Origin: a virus | IMG/VR virus record: IMGVR_UViG_3300008110_000023 | Location: 21,027-85,026 of that record | Length of the DNA: 64,000 nt | Direction: 5' to 3' (one strand) | In this document: one piece after another, positions 1 to 64,000 of the stretch | How positions within the stretch are numbered: position 1 is the first letter of the stretch | Layout: each line of letters begins with the position of its first letter | Notes under the pieces: generated by a model | The model's input: only the letters and a program-made list of their open reading frames with translations | Database searches by the model: none | Told to the model about the DNA's origin: nothing | Made by a program: the position numbers and the translations under genes

Positions 1-3000
1 ATTCAATCATTATCAGCGCTTAATTCAGCAGCTGAAGAAAACTTAGAAGGAGATGAGTTAATTGAATGGAATAACTATTATAATAGTATTACATCAGGAA
101 CTACTACTGAAGAAACAACTACTCCAAGTTCAGAAGATACTGCAACAAAAACTTTAAAAGATAACTTTAAAGCTGCTTTTGAAGAGTTTGATATTAATGT
201 ACAACAACAAACTCCTAAAGTTGAAAGAACTGATGATGAAAAATTAAGTGATAGAATACAAGCAGTTCTTGATTTACTTAAAGCTACTAAATTAAATACA
301 GCTACAGTTACTTTAGGACAAATAGTAGAAGAAGTAAACAAATTATTTGATAATGATATTGAGTATACTAAAAAGATATTCAATGACTTAAAGGATATTG
401 TAACTTTACTACAAAAAATGAGAAATAATCCTGAGTATACTTTAACTCCTAATTATACTTTATCTGATGCTGGTATTGTTGAAACAGGTATTACAATAGA
501 ACCTACTATACTCTCTGAAAAAACAAGTAGAGAAGCTAACGTAGAATTAATGTCTAGAGTAAGAGAAAATGATCCTACTCTTAACTTTATTATAGACGGT
601 AAAAAAATTGAAAGTATAGCATCTGTAGCCTCTAAAGCAATATCAGATGAAGGTACTGAAGTAGATGAAACCTTAGGAGTTTTTAGAACTATTTATAATG
701 AAGCTGGTGAATTAATATTTAATCCAAACCAGGACGCTATAGTAGATTCTAATTTTATTACTGAAGGAACTGTTATTACTATTAAAGTAGAAAAAGCTAC
801 AGGTAATATAGAAGAAGATGTTGATACTGCTGAAATAGCAATGTATGTTACTACTCCAGAAGGAGAAAGAAAAATAGGATATATACATTTACCTAGTTAT
901 GCAGGTGTACAAACATTAGCACAAGGAGAGTTATTACCATCTATACAAGAACAACTTACACTTATACAACAACTTAGAAGACAAGTATTAGAAAACCAAG
1001 ATTCTATTCTTACAACTACTGTAACTAAAAGAGGTTTTGGTAATGTAAATAAAAAAGGAAAAGATGCTAATGGTAATATACCAACATCTATCTTAAGTAA
1101 TGCTTTTGCTGGTGACACAAGAGTACATTTAGGTGTAGTAGGGCTTGTTGGTGAAAACAAGAAGATAAATAGAAATGATGAAAGTATTCCTTTATATCAA
1201 GCAACTGATTTAAAAGCAGGGGCATTAGTTATACTTTTACCACATCCAAGTGGAACTGTAGTACCTTACTATGCAATAAGCAATCCAATAGGAGCAGATA
1301 CTGGAGTTACTACTAAAGTAGTAAATACTTTAAAAGACTTCTTAGCACGTAAAATAGATAGAAAACAAACTACTATGGCTATTGAAAGATATGTCTATAC
1401 AGTTCCTGAAGGTAACATAGGCCGTAAAGGTATTGTTATAAAAGAACAAGATGGACAAAGATCTATTATAGTAGATGGTAAAGAAGTTAAAAATGATAAG
1501 AACTTTGCAGAGGTTATAGGTAGTGTATACTTTAACATGAATAAAAGTATCTTAAACTCTAAAGATGGACCTGCTTATGAGAAAGAGATAATGAATTCTA
1601 ACTTAGTGCGTACAGATGTACAAGCTAATCCTGTAACTTATACTAATGAAAGTGGTGAACAAGTAACTGAGAACTCTTATTTCCATCAAGTAACTACAGA
1701 GTTTAGTACTAACTTAAATAAAAGTGCTAAACCAAAAGTACAAACAGAAAGTACTGTATCTGATATAGAAAGAAGAAGACAAGGATTAAAAACTATAAAC
1801 GGCACTTTAAGAGTTGATTTAGGTGGATTTAGTATAGATAATGTATCTAAAGAATTTTATGACAATATACTTCATGCCACAGCAGATCCTTTTTATATAA
1901 ATTTAAAAAAATGGATTAATGAATTTAGAAAAACACAAAAACCATTTGCTGTTATAGATAGTTCTGAAATTATTAATAAATATAATGCAGAATTAGTTGC
2001 ATTAGAAGGTAAACCAGAAGAAACTGGTACTACTACTAAAGAAGAAGCAGAAAGACTTAAAGCTATAGAAGATGCTAAAGCATTTGGTTTTGAAGTAGAT
2101 GATGAATTAGAAGCAGATATTCCTACTATATTTGATACTCAGAATGATTTATCTGCAGAGCAAATAAGTATGATGAAGAATAATCCTACTACTCTATTAG
2201 TACATCCTGAGTTAAATGCAAGTACACAAAATGAAGCTGTATTAAGTATAGCTTATAAAGCATTAACTATAGAACCAGAGACTGAAGAAGTAGAAGGAAA
2301 AGAAGTATTAAAATCTACTAATAAAGAACTAGTTAAAGCTAACTTTATAGAAGGAGCAAGAGTACTTAACAACCTAGCAAAAACTAATCCTACTAATGCT
2401 ACTTATGCTAAAGCAGCTAAGACTATGTCTATAGTAGCAGGAGATGAAGTATTTGAAAAACTCTATGCAAAAGCAACTGAATTTATTAAAGAGATAGGAT
2501 TCTCTACTGAAGAAAGTGGTTTCTATAACCAAATGGAAGCTTTAGATGAAGTAGATGGAGAAGAAGAAAAGATAAATCAATTTATAGATGAAGCAGCTTC
2601 CTATGAAGATAGAAAGACTGGTGCATCTAAAAGATTTAAAAAATTCTTAGCTTTTATTCCAGCAATGGAACTAATAAAAGGAAAAGCAAAGGTATCTAGA
2701 AACTCTTTATTAATGCCTACTTTTAATAACTATGATAGTACTTTTACTATGATAGCTAATATACTTAGTGAGTATAACTACCCTAGTACTGCAGATGGTT
2801 TACAAATGATGATAAACAGACTGACTGCTACAGATATAAAGAATCCAGTTATAAAAGAAGTTGCTGCTAAGTTAGAAAAAGCCCCTCAAAAGATTAAAGT
2901 AGAGTTCTTTAACATCTTTAATCAACAACATGCTAAGTTTAAAACATTAAGACTATACTGGCAAAAAGCTAGAACTTTTAAATATTTCCACCAAGGAATA

Positions 3001-6000
3001 GGAGGAGAAGTAAAAACTAAATACGCTGAAAGATTAAAACCTACTTTAATTAACTCTGATAGAAATAAAGCACAAGAATTAGTAAGAGAAGAAATGCTTA
3101 CTAATTTTAAACAAAAAGGAGTTATTTTAAAAGCTGTTACTAATAAACTAGATAGAAAAACTAATAATACTACTTTAGAAGTTAACACTGAACACAATAA
3201 AGCTATTTATGATGCATTTGTTACTGCACTAAAAGATGATAGTAACTACCAAGTAGATAGTAGAGGTAAAGTAAATACATTATTTTTTACTGAGACTGGT
3301 TTTAAAACTATGTATGACTTACTTAGTAATACAGGTATTAGTATTTCAGAAAATGCATTTGAAGACTTTTTAAATAATCATATAACACAAGATGGTACAA
3401 GAGGTCATAAAGCTATTGCAGGTGAAGTTTTAGGAGTTATCCTAAAAAGTCTTGCTGGAGAAGGTACAGTTATTGATAGTGAAACTGTAGAAAATCCTTT
3501 TGAACTTAATAATCCTTTTTATACAGAAGGAAGTAGTATTAATATCTTAGCTAAGTATGAATACAATACAAGAACAGATGTATTTAGTTCTTCATTTAGA
3601 CATGCTGGTAAAAGTTTCTATACTTTTGTAAGACATACTCCTTTATCTGAATTAGTACTAAAGCTTAAAAATCCTTGGAGAGCTAATAAAAAAGAAAACA
3701 GTTTTATTAGAGGACTTATAACTAGAGATCCATTGTCTAAACATAGTCTGTGGTTAAACAAAATGGTTAATCCTACTAAAAAAGGAGATTCTGTTTTTGC
3801 AGATACATTTAATTTGTTCTATGAAAAAGGATATAGAGATAGTTCTGAAAAAGGATCTACTCCAAAAGACCTTAAGGATTCTATTGAAAAAGAACATGAA
3901 TTAAACAAAATAATTTCTTTCCAAGCACAAGGAAAAGACACTGTTGTATTCCATGCAGATACCCACTCAGATAAAACTACTAAAGCTTTTATACAAGCTA
4001 TTAAACAATCTGTTGATGGTTATACAGGAAATATAGAAGAAGGTATTCAATTATCTGATGATAGTTTAACTGATTTATATAGTTATTTCTTAGCAGAATA
4101 TGATAGGATATTACAAGTAAATGAACAAAATGAAGATCCTAATTTTCCTGCACATAAGAAATTAAAAGGATATCACGGTACTAAAGCAAAACCAGGTTTA
4201 GGAAGTGTATTTAATATGTACCATTTCTTAAACTATGCTGTATTAAAAGACACTAATGCAGATTTAGCAACAATGTTATTTGACTCTGAAGGTAATTTAA
4301 GAAATATACCTAAAGAAGATATGGCAGTAGTCTCTGGAATGGTTAAAGAAGAAATTAACAATAACTTTAATAGACTATTTAAAAAAGTAAAAGAAGACTG
4401 GAGTACTTTAGGTATATTCTTTACAGAAACTAACAAATTAGGGTATACTAGATTGAATATTAACTCCTACATGGATGCTAAATATTATGATAAAGTAGTA
4501 AACACACTTGGTATAGAAAATAAAGCTGTTAAGAAAGTAACAGAGAATTTTAATCAACCAGCAATAGATGCAGAAGTAGCAAAAATACTTGACTATGCTA
4601 TAGTTGATTATGTAGTTAACTACGCTATAGCTACTAATGAAATGCTTATTATAACAGGAGACCCTGCATTACATGGTAAACCTTCTAAAGATAAAGGTAG
4701 TATTAGTAGTAAAAATTGGGTATTAAAGTCTATTGCAGATACATTTATTAACGTAGGTAAACGTAATGCAAGATTACTGGCTTCTGGTAACAAAGGTATG
4801 TTTAGTAAACAAAAGTATAATGTTGCTTTTGTAAATGACATTGAAGAAGTTTCTGAACATGTAAGTGATTATGTATCATGGTTAAAAGAATTTGAACCTG
4901 ATTATATTAAAAAGAAATTTACTTCTAATATGACAGATGCCCAAGAGTTAACTACTGTTGAAGAGCATTTAGAAGTTATGCGTGCTTTTGGTAAAATAAC
5001 TGATAATCAATTTAAAACATTACTAGGTTTATATGATCCAGCTGCTTACAGAGATTTATACAAAGAAGAAGCTCCTGCATATACACAAAAGGAAGTATTA
5101 GAGAATTTAAAAACTGTAATGCAACCTATGAAACCTGTACAAGTACAAAGTGTATTGGACACTGATATTAAAGCTAATGTACAGTATTATATTAAAACAT
5201 CTTCATTCCCTATTATTCCTGCTTTAGTAAAAGGAAAACCTATGGAGTCTGTATTAAAACAAATGAAAGAAGCTAAAGTAGATAGACTTTCATTTGTATC
5301 TGCAGTTAAATTAGGAGAACATGGAGCTAAAAACTTATTTATAGAAGATAAACTTAATACAGAGTTATTTAAAGACAATGTAATTGAATTAGATAGAGAT
5401 GGTTTTAGTATACAGTTAGAAGTACCTTACAAAGAAAACAAAAAAGAAGTAAGAGAAGGTACCCAAAATATGAAACTATTGTTTATGGATTTACCTGATT
5501 CTTTAGAATTAGAATTATCTGAAGGAAACAAAACAGTAGAAGAAGCTAAAAGAGAATATAATAGAATTCATAAAGAAATCATAGATAGCGCTTTAACTAA
5601 GTTATTAGGAGACATAGGAGCAACTGTTACTGAAGATGAAGCAGGATTTAAATCTTATAAAATAAATGATTTTACTAATTTAAGTAAGATACTTAAAGAA
5701 GAAGGAGAATCTAGAGGATATTCAATTAACTCATTACTTGGTCTTGATTTAAATAAAGATGGTCAGTTTAAAATACCATTGACTTTTAACCCAAACTCTG
5801 CACAAATAGAACCTGTTATTACTGCATTATTAAGTAATAGATTAGTTAAACTTAAAATGCCAGGTAAATCCTATGTATTAGGATCTGAAGTTTTAACCTT
5901 AGAACCTTCAATAAATAAAGAAGGAAAACAGACTCAAGCAGATATTAATGTTATTAAAGATATTATATGGGTATCTGATAAATATAAAACACAAGGTAAA

Positions 6001-9000
6001 CTTAAATACTACAGAGAAGAAAACGGTAAACCAGCAATGGCACAAATTATCATGCCTGCTTATTTCTTAGATAAAGAAGGAAAGCAAATAGACATGACTA
6101 AGTTTGTAAAAAATGGTTTTTTAGATACTAGTAAAATAGATAAAGAACTATTACAAATAATGGGCTTTAGGATTCCTACACAAGGACATAACTCCATGAT
6201 GATGTTTGAAGTAGTAGGATTCTTACCTAAAACTAGTGGTGATTTAGTTATAGTTCCTGCAGAAATTGCTGCTCAAATGGGATCTGACTATGACGTAGAT
6301 AAATTATATACTTATCATTATAACTATTATGTAGGTTCAAAATCTGGTAAACTAAAAAAATACAGTAAACCAGGAAATATTAAAACAAAACAAAATAGAT
6401 TGCTTGAAATTCAATCAGCTATTATAATGAATAAAGAAGTAGCGCCTTATATTATGAATCCATTATCTATGGATGATTTAGCAGACGCTATTGTAGAATT
6501 AAATAAAGATAAAAAAGAAGAATGGATAGGTAACTATTCTACTTTATACCAAAGAAATACTTACTTTGATAATGCTGCTGGTAAAATTGGTGTAGGTATA
6601 TCTGCAAATGCTAATACTAATCACGCTGCTTTTCAACAGGCAGGTGTTTATGTTAAAGGAGGAGGCGTTGTATTCTTAAAACCTGACGGTACTCCATATA
6701 GTGATATTGAAAATAATGCTTATGAAAGTAATAGTGTTAGTAAATATAAAGAAGATAAATATACTTATCCTGATCCTTTTAGTGATGATATAATAGACAA
6801 TAAAAAAGATAACAATACTGCTTGGAGATTAGATAAAATATTTACTTTTGATGGTAAACGTATTTCTGATATTATATCTCAATGGCTAGGAGCTTCTGTG
6901 GATAATGCCAAAGAAAAACTACTAGGAGAAGGAGGTATTAATAAGTATAACTTTAATGTGTCTTTGTTAATAGCTAGAACTGGATTTGGTAATAATTGGA
7001 TTATACCTTTTATCAACCAACCTATCTTAAAAGAATATTATGCTATACTACAAAAACTAGAGGATAGTACTGAAAAGTCTTTTGAGGCAGGTAAAAAAGA
7101 AAAAGCAATAGAACAATTATTTAAAAAGTATACAGATTTATATAAAGTTGCAAATCCTAATGAAACTCCTGGAATACAAGGAGTAACATTACTTGAATTA
7201 AAAAGTTCTCTGAATAAGGAAATAAATGCAGATAATGCAGCAGCACAGTTAAATATATTAAAAGCTTTCTTACATTATGAAACTATTAGCTTAGAAGTAG
7301 GTACTGTACAAAAAGCATTAAATACTGATGTTAAGGGATTACCTAAAAATATAGCAGAAACTGCAGAAAAAAGAGATTTTATTAGTGAGCATGGGTATAA
7401 CTCTTCTGTATTAGGAAATGTAGGTAAAATAAGAGAAAAAGTAATATCAGGTGCTTTTATGGAAATACCTAGAATTGCTAGTCAATTATTTAATAGAAAA
7501 ACAGACGGTTCTTATGTATATGCTTATGATAGTTCTGCCTACAAATGGGTTAAAACAGGATTAGCACAAATAGCTAATAAAGAATTTAATACTGAACAAA
7601 TTAATTTAATACATAATAGTTTACAACAGTTTATTTATACTCACCCAGAATTAGGTTTATATGGGGATAATTATGAGGCAGAAAAACAAAGGTTATTATA
7701 CAATGAAAACCTAGCTGATAGATTATTGCAATTACAAGAGAAATACCCAAAAAACTATTTCTTAAGTAAAATAAGTGCTGTAATTGATACTAATGTTAAT
7801 AATCCTAAAAAGATTAAGATAATAAATACTACTGCAGAACAAAAGATCTTTATAGAGAGAATGCAACAAGAATGGGAATCTGCTTTTTATGCAGAACCAG
7901 AACTTGCCAGATTTGCAGAAGATATGGCTAAGTACACAATGATGTTTAATGCTAATCAATTTGGAGCTTCTAACTTAATAAAATACTTACCTTTTAACTA
8001 TCTTAACATTATAGGTGCAGGTAAAGTATTAAATGGTTTAGAATTAGAAGATTCTTTAAGTCTTATAAACTTTATACCACAATTCTTACAGCACAATCCA
8101 GAGTTTGCTCCTTTTGCTAAAGAAAGTAATTTCCTTGAAAATAGCGCAGTTTATAAAAAAGATGCTGATGGTAAAGATACTGATATTATAGAAGGATTTA
8201 AATTACCTAGTTTAGCTTTAGAATTTGATAAAAATGATGCACGTAATTTAATACAAATTATTAAAGTAGAAGGAGAAGAAATACCTGTATATCCAAGTTT
8301 CTTATCTGTATATGGAGGAGCTGAATTAGGAAGATTACTTTTTATAAAAGTAAATGAAGATTTTTATAGAAGAGTAGACACATTAGGAAATACTGATTTT
8401 ACTGAATATAACTTTAGTAAAAATGGTTTAGCTTCTACAATACTAGAAGAGCAAAAAGGTGTTGTAGATATTAACAAAAAAACAAATACTATAGAATCTA
8501 CTACAACTGATTTAGATCAACTTTATTTTACAACTTCAAGTGTTCATTCTTTACTAGAAAATATTGTTATTAGAAATACTTTTGCTACAGATCCTTTAGC
8601 AGAAGCTTATGGTGCCTTAGCAGAAAAACTACTAGAACAACCAGAAAATGGATATAGAGTAGTAGTTGATAATAGTATACCAGCAGTAGGAGCTCATAAT
8701 AGAGTAGAAAAATTAATTAAACTAAATAAAGAAGCTTTATTAAAAAATAATGAATTAGAAATACAACGTGTTATATTACATGAACTTATACACAAAGAAA
8801 CTGTAGCTAAATTAGTAGATAATAAATTCTTAGAAACAAAAGAAGGTCAAGCTATTACTAAAGTATTTAATAGTTTTAAAGAACAACTACAAAATAAAGC
8901 ATTATCTGATACTGAAAAAACTAGGGGTATTCCAAATGAATTCCTAGAAGCAGAAGTATTTAAGTTATTAACTGAGGCTAGTTTTGGAGAAAATAAAAAA

Positions 9001-12000
9001 GATTTAAATATACTATCTTTAAATAGAATTACTAATAGTGATATAAATAGTCCTGCTTTTAAAGAACTTATGAAGTCTTTATCTACTAATCTTGCTAAAG
9101 TAGATAAATTTAAAGCTAGTAGTAAATTAGAACCAGGTACTGAAAGATATGAAGCAGTTGCTAATTATATTAAAGATACTTTTACAGCAAATAATATTAA
9201 GGAATTAAAACCTAAATATTACATGTACACTAGTATTTTAGAGTTTGCTACTGAAGCTTTAACTAATACAAAGACTCAAGAGTATTTAAAAACATTTACT
9301 ACTATTAATCAAAAAGGAGAAAAAGTAAGTTTATGGAAACAGTTTATAGATGCTTTAACTACTTTACTTAAGTTTAATAATGTAAATAGAACATTAGCAG
9401 AAGATGCTATTGAAAGTATTATAGATGTAATTGATTATGGTAAACCAGCTGAGATAATTACTCCACCATCTATTAGTGTTAAAACTTTTGATAAAAAAAA
9501 TCTATTTAAAGTAACACCTATACAAACTGCTGACAAAAAAGCAACTATCAAAGCCAGTATAGCTACTCAATATATTGGTTTTGGTGAAGGCATTGCAGGA
9601 AGTTCTACAGAACTATATAGACAACAAGCTGGAGCTTTAGCTAATACAGGTAACTATTCTGTTAATGATGTAATATTTGTATCTGTTCCTGGTAGAAGAG
9701 GTACTGAAATACAACAAAAAACACAACAAGATAAAACTATTAAAGAAGCTATTAAAGCTGTAGAAGCTGGAGCTACAATCCTTACAGATAATAAAGCTTA
9801 TATTGATTCTAATTCTTATAACACAGGAGAAAAAAGACTTTATAATGCTATGAAAGAACAAGGTTATGACTATTCTGAAATTATAATTGACGGTCAACTT
9901 ATTGGTACTTGGAGTAAACCTACTCAACCAGTTACTGAAGTAGTAGAAACTAAAGAAGTTATAAATAAAATATCAACTCCTATATTAAGTAAAAAATTAG
10001 TATATACTGTATATAATCCTATTAGTGGAAAAAATCAAACTAAAAATGGTTATAAATTAACTATTCCTGAATTTCCAAATTTTGAAGGTTATATTACACA
10101 AGAAGAAATAACACAAGAAAGTAAAGAAGGAAAACCAGAACTTAATAAAAAAACAAAAGAATGGACTATAGAAATAGTACATCCAACTAAAGGAGTACTG
10201 AATTTTCCTGTAGGCTGGGCAAAAACTAAAAAAGAAGTTATAGATACTTTTGTTAATGATATTAATGAAAAACATTCTAAATCAGAAGAAGGTAAAAAAA
10301 TATTGCAAGAAATTGGTATTGATTTTATTGGCATACAACCACAAGTTGAAGTAAAAACAACAGAAGTTATATTAAAATACTATGGTGCTTATTACAAATA
10401 CAATATTGATAAAGATGGTAACCAAGTAGGAGCTTCTTTATATTCTCAAAATGGAGTAGATTATATAAGTACTTCTAGAGATTATGCTTCTATAATAGCA
10501 AGTAATAACTACACTAATGCAACTACTGGTGAAGTATTTGGTAAACCAAAAGAACCTGTAATAATACCTGAAGAAGAAGGAGATAATGCTAAATATGAAT
10601 TGTTTCCTGGAGTATTTGCCAATGAAGGACAGAAAGAAGCTTTAGATAAACTAGATTCTTTTATGGCATCTACAGGTAAAGATAATGAAGCCTTTGTATT
10701 AGTTGGAAGAGGAGGTACTGGTAAGACTACTATTATTAAAAAGATGATAGGTAAATTTCCAAATTTAAGAATAGGAGGAGCAACTGTATCACATGCAGCT
10801 AAAGATATCTTAGGAAATTCTATTGGAAAAGGAAATGCATTTACTTTAGCTAGTTTATTAGGAATAAAATTAGATGAAACTACAGGTAAATTTGAAATTG
10901 ATGGTTTTAGTAGAAGAACAAAAGGAATTCCTATTGAAAAATTAGACATTATTATAATTGATGAATGTTCTATGGTTTCTGATTTATTGTTTGAAGAATT
11001 ATTTAAATATAAAAAACCTAGTGCTAAAATTATCTTTATGGGAGATAATGTCCAATTAGCTCCTGTAGAACAAGAAACAGATTCTATTACTTTTAAAGCT
11101 AATAAAAACCCAAATAATTTTGCTAAGTTAACAGAACCTATGAGATTTAGTGCTGAAAATCCTATTTTTGCATTGTCTTATATAGTAGCAGATAACGTAG
11201 AAGCTCCTGAAAGTAAAGTATATACTATCCCACAATCAAGTAGAGTAACTACTTTAAAAGAAGATACTGGTATTATATTTACTAATAGTGAAGAAACTGC
11301 TTTATCTATGTTGGTAGAAGACATTAAACAAGAACTTGAAAAAGAAGTTCCTAATACAAAAGCAGTAAAAGCAGTTACTTTTAATAATGAATTAAATAAT
11401 GCTACACAATCTGTTAAAAATCTTAATCTTAAAATAAGACAAAAATTATGGGGAGAAGAAGCTAAAAATCAATTTAATATAAATGAACTTTTAACTGCTT
11501 ATTCTACTTTTGGAGGAGAAAATCCTGCCTTTTATAACTCAGAAAACCTTATAGTAAAAGAAGTGTCTGAAGTAAAAGATGTTGAATACAACATAGGTGT
11601 GTTTGATTTTAAATTTAAAACTGTTTATTTAACTTTACAAAAAAGTGATGGTACAATAGTAAGTAATATACCAACAGTTGCCAAAGAAGATTTAGAAAGA
11701 TACAATAAAGAAGTAAAGGCTTTAAAATCAAATCCTGATGGAAGAATAAAATCAATAGGTTTTAAATTATCTGAAGAATTAGCTAATTTACAATATGGCT
11801 ATGCTGTTACTTCTCATAAAGCACAAGGTAGTACTTATACTAATGTATATGTTTTTGAAGACAATATCTTAGGCAATAGTAATTTAAGTGCCCCAAAAGA
11901 TAAAAACAGAGCTTTATATACAGCTATTACTAGAGCTAGTAAAAAACTAGTATTAATGGGTAAGTTTAATATAAACAATGAGATGAATAATCTTAATGAT

Positions 12001-12063
12001 ATTGATATTTTCAGTACCTTTGATGATGAAACACTTGATAAACAAATAAAAGCTTGTGAATAA
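1..12063 (+). CDS. Giant virion RNA polymerase polyprotein (crAss-type two-barrel RNAP + zincin protease + C-terminal SF1 RecD/Dda-like helicase); 5' end lies outside the window
   Basis: Frame 1 is open from base 1, so the ATG at 418 is internal. RNAP motifs GFRIPTQ...QMGSDYDVDKLY (DxDxD at 6286-6300). HELIH zincin motif (8779-8793) with downstream EFATEA. Helicase motifs GRGGTGKT (10705-10728), IIDECSM, GDNVQLAPV, YAVTSHKAQGSTY, LYTAITRA. Confidence 0.9.
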   Translation: MQSLSALNSAAEENLEGDELIEWNNYYNSITSGTTTEETTTPSSEDTATKTLKDNFKAAFEEFDINVQQQTPKVERTDDEKLSDRIQAVLDLLKATKLNTATVTLGQIVEEVNKLFDNDIEYTKKIFNDLKDIVTLLQKMRNNPEYTLTPNYTLSDAGIVETGITIEPTILSEKTSREANVELMSRVRENDPTLNFIIDGKKIESIASVASKAISDEGTEVDETLGVFRTIYNEAGELIFNPNQDAIVDSNFITEGTVITIKVEKATGNIEEDVDTAEIAMYVTTPEGERKIGYIHLPSYAGVQTLAQGELLPSIQEQLTLIQQLRRQVLENQDSILTTTVTKRGFGNVNKKGKDANGNIPTSILSNAFAGDTRVHLGVVGLVGENKKINRNDESIPLYQATDLKAGALVILLPHPSGTVVPYYAISNPIGADTGVTTKVVNTLKDFLARKIDRKQTTMAIERYVYTVPEGNIGRKGIVIKEQDGQRSIIVDGKEVKNDKNFAEVIGSVYFNMNKSILNSKDGPAYEKEIMNSNLVRTDVQANPVTYTNESGEQVTENSYFHQVTTEFSTNLNKSAKPKVQTESTVSDIERRRQGLKTINGTLRVDLGGFSIDNVSKEFYDNILHATADPFYINLKKWINEFRKTQKPFAVIDSSEIINKYNAELVALEGKPEETGTTTKEEAERLKAIEDAKAFGFEVDDELEADIPTIFDTQNDLSAEQISMMKNNPTTLLVHPELNASTQNEAVLSIAYKALTIEPETEEVEGKEVLKSTNKELVKANFIEGARVLNNLAKTNPTNATYAKAAKTMSIVAGDEVFEKLYAKATEFIKEIGFSTEESGFYNQMEALDEVDGEEEKINQFIDEAASYEDRKTGASKRFKKFLAFIPAMELIKGKAKVSRNSLLMPTFNNYDSTFTMIANILSEYNYPSTADGLQMMINRLTATDIKNPVIKEVAAKLEKAPQKIKVEFFNIFNQQHAKFKTLRLYWQKARTFKYFHQGIGGEVKTKYAERLKPTLINSDRNKAQELVREEMLTNFKQKGVILKAVTNKLDRKTNNTTLEVNTEHNKAIYDAFVTALKDDSNYQVDSRGKVNTLFFTETGFKTMYDLLSNTGISISENAFEDFLNNHITQDGTRGHKAIAGEVLGVILKSLAGEGTVIDSETVENPFELNNPFYTEGSSINILAKYEYNTRTDVFSSSFRHAGKSFYTFVRHTPLSELVLKLKNPWRANKKENSFIRGLITRDPLSKHSLWLNKMVNPTKKGDSVFADTFNLFYEKGYRDSSEKGSTPKDLKDSIEKEHELNKIISFQAQGKDTVVFHADTHSDKTTKAFIQAIKQSVDGYTGNIEEGIQLSDDSLTDLYSYFLAEYDRILQVNEQNEDPNFPAHKKLKGYHGTKAKPGLGSVFNMYHFLNYAVLKDTNADLATMLFDSEGNLRNIPKEDMAVVSGMVKEEINNNFNRLFKKVKEDWSTLGIFFTETNKLGYTRLNINSYMDAKYYDKVVNTLGIENKAVKKVTENFNQPAIDAEVAKILDYAIVDYVVNYAIATNEMLIITGDPALHGKPSKDKGSISSKNWVLKSIADTFINVGKRNARLLASGNKGMFSKQKYNVAFVNDIEEVSEHVSDYVSWLKEFEPDYIKKKFTSNMTDAQELTTVEEHLEVMRAFGKITDNQFKTLLGLYDPAAYRDLYKEEAPAYTQKEVLENLKTVMQPMKPVQVQSVLDTDIKANVQYYIKTSSFPIIPALVKGKPMESVLKQMKEAKVDRLSFVSAVKLGEHGAKNLFIEDKLNTELFKDNVIELDRDGFSIQLEVPYKENKKEVREGTQNMKLLFMDLPDSLELELSEGNKTVEEAKREYNRIHKEIIDSALTKLLGDIGATVTEDEAGFKSYKINDFTNLSKILKEEGESRGYSINSLLGLDLNKDGQFKIPLTFNPNSAQIEPVITALLSNRLVKLKMPGKSYVLGSEVLTLEPSINKEGKQTQADINVIKDIIWVSDKYKTQGKLKYYREENGKPAMAQIIMPAYFLDKEGKQIDMTKFVKNGFLDTSKIDKELLQIMGFRIPTQGHNSMMMFEVVGFLPKTSGDLVIVPAEIAAQMGSDYDVDKLYTYHYNYYVGSKSGKLKKYSKPGNIKTKQNRLLEIQSAIIMNKEVAPYIMNPLSMDDLADAIVELNKDKKEEWIGNYSTLYQRNTYFDNAAGKIGVGISANANTNHAAFQQAGVYVKGGGVVFLKPDGTPYSDIENNAYESNSVSKYKEDKYTYPDPFSDDIIDNKKDNNTAWRLDKIFTFDGKRISDIISQWLGASVDNAKEKLLGEGGINKYNFNVSLLIARTGFGNNWIIPFINQPILKEYYAILQKLEDSTEKSFEAGKKEKAIEQLFKKYTDLYKVANPNETPGIQGVTLLELKSSLNKEINADNAAAQLNILKAFLHYETISLEVGTVQKALNTDVKGLPKNIAETAEKRDFISEHGYNSSVLGNVGKIREKVISGAFMEIPRIASQLFNRKTDGSYVYAYDSSAYKWVKTGLAQIANKEFNTEQINLIHNSLQQFIYTHPELGLYGDNYEAEKQRLLYNENLADRLLQLQEKYPKNYFLSKISAVIDTNVNNPKKIKIINTTAEQKIFIERMQQEWESAFYAEPELARFAEDMAKYTMMFNANQFGASNLIKYLPFNYLNIIGAGKVLNGLELEDSLSLINFIPQFLQHNPEFAPFAKESNFLENSAVYKKDADGKDTDIIEGFKLPSLALEFDKNDARNLIQIIKVEGEEIPVYPSFLSVYGGAELGRLLFIKVNEDFYRRVDTLGNTDFTEYNFSKNGLASTILEEQKGVVDINKKTNTIESTTTDLDQLYFTTSSVHSLLENIVIRNTFATDPLAEAYGALAEKLLEQPENGYRVVVDNSIPAVGAHNRVEKLIKLNKEALLKNNELEIQRVILHELIHKETVAKLVDNKFLETKEGQAITKVFNSFKEQLQNKALSDTEKTRGIPNEFLEAEVFKLLTEASFGENKKDLNILSLNRITNSDINSPAFKELMKSLSTNLAKVDKFKASSKLEPGTERYEAVANYIKDTFTANNIKELKPKYYMYTSILEFATEALTNTKTQEYLKTFTTINQKGEKVSLWKQFIDALTTLLKFNNVNRTLAEDAIESIIDVIDYGKPAEIITPPSISVKTFDKKNLFKVTPIQTADKKATIKASIATQYIGFGEGIAGSSTELYRQQAGALANTGNYSVNDVIFVSVPGRRGTEIQQKTQQDKTIKEAIKAVEAGATILTDNKAYIDSNSYNTGEKRLYNAMKEQGYDYSEIIIDGQLIGTWSKPTQPVTEVVETKEVINKISTPILSKKLVYTVYNPISGKNQTKNGYKLTIPEFPNFEGYITQEEITQESKEGKPELNKKTKEWTIEIVHPTKGVLNFPVGWAKTKKEVIDTFVNDINEKHSKSEEGKKILQEIGIDFIGIQPQVEVKTTEVILKYYGAYYKYNIDKDGNQVGASLYSQNGVDYISTSRDYASIIASNNYTNATTGEVFGKPKEPVIIPEEEGDNAKYELFPGVFANEGQKEALDKLDSFMASTGKDNEAFVLVGRGGTGKTTIIKKMIGKFPNLRIGGATVSHAAKDILGNSIGKGNAFTLASLLGIKLDETTGKFEIDGFSRRTKGIPIEKLDIIIIDECSMVSDLLFEELFKYKKPSAKIIFMGDNVQLAPVEQETDSITFKANKNPNNFAKLTEPMRFSAENPIFALSYIVADNVEAPESKVYTIPQSSRVTTLKEDTGIIFTNSEETALSMLVEDIKQELEKEVPNTKAVKAVTFNNELNNATQSVKNLNLKIRQKLWGEEAKNQFNINELLTAYSTFGGENPAFYNSENLIVKEVSEVKDVEYNIGVFDFKFKTVYLTLQKSDGTIVSNIPTVAKEDLERYNKEVKALKSNPDGRIKSIGFKLSEELANLQYGYAVTSHKAQGSTYTNVYVFEDNILGNSNLSAPKDKNRALYTAITRASKKLVLMGKFNINNEMNNLNDIDIFSTFDDETLDKQIKACE

Positions 12064-12064
12064 T

Positions 12065-15000
12065 ATGGATTGTCCCAATTTAAATTTAAAATTCTATAAG
12101 AAGTTAACTTCTCAGTTTGGTAAGAAAACTGCCTATCAATGGCATAATATTATAAAAACTGAGAGGTTTATAACCTGGTTTGGTTTTGGCAAAGTAGATA
12201 GTGAAGGTATGCCTAATATTGACAGGTTTGGTAACATTACTAATGGTAAAAGCCAAACTTATAGGGTATTAGGTAAAAGTAACTTTAACAGTGTTAAGGA
12301 CTTAACTAACTTCTTATCTAGTAATTATACTGAAGGTATTAGATTATATAAAGGTAGTTACTACTTAGCTAAAACTATGGATAGTAGAGAGTATGGTAGA
12401 GCTACTTTAGAAAGTCTAAATAAGCATTATCCAGGACTAATAACTCAATTACCAGTAAGTGATAATGTTTTAAAAGCAGATTATACACACAGACTAGAGA
12501 TCAATAAAAACTATTTTAATAAGCCTAACTTAGAAGAACAATTTGATATAGATGTAGATGCATTACCAGACATGCCAATGCAACTTACTAATATACCTAG
12601 ATTAGAATCTGGAGAAAAAACTATAAGTATAAGACCTACTAATTATAGAACAGGTATATATAAGTATGGAGATAAAGCTTATAAAATAAGTAATAAAGAT
12701 ACATGGAACGTTGATGAATACCTTGATTTTCATAATATTACTTTAGAAGAACTTATAGAAAGATTTTCAGGAGATGATCAAATTAAATATGAACATATAC
12801 AAGATTGGTTACAAGGTAAAGGACCTAAAATGTATGTATATGAAATTAATAGGAATATTGATGAAAATGATGTTAATACATTTACTGATGATCCAAGATA
12901 CACATCTGAGATTAAAAGATTAGAATTATTAGTAATTAAATTAGAAAGAAGAAAAAAACTATCTACTTTATCAGCTAATGAAAAAGAGTCTTTAAGACTA
13001 CAAATTAAAGATTTAAAAGACACAATTAAAGAACTTAAAGATGATGCTAGTAGGAGTTTATCTTTAATAATAAGTAATGCAGAAACACATATAGCACAAG
13101 TAAGAAATATATTAGCTAAAGAAGTTAACTATCATAATGTAACAAGTTCTTTAGAGTTAGTAATGCCCTATATACAACTATTTAATGAATTTACTGAATT
13201 AACAGCAGTAGAACAAAAAAAGGTAGATGCTCTTATTGCTGCTATTAGTAAATTAGAAGCAGAAGCTAAGAAAGCAATGGCTATAAAAGCTAATAGTGTA
13301 GTAAGAAATGTAGTAGGAAAAGAAATTCTAATTAATGGAGTTGCTATTCCAGTTAAAGATGATAATACTATATCAGCATATTCTTTAGGATCTTCTAATT
13401 CTACTAATGCTATAGCTCAGACTATAACTAAAAAGATAAAAGATGTAGAAAATACAGTTGATTCTGAAAACAGATTCTTTTTAGAAGAACATGAAAGACT
13501 TGTACAAGAATTAAAAGAATACCAAAAAGCAAAAGGTATTAAAGAAGAAGACATGTATAGATATATGATACAAGAAGATCATGAAGGAAATCCAAATGGT
13601 CTTTTTGTAGGAGCTTTAAACTCTGGATACTATGAAGCACAAAAAGAAGCTAAAAGTAAAAGTCTTGTTGATTTCTTAAAATTCTTAGGTAAAGAACACA
13701 CTCTTTCTGTAAATGAAGAAAAGTTTGATGCTTATAAAGAAAGTATAAAAAAATGGGCAGATGATCAAACATGGATAGCATCTCCTAAATCAGGAAAAAC
13801 TAATGAAGAATATAAACAAAGTGTAATAACTAAGAAAATAAACCAAGCTAATCCTCAGACTTTAATAAATATTGTTAACAAATTACAAGAGGGAAAAACT
13901 ATTACTTATGGAGAAACAAAGTTTGTAGATCAGTTTTTGAAAAACAATAACATGCGTCTATTAAACAAACAAGCTCATAGTAAATGGAAAGATGGTAAGT
14001 ATGATACTATTATGGAGTTAGATGAAGACAATCCTCTTAAAAAGTTTTATACGCATTTTACTACTAATATAAACAAAGGTAGAAGAGAACTTGGTGAGTT
14101 CTTTGATGAAAGGTATTTACATTACAATTATATTCCAGAAGTAAGTAAAAATAGCAGTTTCTTTAGAGAGATTGGTAATAAACTTAAGAATTCATTCACA
14201 GAGTTTCCTAACCATAGTAGTGTTACTGATACTGATATTATAACAGGAAGAGCAATGCATCAAATACCTGTATGGTCTTTATCTGGTAAAATGGATGCCT
14301 CTCAAAAATCATATGATTTAGGTAATGTACTAAAAGTATTTACAGCTCAGAAGTTTAATAAGATATACAAAGAACAAATACAAGATGATGTTAATTTACT
14401 ACTTACAGTATTAAATGAACAAGAAATGTATGAAACTGATAGTAAAGGTAATATTATTGAACAAATAGTTGGAGGTAAAAAAGTACCTGTAATTAAAAAG
14501 AATCCTAATAGTAATACTTATAAAGCTGCTCAATATTTAGTAGATTCTAATATCTATGAACAAAGACAGAATAAAGATGGTGTATTAATGACTATCTATG
14601 ATAAGGATACTAAAGAAAGATTAGCAGAGTATGTTAAAATACAAAAAGAAAGAGGTTATTCAGATGCTGATATAAATAAAAACAAATATGTTGGTTTAAA
14701 AGAAACTGAAATTAATGAGTATCAAATAATAGAAAAACAATATAAAGAAGTTACTGGTAAAAAGATAGCTAATAACCTTATATATTTAACTACTTTAAAA
14801 GGATTAGCTTTAAATCCATTCTCAGGTATATCAGAGTTTATTCAAGGGTTAACATCTGTATTTACTGAAGCAGCTGGTAATGAATTTTATAGTGATGCTA
14901 ATGCTAAAAGAGCTTTAGGTTTAATACTTCATTCTACTAATCCTAAAATCAATAGAAAGAAAATACAACAACTATTAGGAGTATTTGGCTTAGATGAAGC

Positions 15001-16009
15001 TGTGCATACAGAAGTAGAAACAGACTCTTTATTAGATAAATCTTTTTACTTTTTAAAAGAAGCCAACTACAGAACAAGGGGTTTGAATTTATTAGCTATG
15101 CTAGACGCTGAAATAGTTAAAGATAAAAATGGAGTGGAACATAAACTACTAGATGTAATAGATGTAGAAAAAGGACATGTTGTTTTAAACAGTAATTTTG
15201 ATGAATTGTTTACTACATTTGACGCTGATGGTAAACCTAAGTTAACTGCAGAGTTTAATAAACTACAACAAAAGATAGCTTTTATGACTAAGTCTTTATT
15301 ATCTAGAGATAGTAGTAAAGACCCTATTTTAACAAATAAAAGTGCTATTGGTAGACTACTAGGACAGTTTAGACAGTCTTGGATGTTTGAAGGTATTAAC
15401 AGAAGATTTGGTAAAGAAAAAGATATACCATTATTAGGTAGAAAAACTAAAGGTTACTATGTAAGTGTACTTATTAACAAAGATGGTAAAGTAGACTTTG
15501 GTAGAGCTTTAAGATTACTATGGAGTTATAAGTTTGATAAAGATACTTTAGCCAAAGAAAATCTATCAGATTTAGATGAAGCCAATATTAGAAAAGTACT
15601 AAGAGAGGCCAGTATAGTTGCTTCTACATTAGCTGCTTATGCAATAGCTACTTTAGCATTAATGGGAGATGATGATGATGAAGAAGAGGAAGGTATATTA
15701 TACAGATCAGTATTTACTTATATACTAAACCAATCTTATAGAGTAAATAGAGATTTAACTTTCTACTTAAACCCTGACTCTGCTGCAGAGCTTACTAAAA
15801 ATATAATGCCTGCATTAAAAACAGTTACAGATCTTAAGGATATCTTTGATGCATTTACAAGAACTCTTTTATTTGATCCTTATATATATGAAGGTACTAA
15901 AAAAGAAAGACTAAGATTACTTAAAGAGTTTGAAGAGGCATTTCCTTTTATTAATCAACCAAGGAGAATGTATAAAAAAATATCAGAATCTGATAAGTTT
16001 TTACAATAA
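12065..16009 (+). CDS. Large crAss-like virion cargo/ejection protein with probable C-terminal transmembrane helix and an ASCH-like insert
   Basis: 1317-aa ORF (track start GTG 12056; ATG 12065 more likely) right after the RNAP gene. N-terminal MxCPNxN, helical/coiled-coil body, LLGQFR motif, and a hydrophobic ASIVASTLAAYAIATLALMG segment followed by an acidic run. Confidence 0.6.
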   Translation: MDCPNLNLKFYKKLTSQFGKKTAYQWHNIIKTERFITWFGFGKVDSEGMPNIDRFGNITNGKSQTYRVLGKSNFNSVKDLTNFLSSNYTEGIRLYKGSYYLAKTMDSREYGRATLESLNKHYPGLITQLPVSDNVLKADYTHRLEINKNYFNKPNLEEQFDIDVDALPDMPMQLTNIPRLESGEKTISIRPTNYRTGIYKYGDKAYKISNKDTWNVDEYLDFHNITLEELIERFSGDDQIKYEHIQDWLQGKGPKMYVYEINRNIDENDVNTFTDDPRYTSEIKRLELLVIKLERRKKLSTLSANEKESLRLQIKDLKDTIKELKDDASRSLSLIISNAETHIAQVRNILAKEVNYHNVTSSLELVMPYIQLFNEFTELTAVEQKKVDALIAAISKLEAEAKKAMAIKANSVVRNVVGKEILINGVAIPVKDDNTISAYSLGSSNSTNAIAQTITKKIKDVENTVDSENRFFLEEHERLVQELKEYQKAKGIKEEDMYRYMIQEDHEGNPNGLFVGALNSGYYEAQKEAKSKSLVDFLKFLGKEHTLSVNEEKFDAYKESIKKWADDQTWIASPKSGKTNEEYKQSVITKKINQANPQTLINIVNKLQEGKTITYGETKFVDQFLKNNNMRLLNKQAHSKWKDGKYDTIMELDEDNPLKKFYTHFTTNINKGRRELGEFFDERYLHYNYIPEVSKNSSFFREIGNKLKNSFTEFPNHSSVTDTDIITGRAMHQIPVWSLSGKMDASQKSYDLGNVLKVFTAQKFNKIYKEQIQDDVNLLLTVLNEQEMYETDSKGNIIEQIVGGKKVPVIKKNPNSNTYKAAQYLVDSNIYEQRQNKDGVLMTIYDKDTKERLAEYVKIQKERGYSDADINKNKYVGLKETEINEYQIIEKQYKEVTGKKIANNLIYLTTLKGLALNPFSGISEFIQGLTSVFTEAAGNEFYSDANAKRALGLILHSTNPKINRKKIQQLLGVFGLDEAVHTEVETDSLLDKSFYFLKEANYRTRGLNLLAMLDAEIVKDKNGVEHKLLDVIDVEKGHVVLNSNFDELFTTFDADGKPKLTAEFNKLQQKIAFMTKSLLSRDSSKDPILTNKSAIGRLLGQFRQSWMFEGINRRFGKEKDIPLLGRKTKGYYVSVLINKDGKVDFGRALRLLWSYKFDKDTLAKENLSDLDEANIRKVLREASIVASTLAAYAIATLALMGDDDDEEEEGILYRSVFTYILNQSYRVNRDLTFYLNPDSAAELTKNIMPALKTVTDLKDIFDAFTRTLLFDPYIYEGTKKERLRLLKEFEEAFPFINQPRRMYKKISESDKFLQ

Positions 16010-16022
16010 TTGAAGGCGTAGT

Positions 16023-16065
16023 AAAAAAAATCCCCTTAGGAAAACCTAGGGGGATTATTTTATTT
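16023..16065. terminator. Bidirectional intrinsic terminator between convergent gene blocks
   Basis: 11-bp stem ATCCCCTTAGG-AAAA-CCTAGGGGGAT (16030-16055), with an A8 run on the left and a T-rich run on the right. Confidence 0.85.
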
Positions 16066-16320
16066 GTTTGTAATTTCATTAAAATACAGTTTTCTTATAC
16101 TATCATAAGATTCTTCATTGAAATTGTCTATTATTTTACCTTCCTTATCTTGTTTAATAAGTCCTAGTACAAATAATGCTTGACAAAATCTAAGATCCTT
16201 ATTTTTCTCATCTTCAAAAAACTGTCTTAATTTATTGCAAATTTGGACATTAGCTGCTTGTCTTGACATTTCTTCTATATTTAAGTTCATCTCTAAATAC
16301 TTCATCATAAAAAGGTACAT
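16060..16320 (-). CDS. Hypothetical protein
   Basis: ORF track; true start probably at MSRQAAN near 16270. Confidence 0.55.
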   Translation of the reverse strand: MYLFMMKYLEMNLNIEEMSRQAANVQICNKLRQFFEDEKNKDLRFCQALFVLGLIKQDKEGKIIDNFNEESYDSIRKLYFNEITNK

Positions 16321-16702
16321 GTCTTACATAATTACCTTCTATGATATTTTCTATATGGTCAGTATCTAGGTCTTTAATATGTTTCCATATAGTACCTTCT
16401 TCTATCCATTTACCTTCTTTGGTATAATTAATTCCCCAGAATAAACATTCTCTTCTAGTCTCATGATTTTCATCATCCATTACAGATAAATCTTCATAGT
16501 CAAAAACATCTGCTGTTCTTCTTAAGTAATTAAGACCTCCATCTACACAATATCTTCTACCATTAGCATCTATATGGCATACATAATCATGCCTATATTT
16601 ACTTACAATAACAGTACCATCTGGAGTTCTAATTGCATTATATAAAATTCTAACTTTATTAGATTCTATTTTTACTTCATAATTTTTTTCACTAGCATCC
16701 AT
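16250..16702 (-). CDS. Conserved phage hypothetical protein
   Basis: NAIRTPDGT..S..RHDY...VDGG..YLRR pattern typical of a widespread phage family. Confidence 0.65.
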   Translation of the reverse strand: MDASEKNYEVKIESNKVRILYNAIRTPDGTVIVSKYRHDYVCHIDANGRRYCVDGGLNYLRRTADVFDYEDLSVMDDENHETRRECLFWGINYTKEGKWIEEGTIWKHIKDLDTDHIENIIEGNYVRHVPFYDEVFRDELKYRRNVKTSS

Positions 16703-17159
16703 GTTCAGGTATATTATTTATTCCAGTACTACCAAAGCCACCATTACCTCTAATAGTGTTATCTAGATCATCTACTTCTTTAAGTACACAACCACTTAAT
16801 TTATTAAAAACTCCTTGTGCTATCCTATCTCCATGGTTTACTACAAATTTGTATTGTCCATGGTTAATTAAGATAATACCAATAGGTCCTCTATAATCAC
16901 AATCTATAGTACCTGGACTATTAAGTACAGTTACTTGATTATTTAATGCTAAACCACTTCTTGGTCTTATTTGTAATTCAGTACCTATTGGTAATTGCAT
17001 AGCTAATCCAGTTGGTATTAACATACTATGGCCAGGTTCTAATACTACAAAGTCTTTTTCTGCATCTAAGCATGCATATAAGTCAAACCCAGCTGCGCCA
17101 GGAGTGGCATATTCTGGGATTTGTGCAAACTTACTTAACTTCTTTACTTTTATTCTCAT
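16692..17159 (-). CDS. dut: Trimeric dUTPase
   Basis: AAGFDL, RPRSGLA, GTIDCDYRG, DRIAQ and RGNGGFGSTG motifs. Confidence 0.96.
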   Translation of the reverse strand: MRIKVKKLSKFAQIPEYATPGAAGFDLYACLDAEKDFVVLEPGHSMLIPTGLAMQLPIGTELQIRPRSGLALNNQVTVLNSPGTIDCDYRGPIGIILINHGQYKFVVNHGDRIAQGVFNKLSGCVLKEVDDLDNTIRGNGGFGSTGINNIPEHGC

Positions 17160-17177
17160 GTGTTTTAGTTTTAAATG

Positions 17178-18257
17178 TTATTTATCTAGCCTTATACCTA
17201 CCATTACTGGAAATCTTGGTAATCCATCATCTGTATACTCAAAGAATCTTATCTCTGCAGTTTTACCAATATAGTCTTGTTTATTAATTAATAGATCTTT
17301 TCTTTCATCATGTGACAACTTAGTTCCTGCTCTAAATGTACCTTGAGGTATATTTAATACAGGAATACCCCATTCTGGTCTAGCTTCTGCAGGTATAATA
17401 TCTATAACTTCAGCTGTAATATCTTGAAAGTCTTTGTACTTTAATAAATTACTAGATCTAGCATCTACTTTATAGTTTGTATTACCATGTCTAAGAATAG
17501 TACCTTCATAACCTTCTTTAATAAACTGCATATGATATTGCTTTAATTCTTTCTCTGAGTTAATCTTGTAAGTTGTTACCAATAACAAAGAATTACTATT
17601 AATAGTCTCTACTATCTTGTTTAACTTAGACAATCTTTCTATGTATGGTAGTTGTTCAACTAAGTCATACACATGTAGAACAACTGTCTCACTTTTGGCG
17701 GGATTATACTTTTTAATGAGACTCATGTTCTCCTGGAAAGTATTACCATGTGCGTATAACTCACCGTCTAAGATAACATCATCTGCTAAGTTACTTAAGA
17801 TAGCTTTAATATGATCCATGTTCTTTATCTGCTCTCCTTGTCTAGAAATAAGCTGTACTTCTCCATTAACTTTATAAGCAAGACATCTCATACCATCTAA
17901 CTTAGGTTGTACACAAACAAATGCATTCCAATCTACTTTTTTAGCCTCTTTATTATAATCTTTAGCTAACATAGGTAAGATAACCTCTTTAGTTTGTGCT
18001 TCTTGTTCTGTGTAGAAATAACCCTCTGTTAATTTTTCAGCTAACTTAGAACTCATTTCTAACAGTGCTTGTTCTTGTGGTGTAGTAACATTACTTTTAC
18101 CTACATTCTTACTTGTACAAACTTTCCTATGGAAAATGGGATTTTCTGTATTTACAACACCAGATTCTTGTATAAAACAATCTCCTTCAGCGCTAAGTAC
18201 TACATATCTTATTTTACCTTTAGTATCTTTCTTATAAAGTGTTACTGTTGATTCCAT
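17178..18257 (-). CDS. ATP-dependent DNA ligase
   Basis: QPKLDGMR (KxDG), LDGELY, EGTILR, LLKYK and C-terminal PRFP. Confidence 0.93.
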   Translation of the reverse strand: MESTVTLYKKDTKGKIRYVVLSAEGDCFIQESGVVNTENPIFHRKVCTSKNVGKSNVTTPQEQALLEMSSKLAEKLTEGYFYTEQEAQTKEVILPMLAKDYNKEAKKVDWNAFVCVQPKLDGMRCLAYKVNGEVQLISRQGEQIKNMDHIKAILSNLADDVILDGELYAHGNTFQENMSLIKKYNPAKSETVVLHVYDLVEQLPYIERLSKLNKIVETINSNSLLLVTTYKINSEKELKQYHMQFIKEGYEGTILRHGNTNYKVDARSSNLLKYKDFQDITAEVIDIIPAEARPEWGIPVLNIPQGTFRAGTKLSHDERKDLLINKQDYIGKTAEIRFFEYTDDGLPRFPVMVGIRLDK

Positions 18258-18474
18258 CTTTAATAATTTTAATTAAATTTATATCTAAAAAATAATCACA
18301 ATGATTAATAGCATAATCAAATGGTTGATTATTAAAGAATAATTTTTTTTCTAAGTTTTCAACATCAGTGTACCTAAGACATTTTAACTTCTTAGGACAC
18401 TCATGATCATTGCATAATGTATACTTCATATTAAATATGTTTCCATAAATCTTTTCTAACAATCTTATGTACAT
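18232..18474 (-). CDS. Small Cys-rich hypothetical protein
   Basis: CxxxxCPxxxxCxRY...CxYF; likely starts at MKYTLC (~18429). Confidence 0.55.
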   Translation of the reverse strand: MYIRLLEKIYGNIFNMKYTLCNDHECPKKLKCLRYTDVENLEKKLFFNNQPFDYAINHCDYFLDINLIKIIKDGINSNTL

Positions 18475-19195
18475 GGCCTTTAGTTATTCCATACTTAGCT
18501 ACTAACTCAGGAATTGTATATCCTTGTTCTCTAAGTTTTCTTAATTCAAGTACTTGTTCTTCATTGATTTTAGAAAATCTGTTTTTACTGCCTGTTAATT
18601 GTGCTCTCTTTTGAACTATCCTATTTATTACAACAGCCTTTCTATCTTCTTCAAAGTCTTTTCTAATATCTTTTCTAATTCTTGTTAGCCATTCTCTGAT
18701 AGTCTTTTCTTTACCACTTGTTATTTCAACAACTTCAAGAGTATTATAACCTTGTATATACAATTTCAAAATTGTAGATTGATTTTTATTTTTATGGTTA
18801 TCAATATACTCTGTTAAGTCTTTTGCAAATAATCTACTTTCTGGAGTATCCAATGAAGGTATTTGGTAAAAGATATTATTAACTTCAGTATCATCATTCT
18901 CATGTTCTTCTGTAATAAAATCAGAAAATGGTAATTCTACTCCTCTTATTCTTGCTATGGAAGCCACTCTATGTTTTAATCTAAAAGCTCTATGTTTAGC
19001 TATTTTAACTAAAAAGGCTTTTAGTGCTTGTACGGATAAAAATTCATTAGTTGTGTTCTTAACATACTTATGAAATTCAATATAAGCTTCTTGAATGGCA
19101 TCTTCACATAAATTAAATTCATATTTACTATTAAGTAGACAAGTCATTAAATATGTCCTGTACTTATTAAAATCATAAATGTTAGCTTCTATCAT
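18431..19195 (-). CDS. ECF/sigma-70-like factor (regions 2 and 4) with an extra C-terminal HTH
   Basis: Region 2-like CEDAIQEAY...LKAFLVKIAKHRA and region 4-like ILKLYIQGYNTLEV...EKTIREWLTRIRK. C-terminal SKINEEQV.ELR...TIPELVAKYGITKGHVHKIV HTH. Confidence 0.7.
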   Translation of the reverse strand: MIEANIYDFNKYRTYLMTCLLNSKYEFNLCEDAIQEAYIEFHKYVKNTTNEFLSVQALKAFLVKIAKHRAFRLKHRVASIARIRGVELPFSDFITEEHENDDTEVNNIFYQIPSLDTPESRLFAKDLTEYIDNHKNKNQSTILKLYIQGYNTLEVVEITSGKEKTIREWLTRIRKDIRKDFEEDRKAVVINRIVQKRAQLTGSKNRFSKINEEQVLELRKLREQGYTIPELVAKYGITKGHVHKIVRKDLWKHI

Positions 19196-19196
19196 A

Positions 19197-19442
19197 TTAT
19201 TGCATTATTTCATCAATGTTAATATTATTTTCATCATATAAATTCATTATCTTTTGAAATACAATATCTAATACTTCATATGGATTAGTTATAGTAGATG
19301 TTTCTATTTCACTTTCAAGAGTTCTTTTAAGGTTATATTGTACTTGAAATAGTACACAAGCCATATCTAATGCTTTTAAGCATCTTAAATGTTCCATTCT
19401 CTCTTCTGGTTCATTTAAATCAAATTCTATTTTTGCTATCAT
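19197..19442 (-). CDS. Hypothetical protein
   Basis: ORF track; tightly packed in the operon. Confidence 0.6.
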   Translation of the reverse strand: MIAKIEFDLNEPEERMEHLRCLKALDMACVLFQVQYNLKRTLESEIETSTITNPYEVLDIVFQKIMNLYDENNINIDEIMQ

Positions 19443-19747
19443 TTGTCTAGTTCTTTATAAATTAATCTTAAAATATCTTTAGCTAAATCACCTGCAGATT
19501 TGCCACCATGTTCTTGGTTATGCATTATATACTTAGCTACCTGATCATCTAAAGACATTATCTTTATTAAATTAGGTAACTTAATATATGATACATTTAA
19601 ATCACCTAACCAATAAGGTATACTAGTTCCTCTTTCACCATGAGGTACTTTTTGTGTGTACCATAAGCCATAAGGGATATCTTTGGGCACACTTGTTCCA
19701 ACGGCTATATACCTACCGTTTGGTTTTCTTCTGTATAAAGTTTCCAT
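19439..19747 (-). CDS. Hypothetical protein
   Basis: ORF track; ATGA overlap with the next gene. Confidence 0.6.
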   Translation of the reverse strand: METLYRRKPNGRYIAVGTSVPKDIPYGLWYTQKVPHGERGTSIPYWLGDLNVSYIKLPNLIKIMSLDDQVAKYIMHNQEHGGKSAGDLAKDILRLIYKELDK

Positions 19748-19954
19748 TTACTGAGTTATGTAGTGATTAATAACTATATCCAAAGCCATGTTGTAGAGTT
19801 GTAGTCTTAATAAATCTTGTATAGTATGATTAAGATGTACTTCTACATCTTTTTGTTCTTTAATATACTGAGCTATAAGACCACAACCTACAGGTATTGG
19901 AATATCCATTACCCCATCTTTAGTATAACTTTCAATGATTTCTTTAGGAGTCAT
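19748..19954 (-). CDS. Hypothetical protein
   Basis: ORF track; abuts its neighbours. Confidence 0.55.
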   Translation of the reverse strand: MTPKEIIESYTKDGVMDIPIPVGCGLIAQYIKEQKDVEVHLNHTIQDLLRLQLYNMALDIVINHYITQ

Positions 19955-20213
19955 GTTTTAAATGTAAATTATTAAACCTTTCTAAAGCTCTATCATAATC
20001 CATTATACACCATGCATATTTACCAAATGCAGTACTTTTAGGATAAGACTCACAATCATATCTTTTATTGATTTTCTTTTTAAATACTTCATAGTGAGTT
20101 ATTCCTTCATGTTCTACTTTGTAAATAAAACCATGTTCATTCTTGTCTAATTGTGTAAAGAGAAAGCCTTTAACTTCCCCTCTACCAACAAACTCTTTCT
20201 CTAATAGTTTCAT
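19944..20213 (-). CDS. Conserved phage hypothetical protein
   Basis: GRGEVKGF.F...YEVF...YP...FG..AW pattern. Confidence 0.6.
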   Translation of the reverse strand: MKLLEKEFVGRGEVKGFLFTQLDKNEHGFIYKVEHEGITHYEVFKKKINKRYDCESYPKSTAFGKYAWCIMDYDRALERFNNLHLKHDS

Positions 20214-20965
20214 TGTCTACTTTTTTTATACGCAGTTACACTTACACTGAAATATTTAGTACAATCAAGACATTTCATTTTCTTCTTAATAGTACCTAAT
20301 GCAGCTACTATATTACCATTAGAAATTGTATTATCTGATGCACAATAAGGACAACTACAAGCATCTTTACCTTTTAATACACCAACATGAGTTTTAGGTT
20401 TACCATAACCTTGTAGTTTTTGAAATACTTGTTCAAGTAGTAATACATCTTGTTTACAGTAAGTAACCATTTTATGCATTGCTTCTGCATTATTAAAGAT
20501 ACAAATATCTTTCCATAAGCCAAAGCCACCAGTCTCTAATTTTTGTCCAAGTCCTAAGAATTTACCAATGTAGTCAAGTTTATTAGAGTTAAATCTAAAT
20601 CCTTTTCTTGCCAGTTTTAGAGTATCTATTGATTTTATATCTGGTAAGCTAGGAACCCCATGAAATAGGGCCCTAGTCTTAAACCATTTAATATCATAGT
20701 TATCTCCATTATGACCAATAACTTCATCAGCTTTTAATATAACTTTTAAAAACTTAGTAATAAGAGATTTATCATCACCTCTTTTCCACTCTAATGAGTG
20801 TACTGTATCTTCACCTTCCCACTTATAACATATACAAATAACAGCTCTTTCTTTTAAGATGTTGTCATGTCCTATTTGTAATTTATACCCAACATTCCAT
20901 GAAAATACTATGTTTGGAGATGTTTCTATATCAAAAAATAATCTCTTAATTTTTACTGGTTTCAT
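20210..20965 (-). CDS. DEDDy / RNase H-like 3'-5' exonuclease with C-terminal Zn ribbon
   Basis: FDIET, HNGDNYD, YCKQDV; CPYC...CLDC. Confidence 0.85.
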   Translation of the reverse strand: MKPVKIKRLFFDIETSPNIVFSWNVGYKLQIGHDNILKERAVICICYKWEGEDTVHSLEWKRGDDKSLITKFLKVILKADEVIGHNGDNYDIKWFKTRALFHGVPSLPDIKSIDTLKLARKGFRFNSNKLDYIGKFLGLGQKLETGGFGLWKDICIFNNAEAMHKMVTYCKQDVLLLEQVFQKLQGYGKPKTHVGVLKGKDACSCPYCASDNTISNGNIVAALGTIKKKMKCLDCTKYFSVSVTAYKKSRQ

Positions 20966-20967
20966 AA

Positions 20968-21543
20968 CTAAAATTCTTCACTTGGTTTTATAGCTTCTTT
21001 CTTTACTTCTTTGAAAGATTCCTGATATGTTTCTAATGCCATATCTGGAGGTGAACTCACCTCTGCTTTTCTGTCTATTTTAACATTCAATTCCTTTTCC
21101 CAATATTGATATCTCTCTTCTGCTCTTGTTAAAGTTTGCATTACAGGATGATTTTCACCAATACTATGAAATCTCATTAAATGTAATTTATATTCATTGT
21201 TAAATTTACTATACCTACCCATCTTATAGTTATCAAAATCTACTTTATGTTCCATAGGAATACTAAATACAAACATTGTATGCATGTAATCAGGTTCATA
21301 GGACTCTATAAAATATGGATTTAGTTTTAATCTTTCCTCAAACATCAAAAAAGTAGTGTCTGCAGAAAATTCATATAACAAAAACAAATGTTCTGTAAAT
21401 TCTGGTTTATCAGAAGATGCAATATATGCATTTCTAAATTGCTTTGGCCCACCTGATTTACCCATAAATTCTGTTATATGATTACCAATCATTGGTAATA
21501 TATAAGAAGTAGATTTATTAAATTTCTTTGGTCTTTCCATCAC
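20968..21543 (-). CDS. Conserved crAss-like hypothetical protein
   Basis: ORF track; within the replication cluster. Confidence 0.6.
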   Translation of the reverse strand: MMERPKKFNKSTSYILPMIGNHITEFMGKSGGPKQFRNAYIASSDKPEFTEHLFLLYEFSADTTFLMFEERLKLNPYFIESYEPDYMHTMFVFSIPMEHKVDFDNYKMGRYSKFNNEYKLHLMRFHSIGENHPVMQTLTRAEERYQYWEKELNVKIDRKAEVSSPPDMALETYQESFKEVKKEAIKPSEEF

Positions 21544-22267
21544 TTATCTCCCCTACTAAGTTTAATATTGGATATTCAAATCCAAATTCTAATTCATCAA
21601 TCAATTTAACTAGCCTATAATTAAGACAGAATTCTATAATACCTTTATGTACACCTAGAGTTTCTACATATGCATTAAATACTATATCATATAACTTACT
21701 ATCTTCAGTTATATTCTCAAATAGTCCTTCTACATATTTAGGTCCTTTACGTGGAATACCTTTGATATTATCAGTACTATCACCAGTAATTACTTGTTTC
21801 CACAATAACAAATCAGCTTCAGATTTTGTAACATCTTTAACTTGTTTTGTTTTTGGATTAAAATGTAATCCTGGTATTTGCTGTAAATCTTTATCCATAC
21901 TGCAAATCATTGCTTCTGGATGTTTGCGTGCAATAATACTAATAATATCATCAGCTTCCAAGCCAGGATGATGTACAAAAAGCCATTTATTTATAAGATA
22001 ATCCCTTAATTCATTAAAGAATGCAGGTTTCTCTAGTCCTTTTCTATTAGCTTTATAAGCAGGATATATATCATATCTAAAACATTTTCCTATAGTAAGT
22101 GCTCCTATATAAGATTGAGCTCCTGTACTATCTAAAATGTCTAAAATCATATTATCTGCAAATTCACATACTTCTTCAAAAGTTTTTATTTCTTCATCTT
22201 TCTTGTTGTGTGTGGCTACAAATAATAGAAAATCTGCATCTATTAATGTTATGTTATTTTGTTCCAT
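21518..22267 (-). CDS. 5'-3' exonuclease / flap endonuclease (T7 gp6-like)
   Basis: LIDAD, YKANR, EADD, DKDL and GDSTDNIKGI motifs. Confidence 0.9.
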   Translation of the reverse strand: MEQNNITLIDADFLLFVATHNKKDEEIKTFEEVCEFADNMILDILDSTGAQSYIGALTIGKCFRYDIYPAYKANRKGLEKPAFFNELRDYLINKWLFVHHPGLEADDIISIIARKHPEAMICSMDKDLQQIPGLHFNPKTKQVKDVTKSEADLLLWKQVITGDSTDNIKGIPRKGPKYVEGLFENITEDSKLYDIVFNAYVETLGVHKGIIEFCLNYRLVKLIDELEFGFEYPILNLVGEISDGKTKEI

Positions 22268-22676
22268 GTAGTAATTTTATAAATTCATAAAAAGTATCTT
22301 TTGTCATAATTACCAATTCACCTTCTCCCTTCTTTTTATGAAATATAACATTAGGAAATGGCAATCTTTCTGGCATATTCTTTCCTAATAATTCTACCAT
22401 ACTGTCAAAGATCTCTTTATACTTTACACCTGATTGTACATTCTTTGCTTGTACATTATAAGGAATACCATATAAATCTACTTTACAGTCATCTAATAAT
22501 TTACTAGCTTGCCTACTTGTTTTGCAATAAGGATAGCCTAAGTCTCTGAACTCTTTTGCTAGTTGTCTCTCATAATTTTGACCAGCAGTTCTATTCCTTT
22601 TTCCAGTATTTTTATACTTAGGCTTTGCAGCAGGTAATTCATTTTTATTCTTCACAGATCTTCCCCTCTTTCTCAC
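22254..22676 (-). CDS. PD-(D/E)xK nuclease, probable Holliday junction resolvase
   Basis: G..YER.LA...TSR..SK.LDD.KVDL.....VQAK. Confidence 0.75.
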   Translation of the reverse strand: MRKRGRSVKNKNELPAAKPKYKNTGKRNRTAGQNYERQLAKEFRDLGYPYCKTSRQASKLLDDCKVDLYGIPYNVQAKNVQSGVKYKEIFDSMVELLGKNMPERLPFPNVIFHKKKGEGELVIMTKDTFYEFIKLLHGTK

Positions 22677-22684
22677 TATTTATG

Positions 22685-22906
22685 TTATTTTACAAGTGTA
22701 AATGCTTCTGCTGGCCACCAGGCTGACTTATCATTTTCTTGTGTAATCTTTACAGTATAATCTGCATCATTAATATCTTCTACATAATAGAATTTATCTT
22801 TAACTAACTCATTTCTAAGAGTTTGGCCAATAAATTTAATTTTACTATCTAGATTAAATGGTACAAATTCTACTTTTGTTTTAGATTTTCTTACTGTCTT
22901 ATTCAT
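22685..22906 (-). CDS. Hypothetical protein
   Basis: ORF track gives 22685-22930. The ATG at 22906 is preferred because the longer start overlaps the promoter. Confidence 0.55.
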   Translation of the reverse strand: MNKTVRKSKTKVEFVPFNLDSKIKFIGQTLRNELVKDKFYYVEDINDADYTVKITQENDKSAWWPAEAFTLVK

Positions 22907-22927
22907 AAAATAGTTTTTTTGGTTATG

Positions 22928-22935
22928 CAAATATA
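22928..22935 (-). promoter_or_regulatory. Bacteroidetes-type -7 promoter element (TATATTTG)
   Basis: Matches TAnnTTTG on the minus strand, immediately after a terminator. Confidence 0.6.
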
Positions 22936-22936
22936 T

Positions 22937-22967
22937 AAAAAAGAGAGGAATTTTTCAACCCCTCTCT
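22937..22967 (-). terminator. Intrinsic terminator
   Basis: AGAGAGG/CCTCTCT stem followed by a U-run on the minus strand. Confidence 0.65.
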
Positions 22968-22978
22968 AATTTATGTTA

Positions 22979-23251
22979 TTATGCGTTAAATGTATAATCA
23001 TTTTCTGGCCTTACTTCAGGAGTTTCCTCTACAGAAGGTACTGTATTAATCTCAGCAACGTCATCCATTAATCTGATAGTATACTTTGCAGTACTTGCGC
23101 CATTTCTTTTCTTGATTAAACCAAAAGTTTCTAAAGCTTCAATAGCTTCTTTCTTACTAATGTTATACTTTAAGGCAATATCTTCATTTGATTTACCTAA
23201 ACCATATTTCATAGTCAACAATTCACTTTTTTTAATTACAATCTCATTCAT
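22979..23251 (-). CDS. Hypothetical protein, possible HTH
   Basis: GKSNEDIALKYNISKKEA HTH-like segment. Confidence 0.55.
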   Translation of the reverse strand: MNEIVIKKSELLTMKYGLGKSNEDIALKYNISKKEAIEALETFGLIKKRNGASTAKYTIRLMDDVAEINTVPSVEETPEVRPENDYTFNA

Positions 23252-23282
23252 AGTTTTAAATTTTTAAGGTTAGTTATTATTA

Positions 23283-24317
23283 TTAAGAATTAATTATTTC
23301 TTCTGTTTCTTCTTTTTGTTCAACAATTTGTGGTTTTCTTATAATCTGATCTTCATTAATATTTAATTTAAACTTAAAATCAGTTAACACATAACCATCT
23401 TTTCCCATTGTAAAAGTAGATTTGATTTCTTCAGATACTAAAGCATTAATATAATTAAAATCATCTTCTAATATTAAAGCTTTTGGATTAGTTAAAAACT
23501 CACTTACAATAGCATTTACACCATGATTTTGAAAATTCTCAAAATAATTATGAGTAATTTGTCTAAATTTATCCCTAAAAGATTTAAAATTAGTAGAAGA
23601 CCAATAGTTATTAAATCTCATATTATTTGCACAATCATTTGCAATCAATAGAAGATGTAATAAACTTGCTTCTAAATCATAATTAGTAATCATTTCCATA
23701 CCTAACTTAACAGTTTCCTGATCATTAGACTTAAGCAATGGAGTTAATTGTTGTACTATATCAGCAGTTAATGGACCATTTTGATTGTTAATTACACTAT
23801 TTAAATCAAATACATTAATTATCTTAGTTCCTGCAAACTCATTATAAGCTTGTACTATAGTTTCTAAAATAGTTTTAGTATTACCATAACAGTGAACATA
23901 AACATATCTATTTAAATTAGGCGCAGAATTTAAATCAGTTTCATTTGAAAACTGTATATATTCATTCTTTTCATCTACAGTAACACCAATATGTTGTAAA
24001 ACTCTAGTATGAAGTCTTCCATTTAAAAAACTTATCCATTCTTTTACATCAATTACTACTGCATCTGCATAAGCTGTTGTTCTAGTAGTTTGTACAATAT
24101 TATTATTGTTTCTACCATAATCAGTAAACTTATATCTAGGAAAAGTAACATCTTTCATAAAGAATACTTTGCCTGCAAAGCCATTAAAAGAAGTTTGATT
24201 ACTTTCTAACCATTTAATAATAGTATTTTTTTCAGCCTCTGTTATACCAGAATATATTTGAGTACTATCTCCCCAATTATTTTTTGTTTTTACCTGAAAT
24301 TCTTGTATCTGTATCAT
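23283..24317 (-). CDS. Hypothetical protein associated with the AAA/VWA module (BRCT-like N-part, helical C-part)
   Basis: Coupled to the AAA gene by a TAATG overlap. Confidence 0.6.
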   Translation of the reverse strand: MIQIQEFQVKTKNNWGDSTQIYSGITEAEKNTIIKWLESNQTSFNGFAGKVFFMKDVTFPRYKFTDYGRNNNNIVQTTRTTAYADAVVIDVKEWISFLNGRLHTRVLQHIGVTVDEKNEYIQFSNETDLNSAPNLNRYVYVHCYGNTKTILETIVQAYNEFAGTKIINVFDLNSVINNQNGPLTADIVQQLTPLLKSNDQETVKLGMEMITNYDLEASLLHLLLIANDCANNMRFNNYWSSTNFKSFRDKFRQITHNYFENFQNHGVNAIVSEFLTNPKALILEDDFNYINALVSEEIKSTFTMGKDGYVLTDFKFKLNINEDQIIRKPQIVEQKEETEEIINS

Positions 24318-25501
24318 TATGCTATAATGTATTTAGTTAAAGTTTGTCTTAATGTTAACATTTTAAATTTTTGACCACATGCAAATAGTGATTTAACCAT
24401 ATGATAGTTAAGATCTGCTCCAAAATAATCTTCCATAATAAGCATTTCTATTCTATCTAAATAGTCTTTCTCTATTTTGTTTTTCTCTGAGAAAGTTACA
24501 GAGTAGTTTATTGCTCTAGTACATAATACAGATGCAATATCTGCTCTATAAGTACCTAGATTAGTACTACCTACTAATTCTCTTAGTTTAGTTCTTAAAG
24601 TATCCTCTGCTGCAGAAAACATTTCTTTTGGTGTGATTAGTTTATCTAATCTATTATTGATAAAACTAACAAACATACCAGAAGTTGCACTTCCAACACA
24701 GCCTTCACCTATCATTTGTATAAGAGGTAAATTGTTTTCAAAGTCTTTAATAGAACTAATTGCATTAAAGAAAGTAACTATACTTCTAGGATTTACTTTG
24801 CTATTTACAACTTCAGGATTAAGTAGTAAGAAGTTAATACATCTACCATCAATACCTTCTGCCTCAGCCCATTTAGCCCACTCTTGTACATCAAAAGTTA
24901 ACTCTACACTGATATACCTAGTTTGAACTGCCTCATCTATTTCAGTAACAGTATATTTACCGTTAGCAGGATTAGCACTTAGTACTATATGCCAGTTCTT
25001 AGGTAGTTTCCAAGAGATATATTCTTGTCTATCTATTAATTCCATACATGCTTGGATAAAACGCTGATCTGCTCTAGTCCAGTCATCTAATAATAGAATA
25101 CCTCCTTCAGTCTTATCTGCAATCCATTCTGGTGCTGCATAAGACATTCTTTTCTTACCTGTTAGTCTATATCCTTCTTTCTCATAAGAAGCAATAGCTA
25201 CTTCATCTACCCAGTTAACTTCAGGTATAACATCTTCTGTTACTTTAGCCATTTGGAATTGCTTAACTGGAAAACCAACTAAGTCACCTAATTCCTCTAT
25301 TTGTGCTAAGTTTAATTTAACAAAGTCAAGTTGTAGTTCTTTAGCTAATTGTTGTATACTACTAGTTTTACCTAAACCAGCTTCACCAATAACTTCTACA
25401 GCTACTGTTTTCTTACCTTCTTTTTGAAGGTCTTGGTTATTGCTTATAATATGTTTTAAGAAATCTTTTACTTCAGTTGATTTTAACTTAATATGACTCA
25501 T
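24317..25501 (-). CDS. MoxR-like AAA+ ATPase
   Basis: Walker A GEAGLGKT, DLVGFP, Walker B LLLDDW, SANP. Confidence 0.88.
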   Translation of the reverse strand: MSHIKLKSTEVKDFLKHIISNNQDLQKEGKKTVAVEVIGEAGLGKTSSIQQLAKELQLDFVKLNLAQIEELGDLVGFPVKQFQMAKVTEDVIPEVNWVDEVAIASYEKEGYRLTGKKRMSYAAPEWIADKTEGGILLLDDWTRADQRFIQACMELIDRQEYISWKLPKNWHIVLSANPANGKYTVTEIDEAVQTRYISVELTFDVQEWAKWAEAEGIDGRCINFLLLNPEVVNSKVNPRSIVTFFNAISSIKDFENNLPLIQMIGEGCVGSATSGMFVSFINNRLDKLITPKEMFSAAEDTLRTKLRELVGSTNLGTYRADIASVLCTRAINYSVTFSEKNKIEKDYLDRIEMLIMEDYFGADLNYHMVKSLFACGQKFKMLTLRQTLTKYIIA

Positions 25502-25522
25502 TGTTAAGGTTTTTTAAATGTT

Positions 25523-26668
25523 TTAGTTTAATTGAATTTTATAACCAGGAAGACTTTCATTTATAGGTGAAACTGTACTGTGTACCCAAAGCATTTTACC
25601 TCTAGGTTGTATACTACAATTACATTCACCATCTGTTAAATAAATAAGACTGCAATACTTGCCATAGTTATCATTATAATACTCTATAACAGGATCAAAT
25701 TCAGTCCCACCTCTTCCTTTTATTTCTATTTGAGGATTTCCCTTGTATTCCTCTACCCCACGTATTTTGGCATCACATTGAATGATTGTAACTTTTGTAT
25801 CTGTTTTATAAATATGATGAATTTCATTCATAAATTCACTTAATTCACCATCACTTACAGATCCACTAGTATCTATTGCTACTAAGATATGCCGTTTACT
25901 TTTAATCTTTAGCGCAGGATTGCCTGGATATCTCCTAGAATCTTTTTTACGTGTTTTGATAGTATATATCTTATTACTACCACCTGCAAATCTTCTAAGA
26001 TAACTTCTCCAATTAAACTTAGCTGGTTCTGGATTTAATAGTCTATCTAAAAATCCTTTTAATTCTCCTGGTACATTACCTTTGTTTTTAACAGCTTCAT
26101 AAGTAGCTTTCATTTGATATTCTACTTGTCTATCTATTAATTGTCTTTCTGCATCACTTAATTTACTAAACTGGTCCCAAGTTGCATGTTCTTTTGCAAA
26201 CTCTGGATCTGCTAGCATATTCTTAAGTGTTTCACTCTTGTCTTTATCCTTCAATAATTTCTTATAGTAATAATCTGTATCCTTTAAAGGCTCTAGAACT
26301 ATTTCAGGAAAACTTTGTATATGCAAAAAGTCAGAGGTTTTATACTTAGGATCTATTAACTGATTGATTGCAATATCTGCAGCTATATTAAACAATAGTT
26401 TATCACTATACTTATCTCTCAATGTTAAATGAAAGAAACATATATGCAATAACTCATGCTTAAGAACTCCATACTTTGTATTCTCAGTTAAACCTTCCCA
26501 AAATGTAGGATTAACTACTAATTCTGTATTAATACCTTGCTTTCCTACTCCAGCAGTTGGTACTCTAGGATCTACTTTTTTATTTAAGGTGCTCATAAAT
26601 ACACCATAAAAAGGCTCATTAATCATTAATGCCCTACTTATCTTGCTTACGCTCTGTAATACATCCAT
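25523..26668 (-). CDS. Metallopeptidase-VWA domain protein (DUF2201-like)
   Basis: HELLH...NIAADIAINQ peptidase-like part; MIDAS DTSGS, GRGGT, LTDG. Confidence 0.88.
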   Translation of the reverse strand: MDVLQSVSKISRALMINEPFYGVFMSTLNKKVDPRVPTAGVGKQGINTELVVNPTFWEGLTENTKYGVLKHELLHICFFHLTLRDKYSDKLLFNIAADIAINQLIDPKYKTSDFLHIQSFPEIVLEPLKDTDYYYKKLLKDKDKSETLKNMLADPEFAKEHATWDQFSKLSDAERQLIDRQVEYQMKATYEAVKNKGNVPGELKGFLDRLLNPEPAKFNWRSYLRRFAGGSNKIYTIKTRKKDSRRYPGNPALKIKSKRHILVAIDTSGSVSDGELSEFMNEIHHIYKTDTKVTIIQCDAKIRGVEEYKGNPQIEIKGRGGTEFDPVIEYYNDNYGKYCSLIYLTDGECNCSIQPRGKMLWVHSTVSPINESLPGYKIQLN

Positions 26669-26903
26669 TTGTTTTTAATATTTCATAAGCTAATTGTCTG
26701 TCTATTATATTATCACTATACATCATATGTAAAATAGTATCTTTATTCTCTAATAAGTCTAAATCTACATAATGTAGAGTAGTTATATTTGTATAAAATA
26801 CATACTCTCTTTTTATACTATCTTTATAAAAATAACGTAATTCATTATCATCAACAGAAGTTTTTGCATAGTGATATATTGCATATTTATCTTCTACATA
26901 CAT
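26634..26903 (-). CDS. Hypothetical protein
   Basis: ORF track. Confidence 0.55.
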   Translation of the reverse strand: MYVEDKYAIYHYAKTSVDDNELRYFYKDSIKREYVFYTNITTLHYVDLDLLENKDTILHMMYSDNIIDRQLAYEILKTNGCITERKQDK

Positions 26904-27859
26904 TGTATCAATTTATTAATAGTGTTTATTACTACTTCTCTTCCTTGATTTTTATACAAATCACTTGGATCTTTATCTTTAAAACAAATAGGATGATAGA
27001 TATAAGGTAGTTGATATTGTTCACTTGCTACTTTAGCTAAATTTAAACCTGGATTATCATTGTCATAGTATATATAGATCTTTTCAAATCTTATCTTTAA
27101 CTCTTTAATAATCTTATCTGGTATTAATGTAGATTCTGAGGCAGGAGCAACAGCTAGATAACCTAACTCTTTAAGAGTCATTACATCTTTTAAACTTGAT
27201 GTTATAAATAATAATTCACCATCAAAAGGCAATTGTTTATATCCTTGTACTACATCTGCTTTGATATTACCAATCCATTTCCACTCTGTGTTATATGGTT
27301 GATATATCTTATACAAATAGTTACCATAAGAATAAGCATAAACATATTCATCTTTAACATGAAATCTATTTCCTTCTACCCAATAGTATTCTAATGACTT
27401 AACATTATATAAGTCTAATGTGGCTTTTGTAATACCAAACTTATTCCAGAATGCTATGTCTTTAGTAGTATGTTCTTTAGATTTAACTTTGATGTCTACA
27501 TTCTTCTTTCTTATTCTTTTGATTACATTATCAGGATCTAATAACTTACCTTTCTTGTCTGTACTAAAGTCAAGATTAAAGTCAGAAGCTACTTTATTTA
27601 AACATTCTCCAAAGTTGTATGAATACTTTTTCATTACATACTGAAAACAACCATAGAATTCTCCTGTAGCAAAATCTTTATAATAAACACCTCTGTCTAG
27701 TTCTGTAACTCTACAAGTTGGTTTTTCATCATTTCTTAATTCACTACAAAAAGCTTCATCTAAGTTCTTTAAACTTGGAATATAATATCTAAATATGTCT
27801 TCTTCTGACACTCTTAATAGAATGTCTTCTATTGTTATTACCCGTCTTACCTCAATCAT
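26894..27859 (-). CDS. DNA primase (DnaG-like TOPRIM, crAss type)
   Basis: S.LR.D..P.C, YKDFATG, ITSSLKDVM, YYDNDxPG, KDPSD. Confidence 0.85.
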   Translation of the reverse strand: MIEVRRVITIEDILLRVSEEDIFRYYIPSLKNLDEAFCSELRNDEKPTCRVTELDRGVYYKDFATGEFYGCFQYVMKKYSYNFGECLNKVASDFNLDFSTDKKGKLLDPDNVIKRIRKKNVDIKVKSKEHTTKDIAFWNKFGITKATLDLYNVKSLEYYWVEGNRFHVKDEYVYAYSYGNYLYKIYQPYNTEWKWIGNIKADVVQGYKQLPFDGELLFITSSLKDVMTLKELGYLAVAPASESTLIPDKIIKELKIRFEKIYIYYDNDNPGLNLAKVASEQYQLPYIYHPICFKDKDPSDLYKNQGREVVINTINKLIQCM

Positions 27860-27885
27860 ACTACACTTTATTAAGAGTTAAAGCT

Positions 27886-27919
27886 AAAAAAAGTGGATAA
27901 AGATTAACTCTATCCACTT
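27886..27919 (-). terminator. Intrinsic terminator
   Basis: AAGTGGATA/TATCCACTT stem with a U-run on the minus strand. Confidence 0.7.
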
Positions 27920-27945
27920 ATTAGCTTGGCCTATACTACTAAATA

Positions 27946-28725
27946 CTAACCAAAGATAGCAGTTATAGGATCAACACCACCAATAGCATCTTTCTCAGGT
28001 GCTACAATAGTTCCAGTATATTCAGCTAAATCCAAATCAGAATTAAACTCAGATTTAAATTGACCATACTCATCATTTAATGCTTTGATAAATGCATTAT
28101 TAGATTTCTGATAAGTTCTCTCAATATGTCTAGTATAAACATCTTGATATTTACCATCTTTAACACCTAATAAAACTCTTACTCCATTGTGTGGAATAGC
28201 TTTTAAGATGTTTTTAAGCTCAGAGAAATCTCCTTTAAAGAACTTAGCAGTATCAGGCAATATAGTAGAATACTTTTTAGCAGCAGTATTATACTCTGCA
28301 TTTACCCAGTTACGGATAAAAGTATCAACTATACCTTCCTCACCATCATAAGCTTTTCTAGTACCTTCATTAACATAATACTCATTAGCATCTAATGCTT
28401 CTGCATCAACAGCCCAAGCAGTTTTACCATATTTGTTAATATACTGAGTTTTACCAGATTTAGAAACTCTTTGTTTATCTTTTAACCAATAAACAATTTT
28501 AGTGTTAATATTCTTCTCTGGGTTTCTTAAATGGAATTCAATCCTTGCAGATGTAGTTCCATCTTGTTCAGTTACATAAATAGGTTCTTGTTGCATTCTT
28601 ATACCTAATCCTGCAGCTTCTTCCATAGTTGGATTAACTGCTACTACTAGCATATTAGTAATACCTGAATACAATTTTTTAACTGCAATTACTTCTTTCT
28701 CACTTGTGTTAAATTCAATAGCCAT
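27946..28725 (-). CDS. Conserved crAss-like replication protein, possibly ssDNA-binding
   Basis: Lies between the AAA_24 ATPase and primase; beta-rich N-part. Function is inferred from context. Confidence 0.5.
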   Translation of the reverse strand: MAIEFNTSEKEVIAVKKLYSGITNMLVVAVNPTMEEAAGLGIRMQQEPIYVTEQDGTTSARIEFHLRNPEKNINTKIVYWLKDKQRVSKSGKTQYINKYGKTAWAVDAEALDANEYYVNEGTRKAYDGEEGIVDTFIRNWVNAEYNTAAKKYSTILPDTAKFFKGDFSELKNILKAIPHNGVRVLLGVKDGKYQDVYTRHIERTYQKSNNAFIKALNDEYGQFKSEFNSDLDLAEYTGTIVAPEKDAIGGVDPITAIFG

Positions 28726-28767
28726 AATTTGTTTTTTTTTAAGTTGTTTTTAATGTTGTTTTATTAA

Positions 28768-29460
28768 TTAATCAATATAAATTTTTTCCCATGCAAACTC
28801 AAATGTTTGACCTTTTAAGTGCTCACATCTAGAGCCACATGTAATCTCTTCTTTAGACTCAAAAGTAATTTTCATACCTTCTGCTTCTCTATAAAGATAG
28901 CCAATTGCATCTGCATTTTGACAGATAATATTTTTAATTTTACCTGTAAAATCTAAATCCTTAGCACTTACTTCTTTACCTTTTAGTTCAGTAAATTTAT
29001 CTTTAAGATGTGCTACAAGAATAATGTTATCAGCAAGAGTATAGATTTTATCAATCCAATCTTTCATTGCCAATCTTAAATGCAGATAACCAGCACCATT
29101 AGGTAATTCTAGTACAGAGTTACCTTGAAAGTTTTTACCAATTGCACTTGCTTTATACTTAACAGTTGCTTCTGCTTCTGCCCATTCCTCTAATTTAGTA
29201 GCAGTATCTATTGCTACATATTTATAAGGTCTTTTAGCAGCATGAATAGCTTTACCAATTTCTGTTAACTCAGCAAGATTATTAGCTTTAACTTTTAATG
29301 CATCTAAATACTTACTACCATCTTCTAAATCAATAATTAAACAATTATCTAATTTAGATAATAATGTAGTCTTCCCAGTTTTGGGAAGAGAATACATTAT
29401 AAACACTTTAGGACTTAGTCTCTCTGCAGCCACTTTAGCAGTAGGTAGTGTAATTGCCAT
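28768..29460 (-). CDS. AAA_24 / Sak4-like ATPase
   Basis: PKTGKTT, IIDLEDG, VAIDT, LVAH, ADAIGY. Confidence 0.82.
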   Translation of the reverse strand: MAITLPTAKVAAERLSPKVFIMYSLPKTGKTTLLSKLDNCLIIDLEDGSKYLDALKVKANNLAELTEIGKAIHAAKRPYKYVAIDTATKLEEWAEAEATVKYKASAIGKNFQGNSVLELPNGAGYLHLRLAMKDWIDKIYTLADNIILVAHLKDKFTELKGKEVSAKDLDFTGKIKNIICQNADAIGYLYREAEGMKITFESKEEITCGSRCEHLKGQTFEFAWEKIYID

Positions 29461-29462
29461 AA

Positions 29463-29732
29463 TTAAGCTAATGTTTGAATGTACTTTTTAGAAATCTCTT
29501 TTATTGCTCCTAGTTCTTCTTGACTAAATAAACTTAGTTCAGTAGAACCAATAATATAAGGTTGTTTACTTCCATGATTCTGAGACCATTTAGGTAATGT
29601 AAACTTACTATTAGCAATATTAGCCAATGCAGTTAATGCAGCAATTGCTTCTGCTCTTTCTTCTACAGAATAAATTCTAGTAACCTCTTCCGTCTGTCCA
29701 ATTTGTTCCTGGTTGTTCTCTTCTTTCTTCAT
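29463..29732 (-). CDS. Hypothetical protein
   Basis: ORF track. Confidence 0.5.
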   Translation of the reverse strand: MKKEENNQEQIGQTEEVTRIYSVEERAEAIAALTALANIANSKFTLPKWSQNHGSKQPYIIGSTELSLFSQEELGAIKEISKKYIQTLA

Positions 29733-30165
29733 CTTTTTGTTTGTTTAATTGTTGTTTAAAATAAAAATCTGATTGTATTCCTTCCTTTTGTTCATTTAAC
29801 ATGCATAATTGAGCGCCAAATATGATAGCTGATAAATGGTCTTCTGATCTATCTCCTTCCATAAATGCAGCTAGATGTCTATCTAAAGACTCTAATGCTA
29901 CTTCTGTTGGAATTCCTTTTAAGAAGTTACCATCACCGTATTTTGCACTGCCTAAGTTAGTATGATAACCATATCTCTGTCTAGTGTATCCTTTTAAGTT
30001 ATGGATAAATGGTTTATTACTATTACTATCTCTCTTAGCACCAGTTTCAAATACACGTGATATACTTTCATCACTACATAATTGTTCTAATTTATCTGCA
30101 TAAGTTACATTTGTATTAGAAGGATTAATTATAATCACATTGTCTAATTCTTTTCTCTTTACCAT
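29677..30165 (-). CDS. dATP/dGTP diphosphohydrolase-like protein (DUF5664 family)
   Basis: FETGAKRD...G.AKYG..N..KG.P.....SL.RHL...EDHL.A. Confidence 0.75.
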   Translation of the reverse strand: MVKRKELDNVIIINPSNTNVTYADKLEQLCSDESISRVFETGAKRDSNSNKPFIHNLKGYTRQRYGYHTNLGSAKYGDGNFLKGIPTEVALESLDRHLAAFMEGDRSEDHLSAIIFGAQLCMLNEQKEGIQSDFYFKQQLNKQKDEERREQPGTNWTDGRGY

Positions 30166-30166
30166 A

Positions 30167-31243
30167 CTATTTACCTAATTTAATTAAACCATCATAATGT
30201 AAGTCTGTCATTTGATCTGCTCTTGGTAATTCTTTAAATACACCTGATTCACCTAAATAACCTAAGCCTACTCTTGTACCTATACCACCATCTCTGCCTT
30301 TAAGTATTTCTAATGATCTAAACCTATCTTTCAATTTCTCTACATTATAACCTGCAAAGTTTTGAATATCAAAAGTCATAGGACTAAATAAACTTAATAC
30401 ATAATTGGCATCTCTAGTAGTATACTTAGAATCACCAAAATCAGATAACATAGGAGTTAATCTGTTAGTTTTAGCTCTCATAGGATCATTGATATCATAG
30501 TTTAACTGCTGAACAACTACTGGTATAATGTTAAAGTTATTTCTTAGTAGTACAAGATATTGAGACATCTTATCTATTAATTGCTTTGTATTATATCCAC
30601 GTTCTTCTGGTAATAAACTAATATGGTCAATGATTACTATATGATACCTATTTTTATCAAAAGGCTCATACCTATCAAATACATCAAACTTTACAGTATG
30701 TCCATTCTCATCTAATTTCTCTACTTGTTTTCTATATACTTTACCAAACTTCTCAGCTTTACGGTATAAGTATTTATTAATACCTGTAGGATTTTCTGGC
30801 ATATCAAAGACTGTAAGACTGCTTTCTAATTTCTCAAAGTAATCTCTACATTCCATTACTTTGTCATAGATTTCTTGACTTACTCTATGTTCACCTCTTG
30901 ATAAAATATAATTAACATCAGCTACTATTTTATATTTATTAAATAGTTGTCTACTAACACCCTTAGTTATCTTAGTTATCTTATCAATCTCAAATGAGAA
31001 ATAATCTATATCTAAAGTAAACTCACAATCAGGTGTGTTATTTATATACTCAAAAGGTTCATACATAAACATTTGATCTACTAAAGTTGTTTTACCACAA
31101 CCAGTAGATGCGCCTACAAGATAATAAGTTTTTTGTTGTACGTTAGGTAAAAATTGGGAGAGCTTTGTTAGTCCATGAGGCAATCCTTTGTTTAATCCCT
31201 CTTGACCTCTTTTGATTTCTTCTAATACATTGTCAAATATCAT
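30167..31243 (-). CDS. DnaB-like replicative helicase
   Basis: GASTGCGKT, FSFE, IIDH, VQQLN, RDANYV, LKGRDG. Confidence 0.88.
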   Translation of the reverse strand: MIFDNVLEEIKRGQEGLNKGLPHGLTKLSQFLPNVQQKTYYLVGASTGCGKTTLVDQMFMYEPFEYINNTPDCEFTLDIDYFSFEIDKITKITKGVSRQLFNKYKIVADVNYILSRGEHRVSQEIYDKVMECRDYFEKLESSLTVFDMPENPTGINKYLYRKAEKFGKVYRKQVEKLDENGHTVKFDVFDRYEPFDKNRYHIVIIDHISLLPEERGYNTKQLIDKMSQYLVLLRNNFNIIPVVVQQLNYDINDPMRAKTNRLTPMLSDFGDSKYTTRDANYVLSLFSPMTFDIQNFAGYNVEKLKDRFRSLEILKGRDGGIGTRVGLGYLGESGVFKELPRADQMTDLHYDGLIKLGK

Positions 31244-31790
31244 TGCTAAAACCTTCCATCTCTACGTCTCTTACTCCTATGTATTTCTCCCAAGTTGCTT
31301 GGTTTAAAAATACTTCCACACCCTGAAGGTATTGCATTTTTGATCTATACTCTGTTAAATAACTATTCAAACCTTCTATAATTTGTTTATGTTTACCAGG
31401 TTTTTTAATTATTCTTAGATACTTTTCTTTTACTTTTTCTGCTGATTGAGAATTAGGATCCTTAGCTCTTAATATTCTATATCCACCTGCTCCATTAGGA
31501 ACTTTCATTGGATATGTACTCCAGAATTCATAAAATAGTTTATGTTCTGGTGTTTCTTTGAATAAATTATTAGCTGGTTCTCTTAATACAAAATCAAGTA
31601 AAGAACCATTAGTAATCTTAATAAGCCCAAGACCTTCTAATTTAATTAGATCATTCTTATTAATATTAAGTGCTGTTACTAATGTGTGATCAAGTATATT
31701 ACTGTTGTGATACTTTAAATATAAAAGAAGATATTGAGTAGGATTTATTTTCAAACCCAATATCTCTTCTAAATTTATTTTAATTTCCAT
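31233..31790 (-). CDS. Putative replication initiator / helicase loader
   Basis: wHTH-like N-part; FYEFWSTYP and FLNQ..WE motifs; directly upstream of DnaB. Confidence 0.55.
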   Translation of the reverse strand: MEIKINLEEILGLKINPTQYLLLYLKYHNSNILDHTLVTALNINKNDLIKLEGLGLIKITNGSLLDFVLREPANNLFKETPEHKLFYEFWSTYPMKVPNGAGGYRILRAKDPNSQSAEKVKEKYLRIIKKPGKHKQIIEGLNSYLTEYRSKMQYLQGVEVFLNQATWEKYIGVRDVEMEGFSNDI

Positions 31791-31801
31791 ATGTTTTATT
31801 A

Positions 31802-31984
31802 TTAGGTAAACAAGTTATTACTATCTTCAAACTCTTCATCTTCTATAACTATCAGATTTCCATGTCCATCACATTCAGGGCACTTAATGTAATCTGCTTT
31901 GTTTTCATCCTCACCTTCAAAAATATAACCACTACCTAAACAAGTAAAACATTCTACTTCCTTAAAACTAAAATTCTTTTTCAT
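31802..31984 (-). CDS. Small DnaJ-type Zn-finger protein
   Basis: CFTCLGSG...CPECDGHG. Confidence 0.65.
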   Translation of the reverse strand: MKKNFSFKEVECFTCLGSGYIFEGEDENKADYIKCPECDGHGNLIVIEDEEFEDSNNLFT

Positions 31985-32193
31985 AAAATATGTTTGTAAA
32001 TCAATCTATAATCTTCTTCATCCATAGATAATTCTCTAGTATACTGTATGATATCTTTTAATTCTAATTCCCACTCATATTCTGAGTTTAAAATATCCAA
32101 TAACATACTAGGATCTGTAAATATTACAGAATCATATGCTATTCTAGTTAAATTGATAGCCAATTCTATCTCTTGTTTTGAAGGCTTGTTCAT
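31981..32193 (-). CDS. Hypothetical protein
   Basis: ORF track. Confidence 0.55.
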   Translation of the reverse strand: MNKPSKQEIELAINLTRIAYDSVIFTDPSMLLDILNSEYEWELELKDIIQYTRELSMDEEDYRLIYKHIL

Positions 32194-32197
32194 AAGT

Positions 32198-33448
32198 TTA
32201 GGATTTTTTAATTAATGATATACAATCTTGTACACTATAACAATGTTTAACAGTACTTAAATCCATACCAGACATCATGTCTAAATACCATTTCTCTTCT
32301 TGTGTACCTTGAGTACAAAAGATAATGATATTACCTACAAAATTTTCCCTAAACCTTAATCTTCCTGTTCTTTGTACAATATCTTTTTCTTTAGAATAAT
32401 AAGACATTAATACAACACAATCAAGATCAGGTAAATTAGCACCTTGTTTTAACTTTTTAAAAGAACCTACAGTATTTATCTTACCAGTTGTAAAGTTATT
32501 CTTGATAACTTCATTGTCTACGTCTGTTTGTGCACTGCCAGTATCATCTTTACTAGCTACTACATTAGAAGTAACTTGATGTAATGCATTTAGACTGTTT
32601 CCAAAGATAATATTACGTAAATTTAATGCTTCTAATTCTCTTATCAAAGTTTTTGTACTATTTATTTTACTAGGTAATTCATAGAGTAATTTAGCTCTAC
32701 TGGCACTAGCTGCTCTGATTTTAATCTCTCTTAATTTGAGATCTCTTACAAACATTGCTTGCTGAAATAACTTACTTTTATAAGCATATGCAGCTGCTTC
32801 TGTTTGCATAAATGGTTTAAGTTTACTACCTGCTTTAATAGTAGCATTTGAACTATCTAGTTTATTATGTATAACATAGATATTAACTGGTGGTAATACT
32901 CCTTCTGTTCTTGCTTGTTCAGCTGTATAAGTAAAACATACAGGAAAATGTTGATTTAATAAATCTCCTTTAAGTACACTACCGTCTTCATTTACTTTAG
33001 CTTTTATGTCTACTGTAGCACTTAATCCTACTATGTAGTCATAAGTATTGTTTTCATAGAAAGTACTGTATTTAAGACTTAAGGAATCATGTACTTCATC
33101 AGCACCTACTATTTTCCAATTCTTGTTTTGCCATTTATAAGCTGATTGATAACAAGCAAATTCAAAGTTAAAATCTGATAAAACATCTAACTTAAATAAC
33201 TGTTTAAACTTAGCAGCATCATCCCTAATAGTTTGTTCTCTGTCTGTTACTTCAGCTAAGAACAATACACTATCTTTTTTCTTAATCCATTTCTTCTCTT
33301 TTGCTTTGTACAAACACTTAAAGAATGTCATTGTTTTACCAGTACCAGTTGCTAATTCTAATGTACCTCTACCACCAGAATTAATCCAGGCAGTAGAAGC
33401 ATCATCTTGCATTTTATTGAGCTTTACTGCTCTGGTTAAATCTGTCAT
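32198..33448 (-). CDS. Superfamily 2 helicase (UvsW/Res-like)
   Basis: ATGTGKT, DEVH, GLSAT, QRTGRLR. Confidence 0.88.
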   Translation of the reverse strand: MTDLTRAVKLNKMQDDASTAWINSGGRGTLELATGTGKTMTFFKCLYKAKEKKWIKKKDSVLFLAEVTDREQTIRDDAAKFKQLFKLDVLSDFNFEFACYQSAYKWQNKNWKIVGADEVHDSLSLKYSTFYENNTYDYIVGLSATVDIKAKVNEDGSVLKGDLLNQHFPVCFTYTAEQARTEGVLPPVNIYVIHNKLDSSNATIKAGSKLKPFMQTEAAAYAYKSKLFQQAMFVRDLKLREIKIRAASASRAKLLYELPSKINSTKTLIRELEALNLRNIIFGNSLNALHQVTSNVVASKDDTGSAQTDVDNEVIKNNFTTGKINTVGSFKKLKQGANLPDLDCVVLMSYYSKEKDIVQRTGRLRFRENFVGNIIIFCTQGTQEEKWYLDMMSGMDLSTVKHCYSVQDCISLIKKS

Positions 33449-33450
33449 AA

Positions 33451-33615
33451 TTACTTAATAGAATCAATGATTACTGTATCTTTAACTATACTATCTACTA
33501 CTGTAGAATCATTAGATACTGCTTTTTCTTCATGTGATACATTACCACAACTAGACAATACTGCTAGTGTAAATAAAATTGATGCTCCTAAGAATACTGT
33601 TACTTTTGTTTTCAT
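33451..33615 (-). CDS. Small lipoprotein (54 aa, not in the ORF track)
   Basis: Translated by hand: MKTKVTVFLGASILFTLAVLSS-CGNVSHEEKAVSNDSTVVDSIVKDTVIIDSIK. Signal peptide with lipobox LSSC. Confidence 0.75.
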   Translation of the reverse strand: MKTKVTVFLGASILFTLAVLSSCGNVSHEEKAVSNDSTVVDSIVKDTVIIDSIK

Positions 33616-33638
33616 TTGTTTTTGTTTTTAGTTATTAA

Positions 33639-35612
33639 TTATTTGGACCAATTGTTGGCTATTACGGGCTCTGCAATCATAGGAACAGTACTACAAAATA
33701 GTTTACCTGCTTCTACCATTAGTTCAGAACATTTCTTAGCAACTTCTTCAGCAACAGATTCCTCTGCCACTATATTTACCTCATCATGCACACAATTAAC
33801 TAGTTGTGCATCTACTTTACTATCAATAAAATACTGTCTAATAAGACATAAAGCTTTCTTAGTCATTAATGCTGCAGTACCTTGAATAGGGTAATTCTGT
33901 GCATTTCTACTAATACTACCTTTAGCTTTATAATAGACTCTTCTTTCCTCTGCAGAAGCACTTTCATAATCAAAGTCTTTCATAATATCATAATCATTAA
34001 TAAAAGTCTTAGATCTTAATACAGGATCTATTAGTATATAACCTGTGTTTAAGCTCTCTTTAATCTTTTGTTGAAAGTATTGTTCTTTCTTAGGAAATCT
34101 TTCTTTAATAGCATCTATAAATGCTTGTGCTTCTTCTTGTGATACACCTAAATCATCTTTAACTGTGAATGCTGTTTTACCATAATCTAAGCCTAGATTT
34201 ATCATTTTACCTACATCTCTATAAGTCATTTTAAATCTGTCAGAATATGGATTATTCTTCTTAGTTACTACTATCTCTTTACCTTCTATTTTAGAAAAGA
34301 TTGCAGACGCAATTAAACTATGAGAATCACCATCACCATTAAGTACAAAGTCCATTAACTTAGGATCTTGACAATAATGTGCTGTTAATCTTGGCTCTTG
34401 TTGAGAATAATCTAGTGTAATATACTTATAACCTTTTGGCGCTACAAAATACTTACGTAGATCTTGTGGTATATTCTGAGTATTAGGATAACCTTGTTTG
34501 GTATCACCACTACTAACTCTACCTGTGTCTCTTATTTGCCAGAAACTAGTTCTTACTTTACCATCTGCTTGTTGATATTGGTCTATAAAACCTTTACCAT
34601 AAGTAGATATAGCCTTAGCTAGTTCTCTATGTTCAATTAATAATGTAACTAATTTAGGTTTGTTCTTTACTTTCAATAGATAATTAGAATTAGTAGTTTC
34701 TTTACCTTCTTTATCTACTACAACTAGATTTAATACTTCTTTGAATATCTTTTTAACTTGTGTGTCACTAGTCCATAGTACATTGGTAAGTCTTTCTGGT
34801 TCCTTATCTGGCTCAAATAAATCATAATTGAAGCTCACTAATTTAGTTTTCCCTTTACTTTGGATAGTAGAACAATTATACTTATAACTCTTATCCAAAT
34901 TAAGTAACTCATTATCAAGACTCTTTTCTAGTTCATTAAGTTTATCTTCATTCTCAAAAGTATTCTTAACCCAACCTTTTGCATCTACTAGCATACCATT
35001 ATACTCTATATCAGCTAATGGTTTTATTGCCTCAAACTCAAATACAATATATTCTACTAAACCTTTTGCTATAGCATCTTTGTATTGCAATTCTGCTATT
35101 TGATGAAGGTATGCAACATCTAATGCTGCGTATTCTATTTGATCATCTGTAAATGGTTGTGAATCTAGTTTAAAGAATTCTCCTCTTGTTGTTTTGTTTA
35201 AATCTACATTAAGATATCTTTTAGCAATATCAAGTAAACCATAACCATGATGTTCATAACCTCTATATAGACAACATTCTGCTATCATAGTATCCCAGAC
35301 CTTTTCTATATTAATACCTGCATGTTTAAAGAATTTATAATCAAATTTAAAGTTCTGAAATAAACATACTTTAGATTCTAATAAGTTCTTAAACAACTTA
35401 ATATTAATACATCTGACATCTATTACATATTGTCTGTCTTTATCTCCTATTTGGATACATATAATAGGTTTATCATGAGGATCTCTACCTTTAGTTTCTG
35501 TATCTACTGCTATAGATTTGTGTGCTTTAAAATATTCTAAGCATTCTTCTACTGTACTGTATTGAAATAGCGTACTATCAATCAGTCTCTTCTCCCCAAT
35601 AAAATAAATCAT
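33639..35612 (-). CDS. polA: Family A DNA polymerase with 3'-5' exonuclease domain
   Basis: DTET, QNFKFD, YAALD (Exo I-III); TGRVSS, DYSQQE (motif A), K.INLGLDYG (B), VHDE (C). Confidence 0.93.
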   Translation of the reverse strand: MIYFIGEKRLIDSTLFQYSTVEECLEYFKAHKSIAVDTETKGRDPHDKPIICIQIGDKDRQYVIDVRCINIKLFKNLLESKVCLFQNFKFDYKFFKHAGINIEKVWDTMIAECCLYRGYEHHGYGLLDIAKRYLNVDLNKTTRGEFFKLDSQPFTDDQIEYAALDVAYLHQIAELQYKDAIAKGLVEYIVFEFEAIKPLADIEYNGMLVDAKGWVKNTFENEDKLNELEKSLDNELLNLDKSYKYNCSTIQSKGKTKLVSFNYDLFEPDKEPERLTNVLWTSDTQVKKIFKEVLNLVVVDKEGKETTNSNYLLKVKNKPKLVTLLIEHRELAKAISTYGKGFIDQYQQADGKVRTSFWQIRDTGRVSSGDTKQGYPNTQNIPQDLRKYFVAPKGYKYITLDYSQQEPRLTAHYCQDPKLMDFVLNGDGDSHSLIASAIFSKIEGKEIVVTKKNNPYSDRFKMTYRDVGKMINLGLDYGKTAFTVKDDLGVSQEEAQAFIDAIKERFPKKEQYFQQKIKESLNTGYILIDPVLRSKTFINDYDIMKDFDYESASAEERRVYYKAKGSISRNAQNYPIQGTAALMTKKALCLIRQYFIDSKVDAQLVNCVHDEVNIVAEESVAEEVAKKCSELMVEAGKLFCSTVPMIAEPVIANNWSK

Positions 35613-35717
35613 CTGTGTCTATTGTTAAGTCTGGAGTCTTTATAAACTCTTGGAATTCTCTGCTAGATTGTATTAGTTTGTCTAAATACACATCTAATTC
35701 TGTGGCTACATTAATCA

Positions 35718-35725
35718 CAAATATA
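35718..35725 (-). promoter_or_regulatory. Bacteroidetes-type -7 promoter element (TATATTTG) upstream of polA
   Basis: TAnnTTTG match with a TTG about 20 nt upstream. Confidence 0.6.
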
Positions 35726-35752
35726 CAAATTTAAAGTTAATAAATCAATGAT

Positions 35753-35787
35753 AAAAATAAAGAGAGGGCTTCCCAGTTCCCTCTCTT
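35753..35787 (-). terminator. Intrinsic terminator
   Basis: AAGAGAGGG/CCCTCTCTT stem with a U-rich tail. Confidence 0.7.
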
Positions 35788-35873
35788 ATAACCTTGCCTT
35801 GTCTTATTTTTTGTTGAATATCAGTAAATTAAACTAAGTTTTTTACTACTTTGTTATTAAATTTGGTTAATAA

Positions 35874-36101
35874 TTAGTTTAATGTTACTCCATTTTTACC
35901 AATTTTTACAGTATACTTACCGTATTTAATGGTAGTTGGTTTGTCTAATACAAGAACATTACTTCTTGATTTAACTTTAGCTACTGATTTATCAGTTACT
36001 TTAGTTGCTACAACTTTCTTTTTAGTAGAATTAGACTTAGTTGTAGGCTTTACTGCAGTCTTTGCTGCTCTCTTAATCATTTTTTGAAATTGGTTTTTCA
36101 T
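35874..36101 (-). CDS. Small, very basic (Lys-rich) protein
   Basis: ORF track; histone H1-like composition in the N-half. Confidence 0.6.
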   Translation of the reverse strand: MKNQFQKMIKRAAKTAVKPTTKSNSTKKKVVATKVTDKSVAKVKSRSNVLVLDKPTTIKYGKYTVKIGKNGVTLN

Positions 36102-36148
36102 TTTTATTTATTTATTTAATTGGTTACAAATTATTGTTATGTGTATAT

Positions 36149-36180
36149 AAAAAATAAAGGCAGGCTATGAACCCTGCCCT
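36149..36180 (-). terminator. Intrinsic terminator
   Basis: GGCAGG/CCTGCC stem with a U-rich tail on the minus strand. Confidence 0.6.
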
Positions 36181-36392
36181 TATAAAACACACAAATCTCT
36201 GTTATTAGCCCCACAGAGAAGGGTAATTTCTTAATTATTTTCTTCTATTTCATCAGCTTCCCTGAACATCTTGTTCATTGAATGTCCCATGTATAGAACT
36301 ACTATTATCAGTATTACTATTATTGTCAAAATCATCATCTGGATTATTAAATAAGTAAATAAATTTAGTTAATTCATACATACTAGGTGCTC

Positions 36393-36596
36393 CTATATCT
36401 TCCATTTTCTTATTAGTTTTAATATGTTATCCATTATAAGACCAACAAGATAAGATATCCACATAGGAGAGAATACTTTTATCCAAGACCATTGACCAAT
36501 AATTCCTGTATCTGTCATTTTAAGTACAAAGAATATTAATGTTATTGCTACTGGTAAACTTACTTTGTATGGTCTGCTTTCATAATCTGGTTCCAT
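36393..36596 (-). CDS. Small membrane protein
   Basis: ITLIFFVLK......WSW..VFSPMWI two-helix pattern. Confidence 0.65.
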   Translation of the reverse strand: MEPDYESRPYKVSLPVAITLIFFVLKMTDTGIIGQWSWIKVFSPMWISYLVGLIMDNILKLIRKWKI

Positions 36597-36599
36597 ATA

Positions 36600-36845
36600 C
36601 TATTGATTAAATGTGTGACCACATGAAGGACATACTAAATATTGTTCTTCATCTTCTTCTAATATACTATAATAGTCTTCTGTAGTACAATTACCACAAT
36701 TTTGACATACTATTTGGTCATCTTCATATTCATTATCATCATAATCTAATGAATCCAAATATTTATCTAATTCTTTTTCCCAGTATTGATCCATTGGGTC
36801 ATTGCCATATATACCTGCCATAGTTTTAAGTTTTATGAACCACAA
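36600..36845 (-). CDS. Acidic Zn-ribbon protein
   Basis: CQNC...CPSC. Confidence 0.6.
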   Translation of the reverse strand: MWFIKLKTMAGIYGNDPMDQYWEKELDKYLDSLDYDDNEYEDDQIVCQNCGNCTTEDYYSILEEDEEQYLVCPSCGHTFNQ

Positions 36846-37015
36846 TTAAGACAGCCTTCATCATTATCTTCTTCAGGATGCTCTGCAATTCTAGGGTTAA
36901 GTATTTTCTTTAATTCATATATCTCTTGTTGGATTTCTCCATCTTGAAATAAATTACCTGTCAATTGAGATTTTAAATCTCCAATCTTTTTTCTTATTTG
37001 ATCTTCTAAATCCAT
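36833..37015 (-). CDS. Hypothetical protein ending in CxxCGS
   Basis: ORF track. Confidence 0.6.
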   Translation of the reverse strand: MDLEDQIRKKIGDLKSQLTGNLFQDGEIQQEIYELKKILNPRIAEHPEEDNDEGCLNCGS

Positions 37016-37016
37016 G

Positions 37017-37367
37017 TTATTTGTTTTTAATAAGTTCTATTAGTTTATTTATACAAGCAGATTCTGCTTCTTCATAAGTTGTGAACATACCACTAAGTTC
37101 ACAATCTCCACTTTCCTCTGAATCACATATATGAGTCCCACCTCTTTCTTTATTATAGTGTAATTCCCAAATGTAACCACTTGCATTTGAGTATACAGTA
37201 TGCACTATATTGTGCCCATCTCTAAACCATCTAAATGCTTGTTGGAATAGTGGTATTTGTATAAGACTTTCTCCATTGTTCATATCTCTAGAAGACATAC
37301 AAGGTTCATCAAACCCTAATTTTTTAAGAGCTAAAGCTTGTTGGTATGTTACAAACTCTTTTTCCAT
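37017..37367 (-). CDS. Conserved phage hypothetical protein
   Basis: EFV.Y.QAL.LK.LGFDEPC...QQAFRWFR...TYEEAE..C pattern. Confidence 0.65.
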   Translation of the reverse strand: MEKEFVTYQQALALKKLGFDEPCMSSRDMNNGESLIQIPLFQQAFRWFRDGHNIVHTVYSNASGYIWELHYNKERGGTHICDSEESGDCELSGMFTTYEEAESACINKLIELIKNK

Positions 37368-37548
37368 TTTAATGTATTGTTAGTTTAAGTTCATCTATTA
37401 CCATATAAGTACAAGAGTTAGGATTATGTCCTTTAGATTTAATAAAGTTTTCCATTTCCTTTTCTCTTAAATAAAATTTATAGATATGTACTTCTTCAGT
37501 AAGCATATCTAATACTGCTACATATCCTTTTTCTATCATAATTTTGTA

Positions 37549-38406
37549 TTAAAAAATGTATCTTATTGTATTCCATGGAATGATTTCATCATGCAATTTA
37601 GTAAAAGAATTAATAAAATCATTCTTTAAATTGTATTTATATCTTATATTCTTACCACCATACTGAGATATTTTAGCCTCTTGTATTGTAGGAACCCATA
37701 GATATTCTTGTTCTCCTGGAATATTATTGTCTAAATTATACTTGTGTTTATTTTCATTGTGAGTTAAGAATATAACTTCTGCTTTTACCACATCTTTATA
37801 ATCTACATAATCATTAACCATTTGAAATAGATATTTATAGTCTTTTAACCAGTCTCCATAAACTAATACTGGACTGAAATTAATATGTACATCATATCCT
37901 GCATCTATAAATGCATCAATAGCTTTTATCCTATCTATTATCTTAGATGTATTAGGCTCTAATTTATCAGATACATTCTGTGGCATTAGACTAAATCTTA
38001 TTCTTATTTTACCTTCAGGATCATAGTTTATTAGATTTACATTAACATATTTAGTTGCAAAACTACCCATAGCTATAGGATGTTGTTTAAAGAAATCAAA
38101 TATCTTTTCCCACTGATGGTATTTAGCATGAAGTGCAAAGTCTTCATTACAAGATATATCATAAGTAATATATTCTTTATGTGTCTGATTTGGTTTATCT
38201 ACATGAGTAAAGAATACATGGTTATTAATTGCAGTTAAGATATCTCCTGTATTAACAGCAATATCTAAACCTTCTGGTTTATGTCTTTTCATATAACAAT
38301 AACCACAATTATATAAACAGCCATGACCAAAACTAGGACTAATAAAGTCTGTAGATCTTCCACTTGGTCTAATGACCATTGATTTTCTATTTACTTTTTC
38401 TATCAT
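37549..38406 (-). CDS. splB: Spore photoproduct lyase-like radical SAM enzyme
   Basis: GCLYNCGYCY (CxxxCxxC), DISCNED (matching the SPL H-donor Cys region), FATK, RIRFSLMP, NFSPV. The ATG at 38406 carries the phage leader motif (track start 38457). Confidence 0.85.
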   Translation of the reverse strand: MIEKVNRKSMVIRPSGRSTDFISPSFGHGCLYNCGYCYMKRHKPEGLDIAVNTGDILTAINNHVFFTHVDKPNQTHKEYITYDISCNEDFALHAKYHQWEKIFDFFKQHPIAMGSFATKYVNVNLINYDPEGKIRIRFSLMPQNVSDKLEPNTSKIIDRIKAIDAFIDAGYDVHINFSPVLVYGDWLKDYKYLFQMVNDYVDYKDVVKAEVIFLTHNENKHKYNLDNNIPGEQEYLWVPTIQEAKISQYGGKNIRYKYNLKNDFINSFTKLHDEIIPWNTIRYIF

Positions 38407-38458
38407 AATGTGTTTTAAAAGTATCAAAAATGCATGTTTTTGTACATTATATGACAAG

Positions 38459-38653
38459 TTATTTAACTATATCAAAAGTACCATTTTCATGTATTTTTAT
38501 TTGATCAGTCCTGTAATGTCTTACTATACCTGTATTACAATGAACAATACACCATATATCATTTTCAAAAGTACCACTATTTGAAACATATATGGCGTAT
38601 CCTTCTTTGTTTTCTTCTACAATAACTGGTATTGGAGTCTTAAATTGCATCAT
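38459..38653 (-). CDS. Hypothetical protein
   Basis: ORF track. Confidence 0.6.
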   Translation of the reverse strand: MMQFKTPIPVIVEENKEGYAIYVSNSGTFENDIWCIVHCNTGIVRHYRTDQIKIHENGTFDIVK

Positions 38654-38883
38654 AGATTATCCAATTCTTGTTTAACATCTTCATAATACTTCTTTAAAGT
38701 AAGTATGTTGTTATCTGTATGTAATAACATGATAGTTTCTATACTATCTAAAATATCATTAACAGATATCAATGCACATTCCTTTGCTGTAGGATACTCT
38801 ATTACAGAGTAATCAGATAACTTAAGTACCTTAATATGTAAATACTTATTAATGAATTGTTTTGCTTTGTCTTTTGCTGTCAT
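38650..38883 (-). CDS. Conserved phage hypothetical protein
   Basis: MT.K.KA......AK.CALI.V..I......Y..VKQE pattern. Confidence 0.65.
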   Translation of the reverse strand: MTAKDKAKQFINKYLHIKVLKLSDYSVIEYPTAKECALISVNDILDSIETIMLLHTDNNILTLKKYYEDVKQELDNL

Positions 38884-39006
38884 AGTTTCTATTTTATTAT
38901 GTTTGCGATTAAACTTATAATTGATATTATTAAAGAAAAATATGCTATTATTAAAGCATGTGTACTTCTTTTACTATACATTCTCATATTATTTCTTTTT
39001 AAATTT

Positions 39007-39039
39007 GACATTGTATTAACACTGTATTGACACTGTATT
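39007..39039. repeat. Three tandem 11-nt repeats (RACAYTGTATT)
   Basis: GACATTGTATT AACACTGTATT GACACTGTATT, directly 3' of the tRNA-like element. Confidence 0.75.
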
Positions 39040-39043
39040 TTAG

Positions 39044-39119
39044 CAGTCAGGGCAGGATTTGAACCTGCATATTAGAGCGACCTGTTAAGGCAACTTGTAT
39101 TCCAATCTACCACCTGACT
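39044..39119 (-). tRNA. Degenerate tRNA / tRNA-like element (anticodon not assignable)
   Basis: Acceptor stem AGTCAGG/CCTGACT, T-arm GCAGG-TTCAAAT-CCTGC, D-loop TGG. No canonical anticodon arm and no encoded CCA. Confidence 0.65.
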
Positions 39120-39126
39120 ATTGTTA

Positions 39127-39309
39127 TTAAATAAAGAATATCCAGAATATACCTTTAACTTCAGATATAATAGGTCCAAATATTGCTATTTGTAACATAC
39201 TATCTGTTTCTTTAGCATATTCAATCCAGAATTTTATAGTCATTATTTGACTTACTATGAAGTATATTAGTAATATCCAATATAATACTCCTTTAGAACT
39301 TGTTTCCAT
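39127..39309 (-). CDS. Small membrane protein
   Basis: Two hydrophobic segments. Confidence 0.6.
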   Translation of the reverse strand: METSSKGVLYWILLIYFIVSQIMTIKFWIEYAKETDSMLQIAIFGPIISEVKGIFWIFFI

Positions 39310-39311
39310 AA

Positions 39312-39539
39312 TTAATCTTGTTTGTTTAGTGAGTTAAATTCTTTTACCCAATCAATACCACTATTAATTGGTCTATGGTTATTTCTTAATTGATAACCAT
39401 ATTCAATGGCTTTTTTTAAATCTTCTTCACTATACATTCTTTCAGCTTGCCAGTTAGCACCTTCAATAAATGCTAATTTTTCTCTTCTATCCCAATCATC
39501 TGGATATAATTTTAATGCAGCTTCTTCTATTGTTTTCAT
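39312..39539 (-). CDS. Conserved phage hypothetical protein
   Basis: TIEEAA...FIEGA.WQ.ERMYSEED pattern. Confidence 0.65.
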   Translation of the reverse strand: MKTIEEAALKLYPDDWDRREKLAFIEGANWQAERMYSEEDLKKAIEYGYQLRNNHRPINSGIDWVKEFNSLNKQD

Positions 39540-40019
39540 ATTAATCTTTTTTAAATGGATGAATAATAAATGACAATATTATTACAGGTACACACAATAA
39601 CACTAATATAACTGCTATTGTATGTACCCATATATTTCTTAATAATTGTTTAATCATTTTAATTAACATAATAAGTGAATGTATTACCAGTCTCTGAATT
39701 AAATATTACAGCTGCAAATCTAAATTCAGGATTTAATTTCCCATATTCAAAGAAATCAAACTCTAAGAAACAACCTATCATAATCTAGCTCCTTTAATGA
39801 ATAAATTAAACGGGCCCCATTCTATTATTAATCTATTCATAAACATATCTATTTTAACATTAGGCAAAAAAGCAAATGTTCTTAAGTTAGTTTCTAGATT
39901 AAACATAATATATATTGTTTTAGATGTTTTCATAATGTGTGTTTTTAAGTTATTATTTGTTTTTAATTAGTCTAACTTGTTCTTTGATATATTGTTGCCA
40001 AGATACAAAATTTAATGGC

Positions 40020-40208
40020 TTAGATGGAGTTACTGTTTTTAGTGTAGCTTTCATAGTCTTTAATTATTGCGTTTAATTCATCATTATATCTTTGTAATTC
40101 ATCTGTATATTCTAACAGTTGATTTACTAAATTAATATACTTATACCTAGCATTGTCCATATCACATTCTAGATCATCTAGATTAAATCTTATTGAGTCT
40201 ATATCCAT
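40020..40208 (-). CDS. Hypothetical coiled-coil protein
   Basis: ORF track. Confidence 0.5.
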   Translation of the reverse strand: MDIDSIRFNLDDLECDMDNARYKYINLVNQLLEYTDELQRYNDELNAIIKDYESYTKNSNSI

Positions 40209-40209
40209 C

Positions 40210-40404
40210 TTATTTGTTTTTTAAGATTAATGTATTGTTTTGTTGTATTAAGATATACTTAGTTGTATCATATACAATATGAAAGTTATTATCTTTTGTT
40301 GTAGTAATAAAACAAACAAAGTTATGTTTGTCATATACCTTGTCTGTATTAACTGGAGCCTTACTACAACTAAGTAATAAGACTCCTATTATTAACCATT
40401 TCAT
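40210..40404 (-). CDS. Small lipoprotein
   Basis: MKWLIIGVLLLS-C lipobox. Confidence 0.65.
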   Translation of the reverse strand: MKWLIIGVLLLSCSKAPVNTDKVYDKHNFVCFITTTKDNNFHIVYDTTKYILIQQNNTLILKNK

Positions 40405-40607
40405 TACTCAAAGTATTCAATAGTTCCTGGTTTACCAGTAATCTTCTTGTATGCTATTTGTTTAGCAAAGATATTAGTAATTGCTGACGCACCTTTGATA
40501 CAAAGATTTACCTCTGTCTTATCAGCTTTCTTGTTCTTTAAATCTACTAATGTTTGAGCTAGCATATCTGCCACTCCTGAACATGTTTTTAAGTCTTGTT
40601 TTTTCAT
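40404..40607 (-). CDS. Hypothetical helical protein, partner of the 40604 gene
   Basis: ORF track; ATGA overlap. Confidence 0.6.
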   Translation of the reverse strand: MKKQDLKTCSGVADMLAQTLVDLKNKKADKTEVNLCIKGASAITNIFAKQIAYKKITGKPGTIEYFE

Positions 40608-41302
40608 AATTTATTAAGTTTAGGATAAAGTTCTCTTTTTAATTTAACTTGTTCTCTTTTTAATTGTATTAATTCTTGTGGTAAATGTACTTCTCTAGAT
40701 TTTAATTTATGACTTTTACTAAACAAAAATTTAATATACCCATCTGTTAAATAATCACATTTAAATTTATCTTTTTCATAAAGACGTTGTTTATTTTTAT
40801 CTGCATAATCTAAACTATATTGTCTTCTATACTTTACAAAATTAGGATCTGTGATGTTTTTAGTATAATGTAATTTAGATGTTATAATTCTTAACATTTT
40901 TTTTGAAAGAGCTTGTAATTCAGAAGATTCATAATTATAATTACAAGAATTAGAATTACTATGACAAGCTTTACATTTAGATAAAATATATGCTATTTTA
41001 TCTTTAAAATAATTTAACACCCAATTTTTATTACATATTATAACACCACATTGTACACAAGGCCTTCCTTCTAATCTTGCTTTTCTTTTTCCTCTTCCAG
41101 TTTTTTTAAAATTTCTTAATCTAGTATTTATATTACGTGACATTCTATTTGCAAATAGATTTAATTCTAAAGAATTATAATTATAATCACAAGATTTTGT
41201 TTTTGTTGAACAAGATTTACATTTTTTTACTATATATTTTCCACATATAAACCAATTCTTTTCACATAATATTACTCCACATTGTATACAAGTTTTTTCC
41301 AT
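40604..41302 (-). CDS. Basic protein with a duplicated Cys-rich (Zn-finger) module
   Basis: Two copies of CxQCGVIxCxKNW...KCKxC...SCxYNYxSxEL. Confidence 0.7.
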   Translation of the reverse strand: MEKTCIQCGVILCEKNWFICGKYIVKKCKSCSTKTKSCDYNYNSLELNLFANRMSRNINTRLRNFKKTGRGKRKARLEGRPCVQCGVIICNKNWVLNYFKDKIAYILSKCKACHSNSNSCNYNYESSELQALSKKMLRIITSKLHYTKNITDPNFVKYRRQYSLDYADKNKQRLYEKDKFKCDYLTDGYIKFLFSKSHKLKSREVHLPQELIQLKREQVKLKRELYPKLNKL

Positions 41303-41314
41303 AAGAATAGTATT

Positions 41315-41338
41315 AAAAGAGAGTATTTCTACTCTCTT
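41315..41338 (-). terminator. Intrinsic terminator / GAAA-tetraloop hairpin
   Basis: AAGAGAGTA-GAAA-TACTCTCTT-TT on the minus strand. Confidence 0.65.
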
Positions 41339-41541
41339 AAATTGTTTCTATAATTATCTAACCAAGTTGCATCTTCCTCATGCTTGAATGTAAGCTGAGG
41401 TTTCTTGATTTCTTCTTTAATACCTAATTCTGTTTTGATTAAATTAAGTCTGGCATTAATAGACTTAACATAAATTGGTAAACTATTGTGTTTATTAATC
41501 ATAGGTTTACCACTCTTAGTTGTTTTTTGAAATGAGTTCAT
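41329..41541 (-). CDS. Hypothetical protein
   Basis: ORF track; carries the leader motif. Confidence 0.6.
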   Translation of the reverse strand: MNSFQKTTKSGKPMINKHNSLPIYVKSINARLNLIKTELGIKEEIKKPQLTFKHEEDATWLDNYRNNLRE

Positions 41542-41562
41542 AGTTTTGTGTGTTTTTAATTA

Positions 41563-41904
41563 TTAATGATAAATATGTGGATTAGACATTTCTAAGATAA
41601 AAGAATACTTCTTATCTAATTTATCCATAGCAACTTCTCTTAATACTCTATAGATATTAAGTGCTTCTTGTGTAAAGAAACTATAATCTGTAGATAAAAG
41701 ATTGATTTCTAAATAATTTTGAACTATTTTGTTTTCAGTATGTTTATATTTTTTTAAAGCTGTTACTTTAATAGGATTTAAATCATACTTATTACATATA
41801 TTTAAATTAGTTTCATTATCCAATACTCTAACTCTAAAGTAATGAATATGGATACCATTAAAAACAATAGTACCTCTTCCAAATTTGCTTATTACACTTT
41901 GCAT
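41563..41904 (-). CDS. Hypothetical protein
   Basis: ORF track; carries the leader motif. Confidence 0.6.
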   Translation of the reverse strand: MQSVISKFGRGTIVFNGIHIHYFRVRVLDNETNLNICNKYDLNPIKVTALKKYKHTENKIVQNYLEINLLSTDYSFFTQEALNIYRVLREVAMDKLDKKYSFILEMSNPHIYH

Positions 41905-41922
41905 AGTTGTGTGTTTAATTGT

Positions 41923-42021
41923 TTATAATATGTTATACAATGTAGAAGCAAGTAATACACTAGCTCCTACTACTAAAAATGCTATTGTTGCAATAGCTGC
42001 AATGTTAAATATCTTTTCCAT
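41923..42021 (-). CDS. 32-aa single-pass membrane peptide (not in the ORF track)
   Basis: MEKIFNIAAIATIAFLVVGASVLLASTLYNIL, preceded by the AAACACACATAAAACT leader. Confidence 0.55.
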   Translation of the reverse strand: MEKIFNIAAIATIAFLVVGASVLLASTLYNIL

Positions 42022-42061
42022 AGTTTTATGTGTGTTTAATTAGTTAAATAAAAAGAGAGTG

Positions 42062-42238
42062 CTAGTGCATCTCTCTTAATTCATTAGCTCTTGACATATG
42101 AGCAAGTTTAATTTCTGTCAAGATTTTATTCATTGCTATACCAAGTACAGCATAAGACTCTTCTATGTTTTCAACATTATCATTGTTGTCAACAATAGCG
42201 TTAGCTAATTGTATAGCTAGCATTTCTATTTTTCCCAT
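42062..42238 (-). CDS. 58-aa hypothetical protein (not in the ORF track)
   Basis: MGKIEMLAIQLANAIVD...; preceded by the leader motif. Confidence 0.55.
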   Translation of the reverse strand: MGKIEMLAIQLANAIVDNNDNVENIEESYAVLGIAMNKILTEIKLAHMSRANELREMH

Positions 42239-42270
42239 AGTTTTATGTGTTTTAAGTTAGTTATTAATTA

Positions 42271-42420
42271 TCACTCTGCATTCAGTTGTAATAAAAAAGC
42301 TACTTCAAACAGGTCCTTACATGAATACTATCAAAGCCTATTATTATGCCTACTTTTATTTTTTTTTGTTACCTATTCAGGTATTACAACTGCTAGTCCT
42401 TGTGAAACTAGATTGATGCA
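42271..42420 (-). ncRNA. Candidate structured RNA (three-way junction + pseudoknot)
   Basis: TGCAT/ATGCA, CTAGTT/GACTAG and CAGTTGTAATA/TATTACAACTG stems; loop TCAC complementary to the 3' GTGA. Confidence 0.5.
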
Positions 42421-42439
42421 TTAATAAAAAAAGAGAGTA

Positions 42440-42646
42440 CTATTGTTCCTCTCTTTTAAAGTAGGTTATCTCCACAAGAAGTCTTGCAACTCTTGCATGT
42501 CCCATAGCAAAGGCTAACTTTGCATGAGGATGCATTTGTTTAAGTAACTTCTCAAATGGACCAACTCTTTTGAATCCCATATATTCTGCTATTGTACAGA
42601 ATCTTATGGAAAACCTCTCATTGGTAATCTTTTTGTGCGTATACAT
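42440..42646 (-). CDS. Hypothetical protein
   Basis: ORF track. Confidence 0.5.
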   Translation of the reverse strand: MYTHKKITNERFSIRFCTIAEYMGFKRVGPFEKLLKQMHPHAKLAFAMGHARVARLLVEITYFKREEQ

Positions 42647-42680
42647 AGTTTGTATTTTAATTAATTAATAATAAGAAAAA

Positions 42681-42793
42681 ATAACAAGCAGGTGTATGTC
42701 CATCCAATACATACACTCTCTACAACCCGTTGGCATTCAAGGTAATTACTCCTCAAACGTAGATTAGTTAGTACAATGTACTCTGCTTGTTAT
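42681..42793 (-). ncRNA. Candidate multi-stem RNA / attenuator
   Basis: Perfect 11-bp closing stem plus internal 8-bp, 5-bp and 4-bp stems. Confidence 0.45.
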
Positions 42794-42890
42794 AATAAGA
42801 TAATAATTTAAAAAGAATGGAAAGGGTAGAACATTTCTGATACATCAGACAATATGAATGTTGACTATTATTCCCTAACTCACCCTAGTG

Positions 42891-42981
42891 TACTCTTACA
42901 AGGTTGCAACCCTTGATTTCCCTATTGGAAGATGAATAATACATCAATCTTCTGGTGTTAATACCTGCTTGGATAAGAGTA
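42891..42981 (-). ncRNA. Candidate tRNA-like cloverleaf RNA
   Basis: 8-bp closing stem TACTCTTA/TAAGAGTA stacked on a 5-bp/7-nt-loop hairpin CAAGG-GTTGCAA-CCTTG. Confidence 0.45.
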
Positions 42982-43192
42982 ATTATTAGCTATATTAAAT
43001 ATAATATAACTATATTTTGAGAAAACCAAATGTTTGGTTAAAGTGTTTGTGAGATGTAGTTAACCACATCAATACACATAAAACATTCAGAGTCTATTTT
43101 TATTAAGCCTCATTAAAAAATATCCCGTATGTCCATACAGAATGTCCACAAAGAGTAGACATAAAGTATAGACACACAGGATAGCCCCATAG

Positions 43193-43582
43193 TTATGGAA
43201 CCAGTGCTTCCGCACTGTTCTTTTCTGCAGGTTCCACAAGTGGCTCTGCAACAGCTTGCTTACGCAAGGTAACCCCAGCTTGCTCCGCAGCAAACTCCAC
43301 GCTTTCTCCGTGCATAATGCACAAAGAAATGGTGTTCACGGTGTTGTCCCCAATCTTGTAATCCTCTGTTTGTACTTTTTGTACACGGATTAATGGGTAC
43401 TCACTCCCTACTTTGTACAGCTTGTACATCATAGGTTTCATTAAGCGGGTAACGCAAACACCTGTATTAGGGTCAGCGAAAGTAACTTGTGAGCTTGTGA
43501 AGACACTCCCATCTTCATTTGTAAACTCAACAGCTTCAGCACTTAGACATATAGTAGCCATAATAAAACAACGGTTATCCAC
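43193..43582 (-). CDS. First gene of the leftward block; GC-rich hypothetical protein
   Basis: ORF track (start may be MATICL at 43561); about 50-55% GC in its 3' part. Confidence 0.65.
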   Translation of the reverse strand: MDNRCFIMATICLSAEAVEFTNEDGSVFTSSQVTFADPNTGVCVTRLMKPMMYKLYKVGSEYPLIRVQKVQTEDYKIGDNTVNTISLCIMHGESVEFAAEQAGVTLRKQAVAEPLVEPAEKNSAEALVP

Positions 43583-43767
43583 ACACCGTCAAGACGTTAG
43601 TTTAAGCTGGCACTGGGGCATCCGCCCCGCCAAAACTTAGTAGGGGTTAACAACTAGGGTGATACCCACACAGCTACATATGCTATGTTTGAAAATATTT
43701 TTTATAAAATTTTTTTTGAAAACACATTTTTAGCTATATGGATATGAAAATAATTTTCACATTTCTC

Positions 43768-43798
43768 TTGCTTTTTAAATTCTTATTATATAGTTTTG
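43768..43798 (+). promoter_or_regulatory. Bacteroidetes-type promoter opening the late block
   Basis: TTG (43768-70), 20-nt spacer, TAGTTTTG (43791-98). Confidence 0.7.
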
Positions 43799-43804
43799 CA
43801 TCCG

Positions 43805-44062
43805 TAGTATTGTTTACCACAATATCAGTTCTGAGGCACAACTTGTATTAGGAACTTAGACATAGGGTTAGTATCTATAAATAATAGAAAGGTTGTCCCC
43901 TGTAACTACAAAACAGACTTCTAAAAGTAAAGTAAACTGGAAGGGAATAATAGTAGGTAAAACTACCCTTGTAGGCTAAAGACGGCAGTTGAAAATTACT
44001 TAGGAGTTAAAATCGCAGTTAAGCAATTAACTGTCAGCAAAATCAAGGGGATAGTTATGTTC
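43805..44062 (+). ncRNA. Candidate ~260-nt structured ncRNA / leader RNA
   Basis: ORF-free, directly after the promoter; at least seven nested helices including two long-range coaxial stems. Confidence 0.6.
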
Positions 44063-44090
44063 AATTATAAACAAAATTACAATTAATGAA

Positions 44091-44339
44091 GTGGAAGAAT
44101 CAATGTTAGAATATATAACTAACTATGTTGAAGAGGAGTTATATAAGAAACCAAAAACTAAGGTATTAAGTATAAACCTAACTCCTTTAGAATATAAAGA
44201 ATTAGTAGAAGAATTAAGTGAGTTTAGTGATATACATAGTGATACTATATTGAATGAAATTAGAGTTAATGGTATTAAGGTAATACTATTGGTCTATAAT
44301 AAGGTAGTAGGGTATGAACCAGATTATCTTGTAGCGTAA
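44091..44339 (+). CDS. Hypothetical protein
   Basis: ORF track. Confidence 0.55.
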   Translation: MEESMLEYITNYVEEELYKKPKTKVLSINLTPLEYKELVEELSEFSDIHSDTILNEIRVNGIKVILLVYNKVVGYEPDYLVA

Positions 44340-44362
44340 TAAACAATTAATAAATTAAATAA

Positions 44363-44986
44363 ATGGCAATGGACAAAGAGCTTCTTAAAGCTTTAACAAC
44401 AACAATGAAAAACAGTGCTAGTACTGGAACACCTAGTATAGCTACTCCAAGTAAAGGAGCTACTACAGCAGTACCTTCTAAGAAAACTATGAATCCACTT
44501 ATTACTGAGGATATGGTAGATTTTCTTAACTACAGAATACAACAAGAAGAGTACTCTAGTAGAGTATACAAAGCAATGGCTATGTACCTAAGTAATAAAG
44601 GATATGTTAATGCTTCTAAATTATGGGATAAATACTCTGATGAAGAAATGGCACATGCAGACTTTGCAAGAACTTATATTCTTTCTTTTGGTATACAACC
44701 AGTAACTCCTAGGTTAGATCAACCACAACAGGATTTTACAGGACTGCCTCAGATTATACAAATGTCTTTTGATCATGAAGTAGAAGTAAGTACTCAATGT
44801 AAGAAGTTAGCTGATGCTGCATTTAAAAAAGCAGATCATATGTTATATGAGTTAGCTCTTAAGTATCTAAAGGAACAAGTAGAAGAGCATGATAAAATGC
44901 AAAACTGGGTAGACCAATTAGAAGCTTTTGGTACTGACAAAATTGCAATGAGGTTATTAGACCATGAAATGAAAGATTATCTATAG
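44363..44986 (+). CDS. Ferritin
   Basis: Ferroxidase ligands QEEYSS..Y, EEMAHA, EVEV, EQVEE; low-complexity N-terminal extension. Confidence 0.88.
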   Translation: MAMDKELLKALTTTMKNSASTGTPSIATPSKGATTAVPSKKTMNPLITEDMVDFLNYRIQQEEYSSRVYKAMAMYLSNKGYVNASKLWDKYSDEEMAHADFARTYILSFGIQPVTPRLDQPQQDFTGLPQIIQMSFDHEVEVSTQCKKLADAAFKKADHMLYELALKYLKEQVEEHDKMQNWVDQLEAFGTDKIAMRLLDHEMKDYL

Positions 44987-45051
44987 TAGTATTTTAACAT
45001 ATTTAGTATCAGTTGATTAGTACTTTAATCATAAAATAACCTTCCAAATTG

Positions 45052-45082
45052 TTGCAGAAATGATTTATCCTACCTATTTTTG
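45052..45082 (+). promoter_or_regulatory. Bacteroidetes-type promoter
   Basis: TTG (45052-54) and TATTTTTG (45075-82). Confidence 0.6.
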
Positions 45083-45107
45083 TATACAATAAACTAAATA
45101 TAAGACT

Positions 45108-45455
45108 ATGTTAAAAGAACTTTATAATAGTGATGTTTTAGAGGTAGTAATAATATCTGATATTTATGATTCTAAGGATGAAGAAATAGATGGTATTCTT
45201 ACTACCAAAGAAACACTAGTAAAGAAGAACGCTAAAAGAAAGGAAACTATTTACATAGAAGATATTAGAAGTGTAGGACAAGTATGGTCAGATACTGGAA
45301 CTGTATTAAGAAATACTACTTGCTTATACCATAGAGATCATGGTAAGATATATGTAAAAGGTAAGTATGATGATTATAAAGAATTAAAGTTTGGTAAGTT
45401 AATCCATAAACAAGAAACTATGGGATTCCAAGCTAGTAAATTAATTAATAAATAA
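45108..45455 (+). CDS. Hypothetical protein
   Basis: ORF track. Confidence 0.6.
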   Translation: MLKELYNSDVLEVVIISDIYDSKDEEIDGILTTKETLVKKNAKRKETIYIEDIRSVGQVWSDTGTVLRNTTCLYHRDHGKIYVKGKYDDYKELKFGKLIHKQETMGFQASKLINK

Positions 45456-45461
45456 GAACCA

Positions 45462-45680
45462 ATGAAAACAACAAAAGTGAAGTTGACTGTAGAGGAGTTG
45501 AATAATGCATACAACCACATTAACAGTGAAAGCAAAGTAGAAAAGATAAACAAAAAGTTTCCTACTATCTATACACCAAGTGACCAAAGTTATGACTTAG
45601 AGTTTAAATTCTTTCCAGATATGGGATCCAGAGGAGCTTGGATATGTACTACAGATGTAGAAGTTTTAGATAAAGAATAA
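45462..45680 (+). CDS. Hypothetical protein
   Basis: ORF track. Confidence 0.55.
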   Translation: MKTTKVKLTVEELNNAYNHINSESKVEKINKKFPTIYTPSDQSYDLEFKFFPDMGSRGAWICTTDVEVLDKE

Positions 45681-45710
45681 TATAACAATAAACAATAGGA
45701 GATAAGTGAG

Positions 45711-45983
45711 ATGGAAAACAAAATTAAATACAGACCAGCAAGTAAGTCATTTGTAATTGGAGAAGAAGAAACTGAATCAGGTATTCTACTTTCAATGGAT
45801 ATGCAAATTCAACAATCAGACAGATCTTTTAAAATATTAGCAATATCTGAAGACTGCTCTTTTGCTAAAGTAGGAATGAGAGTTCTACTTAGAGATAAAC
45901 CTAATACAGTAATGTTTAAACTAGATGGTAAGTCATACTTCCAAATAAGTGAAGGTTATATCCTAGGAGAAATAGTTGAGTAA
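45711..45983 (+). CDS. GroES-like co-chaperonin
   Basis: YRP....V....ETESGILL...ILAI......KVGMRVL......LDGKSY..ISE..ILG. Confidence 0.75.
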   Translation: MENKIKYRPASKSFVIGEEETESGILLSMDMQIQQSDRSFKILAISEDCSFAKVGMRVLLRDKPNTVMFKLDGKSYFQISEGYILGEIVE

Positions 45984-46344
45984 TATGGATATCAAGATAA
46001 ATACAGATAGAGATAAGGTATATAAACAATACCTTTCTCTGTTAAACCCAGTACTTGGGCCTAATAAGTTAGATCCAACAGAAATAGAAGTATTAAGTAA
46101 TATCTTATATATAGACTGGTTATACAAGCATTTATCTAAAGAACAAAGAGATAAAATTATCTTTAATCCTGTAACCAAAGCTAAAATAACTACGTTATTG
46201 GGTATATCAAAAGCACAGTTTAACAACAACATGCTTAGATTGCGTAGAAAGAAGTTTATTACTAAGAATAGTTTGATACTTAAATTAGAAGAGGTTGACA
46301 ATAAACTAAATATTAACTATACTTTAGACATTGGTAGAAGGTAA
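45976..46344 (+). CDS. Winged-HTH DNA-binding protein
   Basis: L..TEIEVL...KITTLLGIS...FNN.M.RLRRKKFI. Confidence 0.6.
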   Translation: MSNMDIKINTDRDKVYKQYLSLLNPVLGPNKLDPTEIEVLSNILYIDWLYKHLSKEQRDKIIFNPVTKAKITTLLGISKAQFNNNMLRLRRKKFITKNSLILKLEEVDNKLNINYTLDIGRR

Positions 46345-46516
46345 TTATAAATATGAATATAATGATCTTATGGAAGTTATTAAACTCCATATAGCCTACA
46401 AGAACTTACTTGTTAAGTTTGTAAAGCACCATCCTCAATATACATATGAAATAATACTTACACCTGGAGACCATGAACATAAGTTAGAAATATTTATAAA
46501 AGAATGCTATGAGTGA
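46331..46516 (+). CDS. Hypothetical protein
   Basis: ORF track. Confidence 0.5.
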   Translation: MVEGNYKYEYNDLMEVIKLHIAYKNLLVKFVKHHPQYTYEIILTPGDHEHKLEIFIKECYE

Positions 46517-46745
46517 TCCTACTTTAAATAAGTTTATAAAACAATTATCAGATAAATACAAACTACCTGAGATAGTAATAGAGTTAATAGTACAAAGTCA
46601 ATTTACTTTTACTAGAGAAATAATTAAGAAAGGTGAACTTAAGAATGTAAGATTGCCTGACTTAGGTATATTTGCTATCTCAGAAAGAAAAGTAAATCAT
46701 TATAAAAGAAAGAAAGAAGAAGAGGAAAGTAATGAGACTATTTGA
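46509..46745 (+). CDS. HU/IHF-like DNA-binding protein
   Basis: Two N-terminal helices followed by VRLPDLGIF. Confidence 0.65.
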   Translation: MSDPTLNKFIKQLSDKYKLPEIVIELIVQSQFTFTREIIKKGELKNVRLPDLGIFAISERKVNHYKRKKEEEESNETI

Positions 46746-47280
46746 TTTAGTTAATAACCAACCTATAGTAAATGCAGAGTGTTTACTTATAGACCAATTT
46801 AATGCAATTGTACAAAGAGACAAAACCAAAGATAAAAGTATCTCTACTAAAGAACTTGCGTATGTATATTTTAGTACAGATTATAAGTCATTATATAAGA
46901 CATACCCTGAAGAAATAAGGAGTAAATCTATCATAGAAGATCTTAAGTTGCCTACCAGTTGGTTACCAGATGATGTAATCTACAAGGCTTGTGATAAATA
47001 CAAAGAGTTACAAAAAACTCCAACATTAGGATTCTTAGAAGATGCACTTAAAGGATTAGATGCTACACGTAAATACTTTGCTAATGTAGATTATACTTTA
47101 AAAGACAGAATGGGTAAACCTATTTATGATATTACTAAAGTAATGAATGCATTATCTAATTGTAGTAAAGTAGTAGACTCTGTAGAAAAACTAAAAGAAA
47201 AAGTAGAAAAAGAACAATCCATTAATGAGAACATTAGAGGTGGTGGACGTGGTGGTGAATTAGAATTTGATGGTATTTAA
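46732..47280 (+). CDS. Conserved crAss-like protein upstream of TerL (possible small terminase)
   Basis: Position; RDKTKDK...ELAYVYF..D..S and C-terminal RGG. Confidence 0.55.
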   Translation: MRLFDLVNNQPIVNAECLLIDQFNAIVQRDKTKDKSISTKELAYVYFSTDYKSLYKTYPEEIRSKSIIEDLKLPTSWLPDDVIYKACDKYKELQKTPTLGFLEDALKGLDATRKYFANVDYTLKDRMGKPIYDITKVMNALSNCSKVVDSVEKLKEKVEKEQSINENIRGGGRGGELEFDGI

Positions 47281-47282
47281 TT

Positions 47283-49295
47283 ATGAGATTTAATAAAGAC
47301 ATACTAGAGTTTACAGCTACACGTCAACACTTTGATGAGTTTGGTGTATACACTAAATTAGCTTTAAACACTACACAATGGAAAGCATTTTGGGCAGAAG
47401 AAAAGCGTAGATGTCTAGAAGGATATCATACAGGTTCTGACTTTATACCAGGATACTTTTACTTCTACCTTAACTATAGTAGAATTAGGTTAACTACACC
47501 AAAAGAAGGTAATCAAAATAGTGCTGCAGTAGATAGGATAGAAGCATTCCCTGAATTCTGGGATGGAGATTATGATTTCTTTCATTATTTAGATGAAGCA
47601 GAGAATAGTGGTAATCATGCTATGATGTTAGCGTCAAGGGGTAAAGGTAAATCATTTAAAGGTGGCAGTATGCTTAATAGAAACTACTTTCTTATACCTA
47701 ACTCTACTAGTTTTGCATTTGCTGCATCAGAACAATACCTTACTGGTGATGGTTTAATTACCAAAGCATGGAATATAATGGATTTTATTGACCAAAATAC
47801 ACCATGGGCTAAGAGAAGACAGTTTAAAAATACTGACTTACACAGAAGAGCTTCAGTACAATCTAATGAAAATGGTATTAAAACAGAGAAAGGTTTTAAA
47901 TCTGAGATAATTGGAGTAACAGTTGGAGATAATATCAACAAACTTAGGGGTAAAAGGGGTAAGTTAATGATACTAGAGGAGATAGGTTCCTTTCCTAAAT
48001 CACATACTGGTTGGAATATACTAAGACCTTCAGTAGAACAAGGTAATAAAACCTTTGGTTTATTACTAGCATTTGGTACAGGTGGTGAAGAAGGCGCTGC
48101 ATTTGATGGAGCAGAGGAGTTATTCAAGAATCCACAAGCATACAAGATACATCCAGTAACTAATAAGTGGGATGAAGGTATGGAAAGTACACAATGTTCT
48201 TACTTTTGGTCTGCAGCACAAAACTTTGCAGGAGCTTATGATAAATGGGGTAATTCTGACATACTTGTAGCTAAGAAACTTATAGAAGAAGACCGTGCTA
48301 ATGTAAAAAAAGGTTCTGACCCACATGCATTAACAAGAAGAATGGCTGAGTTACCTCTAAATCCTAGAGAAGCCATGATGAAAATCACTGGAACTCAATT
48401 TCCTGTAGCAGATATAAGAGCACAAGAAGCAGAAATAGAAAGTAAACCACATTTATACAAGAATGCAGACTATGTAGGTAGATTTGAGCTTAACCAAACT
48501 ACACAAAGGTTTGAATTTATATATGATAGTACCTTAACACCAATATATAAGTCAGGATTTGTAGATAATAAGAATAAACCTGGTGCAATTGTACTATATG
48601 AACTAGCAAAAACAGATGATCAAAAAGAAGTACCTACTAATAGGTATGTTGCAGGCATTGACTCCTATGACTTTGATGAAAGTACTACTAATTCCTTAGG
48701 AAGTTGCTTTGTATTTGATAGTTGGACTAAGCAATGTGTAGCAGAATACACTGGTAGACCAACAGCATTTGATTTCTATGAGAATTGTAGAAGATTATTA
48801 CTATATTACAATGCCAAAGTAAATATAGAGAATGCAAATAAGGGTATATTTGACTACTTTGACAACAAAAATTGTGGTTATTTAATCTGTGAAGAACCTA
48901 GAATAGCAAGAGAAGCTTTAGCAGAAACAGTAAAAGGCGGATCTAGAAGAAGAGGTACTACACCAAGTACTAGATTAAATGCTTATGCTAGAGGATTAAT
49001 AGCAAGATGGTTATTAGAACCTACTAATAATCCAGATAAACCAGAAGAAATGCAAGTACATAAGTTTAGATGTTTACCTGCATTACAAGAGTTGGCAGTA
49101 TGGAATATAGATGGTAACTTTGATAGGGTTTCTGCACTTGGTATGGCTATGTTGTTAATGCAAGATAGAGAAAAGTACAATGTAGAAACAATGTCAGTAA
49201 AAGAAAAGCCAGATCCATTTTGGGATAGGCATTTTAAAAAGAAAAGCTATAGTGGGTACAGAAATTTTTTAACTGACGGTGTACAATTTAAATAA
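47283..49295 (+). CDS. terL: Terminase large subunit
   Basis: SRGKGKS Walker A, LRGKRG, LEEIG Walker B, FGTGG; nuclease motifs AGIDSYD, IEN, NFDRVSA. Confidence 0.92.
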   Translation: MRFNKDILEFTATRQHFDEFGVYTKLALNTTQWKAFWAEEKRRCLEGYHTGSDFIPGYFYFYLNYSRIRLTTPKEGNQNSAAVDRIEAFPEFWDGDYDFFHYLDEAENSGNHAMMLASRGKGKSFKGGSMLNRNYFLIPNSTSFAFAASEQYLTGDGLITKAWNIMDFIDQNTPWAKRRQFKNTDLHRRASVQSNENGIKTEKGFKSEIIGVTVGDNINKLRGKRGKLMILEEIGSFPKSHTGWNILRPSVEQGNKTFGLLLAFGTGGEEGAAFDGAEELFKNPQAYKIHPVTNKWDEGMESTQCSYFWSAAQNFAGAYDKWGNSDILVAKKLIEEDRANVKKGSDPHALTRRMAELPLNPREAMMKITGTQFPVADIRAQEAEIESKPHLYKNADYVGRFELNQTTQRFEFIYDSTLTPIYKSGFVDNKNKPGAIVLYELAKTDDQKEVPTNRYVAGIDSYDFDESTTNSLGSCFVFDSWTKQCVAEYTGRPTAFDFYENCRRLLLYYNAKVNIENANKGIFDYFDNKNCGYLICEEPRIAREALAETVKGGSRRRGTTPSTRLNAYARGLIARWLLEPTNNPDKPEEMQVHKFRCLPALQELAVWNIDGNFDRVSALGMAMLLMQDREKYNVETMSVKEKPDPFWDRHFKKKSYSGYRNFLTDGVQFK

Positions 49296-49302
49296 ACATA
49301 AG

Positions 49303-49310
49303 TATATTTG
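49303..49310 (+). promoter_or_regulatory. -7 promoter element (TATATTTG) for portal
   Basis: TAnnTTTG match 32 nt before the ATG. Confidence 0.6.
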
Positions 49311-49334
49311 TTAATTCCATTTTAATATAAAAAA

Positions 49335-51821
49335 ATGTTTTTTAATACAACTAACGTACCAAGATATTTTCCCAGTCAAAAGAAGTCCACTAAAGAAAAA
49401 ACTGAAGAGTGGTGCAAACAATGCGTATTGGCTGGTGAGCAAATTCTGTTATATAGTGATCCTACTATTAGACAGACTAGATTAAATAAGAAAACTAATT
49501 ATAACTTATACAATGATATCTTAGATGTAGGTGATTTAGAAACTGTATTAAATCCTATGGGATTAGATAGAAATAGTTTCCCTGCTACTTTGAGAAATTA
49601 TCCTATAGCCAATCCTAAAATAAATAGGTTATCAGGAGAAGAGTTAACAAGACCATTTGACTTTAGAGTTATGGTACTTAATGAGGATGCTATCTCACAA
49701 AAAGAGCAAGAAAAGAAAGAAATTATAATGCAATCTTTGCAAAATATCTTATTAGCAGATATGCCAGAGTTGCAAGATCCAAAACAACAAGAAGCTTATA
49801 TACAAGAGAAATTAAAAGAAACTGAAAAGTATCTTAATTTTGAATGGCAAGAAAAAAGAGAACTAGGTGGTACATGGATATTACAACATTACTACTTAGA
49901 ATTAGACCTTAAGACAGCTTTCAATAGAGGTTTCCATGATGCATTAATTGCAGGAGAAGAAATCTATTGTATAGATGAAGTAAGTGGTGAACCCGTTGTC
50001 AGGAGATGTAATCCTTTAAATACATACGCACTAATGGAACCAGATACATTGTACTGGGATGAGGCAGATATGATATTAGAGGAAGGTTATAGAAGTATAG
50101 GTTATGTAATTGACTTATACCATGACTATCTTACTCCTGACAATATAGAATTTTTAGAGAAAGGTTATAAGTACCAATATTCACAGTATGGTACTCCTAA
50201 GTTTTCCACAGATGAATATCTACAAGCAATTGGTGAAACAAGAAACTTAATAGATATTGCAGATACAAGACCAGGTTTTGGAGGTATGTTTGATACAGAT
50301 GGTAACGTAAGAGTTATTAGACTTGTATGGAAATCCAGACGTAAAATAGGAAAGTTAAAGTACTATGATGAACAAGGAGAACCACAAGAAACTTGGGTAG
50401 ATGAATTATACAAAGCTGATAAATCATTAGGTGAAGAAATAGAATGGCTTTGGATAAATGAATATTGGGAAGGTACTAAGATAGCAAATGATATATTTGT
50501 TAAAATGCAACCTAGACCTATTCAGTTTAGAAGAATGTCTAATCCATCTAGATGTAAATCAGGTTATGTAGGAACACAATACATGACAGGTGTTGGTAAA
50601 GCAATGTCTTTAATGGATAGAATTAAACCTTATCAGTATTTGTATAATATATACATGTACAGACTAGAGTTATTATTTGCTAAAAATAAAGGTGTTATTG
50701 GTGAATTAGATTTAGCTAAAGTACCTGATGGTTGGGAAATAGATAAATGGATGCACTATGCTGAAGTACATGGTTGGGCTATTGTAGATTCTTTTAAAGA
50801 AGCTAAGAAAGGTGCCGCTACTGGTAAACTGGCAGGTAACTTTAATACTACAGGAAGAGTACTTAATATGGAAGTAGGACAATCAATCCAACAACATATT
50901 AATATGCTTGACTTTATTAAGAATGAGATAGGAGAGATTACAGGTATATCTAGACAAAGAGAAGGAGATATTGCTCAATCTGCAGGTTTAGGTACTACAC
51001 AACAAGCTATAATGAACTCTGCTCAGATTACAGAACCTTGGTTTTATTTACATGAAAGAACTAAGTTACGTGTAATGGATACTTTACTTGATACAGCTAA
51101 ATATTGTATTAGTACAGGTAAAGCTAAGAAGATGCAACATATTTTAGATGATATGACTATTGTAACTTACCAGTTAGATCCAGAACAGTTTTGTGAAGCA
51201 GAGTATGGTATAATGACAACTAACTCAGCTAATGATAGACAACTATATGAAGCACTTAAACAGTTAGCACATGCAGGTATACAAAATGATAAGATTAACT
51301 TTAGTCAGTTAATGGATATCTATACTACTACTAGCTTAAGTTCTATAAGACGTAAGATAGAAAAAGCAGAACAAGATAAACAAAAACTTGCTCAGCAAAA
51401 TGCAGAAGCAGATAGACAAACTCAATTAGAAGCACAAAAAATGCAGTCTGCAGAGAATGAAGCTGAGAGAGAAATGACTAGATATAAAATAGATTCTGAT
51501 AATGAGACAAGAATAAGAGTTGCTGAAATGCAAGTTTATTCACGTCAACAAGAATTAGATCAAAATAACAATGGTATTCCTGATCCTATGGAAATTGCAG
51601 GACAAGCAATGGAAGAAAGAAAATATGCTTCCAATGAGTTGTCTAATAACCTAGATAGAATACTTAAAGATAAAGAAATACAGAATAAATCTAATTTAGA
51701 AAAAGAAAAGTTAGCAACACAAAAAGAAATAGCTAAGATGAAAGCAGATGCTGAAAAATATAAAGCAGATAATGCACTTAAAATAGCTAAAGAGAATAAG
51801 AATAAATTTGACAAAAAGTAA
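49335..51821 (+). CDS. Portal protein
   Basis: Follows TerL; crAss-type portal features (YPIANPKIN.L.GEE, W.WINEYWEGTKI, GISRQREG, coiled-coil C-terminus). Confidence 0.85.
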   Translation: MFFNTTNVPRYFPSQKKSTKEKTEEWCKQCVLAGEQILLYSDPTIRQTRLNKKTNYNLYNDILDVGDLETVLNPMGLDRNSFPATLRNYPIANPKINRLSGEELTRPFDFRVMVLNEDAISQKEQEKKEIIMQSLQNILLADMPELQDPKQQEAYIQEKLKETEKYLNFEWQEKRELGGTWILQHYYLELDLKTAFNRGFHDALIAGEEIYCIDEVSGEPVVRRCNPLNTYALMEPDTLYWDEADMILEEGYRSIGYVIDLYHDYLTPDNIEFLEKGYKYQYSQYGTPKFSTDEYLQAIGETRNLIDIADTRPGFGGMFDTDGNVRVIRLVWKSRRKIGKLKYYDEQGEPQETWVDELYKADKSLGEEIEWLWINEYWEGTKIANDIFVKMQPRPIQFRRMSNPSRCKSGYVGTQYMTGVGKAMSLMDRIKPYQYLYNIYMYRLELLFAKNKGVIGELDLAKVPDGWEIDKWMHYAEVHGWAIVDSFKEAKKGAATGKLAGNFNTTGRVLNMEVGQSIQQHINMLDFIKNEIGEITGISRQREGDIAQSAGLGTTQQAIMNSAQITEPWFYLHERTKLRVMDTLLDTAKYCISTGKAKKMQHILDDMTIVTYQLDPEQFCEAEYGIMTTNSANDRQLYEALKQLAHAGIQNDKINFSQLMDIYTTTSLSSIRRKIEKAEQDKQKLAQQNAEADRQTQLEAQKMQSAENEAEREMTRYKIDSDNETRIRVAEMQVYSRQQELDQNNNGIPDPMEIAGQAMEERKYASNELSNNLDRILKDKEIQNKSNLEKEKLATQKEIAKMKADAEKYKADNALKIAKENKNKFDKK

Positions 51822-51860
51822 ACTTTAGCTATACTGAGTTTTAACTAAAGATTAAAAAGT

Positions 51861-51893
51861 TTTGTATATTTGTTTTATTAATACATAAATTTG
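51861..51893 (+). promoter_or_regulatory. Promoter for the capsid operon
   Basis: TTTG (51861-64) and TAAATTTG (51886-93). Confidence 0.6.
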
Positions 51894-51909
51894 TAAACAA
51901 TAAATTATT

Positions 51910-53079
51910 ATGAGTAAAGAATCAATATTTGAGGGGTTAGACATAGCAGCGTTAGGAACTAATAATGATGCACTTATAGACTTATCTAACACAGAGGGTA
52001 CTACAAATACTAGTACTTCAAATGAAGGAAATACAGAAGAAACTGGTAATTTAATAGACATCTCTGCCTTAGGTACAATACCTAAAGAAGATGAAACTGC
52101 AAAAATTACAGATAGTAATATCACTGATAGTGATGATACTACAGAGACTGCCATAGAAACAGAAGAAGCTGTTGACGCAGATAGTTCTGGAGAATTGTTT
52201 AAAGCATTTGGTTCTACATTAGTAGAAAAAGGTGTATTCTCAGAAGAATTGTTTAAAGATTTTGATGGTACTATTGATGGTTTAGTTACTGCAGTAGACA
52301 GAGAGATTGGTTATGGTATTGAATCTTATAAAGAATCTTTACCTGATGTTCTTAAGGAATTAATAGATAACTATGAAGAAGGTGTTCCTTTAGATCAGTT
52401 AATAGCTACTAAGTCAAGAGAGATTTCTTTTAATAATATTACTGATAGTAAATTAGAAGAAGATACTGAATTACAAAAAGAAATAGTAAGACAATATCTA
52501 GAATCAACTGGTCTTAAAGAAAATAAGATTAAAAAACTTATAGAGACTTATGAAGATACAGATGAATTATTTAGTGAAGCTAAAGATGCTCTTGGAGAAA
52601 TAAAAGATATTCTTAAAAAAGAAGAAGCTTATATTAAGAAACAACAAGAAGAAGAAAGAAAAGTAGCTGAACAAAGAACAAAAGAATTACTTAATACTGT
52701 AGAAACAACTATCAGCAAAACTGAAGAAATTGTGCCAGGTATTAAATTAAATGATAAAGTAAGAAAAGAAATATATAGTTCTATGACACAACCTACTGGC
52801 AGAGATGCAGAAGGTAATCCAATTAATAAAGTAATGGAGATTAGAGCTAAAGACCCTATTAAATTTGAAATGACATTACATTACTTAGCTTCATTAGGAA
52901 TATTTGAAGGTAAATGGGATAAAGTAATAAGTACTGCAAAGACTAGTAGTGTTAAAGAATTAGAGAAATTGATTAAATCAAATGATAATAAATTCAGTGG
53001 TTCTGGAAAAGCATCTATCCCAGCTTCTAAAAGCTCCACTGACTTATTGAGTGCAATAAAAAATAAATACAGTAAATAA
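51910..53079 (+). CDS. Acidic scaffolding-like protein
   Basis: Between portal and capsid; acidic and coiled-coil. Confidence 0.65.
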   Translation: MSKESIFEGLDIAALGTNNDALIDLSNTEGTTNTSTSNEGNTEETGNLIDISALGTIPKEDETAKITDSNITDSDDTTETAIETEEAVDADSSGELFKAFGSTLVEKGVFSEELFKDFDGTIDGLVTAVDREIGYGIESYKESLPDVLKELIDNYEEGVPLDQLIATKSREISFNNITDSKLEEDTELQKEIVRQYLESTGLKENKIKKLIETYEDTDELFSEAKDALGEIKDILKKEEAYIKKQQEEERKVAEQRTKELLNTVETTISKTEEIVPGIKLNDKVRKEIYSSMTQPTGRDAEGNPINKVMEIRAKDPIKFEMTLHYLASLGIFEGKWDKVISTAKTSSVKELEKLIKSNDNKFSGSGKASIPASKSSTDLLSAIKNKYSK

Positions 53080-53098
53080 CTAAAAAACAAACCTTAAA

Positions 53099-54550
53099 AT
53101 GCTAATATCAGAATTACAGATGTTTGAACCTAAGGATTTTTCTGGCCTAGTTACAGATAATCACTTAGGAGCTATGTACGCTACACAACCTATTGTAGTG
53201 TCAAATTTAATTGAACAAATTTACAAAGTTAACTTAGGAGAAGACTTATTGTCTTTTATGGACCAATTTTCTACTTTAGAAATTGATGATGATCTTCCTT
53301 TTGAGTGGTGGTTGCAAGGTGCTGAAAACAAAAACTATCCATTAGTATCAGCTACTTATACTGGTGTTAAACCAGGTATTGGTGTAACTAGATTTACATT
53401 AACTTTTGCTGAAAGAGCTTTTGAAGCTTCTGACGTTATAGTAGGTGAAGAAACTGAAACTTACTTTTTACGTGTTACTAAAGATCCAGAACCAAATGGT
53501 ACTAACTGGGATTTTGAAGTAGAATTAGTAACTGGTGATGTTAACTTGTTTATTCCAATTGAAGAACTTGCTGCTGGAAAAAGATTCTCTAAAGAGTATT
53601 CTTTAGTAGAACAAACTCTTTCTAAAAGAGGTGGAACTGTTTATCATACATCTCCTTTCAAAATGCAAAATACTTGTTCTTTTATCCGTAAGGAATATGA
53701 AGTACCAGGTAACATGATTAAAAAAGGTGTTAACAGACCATTGGCTTTTGCTTTCAAAGATGCTGCAGGTAAAACTCAAACTACTTGGATTAAAAAACTA
53801 GATTGGGATTTTATGAAAGAATTCCGTAGAGAAAAAGCTTTATTAGCTATGTACGGACAACCAAATAAAACTTCTCAAGGTACTTACTTGAATAAAGGTG
53901 AATCTGGATATGAGATCAGACAAGGTGCTGGTTTAATGGCACAAGTTGCTCCAGCTAACGTATACTACTACAATACTTTCTCTTTAGATTATTTATTTGA
54001 AGTATTAATGTCATTGTCAGTTGGTAAATTACCTGAAGATTCCCGTAAATTTGTACTAGGTACAGGTGAATATGGTTTTGTACAATTCCACAAAGCTGTA
54101 GATGCTAAAGGTGCTAACTTCTCTTACAACAACGCTGGTAACCGTATTACTGGAACTGGTGATAACCTAAGATTAGGAGGACAATTTAAGTCTTACGGTT
54201 TCTTAAATGGTATTGAAATTACCTTGATTAAAATACCTCATTTTGATGATATCACTAGGGAGAAAGCAATGCATCCAGAAGGTGGTACTGTAAAATCTAG
54301 AGAATATTTGATCATGGATTTTGGTACTCAATCAGGTGTTGATAACATTCAAAAAGTAGTTGTTAAAGGTGAAGCAGATATGTTCCGTTACCTACCAGGT
54401 TTAAGAGATCCATTCTCTGCTCAAGGTGGTTTAACTCCAGGTCTTACTGCATCTACTGTAGATGGTTACAAAGTAATGAAAGGCTCTATCATGGGTGTTA
54501 AAGTTCATAACCCAATGAGATTAGCTAGATTTATCCCAAACATTGGATAA
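53099..54550 (+). CDS. Major capsid protein (crAss-type HK97 fold)
   Basis: FSGLVTDNHLG N-terminus, G.GL..Q and TGE.G...FH motifs; size, synteny and optimised codons. Confidence 0.88.
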   Translation: MLISELQMFEPKDFSGLVTDNHLGAMYATQPIVVSNLIEQIYKVNLGEDLLSFMDQFSTLEIDDDLPFEWWLQGAENKNYPLVSATYTGVKPGIGVTRFTLTFAERAFEASDVIVGEETETYFLRVTKDPEPNGTNWDFEVELVTGDVNLFIPIEELAAGKRFSKEYSLVEQTLSKRGGTVYHTSPFKMQNTCSFIRKEYEVPGNMIKKGVNRPLAFAFKDAAGKTQTTWIKKLDWDFMKEFRREKALLAMYGQPNKTSQGTYLNKGESGYEIRQGAGLMAQVAPANVYYYNTFSLDYLFEVLMSLSVGKLPEDSRKFVLGTGEYGFVQFHKAVDAKGANFSYNNAGNRITGTGDNLRLGGQFKSYGFLNGIEITLIKIPHFDDITREKAMHPEGGTVKSREYLIMDFGTQSGVDNIQKVVVKGEADMFRYLPGLRDPFSAQGGLTPGLTASTVDGYKVMKGSIMGVKVHNPMRLARFIPNIG

Positions 54551-54581
54551 TAATTAATTAATAAAACAATAAAAGAAGATT

Positions 54582-55436
54582 ATGAGTGAAGTTGGATTTG
54601 AAAAAGGAAGTTCTATTCTCTTAAATAAAAAGGTTGATGTCAAGCCAATTATTAGAAATAATAGTTGGCTAGGCAAAGGCCATGATGGAGAATTCATGTA
54701 TACAGGTACTTTTAAAGGATTCTGTGTACCAATGGATAAAAACACTGGTCAACTAAAGCACTTCTTGAATAAAGATGAGCAAAAGTTCTTTGAAAAAGAA
54801 ATGGAATTACAAGAAGGTGCATTATCTTTCTATGATAAAAATAATGAATTTTGGAGTAGATTTGTAGTTAAAATAGATAAGAATGGTATTTCACTAGACT
54901 TAAATAATACACTAGACAATTTGAAATGGAGAATGCTTTTAGCTAATGTTAAGAAAATAGCTCCAAATCCAGAGTCTAGGTTTGACTTACCTACTTATGA
55001 ATTCATGATAGTAGATAGAGACTATGAAGTTGAAGAAAGAGTTAAGAAATCATCTAGGGTAAAAGAAGCTTATAGAGCTTTTGGTAAACTAGAAGTATCT
55101 GAAACTAAAATGAAAGACTTCTTAAGAGTATATGGTAAAAGACCTTCAGCAAATGCAACTAGAGAATTCTTAATCTCTGAAATAGATAGAATTATTGAAG
55201 CTGATACAGATGGTTTCTTGAATATTACTGAAGATCAAAACTATGAACTTAAATTGTTTATAGAAGATGCAATTGATGCTAAAGCAATTATTAAATCTGG
55301 TAAAACAGGTTACGCACTTCCAGGTGGAGACATCATAGGAAATACACAAGCAGCAGCATTAACTTGGTTAAAAGATCCTAGGAATTCTGAAGAGAAATTA
55401 ACTATACAAGCTAAAGTAGACAAATTTAAAAAATAA
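54582..55436 (+). CDS. Conserved crAss-like protein downstream of the capsid gene
   Basis: Synteny. Confidence 0.65.
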   Translation: MSEVGFEKGSSILLNKKVDVKPIIRNNSWLGKGHDGEFMYTGTFKGFCVPMDKNTGQLKHFLNKDEQKFFEKEMELQEGALSFYDKNNEFWSRFVVKIDKNGISLDLNNTLDNLKWRMLLANVKKIAPNPESRFDLPTYEFMIVDRDYEVEERVKKSSRVKEAYRAFGKLEVSETKMKDFLRVYGKRPSANATREFLISEIDRIIEADTDGFLNITEDQNYELKLFIEDAIDAKAIIKSGKTGYALPGGDIIGNTQAAALTWLKDPRNSEEKLTIQAKVDKFKK

Positions 55437-55440
55437 CTAA

Positions 55441-56175
55441 ATGACTAATCAACAGTTCTTTGACCTTTTTCAATTTAGAATGGATAAAATAGCTACACTA
55501 GCTTTGGGTTCTTTTACGCAAGTAGAAGTAACTGCCTTAGCTAATGAAGCTCAAGAAGAACTTGTATTACAAAGATTTGATCACAAGTTAAATAAAATAA
55601 ATGAAGGATTTGAGTCCACTGAAAAGAGGGCCCAAGATTTGGCAGAGTTGGTAAGATACAAAAATATCACTACCTTTACTAACGGATTTTTTCCAAATAG
55701 TAAGTATGCTGCTCTGCCAGATACTCTTCTTAATAATGTGACTGATTATTCTGACGTTCATTGGTTTACTATATTTGAAGATGCTACTGTAAACTTAGAT
55801 GATTGTGGTAAAGTTACTACAGACCCAACTAAGTATACTAATATACCAGTATACAGAGCACCTAACCAAGCTTTAAACACTTTCTTTTCAGATCCTTTTA
55901 ATAAGCCTACAAAAGATAGAGTTTATAGATTAACAACAGAAGGTCATAAATGTTTACTACTTCATGCATCTGGATTATCTTTAATATCTTATAATATAGG
56001 ATATGTAAGAAAACCTAAGCCAATTGATTTAGTAACTGGAGTTACATTAAATGAAGCAGTTTCTGAACTTTCAGACCATATGCATAATCAACTACTAAAT
56101 AAAACAGTAGAATTAGCATTGAAAAATATTGAAAGTGATAGATTTAATACAGAATATCAAATTAGTAAACATTAA
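55441..56175 (+). CDS. Probable head-tail connector / ring protein
   Basis: MT...F......DK, L.N.AQ, GFE..EKR..DL..LV, YVRKP..I, ELS...H motifs. Confidence 0.65.
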   Translation: MTNQQFFDLFQFRMDKIATLALGSFTQVEVTALANEAQEELVLQRFDHKLNKINEGFESTEKRAQDLAELVRYKNITTFTNGFFPNSKYAALPDTLLNNVTDYSDVHWFTIFEDATVNLDDCGKVTTDPTKYTNIPVYRAPNQALNTFFSDPFNKPTKDRVYRLTTEGHKCLLLHASGLSLISYNIGYVRKPKPIDLVTGVTLNEAVSELSDHMHNQLLNKTVELALKNIESDRFNTEYQISKH

Positions 56176-56209
56176 CAATTAATAATAAATCAATTAAACA
56201 AATAATAAA

Positions 56210-57463
56210 ATGCAAAAGAATAATAATATATTAAACTCAATTATAGCTGCAGCTGTTGCTAGAACTTCATCTGTACAAATTACAGAACCTACTGCAGCTA
56301 GTTATATTAAAGCTGGTGAAGTAGTTGCTACTGCATTAGATGGAACTGTACTTACTGCTACTACTGCTGCTTCTGCAACTGAACTAGTTTTAGTACAAGG
56401 TCAAGGTGCTGGTCTTCCTCTTATTAAATCAGCAGTTATTAAAAAAGCTAACGTAACTAAAGTTGCTTCTAAAGCTTATGCTGCTCCTCTTGAGCAAATT
56501 TCTTACTTTGGATACAATGGTTCTGCTGGAAACATTGACGCTATTAACTCTAATGAGTATGTATTGCGTGTAACTTTCCAAGAAGATACTAAAACTTTTG
56601 GAGATAAAATGAATACAATCATTGCTGATTATATCTCTGATTCTTCTACAACTGCTTCTGAAGTTGCTCTTGGTTTAGCTTCTAACATTAACAAATCTGC
56701 TTCTTTGTATGCTGATGTTCCTGTTAAAGCTGAAGTTATCACTGCTGGTGGTACTCCAACTACTTCTGCACAAGCTGTGTCTGTAGTTAATGGTTCTAAA
56801 ACTATTACTTATGCTGCTGCTCCAACTGGTGTTGCTATTGGTTCTTTAGTTTATTTAGCTGGTGCTACTTATTTAGTTACTAATTTAGTTGGCGCTGTTG
56901 CTACTTTAAATATGCCATTCCAAGGTGCTACTAACGCTGCTCTTGCTGCTGGTACTACTTATGCTTCTCAAAATGGTTACTTAGCTGCTACTCCTTCTAA
57001 CGTAGGTATTAAAATTACTGGTTTAGTAAGAAGATTTAGAGCTGGTGTTTGGGTTTATACTAAAGTAAGATTTGTATTAACTGCTAAAAATGCAGGTTCT
57101 ACTAACTTAACTAATGCTCAAGCTGCTTACAAAGGTATTGGAGATGGTAAAGAAGTTCAAGAAATTGAATGGGAAACTGTAGGAAATGAGGGTGCATTCT
57201 TGCGTACTCCTGCTCCAGGTTCTCCAGTTCCAGTATTAAGATTGAACTCTAAAGAGGCTTCAACTTATGGAATTTACAATATCCAATTCTTTGACCAAAA
57301 TGGTACAGGTGTAGTTGCTGCTCCAGTTCCTTCTTACAAACAATTAATCATTGCTGCTGAGAATGTTACTGCAGGTTCTGGTACTTATGCTGGTACTATT
57401 TCTGATGCAACTAATGGTCTTAGTGCAGTATTAAATGCTTTCTTAGGAACTGCTATTGCATAA
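56210..57463 (+). CDS. Abundant structural protein (auxiliary capsid-like)
   Basis: Ala/Thr/Gly-rich with strongly biased codons; followed by a terminator. Confidence 0.6.
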   Translation: MQKNNNILNSIIAAAVARTSSVQITEPTAASYIKAGEVVATALDGTVLTATTAASATELVLVQGQGAGLPLIKSAVIKKANVTKVASKAYAAPLEQISYFGYNGSAGNIDAINSNEYVLRVTFQEDTKTFGDKMNTIIADYISDSSTTASEVALGLASNINKSASLYADVPVKAEVITAGGTPTTSAQAVSVVNGSKTITYAAAPTGVAIGSLVYLAGATYLVTNLVGAVATLNMPFQGATNAALAAGTTYASQNGYLAATPSNVGIKITGLVRRFRAGVWVYTKVRFVLTAKNAGSTNLTNAQAAYKGIGDGKEVQEIEWETVGNEGAFLRTPAPGSPVPVLRLNSKEASTYGIYNIQFFDQNGTGVVAAPVPSYKQLIIAAENVTAGSGTYAGTISDATNGLSAVLNAFLGTAIA

Positions 57464-57482
57464 TTACTATTGATAATTACAG

Positions 57483-57515
57483 AAAGGCAGTAGTTAATTC
57501 TGCTGCCTTTTTTTT
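57483..57515 (+). terminator. Intrinsic terminator
   Basis: AAAGGCAGTAG-TTAATT-CTGCTGCCTTT followed by a T-run. Confidence 0.85.
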
Positions 57516-57542
57516 AATAATTTTAAAAATTAATTATCAATT

Positions 57543-58115
57543 ATGGCATTACAACCTAACTTTACCCTTTGCTTAGACAAAGGTTGTTCTACGTTTACTT
57601 TTACGGATACAACGGGAACTTATGATGAAATTCTTAATCCAGGAGGCTATGGTGCTCCTAATGGAACTGTTGAAAATATAGTTAGTGCTTCTATATTATT
57701 TGAGTTTAATGGATTATCTATACAAAAAACATTTACTCTTAGTGACCCTCCAGTAATAGAAGACTTAACAGGTATTGAATTTACTGCAGAAGATTTAGGT
57801 ACTGAAATAGTAGATGGTATTTATACTTTAACTTATACAGTTGCATACTCAGGTTCTTTCTATACTAAAAAACAACAAATGTTTTTTGCATGTAATGCAG
57901 AATGTTGTGTATATAAAATGTCTACTAAAGTTACTTTAGAAGATTGTTCTTGTGAAAATCCCGCTTTAAATAACTTCTTAAATGCATATACTTATTTACA
58001 AGTATTAAAAAATGCAGCTAGAGCAGGTCAAAATACTAAATTTACTAATACATTAACTTTACTAAACAAACTATGTACAGCCTCTGGTTGTGGATGTGGT
58101 TGTGGTGGATGTTAA
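57543..58115 (+). CDS. Structural (tail/ring-type) protein with Cys-rich C-terminus
   Basis: F.DTTG.Y.....GGYG.PN, DGIY; ends CTASGCGCGCGGC. Confidence 0.6.
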   Translation: MALQPNFTLCLDKGCSTFTFTDTTGTYDEILNPGGYGAPNGTVENIVSASILFEFNGLSIQKTFTLSDPPVIEDLTGIEFTAEDLGTEIVDGIYTLTYTVAYSGSFYTKKQQMFFACNAECCVYKMSTKVTLEDCSCENPALNNFLNAYTYLQVLKNAARAGQNTKFTNTLTLLNKLCTASGCGCGCGGC

Positions 58116-58134
58116 TTAACAATATATAAAATAT

Positions 58135-58650
58135 ATGAGTTGTAATTGTGATGAAAATCCATTAATACTTCCTATTGGTCCTCAAGGTGAACAAGGCCCT
58201 GTTGGACCTACTGGACCTGCTGGCCCCATAGGACCACAAGGAATACAAGGACCTGCAGGAATAGTTGGAGGAACTTTAGAATACAGTTATAATTATGGAA
58301 ATATAGTAGGAAATGGAGAAGGAGATGCAAGTAATATAAATGTTGCTTATTTTAGATTTCCAGGTACAGTTAGTTTTGGTACTCCTTCTTCTGTAAAAGT
58401 AGTAGTATCTGGGGAAATGATCCCTCCAGATGATGTAAATATCATTGTAAGAGATGTTACTAATAATGTGATAGTAGCAGCTACATACGGTATTGTACCT
58501 TCATTTGCTCCTAGTGTAGTAAATGTTCCTATTATATCAGGTACTTTTTCTACCTCAGAAGTAGTATTTAGATTAGAATATTCTATTTCTAGTGGAAATC
58601 CTTACTTACCAAGTATTGCATACATTCACTCTTTAGATATAACAATATAA
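58135..58650 (+). CDS. Collagen-like repeat fibre protein
   Basis: About nine Gly-X-Y triplets GPQGEQGPVGPTGPAGPIGPQGIQGPAG. Confidence 0.75.
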   Translation: MSCNCDENPLILPIGPQGEQGPVGPTGPAGPIGPQGIQGPAGIVGGTLEYSYNYGNIVGNGEGDASNINVAYFRFPGTVSFGTPSSVKVVVSGEMIPPDDVNIIVRDVTNNVIVAATYGIVPSFAPSVVNVPIISGTFSTSEVVFRLEYSISSGNPYLPSIAYIHSLDITI

Positions 58651-58662
58651 TAAAAAATAATT

Positions 58663-59253
58663 ATGAGTTGTAGTTGTGATAATAATCCATTGATATTACC
58701 AGTAGGTGCTACTGGACCACAAGGCCCTAAAGGAGATCCAGGTTTTGGATTTGAACATTATATAGGAGAAGAATTTGGTGGTGGAGTAGTATTTCATGTA
58801 TATAGAGACAGTGATGGTACTGAACATGGTTTAATAATTAGTATAGAAGATCAATCAATTTCTAAAGTACAATATAGTAATATAGTAAGTACTTCTATAG
58901 GAATTTCTGCATTAGAAAGTAAATGGAATGGGACAGAAAATACTAACTTAATGAAAACTCAAAGTGGGGCTATTGACGGAGCCTGGAAGCTTTGTGATGA
59001 CTACAGTAATGACGGCTTTTCAGATTGGTATTTGCCAAGTGTAACTGAAATGGCTTTAATATATCAAAATAGATTTAATATATATAAAACATTTTCAAAT
59101 ATAACAGGCGCTGATTTTATTCAAGATGAATATTATTGGACAAGTACAGAAAGAAGTAGCACAAATGCAAATACTTTTGAATTTACTACAGGTTTTGCAG
59201 GTAATACATCAAAAGGAAGTACTTATTATGTAAGAGCAATACGTAAATTTTAA
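58663..59253 (+). CDS. Short collagen + DUF1566/Lcl-like (C-type lectin fold) protein
   Basis: GPQGPKGDPG; HYIGE.FGGG.VF, DWYLPS..E, YWTSTE, YVRAIRKF. Confidence 0.8.
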   Translation: MSCSCDNNPLILPVGATGPQGPKGDPGFGFEHYIGEEFGGGVVFHVYRDSDGTEHGLIISIEDQSISKVQYSNIVSTSIGISALESKWNGTENTNLMKTQSGAIDGAWKLCDDYSNDGFSDWYLPSVTEMALIYQNRFNIYKTFSNITGADFIQDEYYWTSTERSSTNANTFEFTTGFAGNTSKGSTYYVRAIRKF

Positions 59254-59256
59254 TAT

Positions 59257-59985
59257 ATGGCATCTACACAATTTGATCATACAGTAAGATTATACAGAAT
59301 AATTCAAAAAATAGTTGAATTAGGAGATGAATTATCTGCTAAAATACTTAAAGGTAATAAGTGTAAAGAAGAGCAAACTTCTCTTAACTTATTAGTTGCA
59401 TTTTTAGATGTATTAAAAGGACATGTTCCTGGTTCTTACAACTCTATTGCTTCTTTTAGATTATATAAATTAACTGAAGATTTACTTACTGTACCACAAA
59501 GTATAGAAATATATGCAGGAGATTTACTTGTAGTTAATATACCTGCATTACCTAGTAACAGTATTATTACAAATGTTCAGTATATTGCTGATCAAATTAA
59601 TCTTACTTCTACTGACTTTGTAGCAACTGCAGATGATGATAGGTTATTTATTAATTCAACAATACCTGGAGATACTTTAAATGGTCAGTTTTTAACTGTT
59701 ATTACAGATACAGATTATCTTAATACTTTAGATTCTTATGCATTCCAATTTGGACAAACTGCATTACCTGAAGGAGATAACTGTTTAACTCAAGAAGAAG
59801 TAGATGCTTTATTCTATTTAATAGAACAAAAGTATTGTATGGATTTTGGAGTTTATGGACAAGTAAATCCAGTAACAATTGAGAATCCAAGTTTAACCCC
59901 TACTCCACCAAGTAATTATTTAAAACAAGAAGACAACTTCTATATCTTATTAGAAGATGGATTTAAAATAAAACTAGAAGACTAA
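59257..59985 (+). CDS. Structural protein (tail region)
   Basis: ORF track; ends YL.QED.FYILLEDG.KI.LE. Confidence 0.6.
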   Translation: MASTQFDHTVRLYRIIQKIVELGDELSAKILKGNKCKEEQTSLNLLVAFLDVLKGHVPGSYNSIASFRLYKLTEDLLTVPQSIEIYAGDLLVVNIPALPSNSIITNVQYIADQINLTSTDFVATADDDRLFINSTIPGDTLNGQFLTVITDTDYLNTLDSYAFQFGQTALPEGDNCLTQEEVDALFYLIEQKYCMDFGVYGQVNPVTIENPSLTPTPPSNYLKQEDNFYILLEDGFKIKLED

Positions 59986-59986
59986 A

Positions 59987-60598
59987 ATGGCAAATAAAAA
60001 GATATCAGAATTAACAACTTTTACAACTGCTTTAGGTACAGACCAAATTCCAGTAAATAGATCTGGAATGAATGGTAAATTAGCTTTAAGTAGTTTAAGT
60101 AGTTTAAGTACTACTCATTATATTGGTGAGTTTTTTGGCGGAGGAGTTGTTTTTCATGTATACAAAGATAGTTTAGGAGTTGAACATGGACTAATTGTGA
60201 GTATTGTTAACTTAGCAAATGCACAATATAGTAATATAGTTAATCTTGTTTCTAGTGCAACTAGTACTTGGAATGGACAAGGAAATACTAATTTATTAAA
60301 AGCACAATCTGGGGCTACTTCAGGGGCTTGGAAACTTTGTGATGATTATAGCAATGGAGGTTTTACAGACTGGTATTTACCAAGTGTAGATGAGTGGAAT
60401 TTATTATGGAATAATAGATTTAATGTAAATAAAACTTTAACAAATATTGTAGGAGCTGCACAAATAGGATATGATACATATTGGAGTAGTTCTGAAGGAA
60501 ACATTGTCAGTGCCTATGTTTTCTATGCTAATCTTGGGTCTGCTAGCAGCCTTTCTAAGTCTACTGCTTACTCTGTACGTGCAATAAGACAATTTTAA
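59987..60598 (+). CDS. DUF1566/Lcl-like (C-type lectin fold) protein, paralogue of 58663
   Basis: KKISELT N-terminus; HYIGE.FGGG.VF, DWYLPS..E, YWSSSE, SVRAIRQF. Confidence 0.8.
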   Translation: MANKKISELTTFTTALGTDQIPVNRSGMNGKLALSSLSSLSTTHYIGEFFGGGVVFHVYKDSLGVEHGLIVSIVNLANAQYSNIVNLVSSATSTWNGQGNTNLLKAQSGATSGAWKLCDDYSNGGFTDWYLPSVDEWNLLWNNRFNVNKTLTNIVGAAQIGYDTYWSSSEGNIVSAYVFYANLGSASSLSKSTAYSVRAIRQF

Positions 60599-60612
60599 TA
60601 TATATATATAAA

Positions 60613-62580
60613 ATGGCAGATAAAAAAATATCCCAATTAACAAGTTTAGCACCCGCTTTAAACACAGATGAATTACCTATTAATAGAAGTAATGCATCTG
60701 GTAAATTAACTGTAGCTGATATATTAAGTCCTGAAGCTACTATTAGAGCTGCTAAAGACGGTGATTTAACTACACTTAATACTACTGATAAATCAAATTT
60801 AGTAAGTGCTATTAATGAAGTAAATACTGGATTAGCAAGTAAAGTCCCTTCTTCTTATTTAGATACAGATACTACTTTAGCTGCTAATTCTGATAGTAAA
60901 ATTGCTACACAAAAAGCTACTAAAGCTTATGTATTAGCTAATGTAACTCCTTCAGCTACGGAAACTGTACAAGGTAAAGCAGAGATAGCTACACAAGCAG
61001 AAACTAATACTGGTACAGATGATACTAGATTTGTTACTCCTTTAAAGTTAAAAACTAATTTAGATAGTAAAGGATATTTAACTGGAACTGGTACTGCTAA
61101 TGCTTTTCCTAGATATACTGCAGGAACTACTTTAGGAACTTCAGCTATTGCACAATCTGCAGCAGGTAATAGAATATTAGTTAATGGAGTTACTGATGAT
61201 CTTGGCACTGCACTACAAGTAAGTGGGTCTATAAGACAAACTGCAATAACTTCTGTTTTAGGAGCAGTAGATTCTAATGGTAAAATAGTAAGTGGAGGTT
61301 CTGGTACTAGTGGGCGTATACCTGTATTTTATGGTAGTACTTCTTTTTTAGCTAATTCTCTTATAAGAGATGATAGTTCTACTGTTTCTATAGGAGTAGC
61401 AACTGACGCTGGTTCTAAATTATATGTTCCAACTTCAGATACTACTACTAGCATTAGAAGTAGTAATTCTTCTCTTTTTCCTGCTACTACTTATAGTCTT
61501 GTTGGTAATACTTCAGGAACTAAAGCAGGATCAAATATAGGAGTTTATGGAATTGCATCAGGATCTACTATTAGCAATATTGCAATGTATGGTGACTCTT
61601 CTGGTGCTACATCTCCTCTTAATATAGGAGGTTGGTTTTCTGCAACAGGGGGTACTACTAATTATTCATTACAATTAACTGATGGTACTCAAGCTACAGG
61701 TAAGTTTTTAAAATCAATTACATCAGATGGTAAAGCTAACTGGGCAAATATTACTACTGCTGATATTACTTCTGGATTTGCTGGGGCCGCATTAAATAAT
61801 GTACCTAGGTATGGAACTCTTACTACTTTTTCACCTTCTACTATTTATGATAATGGAAGTAATACAGGTATAGGAAATGCTCCTTTATCAAATTCTAAGT
61901 TATTTGTAGCTACTAGTAGTGTTAATATTTACACTATAAATGCTAGTAATAGTACTGCCACTGGTATTACTTATGCATTAATTGGTAATACTTCAGGTGC
62001 AAAATCTTCTCAAAATGTAGGAGCAGCAGGTTATGCTTTAAATTCCACTACTGAGAATACAGGAGTACTTGGAAGTGCAGTAATTGCTACTACTGGTAAA
62101 AATGTTGGAGGATCTTTTTTAGCTGCTCTTGGAGCAACTAACTATGCAGTACAATTAAAAGATGGTACTGAGGCTGCTGGAAAAGTATTACAATGTATGG
62201 ATTCCAATGGTTATGCTAATTGGGGATTTGATTATAATGGTCAAACTATTTTAGTTAACACAACATTTACTAATGAGCCTATAAGTATTAATTTTAATTT
62301 AGGTAATTACGTAGTATTAGATTATTCTTCTACAATTGCTACAGCAACTAGTGTTAATGCAGTTTCTTTTAGTAATATGAAACAAGGTAGAATATATAAA
62401 ATAAAAGTTAAACAAGGGCCTAGTCCTGCTGGTGAAACTTATACTCCTACATTTGCTGGTATGAAATGGCCTGGAGGAACAGCTTTTACTCCAACAACTG
62501 GAACAGGTAAAATTGACTTTATTGAAGTATGGTATGATGGAATTGCTTACTATGGAGATTTCATTAAAAACTATGTATAA
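60613..62580 (+). CDS. Tail fibre / spike protein
   Basis: L.TTDKSNLVSAINE and ATET..G.AEIATQAE...GTDDTRFVTP.KL fibre motifs; Gly/Thr/Ser-rich internal repeats. Confidence 0.8.
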   Translation: MADKKISQLTSLAPALNTDELPINRSNASGKLTVADILSPEATIRAAKDGDLTTLNTTDKSNLVSAINEVNTGLASKVPSSYLDTDTTLAANSDSKIATQKATKAYVLANVTPSATETVQGKAEIATQAETNTGTDDTRFVTPLKLKTNLDSKGYLTGTGTANAFPRYTAGTTLGTSAIAQSAAGNRILVNGVTDDLGTALQVSGSIRQTAITSVLGAVDSNGKIVSGGSGTSGRIPVFYGSTSFLANSLIRDDSSTVSIGVATDAGSKLYVPTSDTTTSIRSSNSSLFPATTYSLVGNTSGTKAGSNIGVYGIASGSTISNIAMYGDSSGATSPLNIGGWFSATGGTTNYSLQLTDGTQATGKFLKSITSDGKANWANITTADITSGFAGAALNNVPRYGTLTTFSPSTIYDNGSNTGIGNAPLSNSKLFVATSSVNIYTINASNSTATGITYALIGNTSGAKSSQNVGAAGYALNSTTENTGVLGSAVIATTGKNVGGSFLAALGATNYAVQLKDGTEAAGKVLQCMDSNGYANWGFDYNGQTILVNTTFTNEPISINFNLGNYVVLDYSSTIATATSVNAVSFSNMKQGRIYKIKVKQGPSPAGETYTPTFAGMKWPGGTAFTPTTGTGKIDFIEVWYDGIAYYGDFIKNYV

Positions 62581-62643
62581 TACAATAGTTTACTTTATAA
62601 AAAATAAATAGTATCTTTACACAAAATTTAAAAAATATAAACA

Positions 62644-62973
62644 ATGGCAATATTTAATAATGATGATCTTTTAAGAGCACTTGCTAAGAACTTTAAGGCA
62701 TTTGCTTATGAAAAGATAACAATAAATTCTACTATAAAAACACTTACAATACCTAAAGAAGCTAAATACGCATTATTATCTTTTGAGTCTGATGCATCTG
62801 GTATTGCAGCTAGATTTTTAGAAACTAATTCTGTACCTGTTACTTCAGCAAATGGTATTGCTTTATCACATTTAGATAGAGTAGATTTAACAGACCAAGT
62901 TAACTTAGAAGGATTTCAAATAATTCAAGCACAATCAGGTATTCATACTTTACATGTACAATATTACTACTAA
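62644..62973 (+). CDS. Hypothetical structural protein
   Basis: ORF track; beta-rich. Confidence 0.6.
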   Translation: MAIFNNDDLLRALAKNFKAFAYEKITINSTIKTLTIPKEAKYALLSFESDASGIAARFLETNSVPVTSANGIALSHLDRVDLTDQVNLEGFQIIQAQSGIHTLHVQYYY

Positions 62974-62975
62974 TT

Positions 62976-63236
62976 ATGGCAATAATAGTTAGAAATAAAA
63001 AATTATTTACAGGTCTTGGAGGAGGTGGTGGTGCTACTTATATAAGAAGACATGATTATGTTGCAGGAACTCCTGCATATGATTATTGTGGTATTGCACC
63101 TCCTAGTACTTTAGAAACTACTGCTAAATGGACTGTAACTAAAATTACTATAGCAGCAGATGGGACAACTACTCAAGAAGTAGCTTATAATATAGCTTGG
63201 ACTGATAGAACAACTGCTACTTATACACCAATTTAA
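62976..63236 (+). CDS. Hypothetical structural protein
   Basis: Y.G.AP......W...KI......AW..R....Y pattern. Confidence 0.6.
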   Translation: MAIIVRNKKLFTGLGGGGGATYIRRHDYVAGTPAYDYCGIAPPSTLETTAKWTVTKITIAADGTTTQEVAYNIAWTDRTTATYTPI

Positions 63237-63257
63237 TAATACTTAAAACTTAATAAA

Positions 63258-63440
63258 ATGATAGATTATAAATATGCCTTTGTTTGTAATGAGATAACTA
63301 ATAATTTATATGCATTAGTAATGTCTTGTTGGTATACAGATGAAGAAGGTAATAGAGTAGATGTTAAGTCTGAAACAAAATTAAATTTAAACTTACAAGA
63401 ATGTTTTGATCTAGCTCAAGCATTTGTAATACCTGAATAA
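63258..63440 (+). CDS. Hypothetical protein
   Basis: ORF track. Confidence 0.55.
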   Translation: MIDYKYAFVCNEITNNLYALVMSCWYTDEEGNRVDVKSETKLNLNLQECFDLAQAFVIPE

Positions 63441-63442
63441 TT

Positions 63443-64000
63443 ATGGCAGTAAGATTTGCAGTTTCTTCAACAGCTTGGAATACTCCTTCTACTTGGGATA
63501 ACGGAGCAGTACCTGTTCCTGGAGATACAGTTTACCCAAATGGATTTACAGTTACTATTGATACAGATATTGATGTTGCATCATTAAATACTAATGTCAG
63601 TCCTGTTTATTTGCCTAATATGAATATTCCTGCTATGACAGGTAATACTCAACCCAGTGGAATAGTTGATTCAAGTGGTTATGCAATTAGTTATCCTCCA
63701 TATCAAGTATTTGACCAAAATTCAGGTACAAGTTATGGAAGTAATACTAATAATACCTGTTGGATTACTTATGAATATCCATCTGCAAGATTGATAAAAA
63801 GATATTATTTAAGGTCTATTGTCGTTGGTGGATATGGTCAGCCATCTGCTTGGATTTTTGAAGGTTGGAATGGTAGTTCATGGGATCCTTTAGAAATGAA
63901 AACAGGTATGGGAACATCTACTACAACAGGTTATTTAAGTCCTGTTTTAACTCATACAACTCTTTATTCTAAATATAGATTAAATGTTACAGCAGGTAGT
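63443..64000 (+). CDS. Partial virion protein with G8-like N-terminus and discoidin (F5/8C)-like domain; runs off the window
   Basis: Translated by hand: MAVRFAVSSTAWNTPSTWDNGAVP..GDTVY...AMTGNTQPSG...VFD...WITYEY...P.AW.FEGWNGSSW...YSKYRLNVT; no stop before 64000. Confidence 0.7.
   Translation, partial: MAVRFAVSSTAWNTPSTWDNGAVPVPGDTVYPNGFTVTIDTDIDVASLNTNVSPVYLPNMNIPAMTGNTQPSGIVDSSGYAISYPPYQVFDQNSGTSYGSNTNNTCWITYEYPSARLIKRYYLRSIVVGGYGQPSAWIFEGWNGSSWDPLEMKTGMGTSTTTGYLSPVLTHTTLYSKYRLNVTAGS

Follow-up and report, generated by a model that had tools for sequence, protein, structure and literature searches.

A crAss-like phage virion RNA polymerase gene that also encodes a zincin-like domain and, as an optional add-on, an SF1B helicase

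What is a DNA helicase doing near the end of a virion RNA polymerase chain? The question is posed by the genome of an uncultured, divergent freshwater crAss-like phage (record contig of 85,026 bp with a 114-bp terminal direct repeat), of which we analyzed a stretch of 64,000 nucleotides, hereafter the window. On the + strand, frame 1 has no stop between the first base of the window and the TAA at 12061-12063, and the start of the gene lies 2,235 nt before the window (full gene L001:792-15089, 4,765 codons, unbroken); its first 745 codons, including a gp67-like N-terminus (full aa 45-256), therefore lie outside the window. In a single chain this giant gene encodes an RNA polymerase, a protease-like (zincin) domain and a motif-complete SF1B helicase. 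The features, in window positions, are listed here with the evidence for each; P0003 and P0004 are the two closest relatives of the giant protein.

1-12063, + strand: window part of the giant gene (open frame; the gp67 match lies upstream of the window)
2035-7359 (full aa 1424-3198), + strand: RNA polymerase module of the crAss type, phi14:2 gp66/QDE-1-like (6VR4 match with gp66 aa 33-1756 aligned; motifs)
8407-9438, + strand: zincin-like domain, homologue of the N-terminal part of phi14:2 gp65 (gp65 match, AlphaFold model, fold matches)
9484-10002, + strand: cassette 1, an alpha/beta domain of about 150 aa with no Pfam family (model, homologue clusters)
10003-10617, + strand: cassettes 2-3, small units of no recognized family (Pfam; 62% identity to P0003 and P0004)
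10618-11973, + strand: SF1B (Dda/RecD2/Pif1-like) helicase with all core motifs (Pfam, PHROG, structure alignment, motifs)
11974-12063, + strand: C-terminal tail of 29 aa, conserved (86-97% identical in P0003 and P0004), followed by the stop codon
12065-16009, + strand: downstream gene of about 1,314 aa, homologue of the C-terminal part of phi14:2 gp65 (gp65 match; its ATG is one base past the giant-gene stop)

The C-terminal tail contains one of the only two cysteines in the giant protein.

TerL, portal and MCP were all found in the source genome (the MCP shares 34-35% identity along its entire length with those of cr108_1 and phi14:2), and the giant gene closes the block of virion genes, with a gene order as in FpV4, cr118_1 and phi14:2. 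Two genes could be joined in this way by chimeric assembly or an overlooked frameshift, since the sequence was assembled from a metagenome and public runs cover it at low depth. The earlier note had described the frame as uninterrupted, and our checks by contig tiling and by collinearity with relatives found no break in it. Window positions 7000-12300 are tiled by contigs of 100% identity, free of indels and joints, from three freshwater/lake runs of two studies (this support is only partly independent, because the best of these runs may be the sample behind the window assembly); P0003 and P0004 are collinear with the giant chain over its whole length; and the same join recurs in dozens of independent assemblies and in GenBank MT774379. 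Because the tiling shows no joint and the two relatives are collinear along the chain, mis-assembly or a hidden frameshift in the giant gene is very unlikely, and we give an artefactual joining of two genes almost no weight. Of the listed public runs that carry the stretch, none is recorded as RNA.

The RNA polymerase module is of the crAss virion type, a gp66/QDE-1-like two-barrel enzyme by its sequence. The motifs from which a catalytic loop had previously been read were located (RIPTQ at 6169-6183 and GSDYDVDK at 6280-6303), and homology to phi14:2 gp66 extends from them across the polymerase body. As a single sequence the module matches gp66 (PDB 6VR4, chain residues 48-1769) with E 3e-19, and a profile of eight relatives matches it with E 2.5e-53 over gp66 1209-1766, aligning DYDVD to the gp66 DFDID; alignment A1 shows no variation at the metal-loop aspartates D196, D198 and D200. 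The alignment to gp66 aa 33-1756, like the homologies to gp65, gp67 and FpV4 gp32 given below, comes from local searches run without filters (phmmer --max). A scan of IMG/VR with the polymerase region as a single sequence gave no match, and an alignment-based scan was needed to recover the relatives.

HELIH at 8779-8793, the sole HExxH in the giant protein, marks a domain that sequence and model identify as zincin-like and as a putative metallopeptidase, a zincin having been proposed. In the AlphaFold model (pLDDT 80-90) a three-stranded sheet (strands 126-148) is followed by a helix (158-178) that carries HELIH, and phi14:2 gp65 aa 127-359 match full aa 3548-3891 with an iE of 3e-4 at the HExxH region. 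The top fold match, the PhiM1 ejectosome protein 8vb2_A (Z 10.1), is the only one above the caution line; those to SPRTN (6mdx, Z 6.0), anthrax LF (5.5) and the minigluzincins abylysin and selecase (4-4.8) fall below it and may reflect a mere common arrangement. A SprT-like Pfam match to this region reaches 18.7 bits, under its cut-off of 25.6. Searching deposited phages by tblastn with the zincin region gave no match, and its homology to gp65 and FpV4 gp32 is visible only in the unfiltered local searches.

Between the zincin-like domain and the helicase lie the three cassettes, for which Pfam returned nothing under E 0.01. Cassette 1 is confidently modeled (pLDDT 92.8) and has homologues in 557 representative clusters, 111 of them at E<=1e-30; all its structural matches from Foldseek on PDB, VIA-align wide and BFVD are of a generic Rossmann-like kind (best Z 5.4), and ESM Atlas gave no usable match. 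Its place in the chain is taken by other sequence in P0003 and P0004, with an AlkB-like domain there in the nearest relative, and NADAR or ART (ART-PolyVal) domains are seen in other relatives of the giant protein.

The helicase itself is an intact SF1B enzyme of the Dda/RecD2/Pif1-like kind with two RecA-like domains, as judged from sequence. A complete SF1 helicase had been placed at about 10590-11970; we find it at about 10618-11973, with all core motifs present: Walker A GRGGTGKT (10705-10728), motif II IIDECSM (10954-10974), motif III GDNVQLAP (11041-11064) and the later motifs V and VI, TSHKAQGS (11809-11832) and YTAITRA (11917-11937). Pfam reports AAA_30 (6e-17) and UvrD_C_2 (1e-11), with AAA_19 and PIF1 also above cut-offs; PHROG 325 (Dda-like) matches with E 7e-66; and the domain was aligned to the structures 9kwf, 8jx6, RecD2 3e1s and Dda 3upu. 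Compared with P0003 and P0004, it is about as well conserved (79-80% identity) as the polymerase core (85%), and the zincin is 68% identical.

The architecture of the chain becomes legible against phi14:2. The giant chain is collinear with the phi14:2 proteins, running from the gp67 N-terminus (gp67 aa 50-286 match full aa 45-256, E 7e-8) through gp66 to the zincin part of gp65, and the rest of gp65 corresponds to the next gene (gp65 aa 642-1406 match aa 473-1301 of its product, E 1.3e-6). Both phages thus have the same module order (gp67 N-terminus, gp66 DxDxD, gp65 HExxH, gp65 C-terminal part) at the same place, the end of the virion block; in phi14:2, however, the first three modules are separate proteins, and the giant chain has some 875 aa extra (the three cassettes and the SF1B helicase) between the gp65 halves. 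No helicase is present in gp65-gp67, and no SF1 helicase gene is annotated in the phi14:2 genome stretches examined. All three of gp67, gp66 and gp65 are marked in NC_021806 as virion proteins detected by MS/MS. Because homologues of these detected proteins lie on either side of the helicase, its co-packaging with the virion proteins is plausible.

Two further phages bracket this arrangement. In the cultured Flavobacterium phage FpV4, gp32 (4,287 aa) has the polymerase and then a homologous zincin in one chain with the same flanking gene order, but it lacks a helicase and ends about 220 aa past the HExxH, where the cassettes of our phage begin; the FpV4 relatives of the Fpv1 type have a stand-alone SF1 helicase instead. 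The uncultured human-gut phage cr118_1 (Besingivirus coli, Suoliviridae; MT774379/NC_055872) has a 4,946-aa ORF annotated as 'DNA helicase' or 'exonuclease V'; its product, too, is a giant protein of the virion block in which a gp66-type polymerase is joined to an SF1B helicase at the C-terminal end, and the genome has no second strong SF1 helicase. That helicase, in contrast, is only about 30% identical to ours and belongs to another helicase clade, and the cr118_1 HExxH lies upstream of the polymerase rather than downstream of it.

Across the phage group the helicase comes and goes. It is present on 43 of 119 giant RNA polymerase homologues and absent from 76, a distribution that the RNA polymerase tree explains with no fewer than 18-23 gains or losses, and its position in the chain differs among relatives (in L010 it lies between two polymerase halves). 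The sister phages L051 and L054, from one sample, differ only in helicase presence. Among 45 near-complete related genomes, 17 (nine with a completeness rating of 100%) lack an SF1 helicase altogether and 14 have only a stand-alone SF1 helicase, a replication-module gene; none of the 14 genomes with a fused helicase has a second strong one. This mutual exclusivity is significant when relatedness of the genomes is ignored (Fisher p = 0.0016), but among eight relatedness-aware independent pairs the stand-alone state differs in about two (p >= 0.25, with few informative pairs), and the genomes that lie closest to a fused one mostly lack an SF1 helicase in either form, so that no 'substitution' of one form by the other is demonstrated. 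Some helicase-bearing giant proteins, such as P0006, give no RNA polymerase match. Because it is present in only part of the homologues, has been gained or lost many times, varies in position and is missing in any SF1 form from 17 of 45 genomes, the helicase is a common, optional and movable add-on and no built-in part of the polymerase.

In the helicase tree, the giant-gene helicase falls in a clade of 38 sequences, all on giant proteins (support 99), which joins the stand-alone SF1 helicases of gut crAss phages (the Carjivirus gp14 group; support 96), with three non-crAss phage helicases outside this combined group; the tree is from a quick search, and support at its root is weak (75). Carjivirus communis gp14, a stand-alone helicase of the crAss replication module, is thus of the same family. 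Stand-alone crAss helicases were never found beside a fused copy in the genomes surveyed. They differ from the giant-gene helicase in being separate proteins of about 450-490 aa (about 26% identity to it) that adjoin the UDG and DNA polymerase genes and are made after the onset of infection, whereas the giant-gene helicase would be borne by the particle.

We favor reading the giant gene product as a polyvalent, beads-on-a-string virion protein in which the SF1B helicase is accessory cargo doing the job of the stand-alone SF1 helicase, and put the probability of this reading at a little over one half (about 0.55). Three virion proteins of the phi14:2 type would have been fused in order, with swappable cassettes and the intact helicase appended before the stop. 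By analogy with gp66 and its neighbors, the chain would be made late, packed in the capsid and ejected with the DNA, after which the injected polymerase would transcribe early genes. Either in cis or once cleaved off, the helicase is predicted to act as a 5'-3' single-stranded DNA motor on the incoming phage DNA, its likeliest job being that of the replication-module helicase (roadblock clearing, and aid to replication or recombination), ready-made at time zero. With its several unrelated enzymatic domains around a zincin-like hub, its virion context, its domain shuffling among relatives and its expected entry into the cell alongside the DNA, the large multidomain chain fits the architecture of known polyvalent injected proteins, which combine a virion RNA polymerase, a zincin and other enzymes and may include a helicase, as in P1 DarB (PMC5512222); N4 vRNAP is such a beads-on-a-string protein, in which an HExxH domain follows the polymerase (PMC13434306). 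Our case differs from these in its two-barrel gp66/QDE-1-type rather than T7-like polymerase and its Dda-like SF1B rather than SNF2 or UvrD-like helicase; Iyer et al. 2017 (PMC5512222) did not cover crAss-type polymerases.

The earlier note had gone further, proposing that a DNA translocase delivered with the polymerase might open promoters or pull in the genome; the single chain and its three modules stand, but a general cis-helicase mechanism of this kind is not supported, given the distribution described above. In the form of this idea closest to the biochemistry, the helicase would open double-stranded DNA in cis and feed single strands to the gp66-type polymerase, much as QDE-3 serves QDE-1. 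Recombinant gp66 works well on single-stranded and denatured DNA and poorly on native double-stranded DNA, and QDE-1 depends on the QDE-3 helicase and RPA (bioRxiv 10.1101/2020.03.07.982082); the covalent link in 43 homologues, the L010 insertion and conservation close to that of the polymerase core also speak for it. We nevertheless think it unlikely. The helicase-less majority of homologues, the genomes with no SF1 helicase and the L051/L054 pair all count against it, and the phi14:2 polymerase works in vivo with no helicase in gp65-gp67. In 14 genomes, moreover, the helicase is the replication-module gene, which would be absent before the injected polymerase acts because it is expressed only afterwards. 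Given this patchy and movable presence, the polymerase family needs no cis helicase, and the helicase would be accessory cargo rather than an obligatory DNA-opening subunit. That the cis motor is the missing opening factor in the helicase-bearing lineages, as a counterpart of the QDE-1/QDE-3 pair, seems to us a shade less probable again; if it were so, the injected chain alone would unwind and transcribe native double-stranded DNA, and relatives lacking the helicase would need a factor from the host or one packaged separately.

Equally doubtful is a role in which the injected helicase and cassettes shield or remodel the entering DNA against restriction, RecBCD-type nucleases and bound host proteins. 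The polyvalent architecture, with its zincin hub and exchangeable enzymatic cassettes (AlkB-like, NADAR and ART in relatives), and the patchy, fast-turnover presence typical of conflict genes would suit it, and the P1 Dar proteins, among them the injected methylase-helicase DarB, offer an analogue (PMC5512222). The helicases of polyvalent proteins have so far been SF2/SNF2 or UvrD-like, not Dda-like (PMC5512222), and the nearest kin of the giant-gene helicase are crAss replication-module helicases. We regard as still less probable that the helicase is freed in the producing cell (by the zincin, a host protease or an internal start), acts there in late replication, recombination or packaging and stays out of the particle. 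Drobysheva et al., who reported fusions of the gp65/gp66/gp67 type as one 'huge polyprotein', expect cleavage of fused forms (bioRxiv 10.1101/2020.03.07.982082), P1 DdrB is cleaved before packaging (PMC5512222), and our helicase lies at the far C-terminal end behind flexible linkers, with a TAnnTTTG box at 10245. Such boxes, however, occur at chance frequency (68 in 64 kb, about one per kb), no full Bacteroidetes-type TTG-N19-TAnnTTTG was found within the giant gene, and the sole in-frame ATG near the helicase start (10663) would cut into the domain; N4 vRNAP is packaged uncleaved (PMC5512222), and the helicase sits between the halves of the gp65 homologue, both of them virion protein in phi14:2.

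The possibility that the fusion is common and already described is borne out in its first half, by the 43 homologues and the RefSeq cr118_1 entry, but not in its second: our literature search found no paper on the RNA polymerase-helicase join, although such domains may be depicted in Yutin et al. 2021 (Figure 3). Annotation of such 15-kb genes as 'DNA helicase' or 'exonuclease V' hides the polymerase. Initiation on double-stranded DNA by crAss-type virion polymerases is an unsolved problem, because recombinant gp66 prefers single-stranded templates, and natural polymerase-helicase fusions offer an easy system in which to test it; an optional, movable helicase would be at most one lineage-specific solution to DNA opening. 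More broadly, the crAss-type virion polymerases are hubs around which polyvalent proteins are built with rapid exchange of cassettes, and a replication-type helicase can shift from an expressed gene to pre-packed cargo.

On the plus strand a frame runs without a stop from base 1 of the window to the TAA at 12061-12063. The window covers bases 21027-85026 of the source IMG/VR virus contig (85,026 bp, with a 114-bp terminal direct repeat), in which the frame starts at an ATG another 2,235 nt before window base 1 and encodes 4,765 aa. The uninterrupted frame with RNA polymerase (RNAP), zincin and SF1 helicase described in the earlier note is borne out. The modules are as follows (full-protein numbering; window residue equals full-protein residue minus 745).

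aa 45-256, + strand: gp67-like N-terminus (N-terminus of gp67 of Cellulophaga phage phi14:2, E 7e-8)
aa 1424-3198, + strand: gp66-type RNA polymerase (PDB 6VR4, E 3e-19)
aa 3548-3891, + strand: zincin domain (matches the HExxH part of phi14:2 gp65; sole HExxH of the protein)
aa 3891-4284, + strand: cassettes, three small units (no Pfam family)
aa 4285-4736, + strand: SF1B helicase (all core motifs present)
after the helicase, + strand: C-terminal tail of 29 aa (86-97% conserved in the nearest relatives)
starting 1 base past the giant-gene stop: next gene (C-terminal part of gp65, E 1.3e-6)

These matches give the chain the order gp67N-gp66-gp65N, and they place the cassettes and helicase between the two halves of a gp65 homologue. 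An RNAP profile built from eight relatives matches gp66 at E 2.5e-53, with our DYDVD aligned to DFDID of gp66, and the similarity of aa 45-256 extends to cr108_1, where they match the beginning of the first giant protein in the virion block. The gp32 protein of the cultured phage FpV4 stops about 220 aa past its HExxH, exactly where our cassettes start, and, unlike our chain, contains no helicase. In the NC_021806 record gp65, gp66 and gp67 all have MS/MS proteomic support as virion proteins. The 4,765-residue chain (L001:792-15089 on the source contig) contains only two cysteines, one in helicase motif II (DECS) and one as the penultimate residue; the downstream gene has a cysteine at residue 3.

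The surrounding genome is laid out as in crAss-like phages: TerL, portal and major capsid protein, then tail and virion genes, then the giant gene, with a replication module on the opposite strand (PolA, primase, DnaB-like helicase, ligase, ATPase, and a second helicase matching PHROG 16, 'DNA helicase'). Along its entire length the capsid protein shares 34-35% identity with the cr108_1, phi14:2 and crAss001-like counterparts, and all 125 of the 125 records it matches are crAss-like phages. Public runs containing the window sequence are freshwater or lake metagenomes.

A frameshift or mis-assembly between the domains is very unlikely. Contigs from three runs in two studies (the best-matching of which may be the window's own source sample) tile window positions 7000-12300 at 100% identity with no indels and no joints, and the closest metagenomic relatives of the giant protein, P0003 (5,153 aa) and P0004 (4,873 aa), are collinear over the whole chain. 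In the same freshwater runs, single contigs end loosely within the cassette region (about 9604-9693, 10241 and 10377), a hint that strains carrying different cassettes co-occur.

Cassette 1 (window 9484-10002) is a conserved domain of roughly 150 aa with an alpha/beta architecture (confident model, pLDDT 92.8), in which certain K, Y, N, D, G and E residues never vary. It has no Pfam family, and a fold search of PDB and BFVD gave no clear match (top Z 5.4, generic Rossmann-like). Representative clusters containing it number 557 (111 at E<=1e-30); it can sit anywhere within giant phage proteins or form a stand-alone protein of 140-230 aa. Over window 9484-10600, cassette 1 is replaced by different sequence in both P0003 and P0004; the latter bears an AlkB-like 2OG-Fe(II) oxygenase domain (PF13532), absent from our protein. 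At the IMG/VR locus L072, the same domain precedes the helicase in a separate helicase ORF (E 6e-57), so the two modules can move together. For the zincin domain (window 8497-9420; AlphaFold pLDDT 80-90, HExxH helix preceded by a three-stranded sheet), the top structural match is 8vb2_A (Z 10.1 over 154 aligned residues), from the pre-infection ejectosome of the Pectobacterium podophage PhiM1; the unrelated zincins SPRTN, anthrax lethal factor and minigluzincins scored lower, in a range possibly reflecting a common arrangement only. That the closest solved structure is an ejectosome chain suggests that a related HExxH module occurs in ejection proteins of unrelated podophages.

The RNAP-helicase join is present in RefSeq and frequent in metagenomes. 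A helicase-based search of proteins of 2.6-8.3 kaa gave 93 clusters, about 80 of which also match our RNAP core, and an RNAP-based search, which carries no helicase bias, gave 119 giant homologues, 43 with a helicase (C-terminal of the RNAP in 41, N-terminal in one). Among the best 80 RNAP loci in IMG/VR, 21 have a helicase within 10 kb: 19 within the RNAP frame, and two (L072:17375-20035 and L068:14079-16535) as a distinct ORF of 819-887 aa that closely follows the RNAP gene. In the relative L010:2-16204 (IMG/VR UViG_3300037191_001756), the helicase and about 1.2 kaa of other sequence separate the two RNAP halves; the insertion point, slightly before the catalytic loop, lies between the equivalents of our aa 2708 and 2743. 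A survey of 50,697 deposited phage genomes yielded the join in cr118_1 (Besingivirus coli) only. Its 4,946-aa virion RNAP (ORF 16381-31221, MT774379 / NC_055872) is labelled only 'DNA helicase' by GenBank and 'exonuclease V' by RefSeq, and the annotation of this ICTV-classified crassvirus hides the polymerase. Fusion of gp65, gp66 and gp67 homologues is already reported, as are the zincin and polyvalent-protein helicases, the helicases being of SNF2 or UvrD type. The earlier note had named, as an outcome that would refute it, the fusion proving common and already described; the former holds, and for the latter our literature search found no description of a gp66-type RNAP joined to a Dda-like helicase. 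The present gene is thus one more instance of a common, apparently undescribed variant.

In a tree of 76 helicases (quick IQ-TREE search, rooted on three non-crAss phage helicases, root support 75), ours falls within a clade of 38 (support 99), all on giant proteins, which joins (support 96) a mixed group of other fused helicases, including that of cr118_1, and SF1 helicases encoded on their own in gut crAss phages (Carjivirus gp14, cr8_1, cr11_1); stand-alone helicases of the Fpv1 type occupy lower branches. By this placement the fused helicase has long resided in giant virion proteins and is related to the replication-module helicase of crAss phages. It is 79-80% identical to those of P0003 and P0004 (RNAP core 85%, zincin 68%) and 47% to that of P0021, a more distant relative (RNAP core 51%); conservation nearly at the level of the RNAP core, and above the zincin, argues for an active enzyme.

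The virion carries gp66, which passes into the cell and performs early transcription; as a recombinant protein it works well on single-stranded or denatured DNA and poorly on native dsDNA (bioRxiv 10.1101/2020.03.07.982082). The earlier note had listed promoter opening among the possible roles of the helicase. As a general requirement, DNA opening for the polymerase is excluded by the census and the tree, in which the helicase is optional and often absent. On a FastTree of 119 RNAP cores, at least 23 gains or losses of the helicase are required (at least 18 counting well-supported branches only), and 6 of the 14 members of the smallest supported clade around our protein have it. Across 45 near-complete relatives (Pfam AAA_30 search over whole records), the helicase is in the giant frame in 12 and in a mid-sized virion-block ORF in 2, with no second strong AAA_30 match in any of these 14; another 14 have a stand-alone helicase alone (441-522 aa), and 17 have no SF1 helicase, 9 of which are rated 100% complete. 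Fused and stand-alone forms exclude one another in raw counts (Fisher p = 0.0016), with p >= 0.25 over phylogenetically independent pairs, of which too few are informative. Genomes that are sister to fused ones usually lack an SF1 helicase altogether: the sister phages L051 and L054 (IMG/VR 3300025018_000003 and _000004), from one sample and with near-identical RNAP cores, comprise one with a 3,105-aa RNAP-helicase chain and one (rated 100% complete) with no SF1 helicase in its whole record. Comparative evidence of this kind says that the helicase is a non-obligatory part of the RNAP machine; DNA opening for the polymerase is possible within helicase-bearing lineages.

Polyvalent proteins are described as having zincin hubs and swappable enzymatic domains, and include injected helicase bearers such as P1 DarB (PMC5512222); the N4 virion RNAP has a beads-on-a-string build and is believed to cross the tail in unfolded form (PMC13434306); and for phi14:2 a zincin-like domain is present in gp65 and cleavage is expected for fused gp66 forms (bioRxiv 10.1101/2020.03.07.982082). 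We propose that the chain is a polyvalent ejection protein of this type with the helicase as accessory cargo; the helicase would most probably fill the role of the stand-alone SF1 helicase, arriving with the particle at the outset of infection.

Follow-up and report, generated by a model that had tools for sequence, protein, structure and literature searches.

The element described here comes from a viral record of 85 kb that has direct terminal repeats and ~29% G+C. Bases 21027–85026 of the record (64,000 nucleotides) were analysed; this whole stretch is hereafter called the window, and positions are given in its coordinates. The sequence of the window is present in sequencing runs from freshwater and lake metagenomes. 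Within the genome of this uncultured phage from a lake, the element belongs to the early region, where it sits in a run of small minus-strand genes immediately past a strand switch. Its upstream neighbour is a gene for a 68-aa protein (42440–42646, minus strand), and its downstream neighbour is a gene for a 58-aa protein (42062–42238, minus strand), which is preceded by an A/C-rich leader common to neighbouring genes. Pfam and PHROG gave no family for either protein; homologues of the 58-aa protein occur at 84–100% identity, and the two flanking proteins taken together at 82–100%. A plus-strand open reading frame of 59 aa (42245–42424), which is low-complexity and has no family match, was rejected as a gene. 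Among the small early genes there is also a tRNA gene (39044–39119, minus strand; Rfam 41.7 bits).

The stop codon of the 68-aa gene lies inside a hairpin with an AGAGAG...CTCTCT stem (42433–42457, minus strand), and a U-run follows (42432–42426, minus strand). Read from the sequence, hairpin and U-run together look like a terminator, which borders the putative ribozyme; a terminator scan did not call the hairpin because its loop exceeds 8 nt. Hairpins with AGAGAG/CTCTCT stems close three successive small genes (42429–42457, 42053–42077 and 41317–41338, all on the minus strand), and the U-run of the first of these supplies the 5′ strand of the outermost helix described below. Upstream of the 68-aa gene is an ORF-free stretch of ~540 nt (42650–43190, minus strand), for which Rfam gave no match and which contains, at ~42790–42680, a long hairpin, AACAAGCAG...CTGCTTGTT, with a U-run after it.

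An earlier note had proposed, for the space between the two flanking genes, a minus-strand RNA in the form of a three-way junction with a pseudoknot between a loop and the 3′ tail. Each of the parts it named is present: TGCAT (42420–42416) faces ATGCA (42281–42277), CTAGT(T) (42411–42406) faces (G)ACTAG (42398–42393), an 11-bp stem encloses a loop that the note put at ~90 nt and that measures 88 nt, and the tail GAGTGA (42276–42271) offers GTG (42274–42272) for pairing with the loop bases CAC (42404–42402). The same three-way junction is the minimum-free-energy fold of the minus strand. A fourth, outer helix had been missed (UUAU, 42427–42424, with AUAA, 42271–42268), and because this helix is added to the other three, the element spans 42268–42427 (minus strand).

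In the nomenclature of the twister self-cleaving ribozymes, a class said to go back to Roth et al. in 2014, the P1 of the earlier note is P2, its P2 is P4 with the loop L4, its P3 is P5, and its pseudoknot is T1 (or PK2). Read 5′ to 3′ on the minus strand, the element opens with UUAU, the 5′ strand of P1, which overlaps the end of the upstream U-run, and continues with the L1 5′ strand UAA (42423–42421), the P2 5′ strand UGCAU, the L2 5′ strand CAAU (42415–42412) and the P4 hairpin (42411–42393; stem CUAGU, 42411–42407, with ACUAG, 42397–42393), which is closed by loop L4, UUCACAAGG (42406–42398). The optional stem P5 (42392–42283) follows, its 11-bp base formed by CAGTTGTAATA (42392–42382) and TATTACAACTG (42293–42283) around the 88-nt variable interior (42381–42294). 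The L2 3′ strand (A42282), the P2 3′ strand AUGCA, the L1 3′ strand GAGUG (42276–42272), whose last three bases form T1 with CAC of L4, and the P1 3′ strand AUAA complete the element. The only differences between near-identical relatives and the window are one in the L2 linker (42413) and three in the P5 interior (42348, 42349 and, as a deletion, 42359); a close relative reads CAUU in the L2 5′ strand (42413 T>A on the plus strand).

Judged on this single sequence, the helices and the pseudoknot are not above chance. For the minus strand, 32 of 200 shuffled sequences fold equally well, which corresponds to z = -1.0 (plus strand, z = +0.7), and the window holds 36 inverted-repeat pairs that have an exact seed of ≥11 nt and arms within 150 nt, mostly inside genes. 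In addition, in 11 syntenic distant relatives found via a ferritin-like gene there was no DNA, protein or covariance-model match to 41300–44400; over such a distance, then, the element shows no syntenic conservation. These observations are on the side of a chance fold in an AT-rich spacer that holds merely a terminator and a promoter or leader. That reading is refuted by the homologous loci described next, at least 118 in number, with compensatory changes in all helices.

The flanking genes did not lead to relatives, either when viral contigs were searched with the two small flanking proteins and a 122-aa neighbour or when viral and metagenome contigs were searched by alignment of the 58-aa protein or with a 54-base degenerate coding pattern; blastn gave no match among GenBank phages. 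In more distant contigs from four sequencing runs (Logan contigs), the hairpin and the 3′ arm are kept while flanks and interior are unlike, and we therefore made pattern searches. The exact 19-mer of the P4 hairpin matches one viral contig (L014), in which P2 reads TGTAT/ATACA versus TGCAT/ATGCA in the window, the 11th pair of the long stem is G-C versus A-T, and the interior is unrelated. A 19-base pattern from the 3′ side, ATTACAACTGANTNCAGAG, matches at least 118 viral contigs. Among the matches listed, 111 distinct instances have one common layout, and 62 simple members from among them were aligned (alignment A4); a covariance model, R1, was built from this alignment. R1 finds one copy in this genome, at 100 bits. 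A second 21-nt match in the window (63419–63439) lies inside coding sequence and was dismissed as chance. The element is also met in RNA libraries, as a contig that covers 42248–42396 but, like such contigs generally, shows no ends, strand or level and comes from a kind of library that can contain DNA. A second RNA-library contig, which likewise shows no RNA ends, matches the window at 42382–42424 alone with 5 differences and spans the predicted cleavage site; its upstream flank is the same as the sequence upstream of the member in L112. The two contigs speak neither for nor against transcription or cleavage.

The fold is conserved across the 62 members and covaries in every helix and in the pseudoknot, and these comparative data make it significant. 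Paired cells make up 92.6% of A4 versus 82.5% in shuffles, the covariation score is 0.304 versus 0.119 (reached by 0 of 500 shuffles), and pairing falls to 30–50% when the 3′ partners are slid by 1–3 columns; all five whole-structure measures beat both the shuffles and the slid controls. Homologues and covariation, which the earlier note had asked for, thus bear out its three-way junction. The outer helix P1, which joins the bases just 5′ of UAA with those just 3′ of GAGGG, covaries at 6 of 6 pairs, and in the twister register it has a mean of 3.16 contiguous pairs, whereas 2000 shuffles of the partners gave 1.37 ± 0.14 and never more than 1.85. P2 is 100% paired, with covariation at two of its five pairs (C-G 58 / U-A 4 and C-G 53 / U-A 8 / U-G 1), and P4 covaries at all five stem pairs, with 99.4% of cells paired. 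The 3-bp pseudoknot T1 is also 100% paired: at its middle position 52 members have C-G, 10 have A-U and none is unpaired, so that the loop-to-tail contact of the earlier note holds throughout; the window, with loop CAC and tail GUG, belongs to the A-U minority.

In P5 the 11th pair covaries. The P5 interior could not be aligned between members and varies in length (38–175 nt in the aligned set, up to 440 nt across the family), as expected of the large expendable loop that had been proposed. The P5 base, CAGUUGUAAU/AUUACAACUG, and the 3′ strand are near-constant across phages with terminases 24% identical. This constancy, unusual for an optional stem, arises partly because the search pattern selected for it; a member that R1 found outside the search pattern has the P5 stem CAGAUAUAAUA/UAUUAUAUUUG, and P5 therefore covaries once the pattern no longer fixes it. 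Orientation is fixed as well, and to the minus strand, as the earlier note had argued, since the complementary strand would have A-C mismatches in place of the frequent G-U pairs; the first P1 pair, for instance, is U-G in 21 members.

We consider it likely that the element at 42268–42427 (minus strand) is a self-cleaving ribozyme of the twister class, type P1, which lacks P3, carries the rare P5 with an 88-nt insert, and would cut between U42423 and A42422 and so separate two messages. The earlier note could not match the RNA to twister. This is wrong: with the outer stem included, the element lines up with the type-P1 consensus of Rfam. That consensus reads ccuu-UAA-cgCc-GC-[P3]-cCG GUCCCAAGCC CGg-gUAAA-gGcg-GAGGG-aagg, and the family reads P1-UAA-UGCAC-CAUU-CUCAC UUCCCAAGG GUGAG-[P5]-A-GUGCA-GAGGG-P1′. 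Common to both are an internal loop inside P1 that has UAA as its 5′ and GAGGG as its 3′ strand, a P2 directly after it, and a P4 loop containing UCCCAAG, of which CCC pairs with the GGG of GAGGG to form T1. Both are intergenic and occur in phage (RF03160, clan CL00120).

In this layout the twister active site requires U-A-A and the G-A at the start of GAGGG, and none of these nucleotides varies among the 62 members; the former is equal to the UAA of the Rfam type-P1 consensus. On the 3′ strand of L1 the positions GAG-G are invariant and the fourth is G or U, which fits the GAGGG of Rfam and covers the GAGUG of the window; loop L4 reads UUC[C/A]CAAGG in every member, and the L2 5′ strand is CAUU, CAUAA or CACAA, with C and A invariant. 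The window strand UC-AAU at L2 resembles GCC-AAU of the rice twister. Of the optional stems of the class, P3 is absent, and the single extra stem stands between P4 and the P2 3′ strand, which is the P5 position. Published twisters have the optional stems P0, P3 and P5, with P5 in ~1% of members, cleave at U-A, and join L4 to L1 and L2 through T1 and T2 (PMC6154101); P3 is located on the 5′ side of L2 (PMC11662667). By analogy with these ribozymes, the scissile bond is predicted between U42423 and A42422, and A42422 and G42276 are presumed to serve as general acid and general base, respectively. We infer catalytic activity of the element from this correspondence. The ribozyme-type core that the earlier note had guessed at is supported by covariation, G-U pairs and co-orientation with genes, with catalysis standing as a prediction.

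The family also departs from type P1 in several respects. It has no P3, and a long P5 stands between P4 and the P2 3′ strand, with a near-constant 10-bp base and a variable interior of 38–440 nt. P2 has 5 bp, or else 4 bp plus the second pseudoknot, PK1 (or T2; 2 bp), which would be CC:GG (UC:GG in the window) instead of GC:GC; U42416 and the C of L2 could pair here with G42399 and G42398, the last two bases of L4. Twisters tolerate wobbles and imperfections, including wobbles in PK1 (PMC11662667), and a CC:GG PK1 is plausible on that account. PK1 has no covariation support because its columns are invariant or C/U; moreover, its first base (C/U) also covaries with the base 5′ of the P2 3′ strand (C-G 53, U-A 8, U-G 1), and PK1 thus competes with the covarying fifth pair of P2. 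Finally, the L2 3′ strand is A-R instead of UAAA: the conserved adenosines of this strand are absent, and A and G/A alone stand between P5 and the P2 3′ strand (A42282 and A42281 in the window).

Rfam models miss the family. The element of the window matched no Rfam model, whether at gathering thresholds or at E ≤ 10, and the compact members L138 and L159 (96 and 72 nt) gave no twister hit. The most likely cause is the position of the CCCAAG hairpin, which the twister-P1 model would require to be the second hairpin. The best compact member (L034:261-325, 65 nt) scores 18.8 bits (E = 0.12), against a gathering score of 67.2; there the model aligns the outer shell, P1, UAA, P2 and GAGGG, with high posterior probability. 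One contig carries a twister-P1 match of 48.5 bits (L070:855-923, plus strand; E = 9e-10), which also falls below the gathering score of 67.2. This match has P3, a GC PK1 and T1 as CCA:UGG, lies 110 nt upstream of a family member, and has in common with that member a 5′ string, UUGUUAAUGCA, that runs through P1, UAA and P2; a MAFFT alignment of the match with compact members gave no structurally meaningful result. Because no member attains the gathering score, we file the family as twister-class by architecture and not as a member of RF03160. The earlier note had made the novelty of the RNA depend on the absence of an already described Rfam family; by that criterion the case is borderline, since no Rfam model reaches threshold but the class itself is described. 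The new RNA class that the note implied is not supported. The hammerhead, HDV-like, pistol, hatchet and twister-sister models of Rfam gave no hit at E ≤ 10 in the window or the member loci.

Several of these features would also be expected of a structured RNA that does not cleave, either derived from twister or convergent on it, that acts as a pseudoknotted 5′ leader or protein platform and shields the message or recruits a factor via the P5 base. The missing adenosines of the L2 3′ strand, the failure of Rfam models even on compact members, and the near-constancy of the P5 base and 3′ strand across phages with 24%-identical terminases are all on its side. So are relatives without the pseudoknot, found in L023 (11800-11935 and 12525-12645, plus strand), in L102 (minus strand, two adjacent copies), and also in L086 and L089. 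These keep the P5 stem, GUGCA and GAGGG (GAGAG in L102) and lack the UAA bulge and the CCCAAGG loop. Their tail is instead base-paired with a CCCUU located upstream (CUCUC in L102), in a continuous 10-bp helix, CCCUUUGCAC/GUGCAGAGGG, that in L023 and L102 takes the place of both the bulge and the pseudoknot; the small hairpin of these relatives has a GNRA-like loop. To judge from their sequences, such relatives probably do not cleave, and not every carrier of the 3′ motif can therefore be a twister. For the main group, however, it is difficult to account for the invariance of UAA and of the G-A of GAGGG, seen in 62 of 62 members, unless the RNA is catalytic. The search pattern itself partly created the constancy of P5, as the covarying P5 of the member found by the covariance model indicates, and a sub-gathering twister match with the same P1-UAA-P2 string stands beside a member in L070. 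We therefore regard a non-catalytic role as unlikely and a twister-class ribozyme as the better account of the main group.

Other variants extend the architecture in the P4 loop. In one subtype an extra domain is found on the 5′ side of this loop (L111:2640-2830, plus strand, and L039:8360-8570; also L020, L022, L024, L026, L033, L044, L097, L103, L109 and L130), consisting of a short hairpin (GUGG..CCAC or GUGAAAC-CAC) and a stem, CUGAUUAAC...GUUAAUCAG, with a variable insert, after which comes CUCCCAAGG. In L019 and L114 the 5′ flank reads CCCAA directly before UGCAC and the CCC loop is intact; this upstream CCC could pair with the GGG of GAGGG in place of the P4 loop, in which case an inactive alternative to T1 would form. 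Tandem copies occur in L036 (9240-9460, plus strand), L102 and L019, where the next AAUGCACC starts a few bases past the previous GAGG(G/A) tail. Taken together, the constant P5 base with its variable insert, the P4-loop domains and the continuous-helix relatives allow a further reading, that of a distinct phage RNA module that spreads horizontally, in which cleavage is optional or switchable and a conserved arm is kept for another use, such as docking of a protein or nuclease or as a landing pad for inserted genes. We hold this to be improbable. CRISPR-repeat mimicry, integron attC sites and IS200/605 ends, which the GTTGTAAT...ATTACAAC arms bring to mind, were dropped, since their motifs are not matched by the element and every conserved position is accounted for by the twister layout.

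With regard to genomic context, 61 of the 62 members are intergenic and 51 lie on the strand of the nearest downstream ORF. The next same-strand ATG follows at a median distance of 130 nt, with a cluster at 23–42 nt to which the element of the window, at 25 nt, belongs; the downstream genes mostly encode unrelated small proteins. In the window, the ATG of the 58-aa gene lies ~30 nt past the last base of P1, or 25 nt when counted from a 9-nt flank. tRNA genes are found within a few kb in 24 of 60 loci and are rarely adjacent. In L126 the member (1852-2076, minus strand) ends a few bases from the 5′ end of a same-strand tRNA-Gln gene, and in L079 the member lies between two tRNA genes. R1 found one to three copies in five other phage genomes of 100–118 kb, the large terminases of which are ~24% identical to that of this phage. 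A pattern scan of bacterial genome assemblies returned 30 hits, close to the number that would arise by chance from a pattern with 17 fixed bases in a collection of this size. The covariance model accepts only ~10 loci as true members; these all lie on short MAG contigs whose assigned phyla are inconsistent, and they therefore point to no host.

An element with this distribution might be thought to act as DNA, as a miniature inverted-repeat element or a single-stranded DNA hairpin site with P2 and P5 as termini and the interior as cargo. It has long-range inverted repeats around a variable interior of ~40–440 nt, occurs in one to three copies per genome and sometimes in tandem (L036, L102), adjoins unrelated genes in distantly related phages, and in the window looks inserted, with a terminator on one side and the leader typical of the genes on the other. 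A DNA repeat, however, would have no need of the pseudoknot or the unpaired UAA/GAGGG loop, both of which are conserved, and G-U pairs are tolerated on one strand only. In addition, members are oriented like the surrounding genes, no transposase or target-site duplication was seen, and this genome has a single copy. A DNA-level or mobile element is thus very unlikely, and we return to an RNA of the twister class in what follows.

If the element cleaves as predicted, it would act on the early messages of the phage. The ribozyme would be transcribed together with the early genes and in their direction, by read-through from the upstream gene or from an early promoter, and the terminator-like hairpin and U-run just upstream may limit transcription into it. 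As the RNA emerged, P1 and P2 would form on either side of an internal loop of UAA and GAGUG, and the P4 loop would dock onto this internal loop through the 3-bp pseudoknot CAC:GUG. The RNA backbone would then be cut, by the RNA itself, between U42423 and A42422, which would part the message of the 68-aa gene from the downstream message. The upstream RNA would end in a 2′,3′-cyclic phosphate just past its hairpin, and the mRNA of the 58-aa gene would begin with a 5′-OH and a compact pseudoknotted ribozyme as its 5′ leader, ~30 nt before the ATG. We infer that the effect on the messages would be the processing of a polycistronic transcript, combined with a shielded 5′ end, and that message stability or translation may be affected.

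By architecture, the family is a large branch of twisters in environmental phages that lacks P3, bears P5 and is missed by Rfam models. Because it escapes Rfam, and because one exact pattern recovers it from at least 118 viral contigs, counts of phage ribozymes are too low, and the branch could serve as an added seed for Rfam. It also offers a natural experiment on the twister core, which here lacks P3, has P5 and a shorter L2 3′ strand, and would have a flipped PK1. A single predicted ribozyme ~30 nt before a start codon is a further case to consider when asking what role self-cleaving ribozymes play in phages. Neither the class of RNA nor the role proposed for it is new, which makes the gain incremental.

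Among known twisters, the closest in layout are those with P5 and L5 (PMC6154101; tested in PMC11662667) and the permuted type P5 (RF02684), which likewise have a stem between P4 and the P2 3′ strand; the architecture is therefore one that the class definition allows. The literature gives no consensus for P5 and L5, which are highly variable, whereas the P5 base of the family is strongly conserved, partly by ascertainment. In contrast to the permuted type P5, the termini of the family lie in P1 and not in P5. The family would be, like twister-sister (RF02681), a junction-type small ribozyme, and the P4-loop of twister-sister is similar to that of twister (PMC6154101). However, a 2017 review holds that the twister-sister model cannot form the loop-loop pseudoknot of twister and is without some of its key conserved nucleotides (PMC6154101); in the family, T1 covaries, UAA and GAGGG are present, and the Rfam twister-sister model gives no hit.

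The setting of the element recalls that of the hammerheads and twisters of prophages and phages (PMC3088659; PMC6765202), which are likewise intergenic, co-oriented with genes, placed by unrelated small genes and sometimes tandem. The hammerheads among these have a different catalytic fold (PMC3088659; PMC6765202), and the genome studied here has one copy and no array. Ribozymes that flank single prophage genes are thought to cut long transcripts, a role proposed since 2011 and supported by the in vitro cleavage of polycistronic fragments (PMC3088659; PMC6765202). In an archaeal virus, a hammerhead stands 13 nt before a start codon, and a mapped transcript 5′ end lies ≤3 nt from its cleavage site (PMC3088659); the element described here, ~30 nt before the start codon of the 58-aa gene, occupies a similar position.

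Follow-up and report, generated by a model that had tools for sequence, protein, structure and literature searches.

Positions 43805-44062 of a 64,000-nt stretch of viral DNA (the window) almost certainly encode a selected RNA structure on the plus strand, and sequence comparison indicates that this RNA is a member of a family of crAss-like phages that is absent from Rfam 15. A sequence-only reading of the window had proposed a novel structured phage ncRNA heading the late operon, and the core of that proposal is upheld by strong covariation and by the lack of an Rfam match. The same element was found in about 38 IMG/VR crAss-like contigs, some of which carry a TerL only 29-38% identical to that of the window.

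The source record is an 85,026 bp virus with direct terminal repeats at the record ends, and the window comprises its bases 21027-85026. Minus-strand genes extend from 16060 to about 43560, and plus-strand genes run from 44103 to the record end and then onward from the record start. The RNA sits in the 540-nt gap where these two arms diverge (43561-44102). This gap contains no open frame: TAA, TAG and TGA stops are all found in each of the 6/6 frames, which also rules out a recoded or hidden ORF. The best GenBank matches of the TerL protein are Crassvirales (35-40% identity), and terL (47283) lies 3.2 kb downstream of the RNA. Near-identical DNA in public runs comes mostly from lake-water and freshwater metagenomes, and none of the runs listed is an RNA run; the strain variants used below were taken from the contigs of three runs, two freshwater and one sediment.

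The flanks of the gap have features of their own. On the leftward side, the minus strand of 42960-43400 forms the most stable fold of the entire window (-149.5 kcal/mol, z = -7.55). Right past the stop codon that closes the first leftward ORF (43560-43193), a long near-perfect hairpin with a U-run at about 43186-43115 (minus strand) probably acts as a strong intrinsic terminator; more hairpins lie close by. In the sediment-run contig, 376 bases (43183-43558), covering most of the first leftward gene, which is GC-rich, are swapped for 373 unrelated letters between flanks that are 95-96% identical, and this segment looks like an exchanged or hypervariable cassette. On the rightward side, the 207-aa gene (44363-44986) has homologues 59-69% identical in crAss-like contigs with a TerL of no more than 24-32% identity, and in several contigs (e.g. 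L007-L011) this homologue stands directly after a portal-sized gene, not before terL; these findings indicate mosaic gene exchange. Among the TerL relatives, P0009, P0011, P0066 and P0093 reach 1025-1073 aa and contain an intein/homing-endonuclease domain (PF14528).

The RNA had been placed directly after a consensus promoter, and a promoter-like site of the form TTG-N20-TAGTTTTG indeed ends at 43798. From the sequence we infer a transcription start at about 43804-43807 and, likewise, the start and end of the RNA and its expression. The bare TAnnTTTG is not enriched in the window (118 found vs 107 expected). The fuller promoter motif is rare, and its other sites lie 16-25 nt ahead of gene starts (45108, 51910); at the RNA promoter, 304 nt separate the motif from the first ATG. 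Across the family, an exact TAnnTTTG at a constant upstream distance was identified in 14/25 homologues and a one-mismatch form in 8 more, compared with 8/84 control chunks, and most homologues also have a TTG about 20 nt upstream of it. Furthermore, AGCTATA-N51/52-TAnnTTTG occurs at three plus-strand sites (43732, 49245 and 51827) against 0.27 expected, and 0/100 shuffles reach three. The AGCTATA box is a candidate activator site that may mark a late promoter class. Because it is shared with the portal and 389-aa gene promoters, the RNA would be expressed late.

Table 1. Features in and around the RNA element (window coordinates).
Feature	Position	Strand	Remarks
AGCTATA upstream box	43732-43738	+	Common to the RNA, portal and 389-aa gene promoters
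Bacteroidota-type promoter (putative)	43768-43798	+	-33 TTG (43768-70), 20-nt spacer, -7 TAGTTTTG (43791-98)
Whole RNA element	43805-44062	+	Runs from the predicted start through the conserved 3' block; no ORF
P1 hairpin	43807-13/43819-25	+	In the MFE fold; weak statistic
P2 hairpin	43827-32/43851-56	+	6/6 pairs changed on both sides; 91% of cells pair
P3 helix	43862-67/43898-903 + 43869-71/43893-95	+	99.1% of cells pair
P4 hairpin	43874-78/43884-88	+	A-rich loop UAAAUAA; 5/5 pairs changed on both sides; 99.1% of cells pair
P6 5' strand CUUCUAA	43918-43924	+	Partner 44000-44006
Conserved single-stranded/junction block AGGCUAAAGACGG	43973-43985	+	Common to many members (MAFFT alignments)
P6 3' strand UUAGGAG	44000-44006	+	Followed by conserved UUAAAAUCG
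P7 hairpin	44015-22/44027-34	+	Capped by a GCAA (GNRA) tetraloop
Conserved 3' block AAGGGGA...UUAUGUUC	44045-44062	+	
First ORF after the RNA	44103-44339	+	78 aa from ATG 44103; listed from GTG 44091
TerL gene	47283-49295	+	Matches crAss-type PHROG
Portal gene	49335-51821	+	Matches crAss-type PHROG

Folding energy does not distinguish the RNA. Its MFE of -55.0 kcal/mol corresponds to z = -1.20, with 23/200 shuffles as stable, and about 25% of 258-nt windows genome-wide fold as well when GC is allowed for (25th percentile); the minus strand is no better than its shuffles (z = +0.09). The description of the RNA as highly structured would thus fail on the window sequence alone, because this energy is ordinary, and it is the comparative evidence that is decisive. 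In the 5' domain, RNAalifold predicts 20 pairs, 12 of them with compensatory changes. In an alignment of 26 distinct sequences, 96.6% of the cells pair vs 74.8% after shuffling, and pairing drops to 39-51% when the partners are slid by 1-3 columns. Double-change cells in the same alignment number 108 vs 28.9 +/- 4.7 in shuffles, a large margin in an alignment whose fitting to a covariance model brings some bias toward structure. Covariation among homologues, proposed as a check in the sequence-only reading, is strong. Forcing the covariation-supported helices costs 5.4 kcal/mol over the MFE (-49.6 vs -55.0). The comparison also assigns the strand: the RNA is read from the plus strand because the frequent G-U and U-G pairs (e.g. 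columns 64/162, 71/154 and 73/152) become C-A mismatches on the other one. The fit of G-U pairs to the plus strand, noted earlier in the window, thus extends across the homologues and holds for that strand only.

The covarying core consists of P2, P3, P4, the long-range P6 and P7. Hairpins P2, P4 and P7, all described from the window sequence beforehand, covary across 19-26 homologues. The first hairpin, P1, fared less clearly: a hairpin of unrelated sequence stands at the same place in most members, but its statistic is weak (5.8 vs 5.15 bp). P3 surrounds P4, and the motifs GGGUUAGUA and GGUUGUCCCC that it carries are near-invariant; the P3 pair 43864/43901 is UA in 13 sequences, CG in 11 and AU in 2, and is broken in none. 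Positions 43871 and 43891 (A7 columns 73/150) covary like-with-like (G/G 19, A/A 4, U/U 1), which suggests a non-Watson-Crick contact or a common third partner. The long-range P6 joins the segment after the A-run to the strand just 5' of the conserved UUAAAAUCG. Its cognate duplexes score 5.54 vs 4.74 for non-cognate ones, with 0/2000 permutations as high, and the family offers examples such as CUGCCUU/GAGGUAG, CCUUAG/CUAAGG, UGACC/GGUCA, CUGUCA/UGACAG and CCUAGA/UCUAGG. Strain variants in P6 stay paired (44002 A>G, turning A-U into G-U, and 44004 G>A, turning G-U into A-U), the variant 43941 A>G preserves a predicted inner pair, and the remaining variants fall in unpaired stretches. Between the P6 strands, the block AGGCUAAAGACGG belongs to the variable middle domain (43925-43999).

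The 3' domain, with the P6 strand and UUAAAAUCG, the GNRA-capped P7 and the AAGGGGA...UAUGUY tail, lies entirely at 44000-44062 and aligns with 18 other members. In P7, 80% of the cells pair vs 49.9% after shuffling, double changes number 55 vs 21.9, and the loops across the family are mostly GUAA, GCAA or GUGA. In 28/28 members, AGGG(G) precedes UAUGUC or UAUAUC, and a search for a covarying partner of the 3' block 44045-44062 found none.

Every stem proposed from the window sequence can form, and all are in the MFE fold (RNAfold), but only part of them are conserved. Neither long-range stem shows a cognate excess: GACATAG/TTATGTT (43859-65/44055-61) reaches 4.42 vs 4.52, and TTGTCCCCT/AGGGGATAG (43893-901/44046-54) reaches 3.88 vs 3.95. 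Both of these long closing stems, which had been pictured as coaxially stacked, are peculiar to the window sequence and would unwind the covarying P3. P5, formed by CTACAA/TTGTAG (43906-11/43969-74), was equalled in 768/2000 permutations, and pairing of the post-P3 segment with the 3' tail into a closing helix has marginal support (244/5000). The CCCC/GGGG (AGGGG/CCCC) extension shows neither cognate excess nor covariation. For the 3' domain, the hairpin GCAGTTAA/GCAA/TTAACTGT and a competing GGCAGTTGA segment are present in the sequence as had been described; the alternative fold of P7 that they were taken to suggest has a weak signal (30/2000 permutations), and few sequences drive it.

The family was delineated by several routes. 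G002 and G005 are distant crAss-like phages fetched for their shared 207-aa gene (TerL 32% and 29% identical, respectively), and their terL-upstream regions match the gap in nhmmer and blastn searches; for the phage with the 32%-identical TerL, nhmmer gives E 7e-10, with 74% of 113 nt identical. A search pattern that joins two invariant blocks, GGGTTARTA-N16-21-GTTGTCCCC, identified 35 IMG/VR loci, 30 of which are clear homologues. R1, a covariance model of the 5' domain built from alignment A5, finds the element in the independently fetched terL loci L016, L019/L034, L023, L038, L066, L069 and L084, a sampling that is free of bias from the sequence pattern. The window itself scores 82.6 bits against the full R1 model (E 5e-19) and 82.4 bits against R2. 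It has the 5' domain of the family, namely P2, AGAMRU-N-GGGUUAGUA, P4 and GAGGUUGUCCCC-N'-RUA (P3), and also the family's context, with an upstream TAnnTTTG promoter and a single copy on the terL strand, 2-8.5 kb upstream of terL. This strand and distance hold in 15/15 genomes in which both the element and terL are seen. One copy per genome was counted in 6/6 near-complete genomes (95-100% complete or with terminal repeats). The window's genome has one copy.

The closest TerL relatives (60-64% identical) hold the most diverged copies of the RNA, at 29 and 22.8 bits, and G002, with its 32%-identical TerL, holds one that scores 87 bits. Because copy similarity runs against TerL similarity, the RNA module appears to have moved between lineages. 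R1 and R2 gave no hit in phi14:2, crAss001, crAss002, DAC15, cr130_1, cr4_1, cr55_1, cr124_1 or the Azobacteroides phage, and only weak hits in the wrong place in cr50_1. These ten reference Crassvirales, four of them cultured (phi14:2, crAss001, crAss002 and DAC15), are thus without a convincing element. A blastn search of GenBank phages returned nothing for the window region or for member L098. Close relatives of the window were found neither in IMG/VR scans (with an 82-aa ORF, TerL peptides and an exact 21-mer) nor in genome-contig scans; the metagenome scan gave one contig, which begins at the ORF and lacks upstream DNA, and Logan contigs carry the 90%-identical ORFs P0002 and P0003.

What follows the RNA varies from member to member. 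In the window, no terminator lies between the RNA and the 78-aa ORF, whose homologues begin at Met 44103, and this gene is not conserved beside the RNA in other members. In one marine metagenome contig (L013, 1642 nt), the match to the 78-aa ORF breaks off after its first 40 residues (98% identity); this contig may be chimeric or a recombinant. No conserved gene was identified downstream of the RNA across the members; the largest cluster has 7 members at varying positions. A strong intrinsic terminator occurs 45-100 nt past the RNA in 5/28 listed members (L099, L097/L113/L127 and L038), across a spacer that is not conserved, and in L097 a fresh TAnnTTTG promoter was seen by eye after the terminator. 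In the other 23/28 listed members, including the window, the RNA is followed not by a terminator but by an ORF, at a distance of about 5-500 nt.

Comparison with described RNAs returned no relative. At the gathering threshold, the 4227 models of Rfam 15, which include tRNA, tmRNA, 6S, RNase P, group I/II introns, riboswitches, GOLLD, ROOL and HEARO, matched the window only at a tRNA at 39044-39119 (minus strand, 41.7 bits), which is absent from the ARAGORN output. In E-value mode, the best hits within 43300-44400 had E 4-8, far under threshold, and the loci of 12 other members gave only tRNAs. The cmscan that the earlier reading had suggested thus agrees with its impression that the RNA is no tRNA, tmRNA or group I/II intron, and no known family matches it. 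Full-text literature searches returned no description of the RNA, and overlap with 10,006 unnamed IMG/VR-based candidates (PMC10690425, 2023) is possible. Like the phi29 pRNA, which is required together with the packaging machinery, it is a structured RNA encoded by a phage, and it lies a few kb upstream of terL and portal; it differs in that there is no Rfam match, crAss-like phages have a classical TerL, and nothing observed ties the RNA to capsids.

For its function, we tentatively favor a cis-acting leader that would modify host RNA polymerase for processive transcription of the late arm, by analogy with known antiterminators. HK022 putL/putR (about 70 nt, two stem-loops) and the B. subtilis EAR (about 120 nt) are processive antiterminators that act in cis and are made of RNA alone or carried by a leader. 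Like them, the RNA of crAss-like phages is structured and is predicted to open a long transcript from a host-RNAP promoter; which gene comes next is irrelevant, and downstream terminators are tolerated. A host promoter of the Bacteroidota sigma-A type would drive the RNA, with an AGCTATA box shared with the portal and one structural-gene promoter, so that the RNA would be made as the first ~260 nt of the long transcript of the rightward structural and packaging arm. Its fold runs in the order P1, P2, the P3/P4 domain, the variable middle bridged by P6, the GNRA-capped P7 and the AAGGGGA...UAUGUY tail. The folded RNA could then bind the host RNA polymerase during transcription, or else an elongation factor of the host, and make transcription over tens of kb of the late arm processive, in the manner of put or EAR. 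This reading is favored because the RNA is conserved beyond the phage proteins, always begins at the predicted +1 of a host-type promoter, is present once per genome where the terL arm begins and is indifferent to the next gene. So invariant an RNA is unlikely to have a fast-evolving phage protein as its partner and would more plausibly act on a host machine or by itself. In phi14:2, a crAss-like phage of Cellulophaga, transcription of middle and late genes reportedly relies on host RNAP (bioRxiv 10.1101/2020.03.07.982082).

Several observations stand against the leader. The RNA spans 260-330 nt and has seven or more helices, invariant junctions and a GNRA loop; it greatly exceeds put and EAR in complexity and has no sequence or structure similarity to them. 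Its conserved fold (P1-P4, P6 and P7 over ~260 nt) is not their architecture, and the host belongs to the Bacteroidota, not to Enterobacteria or Bacillus; only position and promoter type are consistent with the analogy. Because the RNA is so much more complex than put and EAR, an RNP or a ribozyme fits better in this respect. With the new promoter past its terminator, the RNA unit of L097 looks like a promoter-to-terminator gene of its own, and the ten reference Crassvirales have similar long arms yet do without the RNA.

Nearly as likely as the cis-acting leader is a free-standing ncRNA that works in trans: the scaffold of an RNP, a decoy or sponge that occupies a conserved host factor, or an ornate RNA comparable to GOLLD and ROOL. 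A terminator or processing would free it from the leader, and its position would merely give it late, strong expression. The complex fold with invariant junction nucleotides and a GNRA tetraloop is consistent with this, as are the promoter-RNA-terminator units of L099, L097/L113/L127 and L038, the single copy per genome with no conserved downstream gene, and the apparent horizontal exchange of the module among distant phages. Against it, the 23 listed members without a terminator, the window among them, have an ORF close behind the RNA, and no gene for a partner protein is linked to the RNA across the members. GOLLD (RF01998) and ROOL (RF03087) are likewise phage-borne, with a complex fold, strong covariation and no assigned function, and often lie near tRNA genes; tRNA gene arrays are found downstream of the RNA on the same strand in two members (L098:1567-4117 and L114:5373-5597). 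They differ in giving no cmscan match to the RNA, which is two to three times smaller and always lies close to the promoter where the terL arm begins. Phage phi14:2 also makes abundant long intergenic ncRNAs, at the g004-g006 junctions and with no assigned function (bioRxiv 10.1101/2020.03.07.982082). These are, like the RNA predicted here, non-coding transcripts of a crAss-like phage from long gene-free stretches, but they come from the early/replication region and appear with early transcripts, and R1 and R2 find no homologue anywhere in that genome.

A riboswitch-like sensor or attenuator is improbable. Here a small molecule or host factor would act through alternative pairings that gate transcription or translation of the arm, with either the GGG or the 3' AGGGG opposing the CCCC strand and 43984-92 opposing the 5' arm of P7. 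Two conserved G-runs could indeed compete for one conserved C-run, a weak family-wide signal exists for alternative pairing of the P7 3' arm (the 30/2000 above), and some members have terminators downstream. However, the AGGGG/CCCC extension lacks covariation, the alternative-fold signal is due to few sequences, and the terminators, present in few members, are set 45-100 nt apart from the RNA across the non-conserved spacer. Moreover, the downstream genes are neither conserved nor functionally related, whereas a riboswitch would be expected to precede genes of consistent function.

We consider it quite unlikely that the RNA is a self-cleaving or self-processing ribozyme trimming the late transcript at its 5' end. 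Catalytic RNAs typically are of this size and have invariant junction nucleotides and long-range helices, but no ribozyme family of Rfam 15 matched and no conserved cleavage-site signature was recognized. It is very unlikely that the element acts as DNA, be it a replication origin, operator array or packaging site, or that its stems arose by chance in an ordinary 5' UTR: the strand-switch position beside an AT-rich palindrome and the MFE z of only -1.2 would suit them, but the compensatory changes pass through G-U intermediates workable on one strand only, the minus strand does not outdo its shuffles, several relatives carry the element away from any strand switch, and the genome ends lie elsewhere, at the direct terminal repeats.

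The compensatory-mutation map supplies ready-made mutants for experiments, and the models and alignments (R1, R2 and A5-A8) enable annotation of the RNA in viromes. Few phages of gut and aquatic Bacteroidota are as abundant as the crAss-like phages, and in many uncultured ones, with TerL proteins only ~30% identical, the RNA is kept once per genome. It offers a concrete candidate for control of the 50-60 kb structural arm via the host polymerase, or a new ornate phage RNA. It is possible, though we would not expect it, that the family represents a class of RNA-only regulators that dock on a conserved surface of the Bacteroidota transcription machinery, or on another host machine, and control late expression; a new ribozyme or RNP core would be an equally novel alternative. 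If true, docking on a host machine would explain both why the RNA is conserved above any phage protein and why it is swapped between distant phages.
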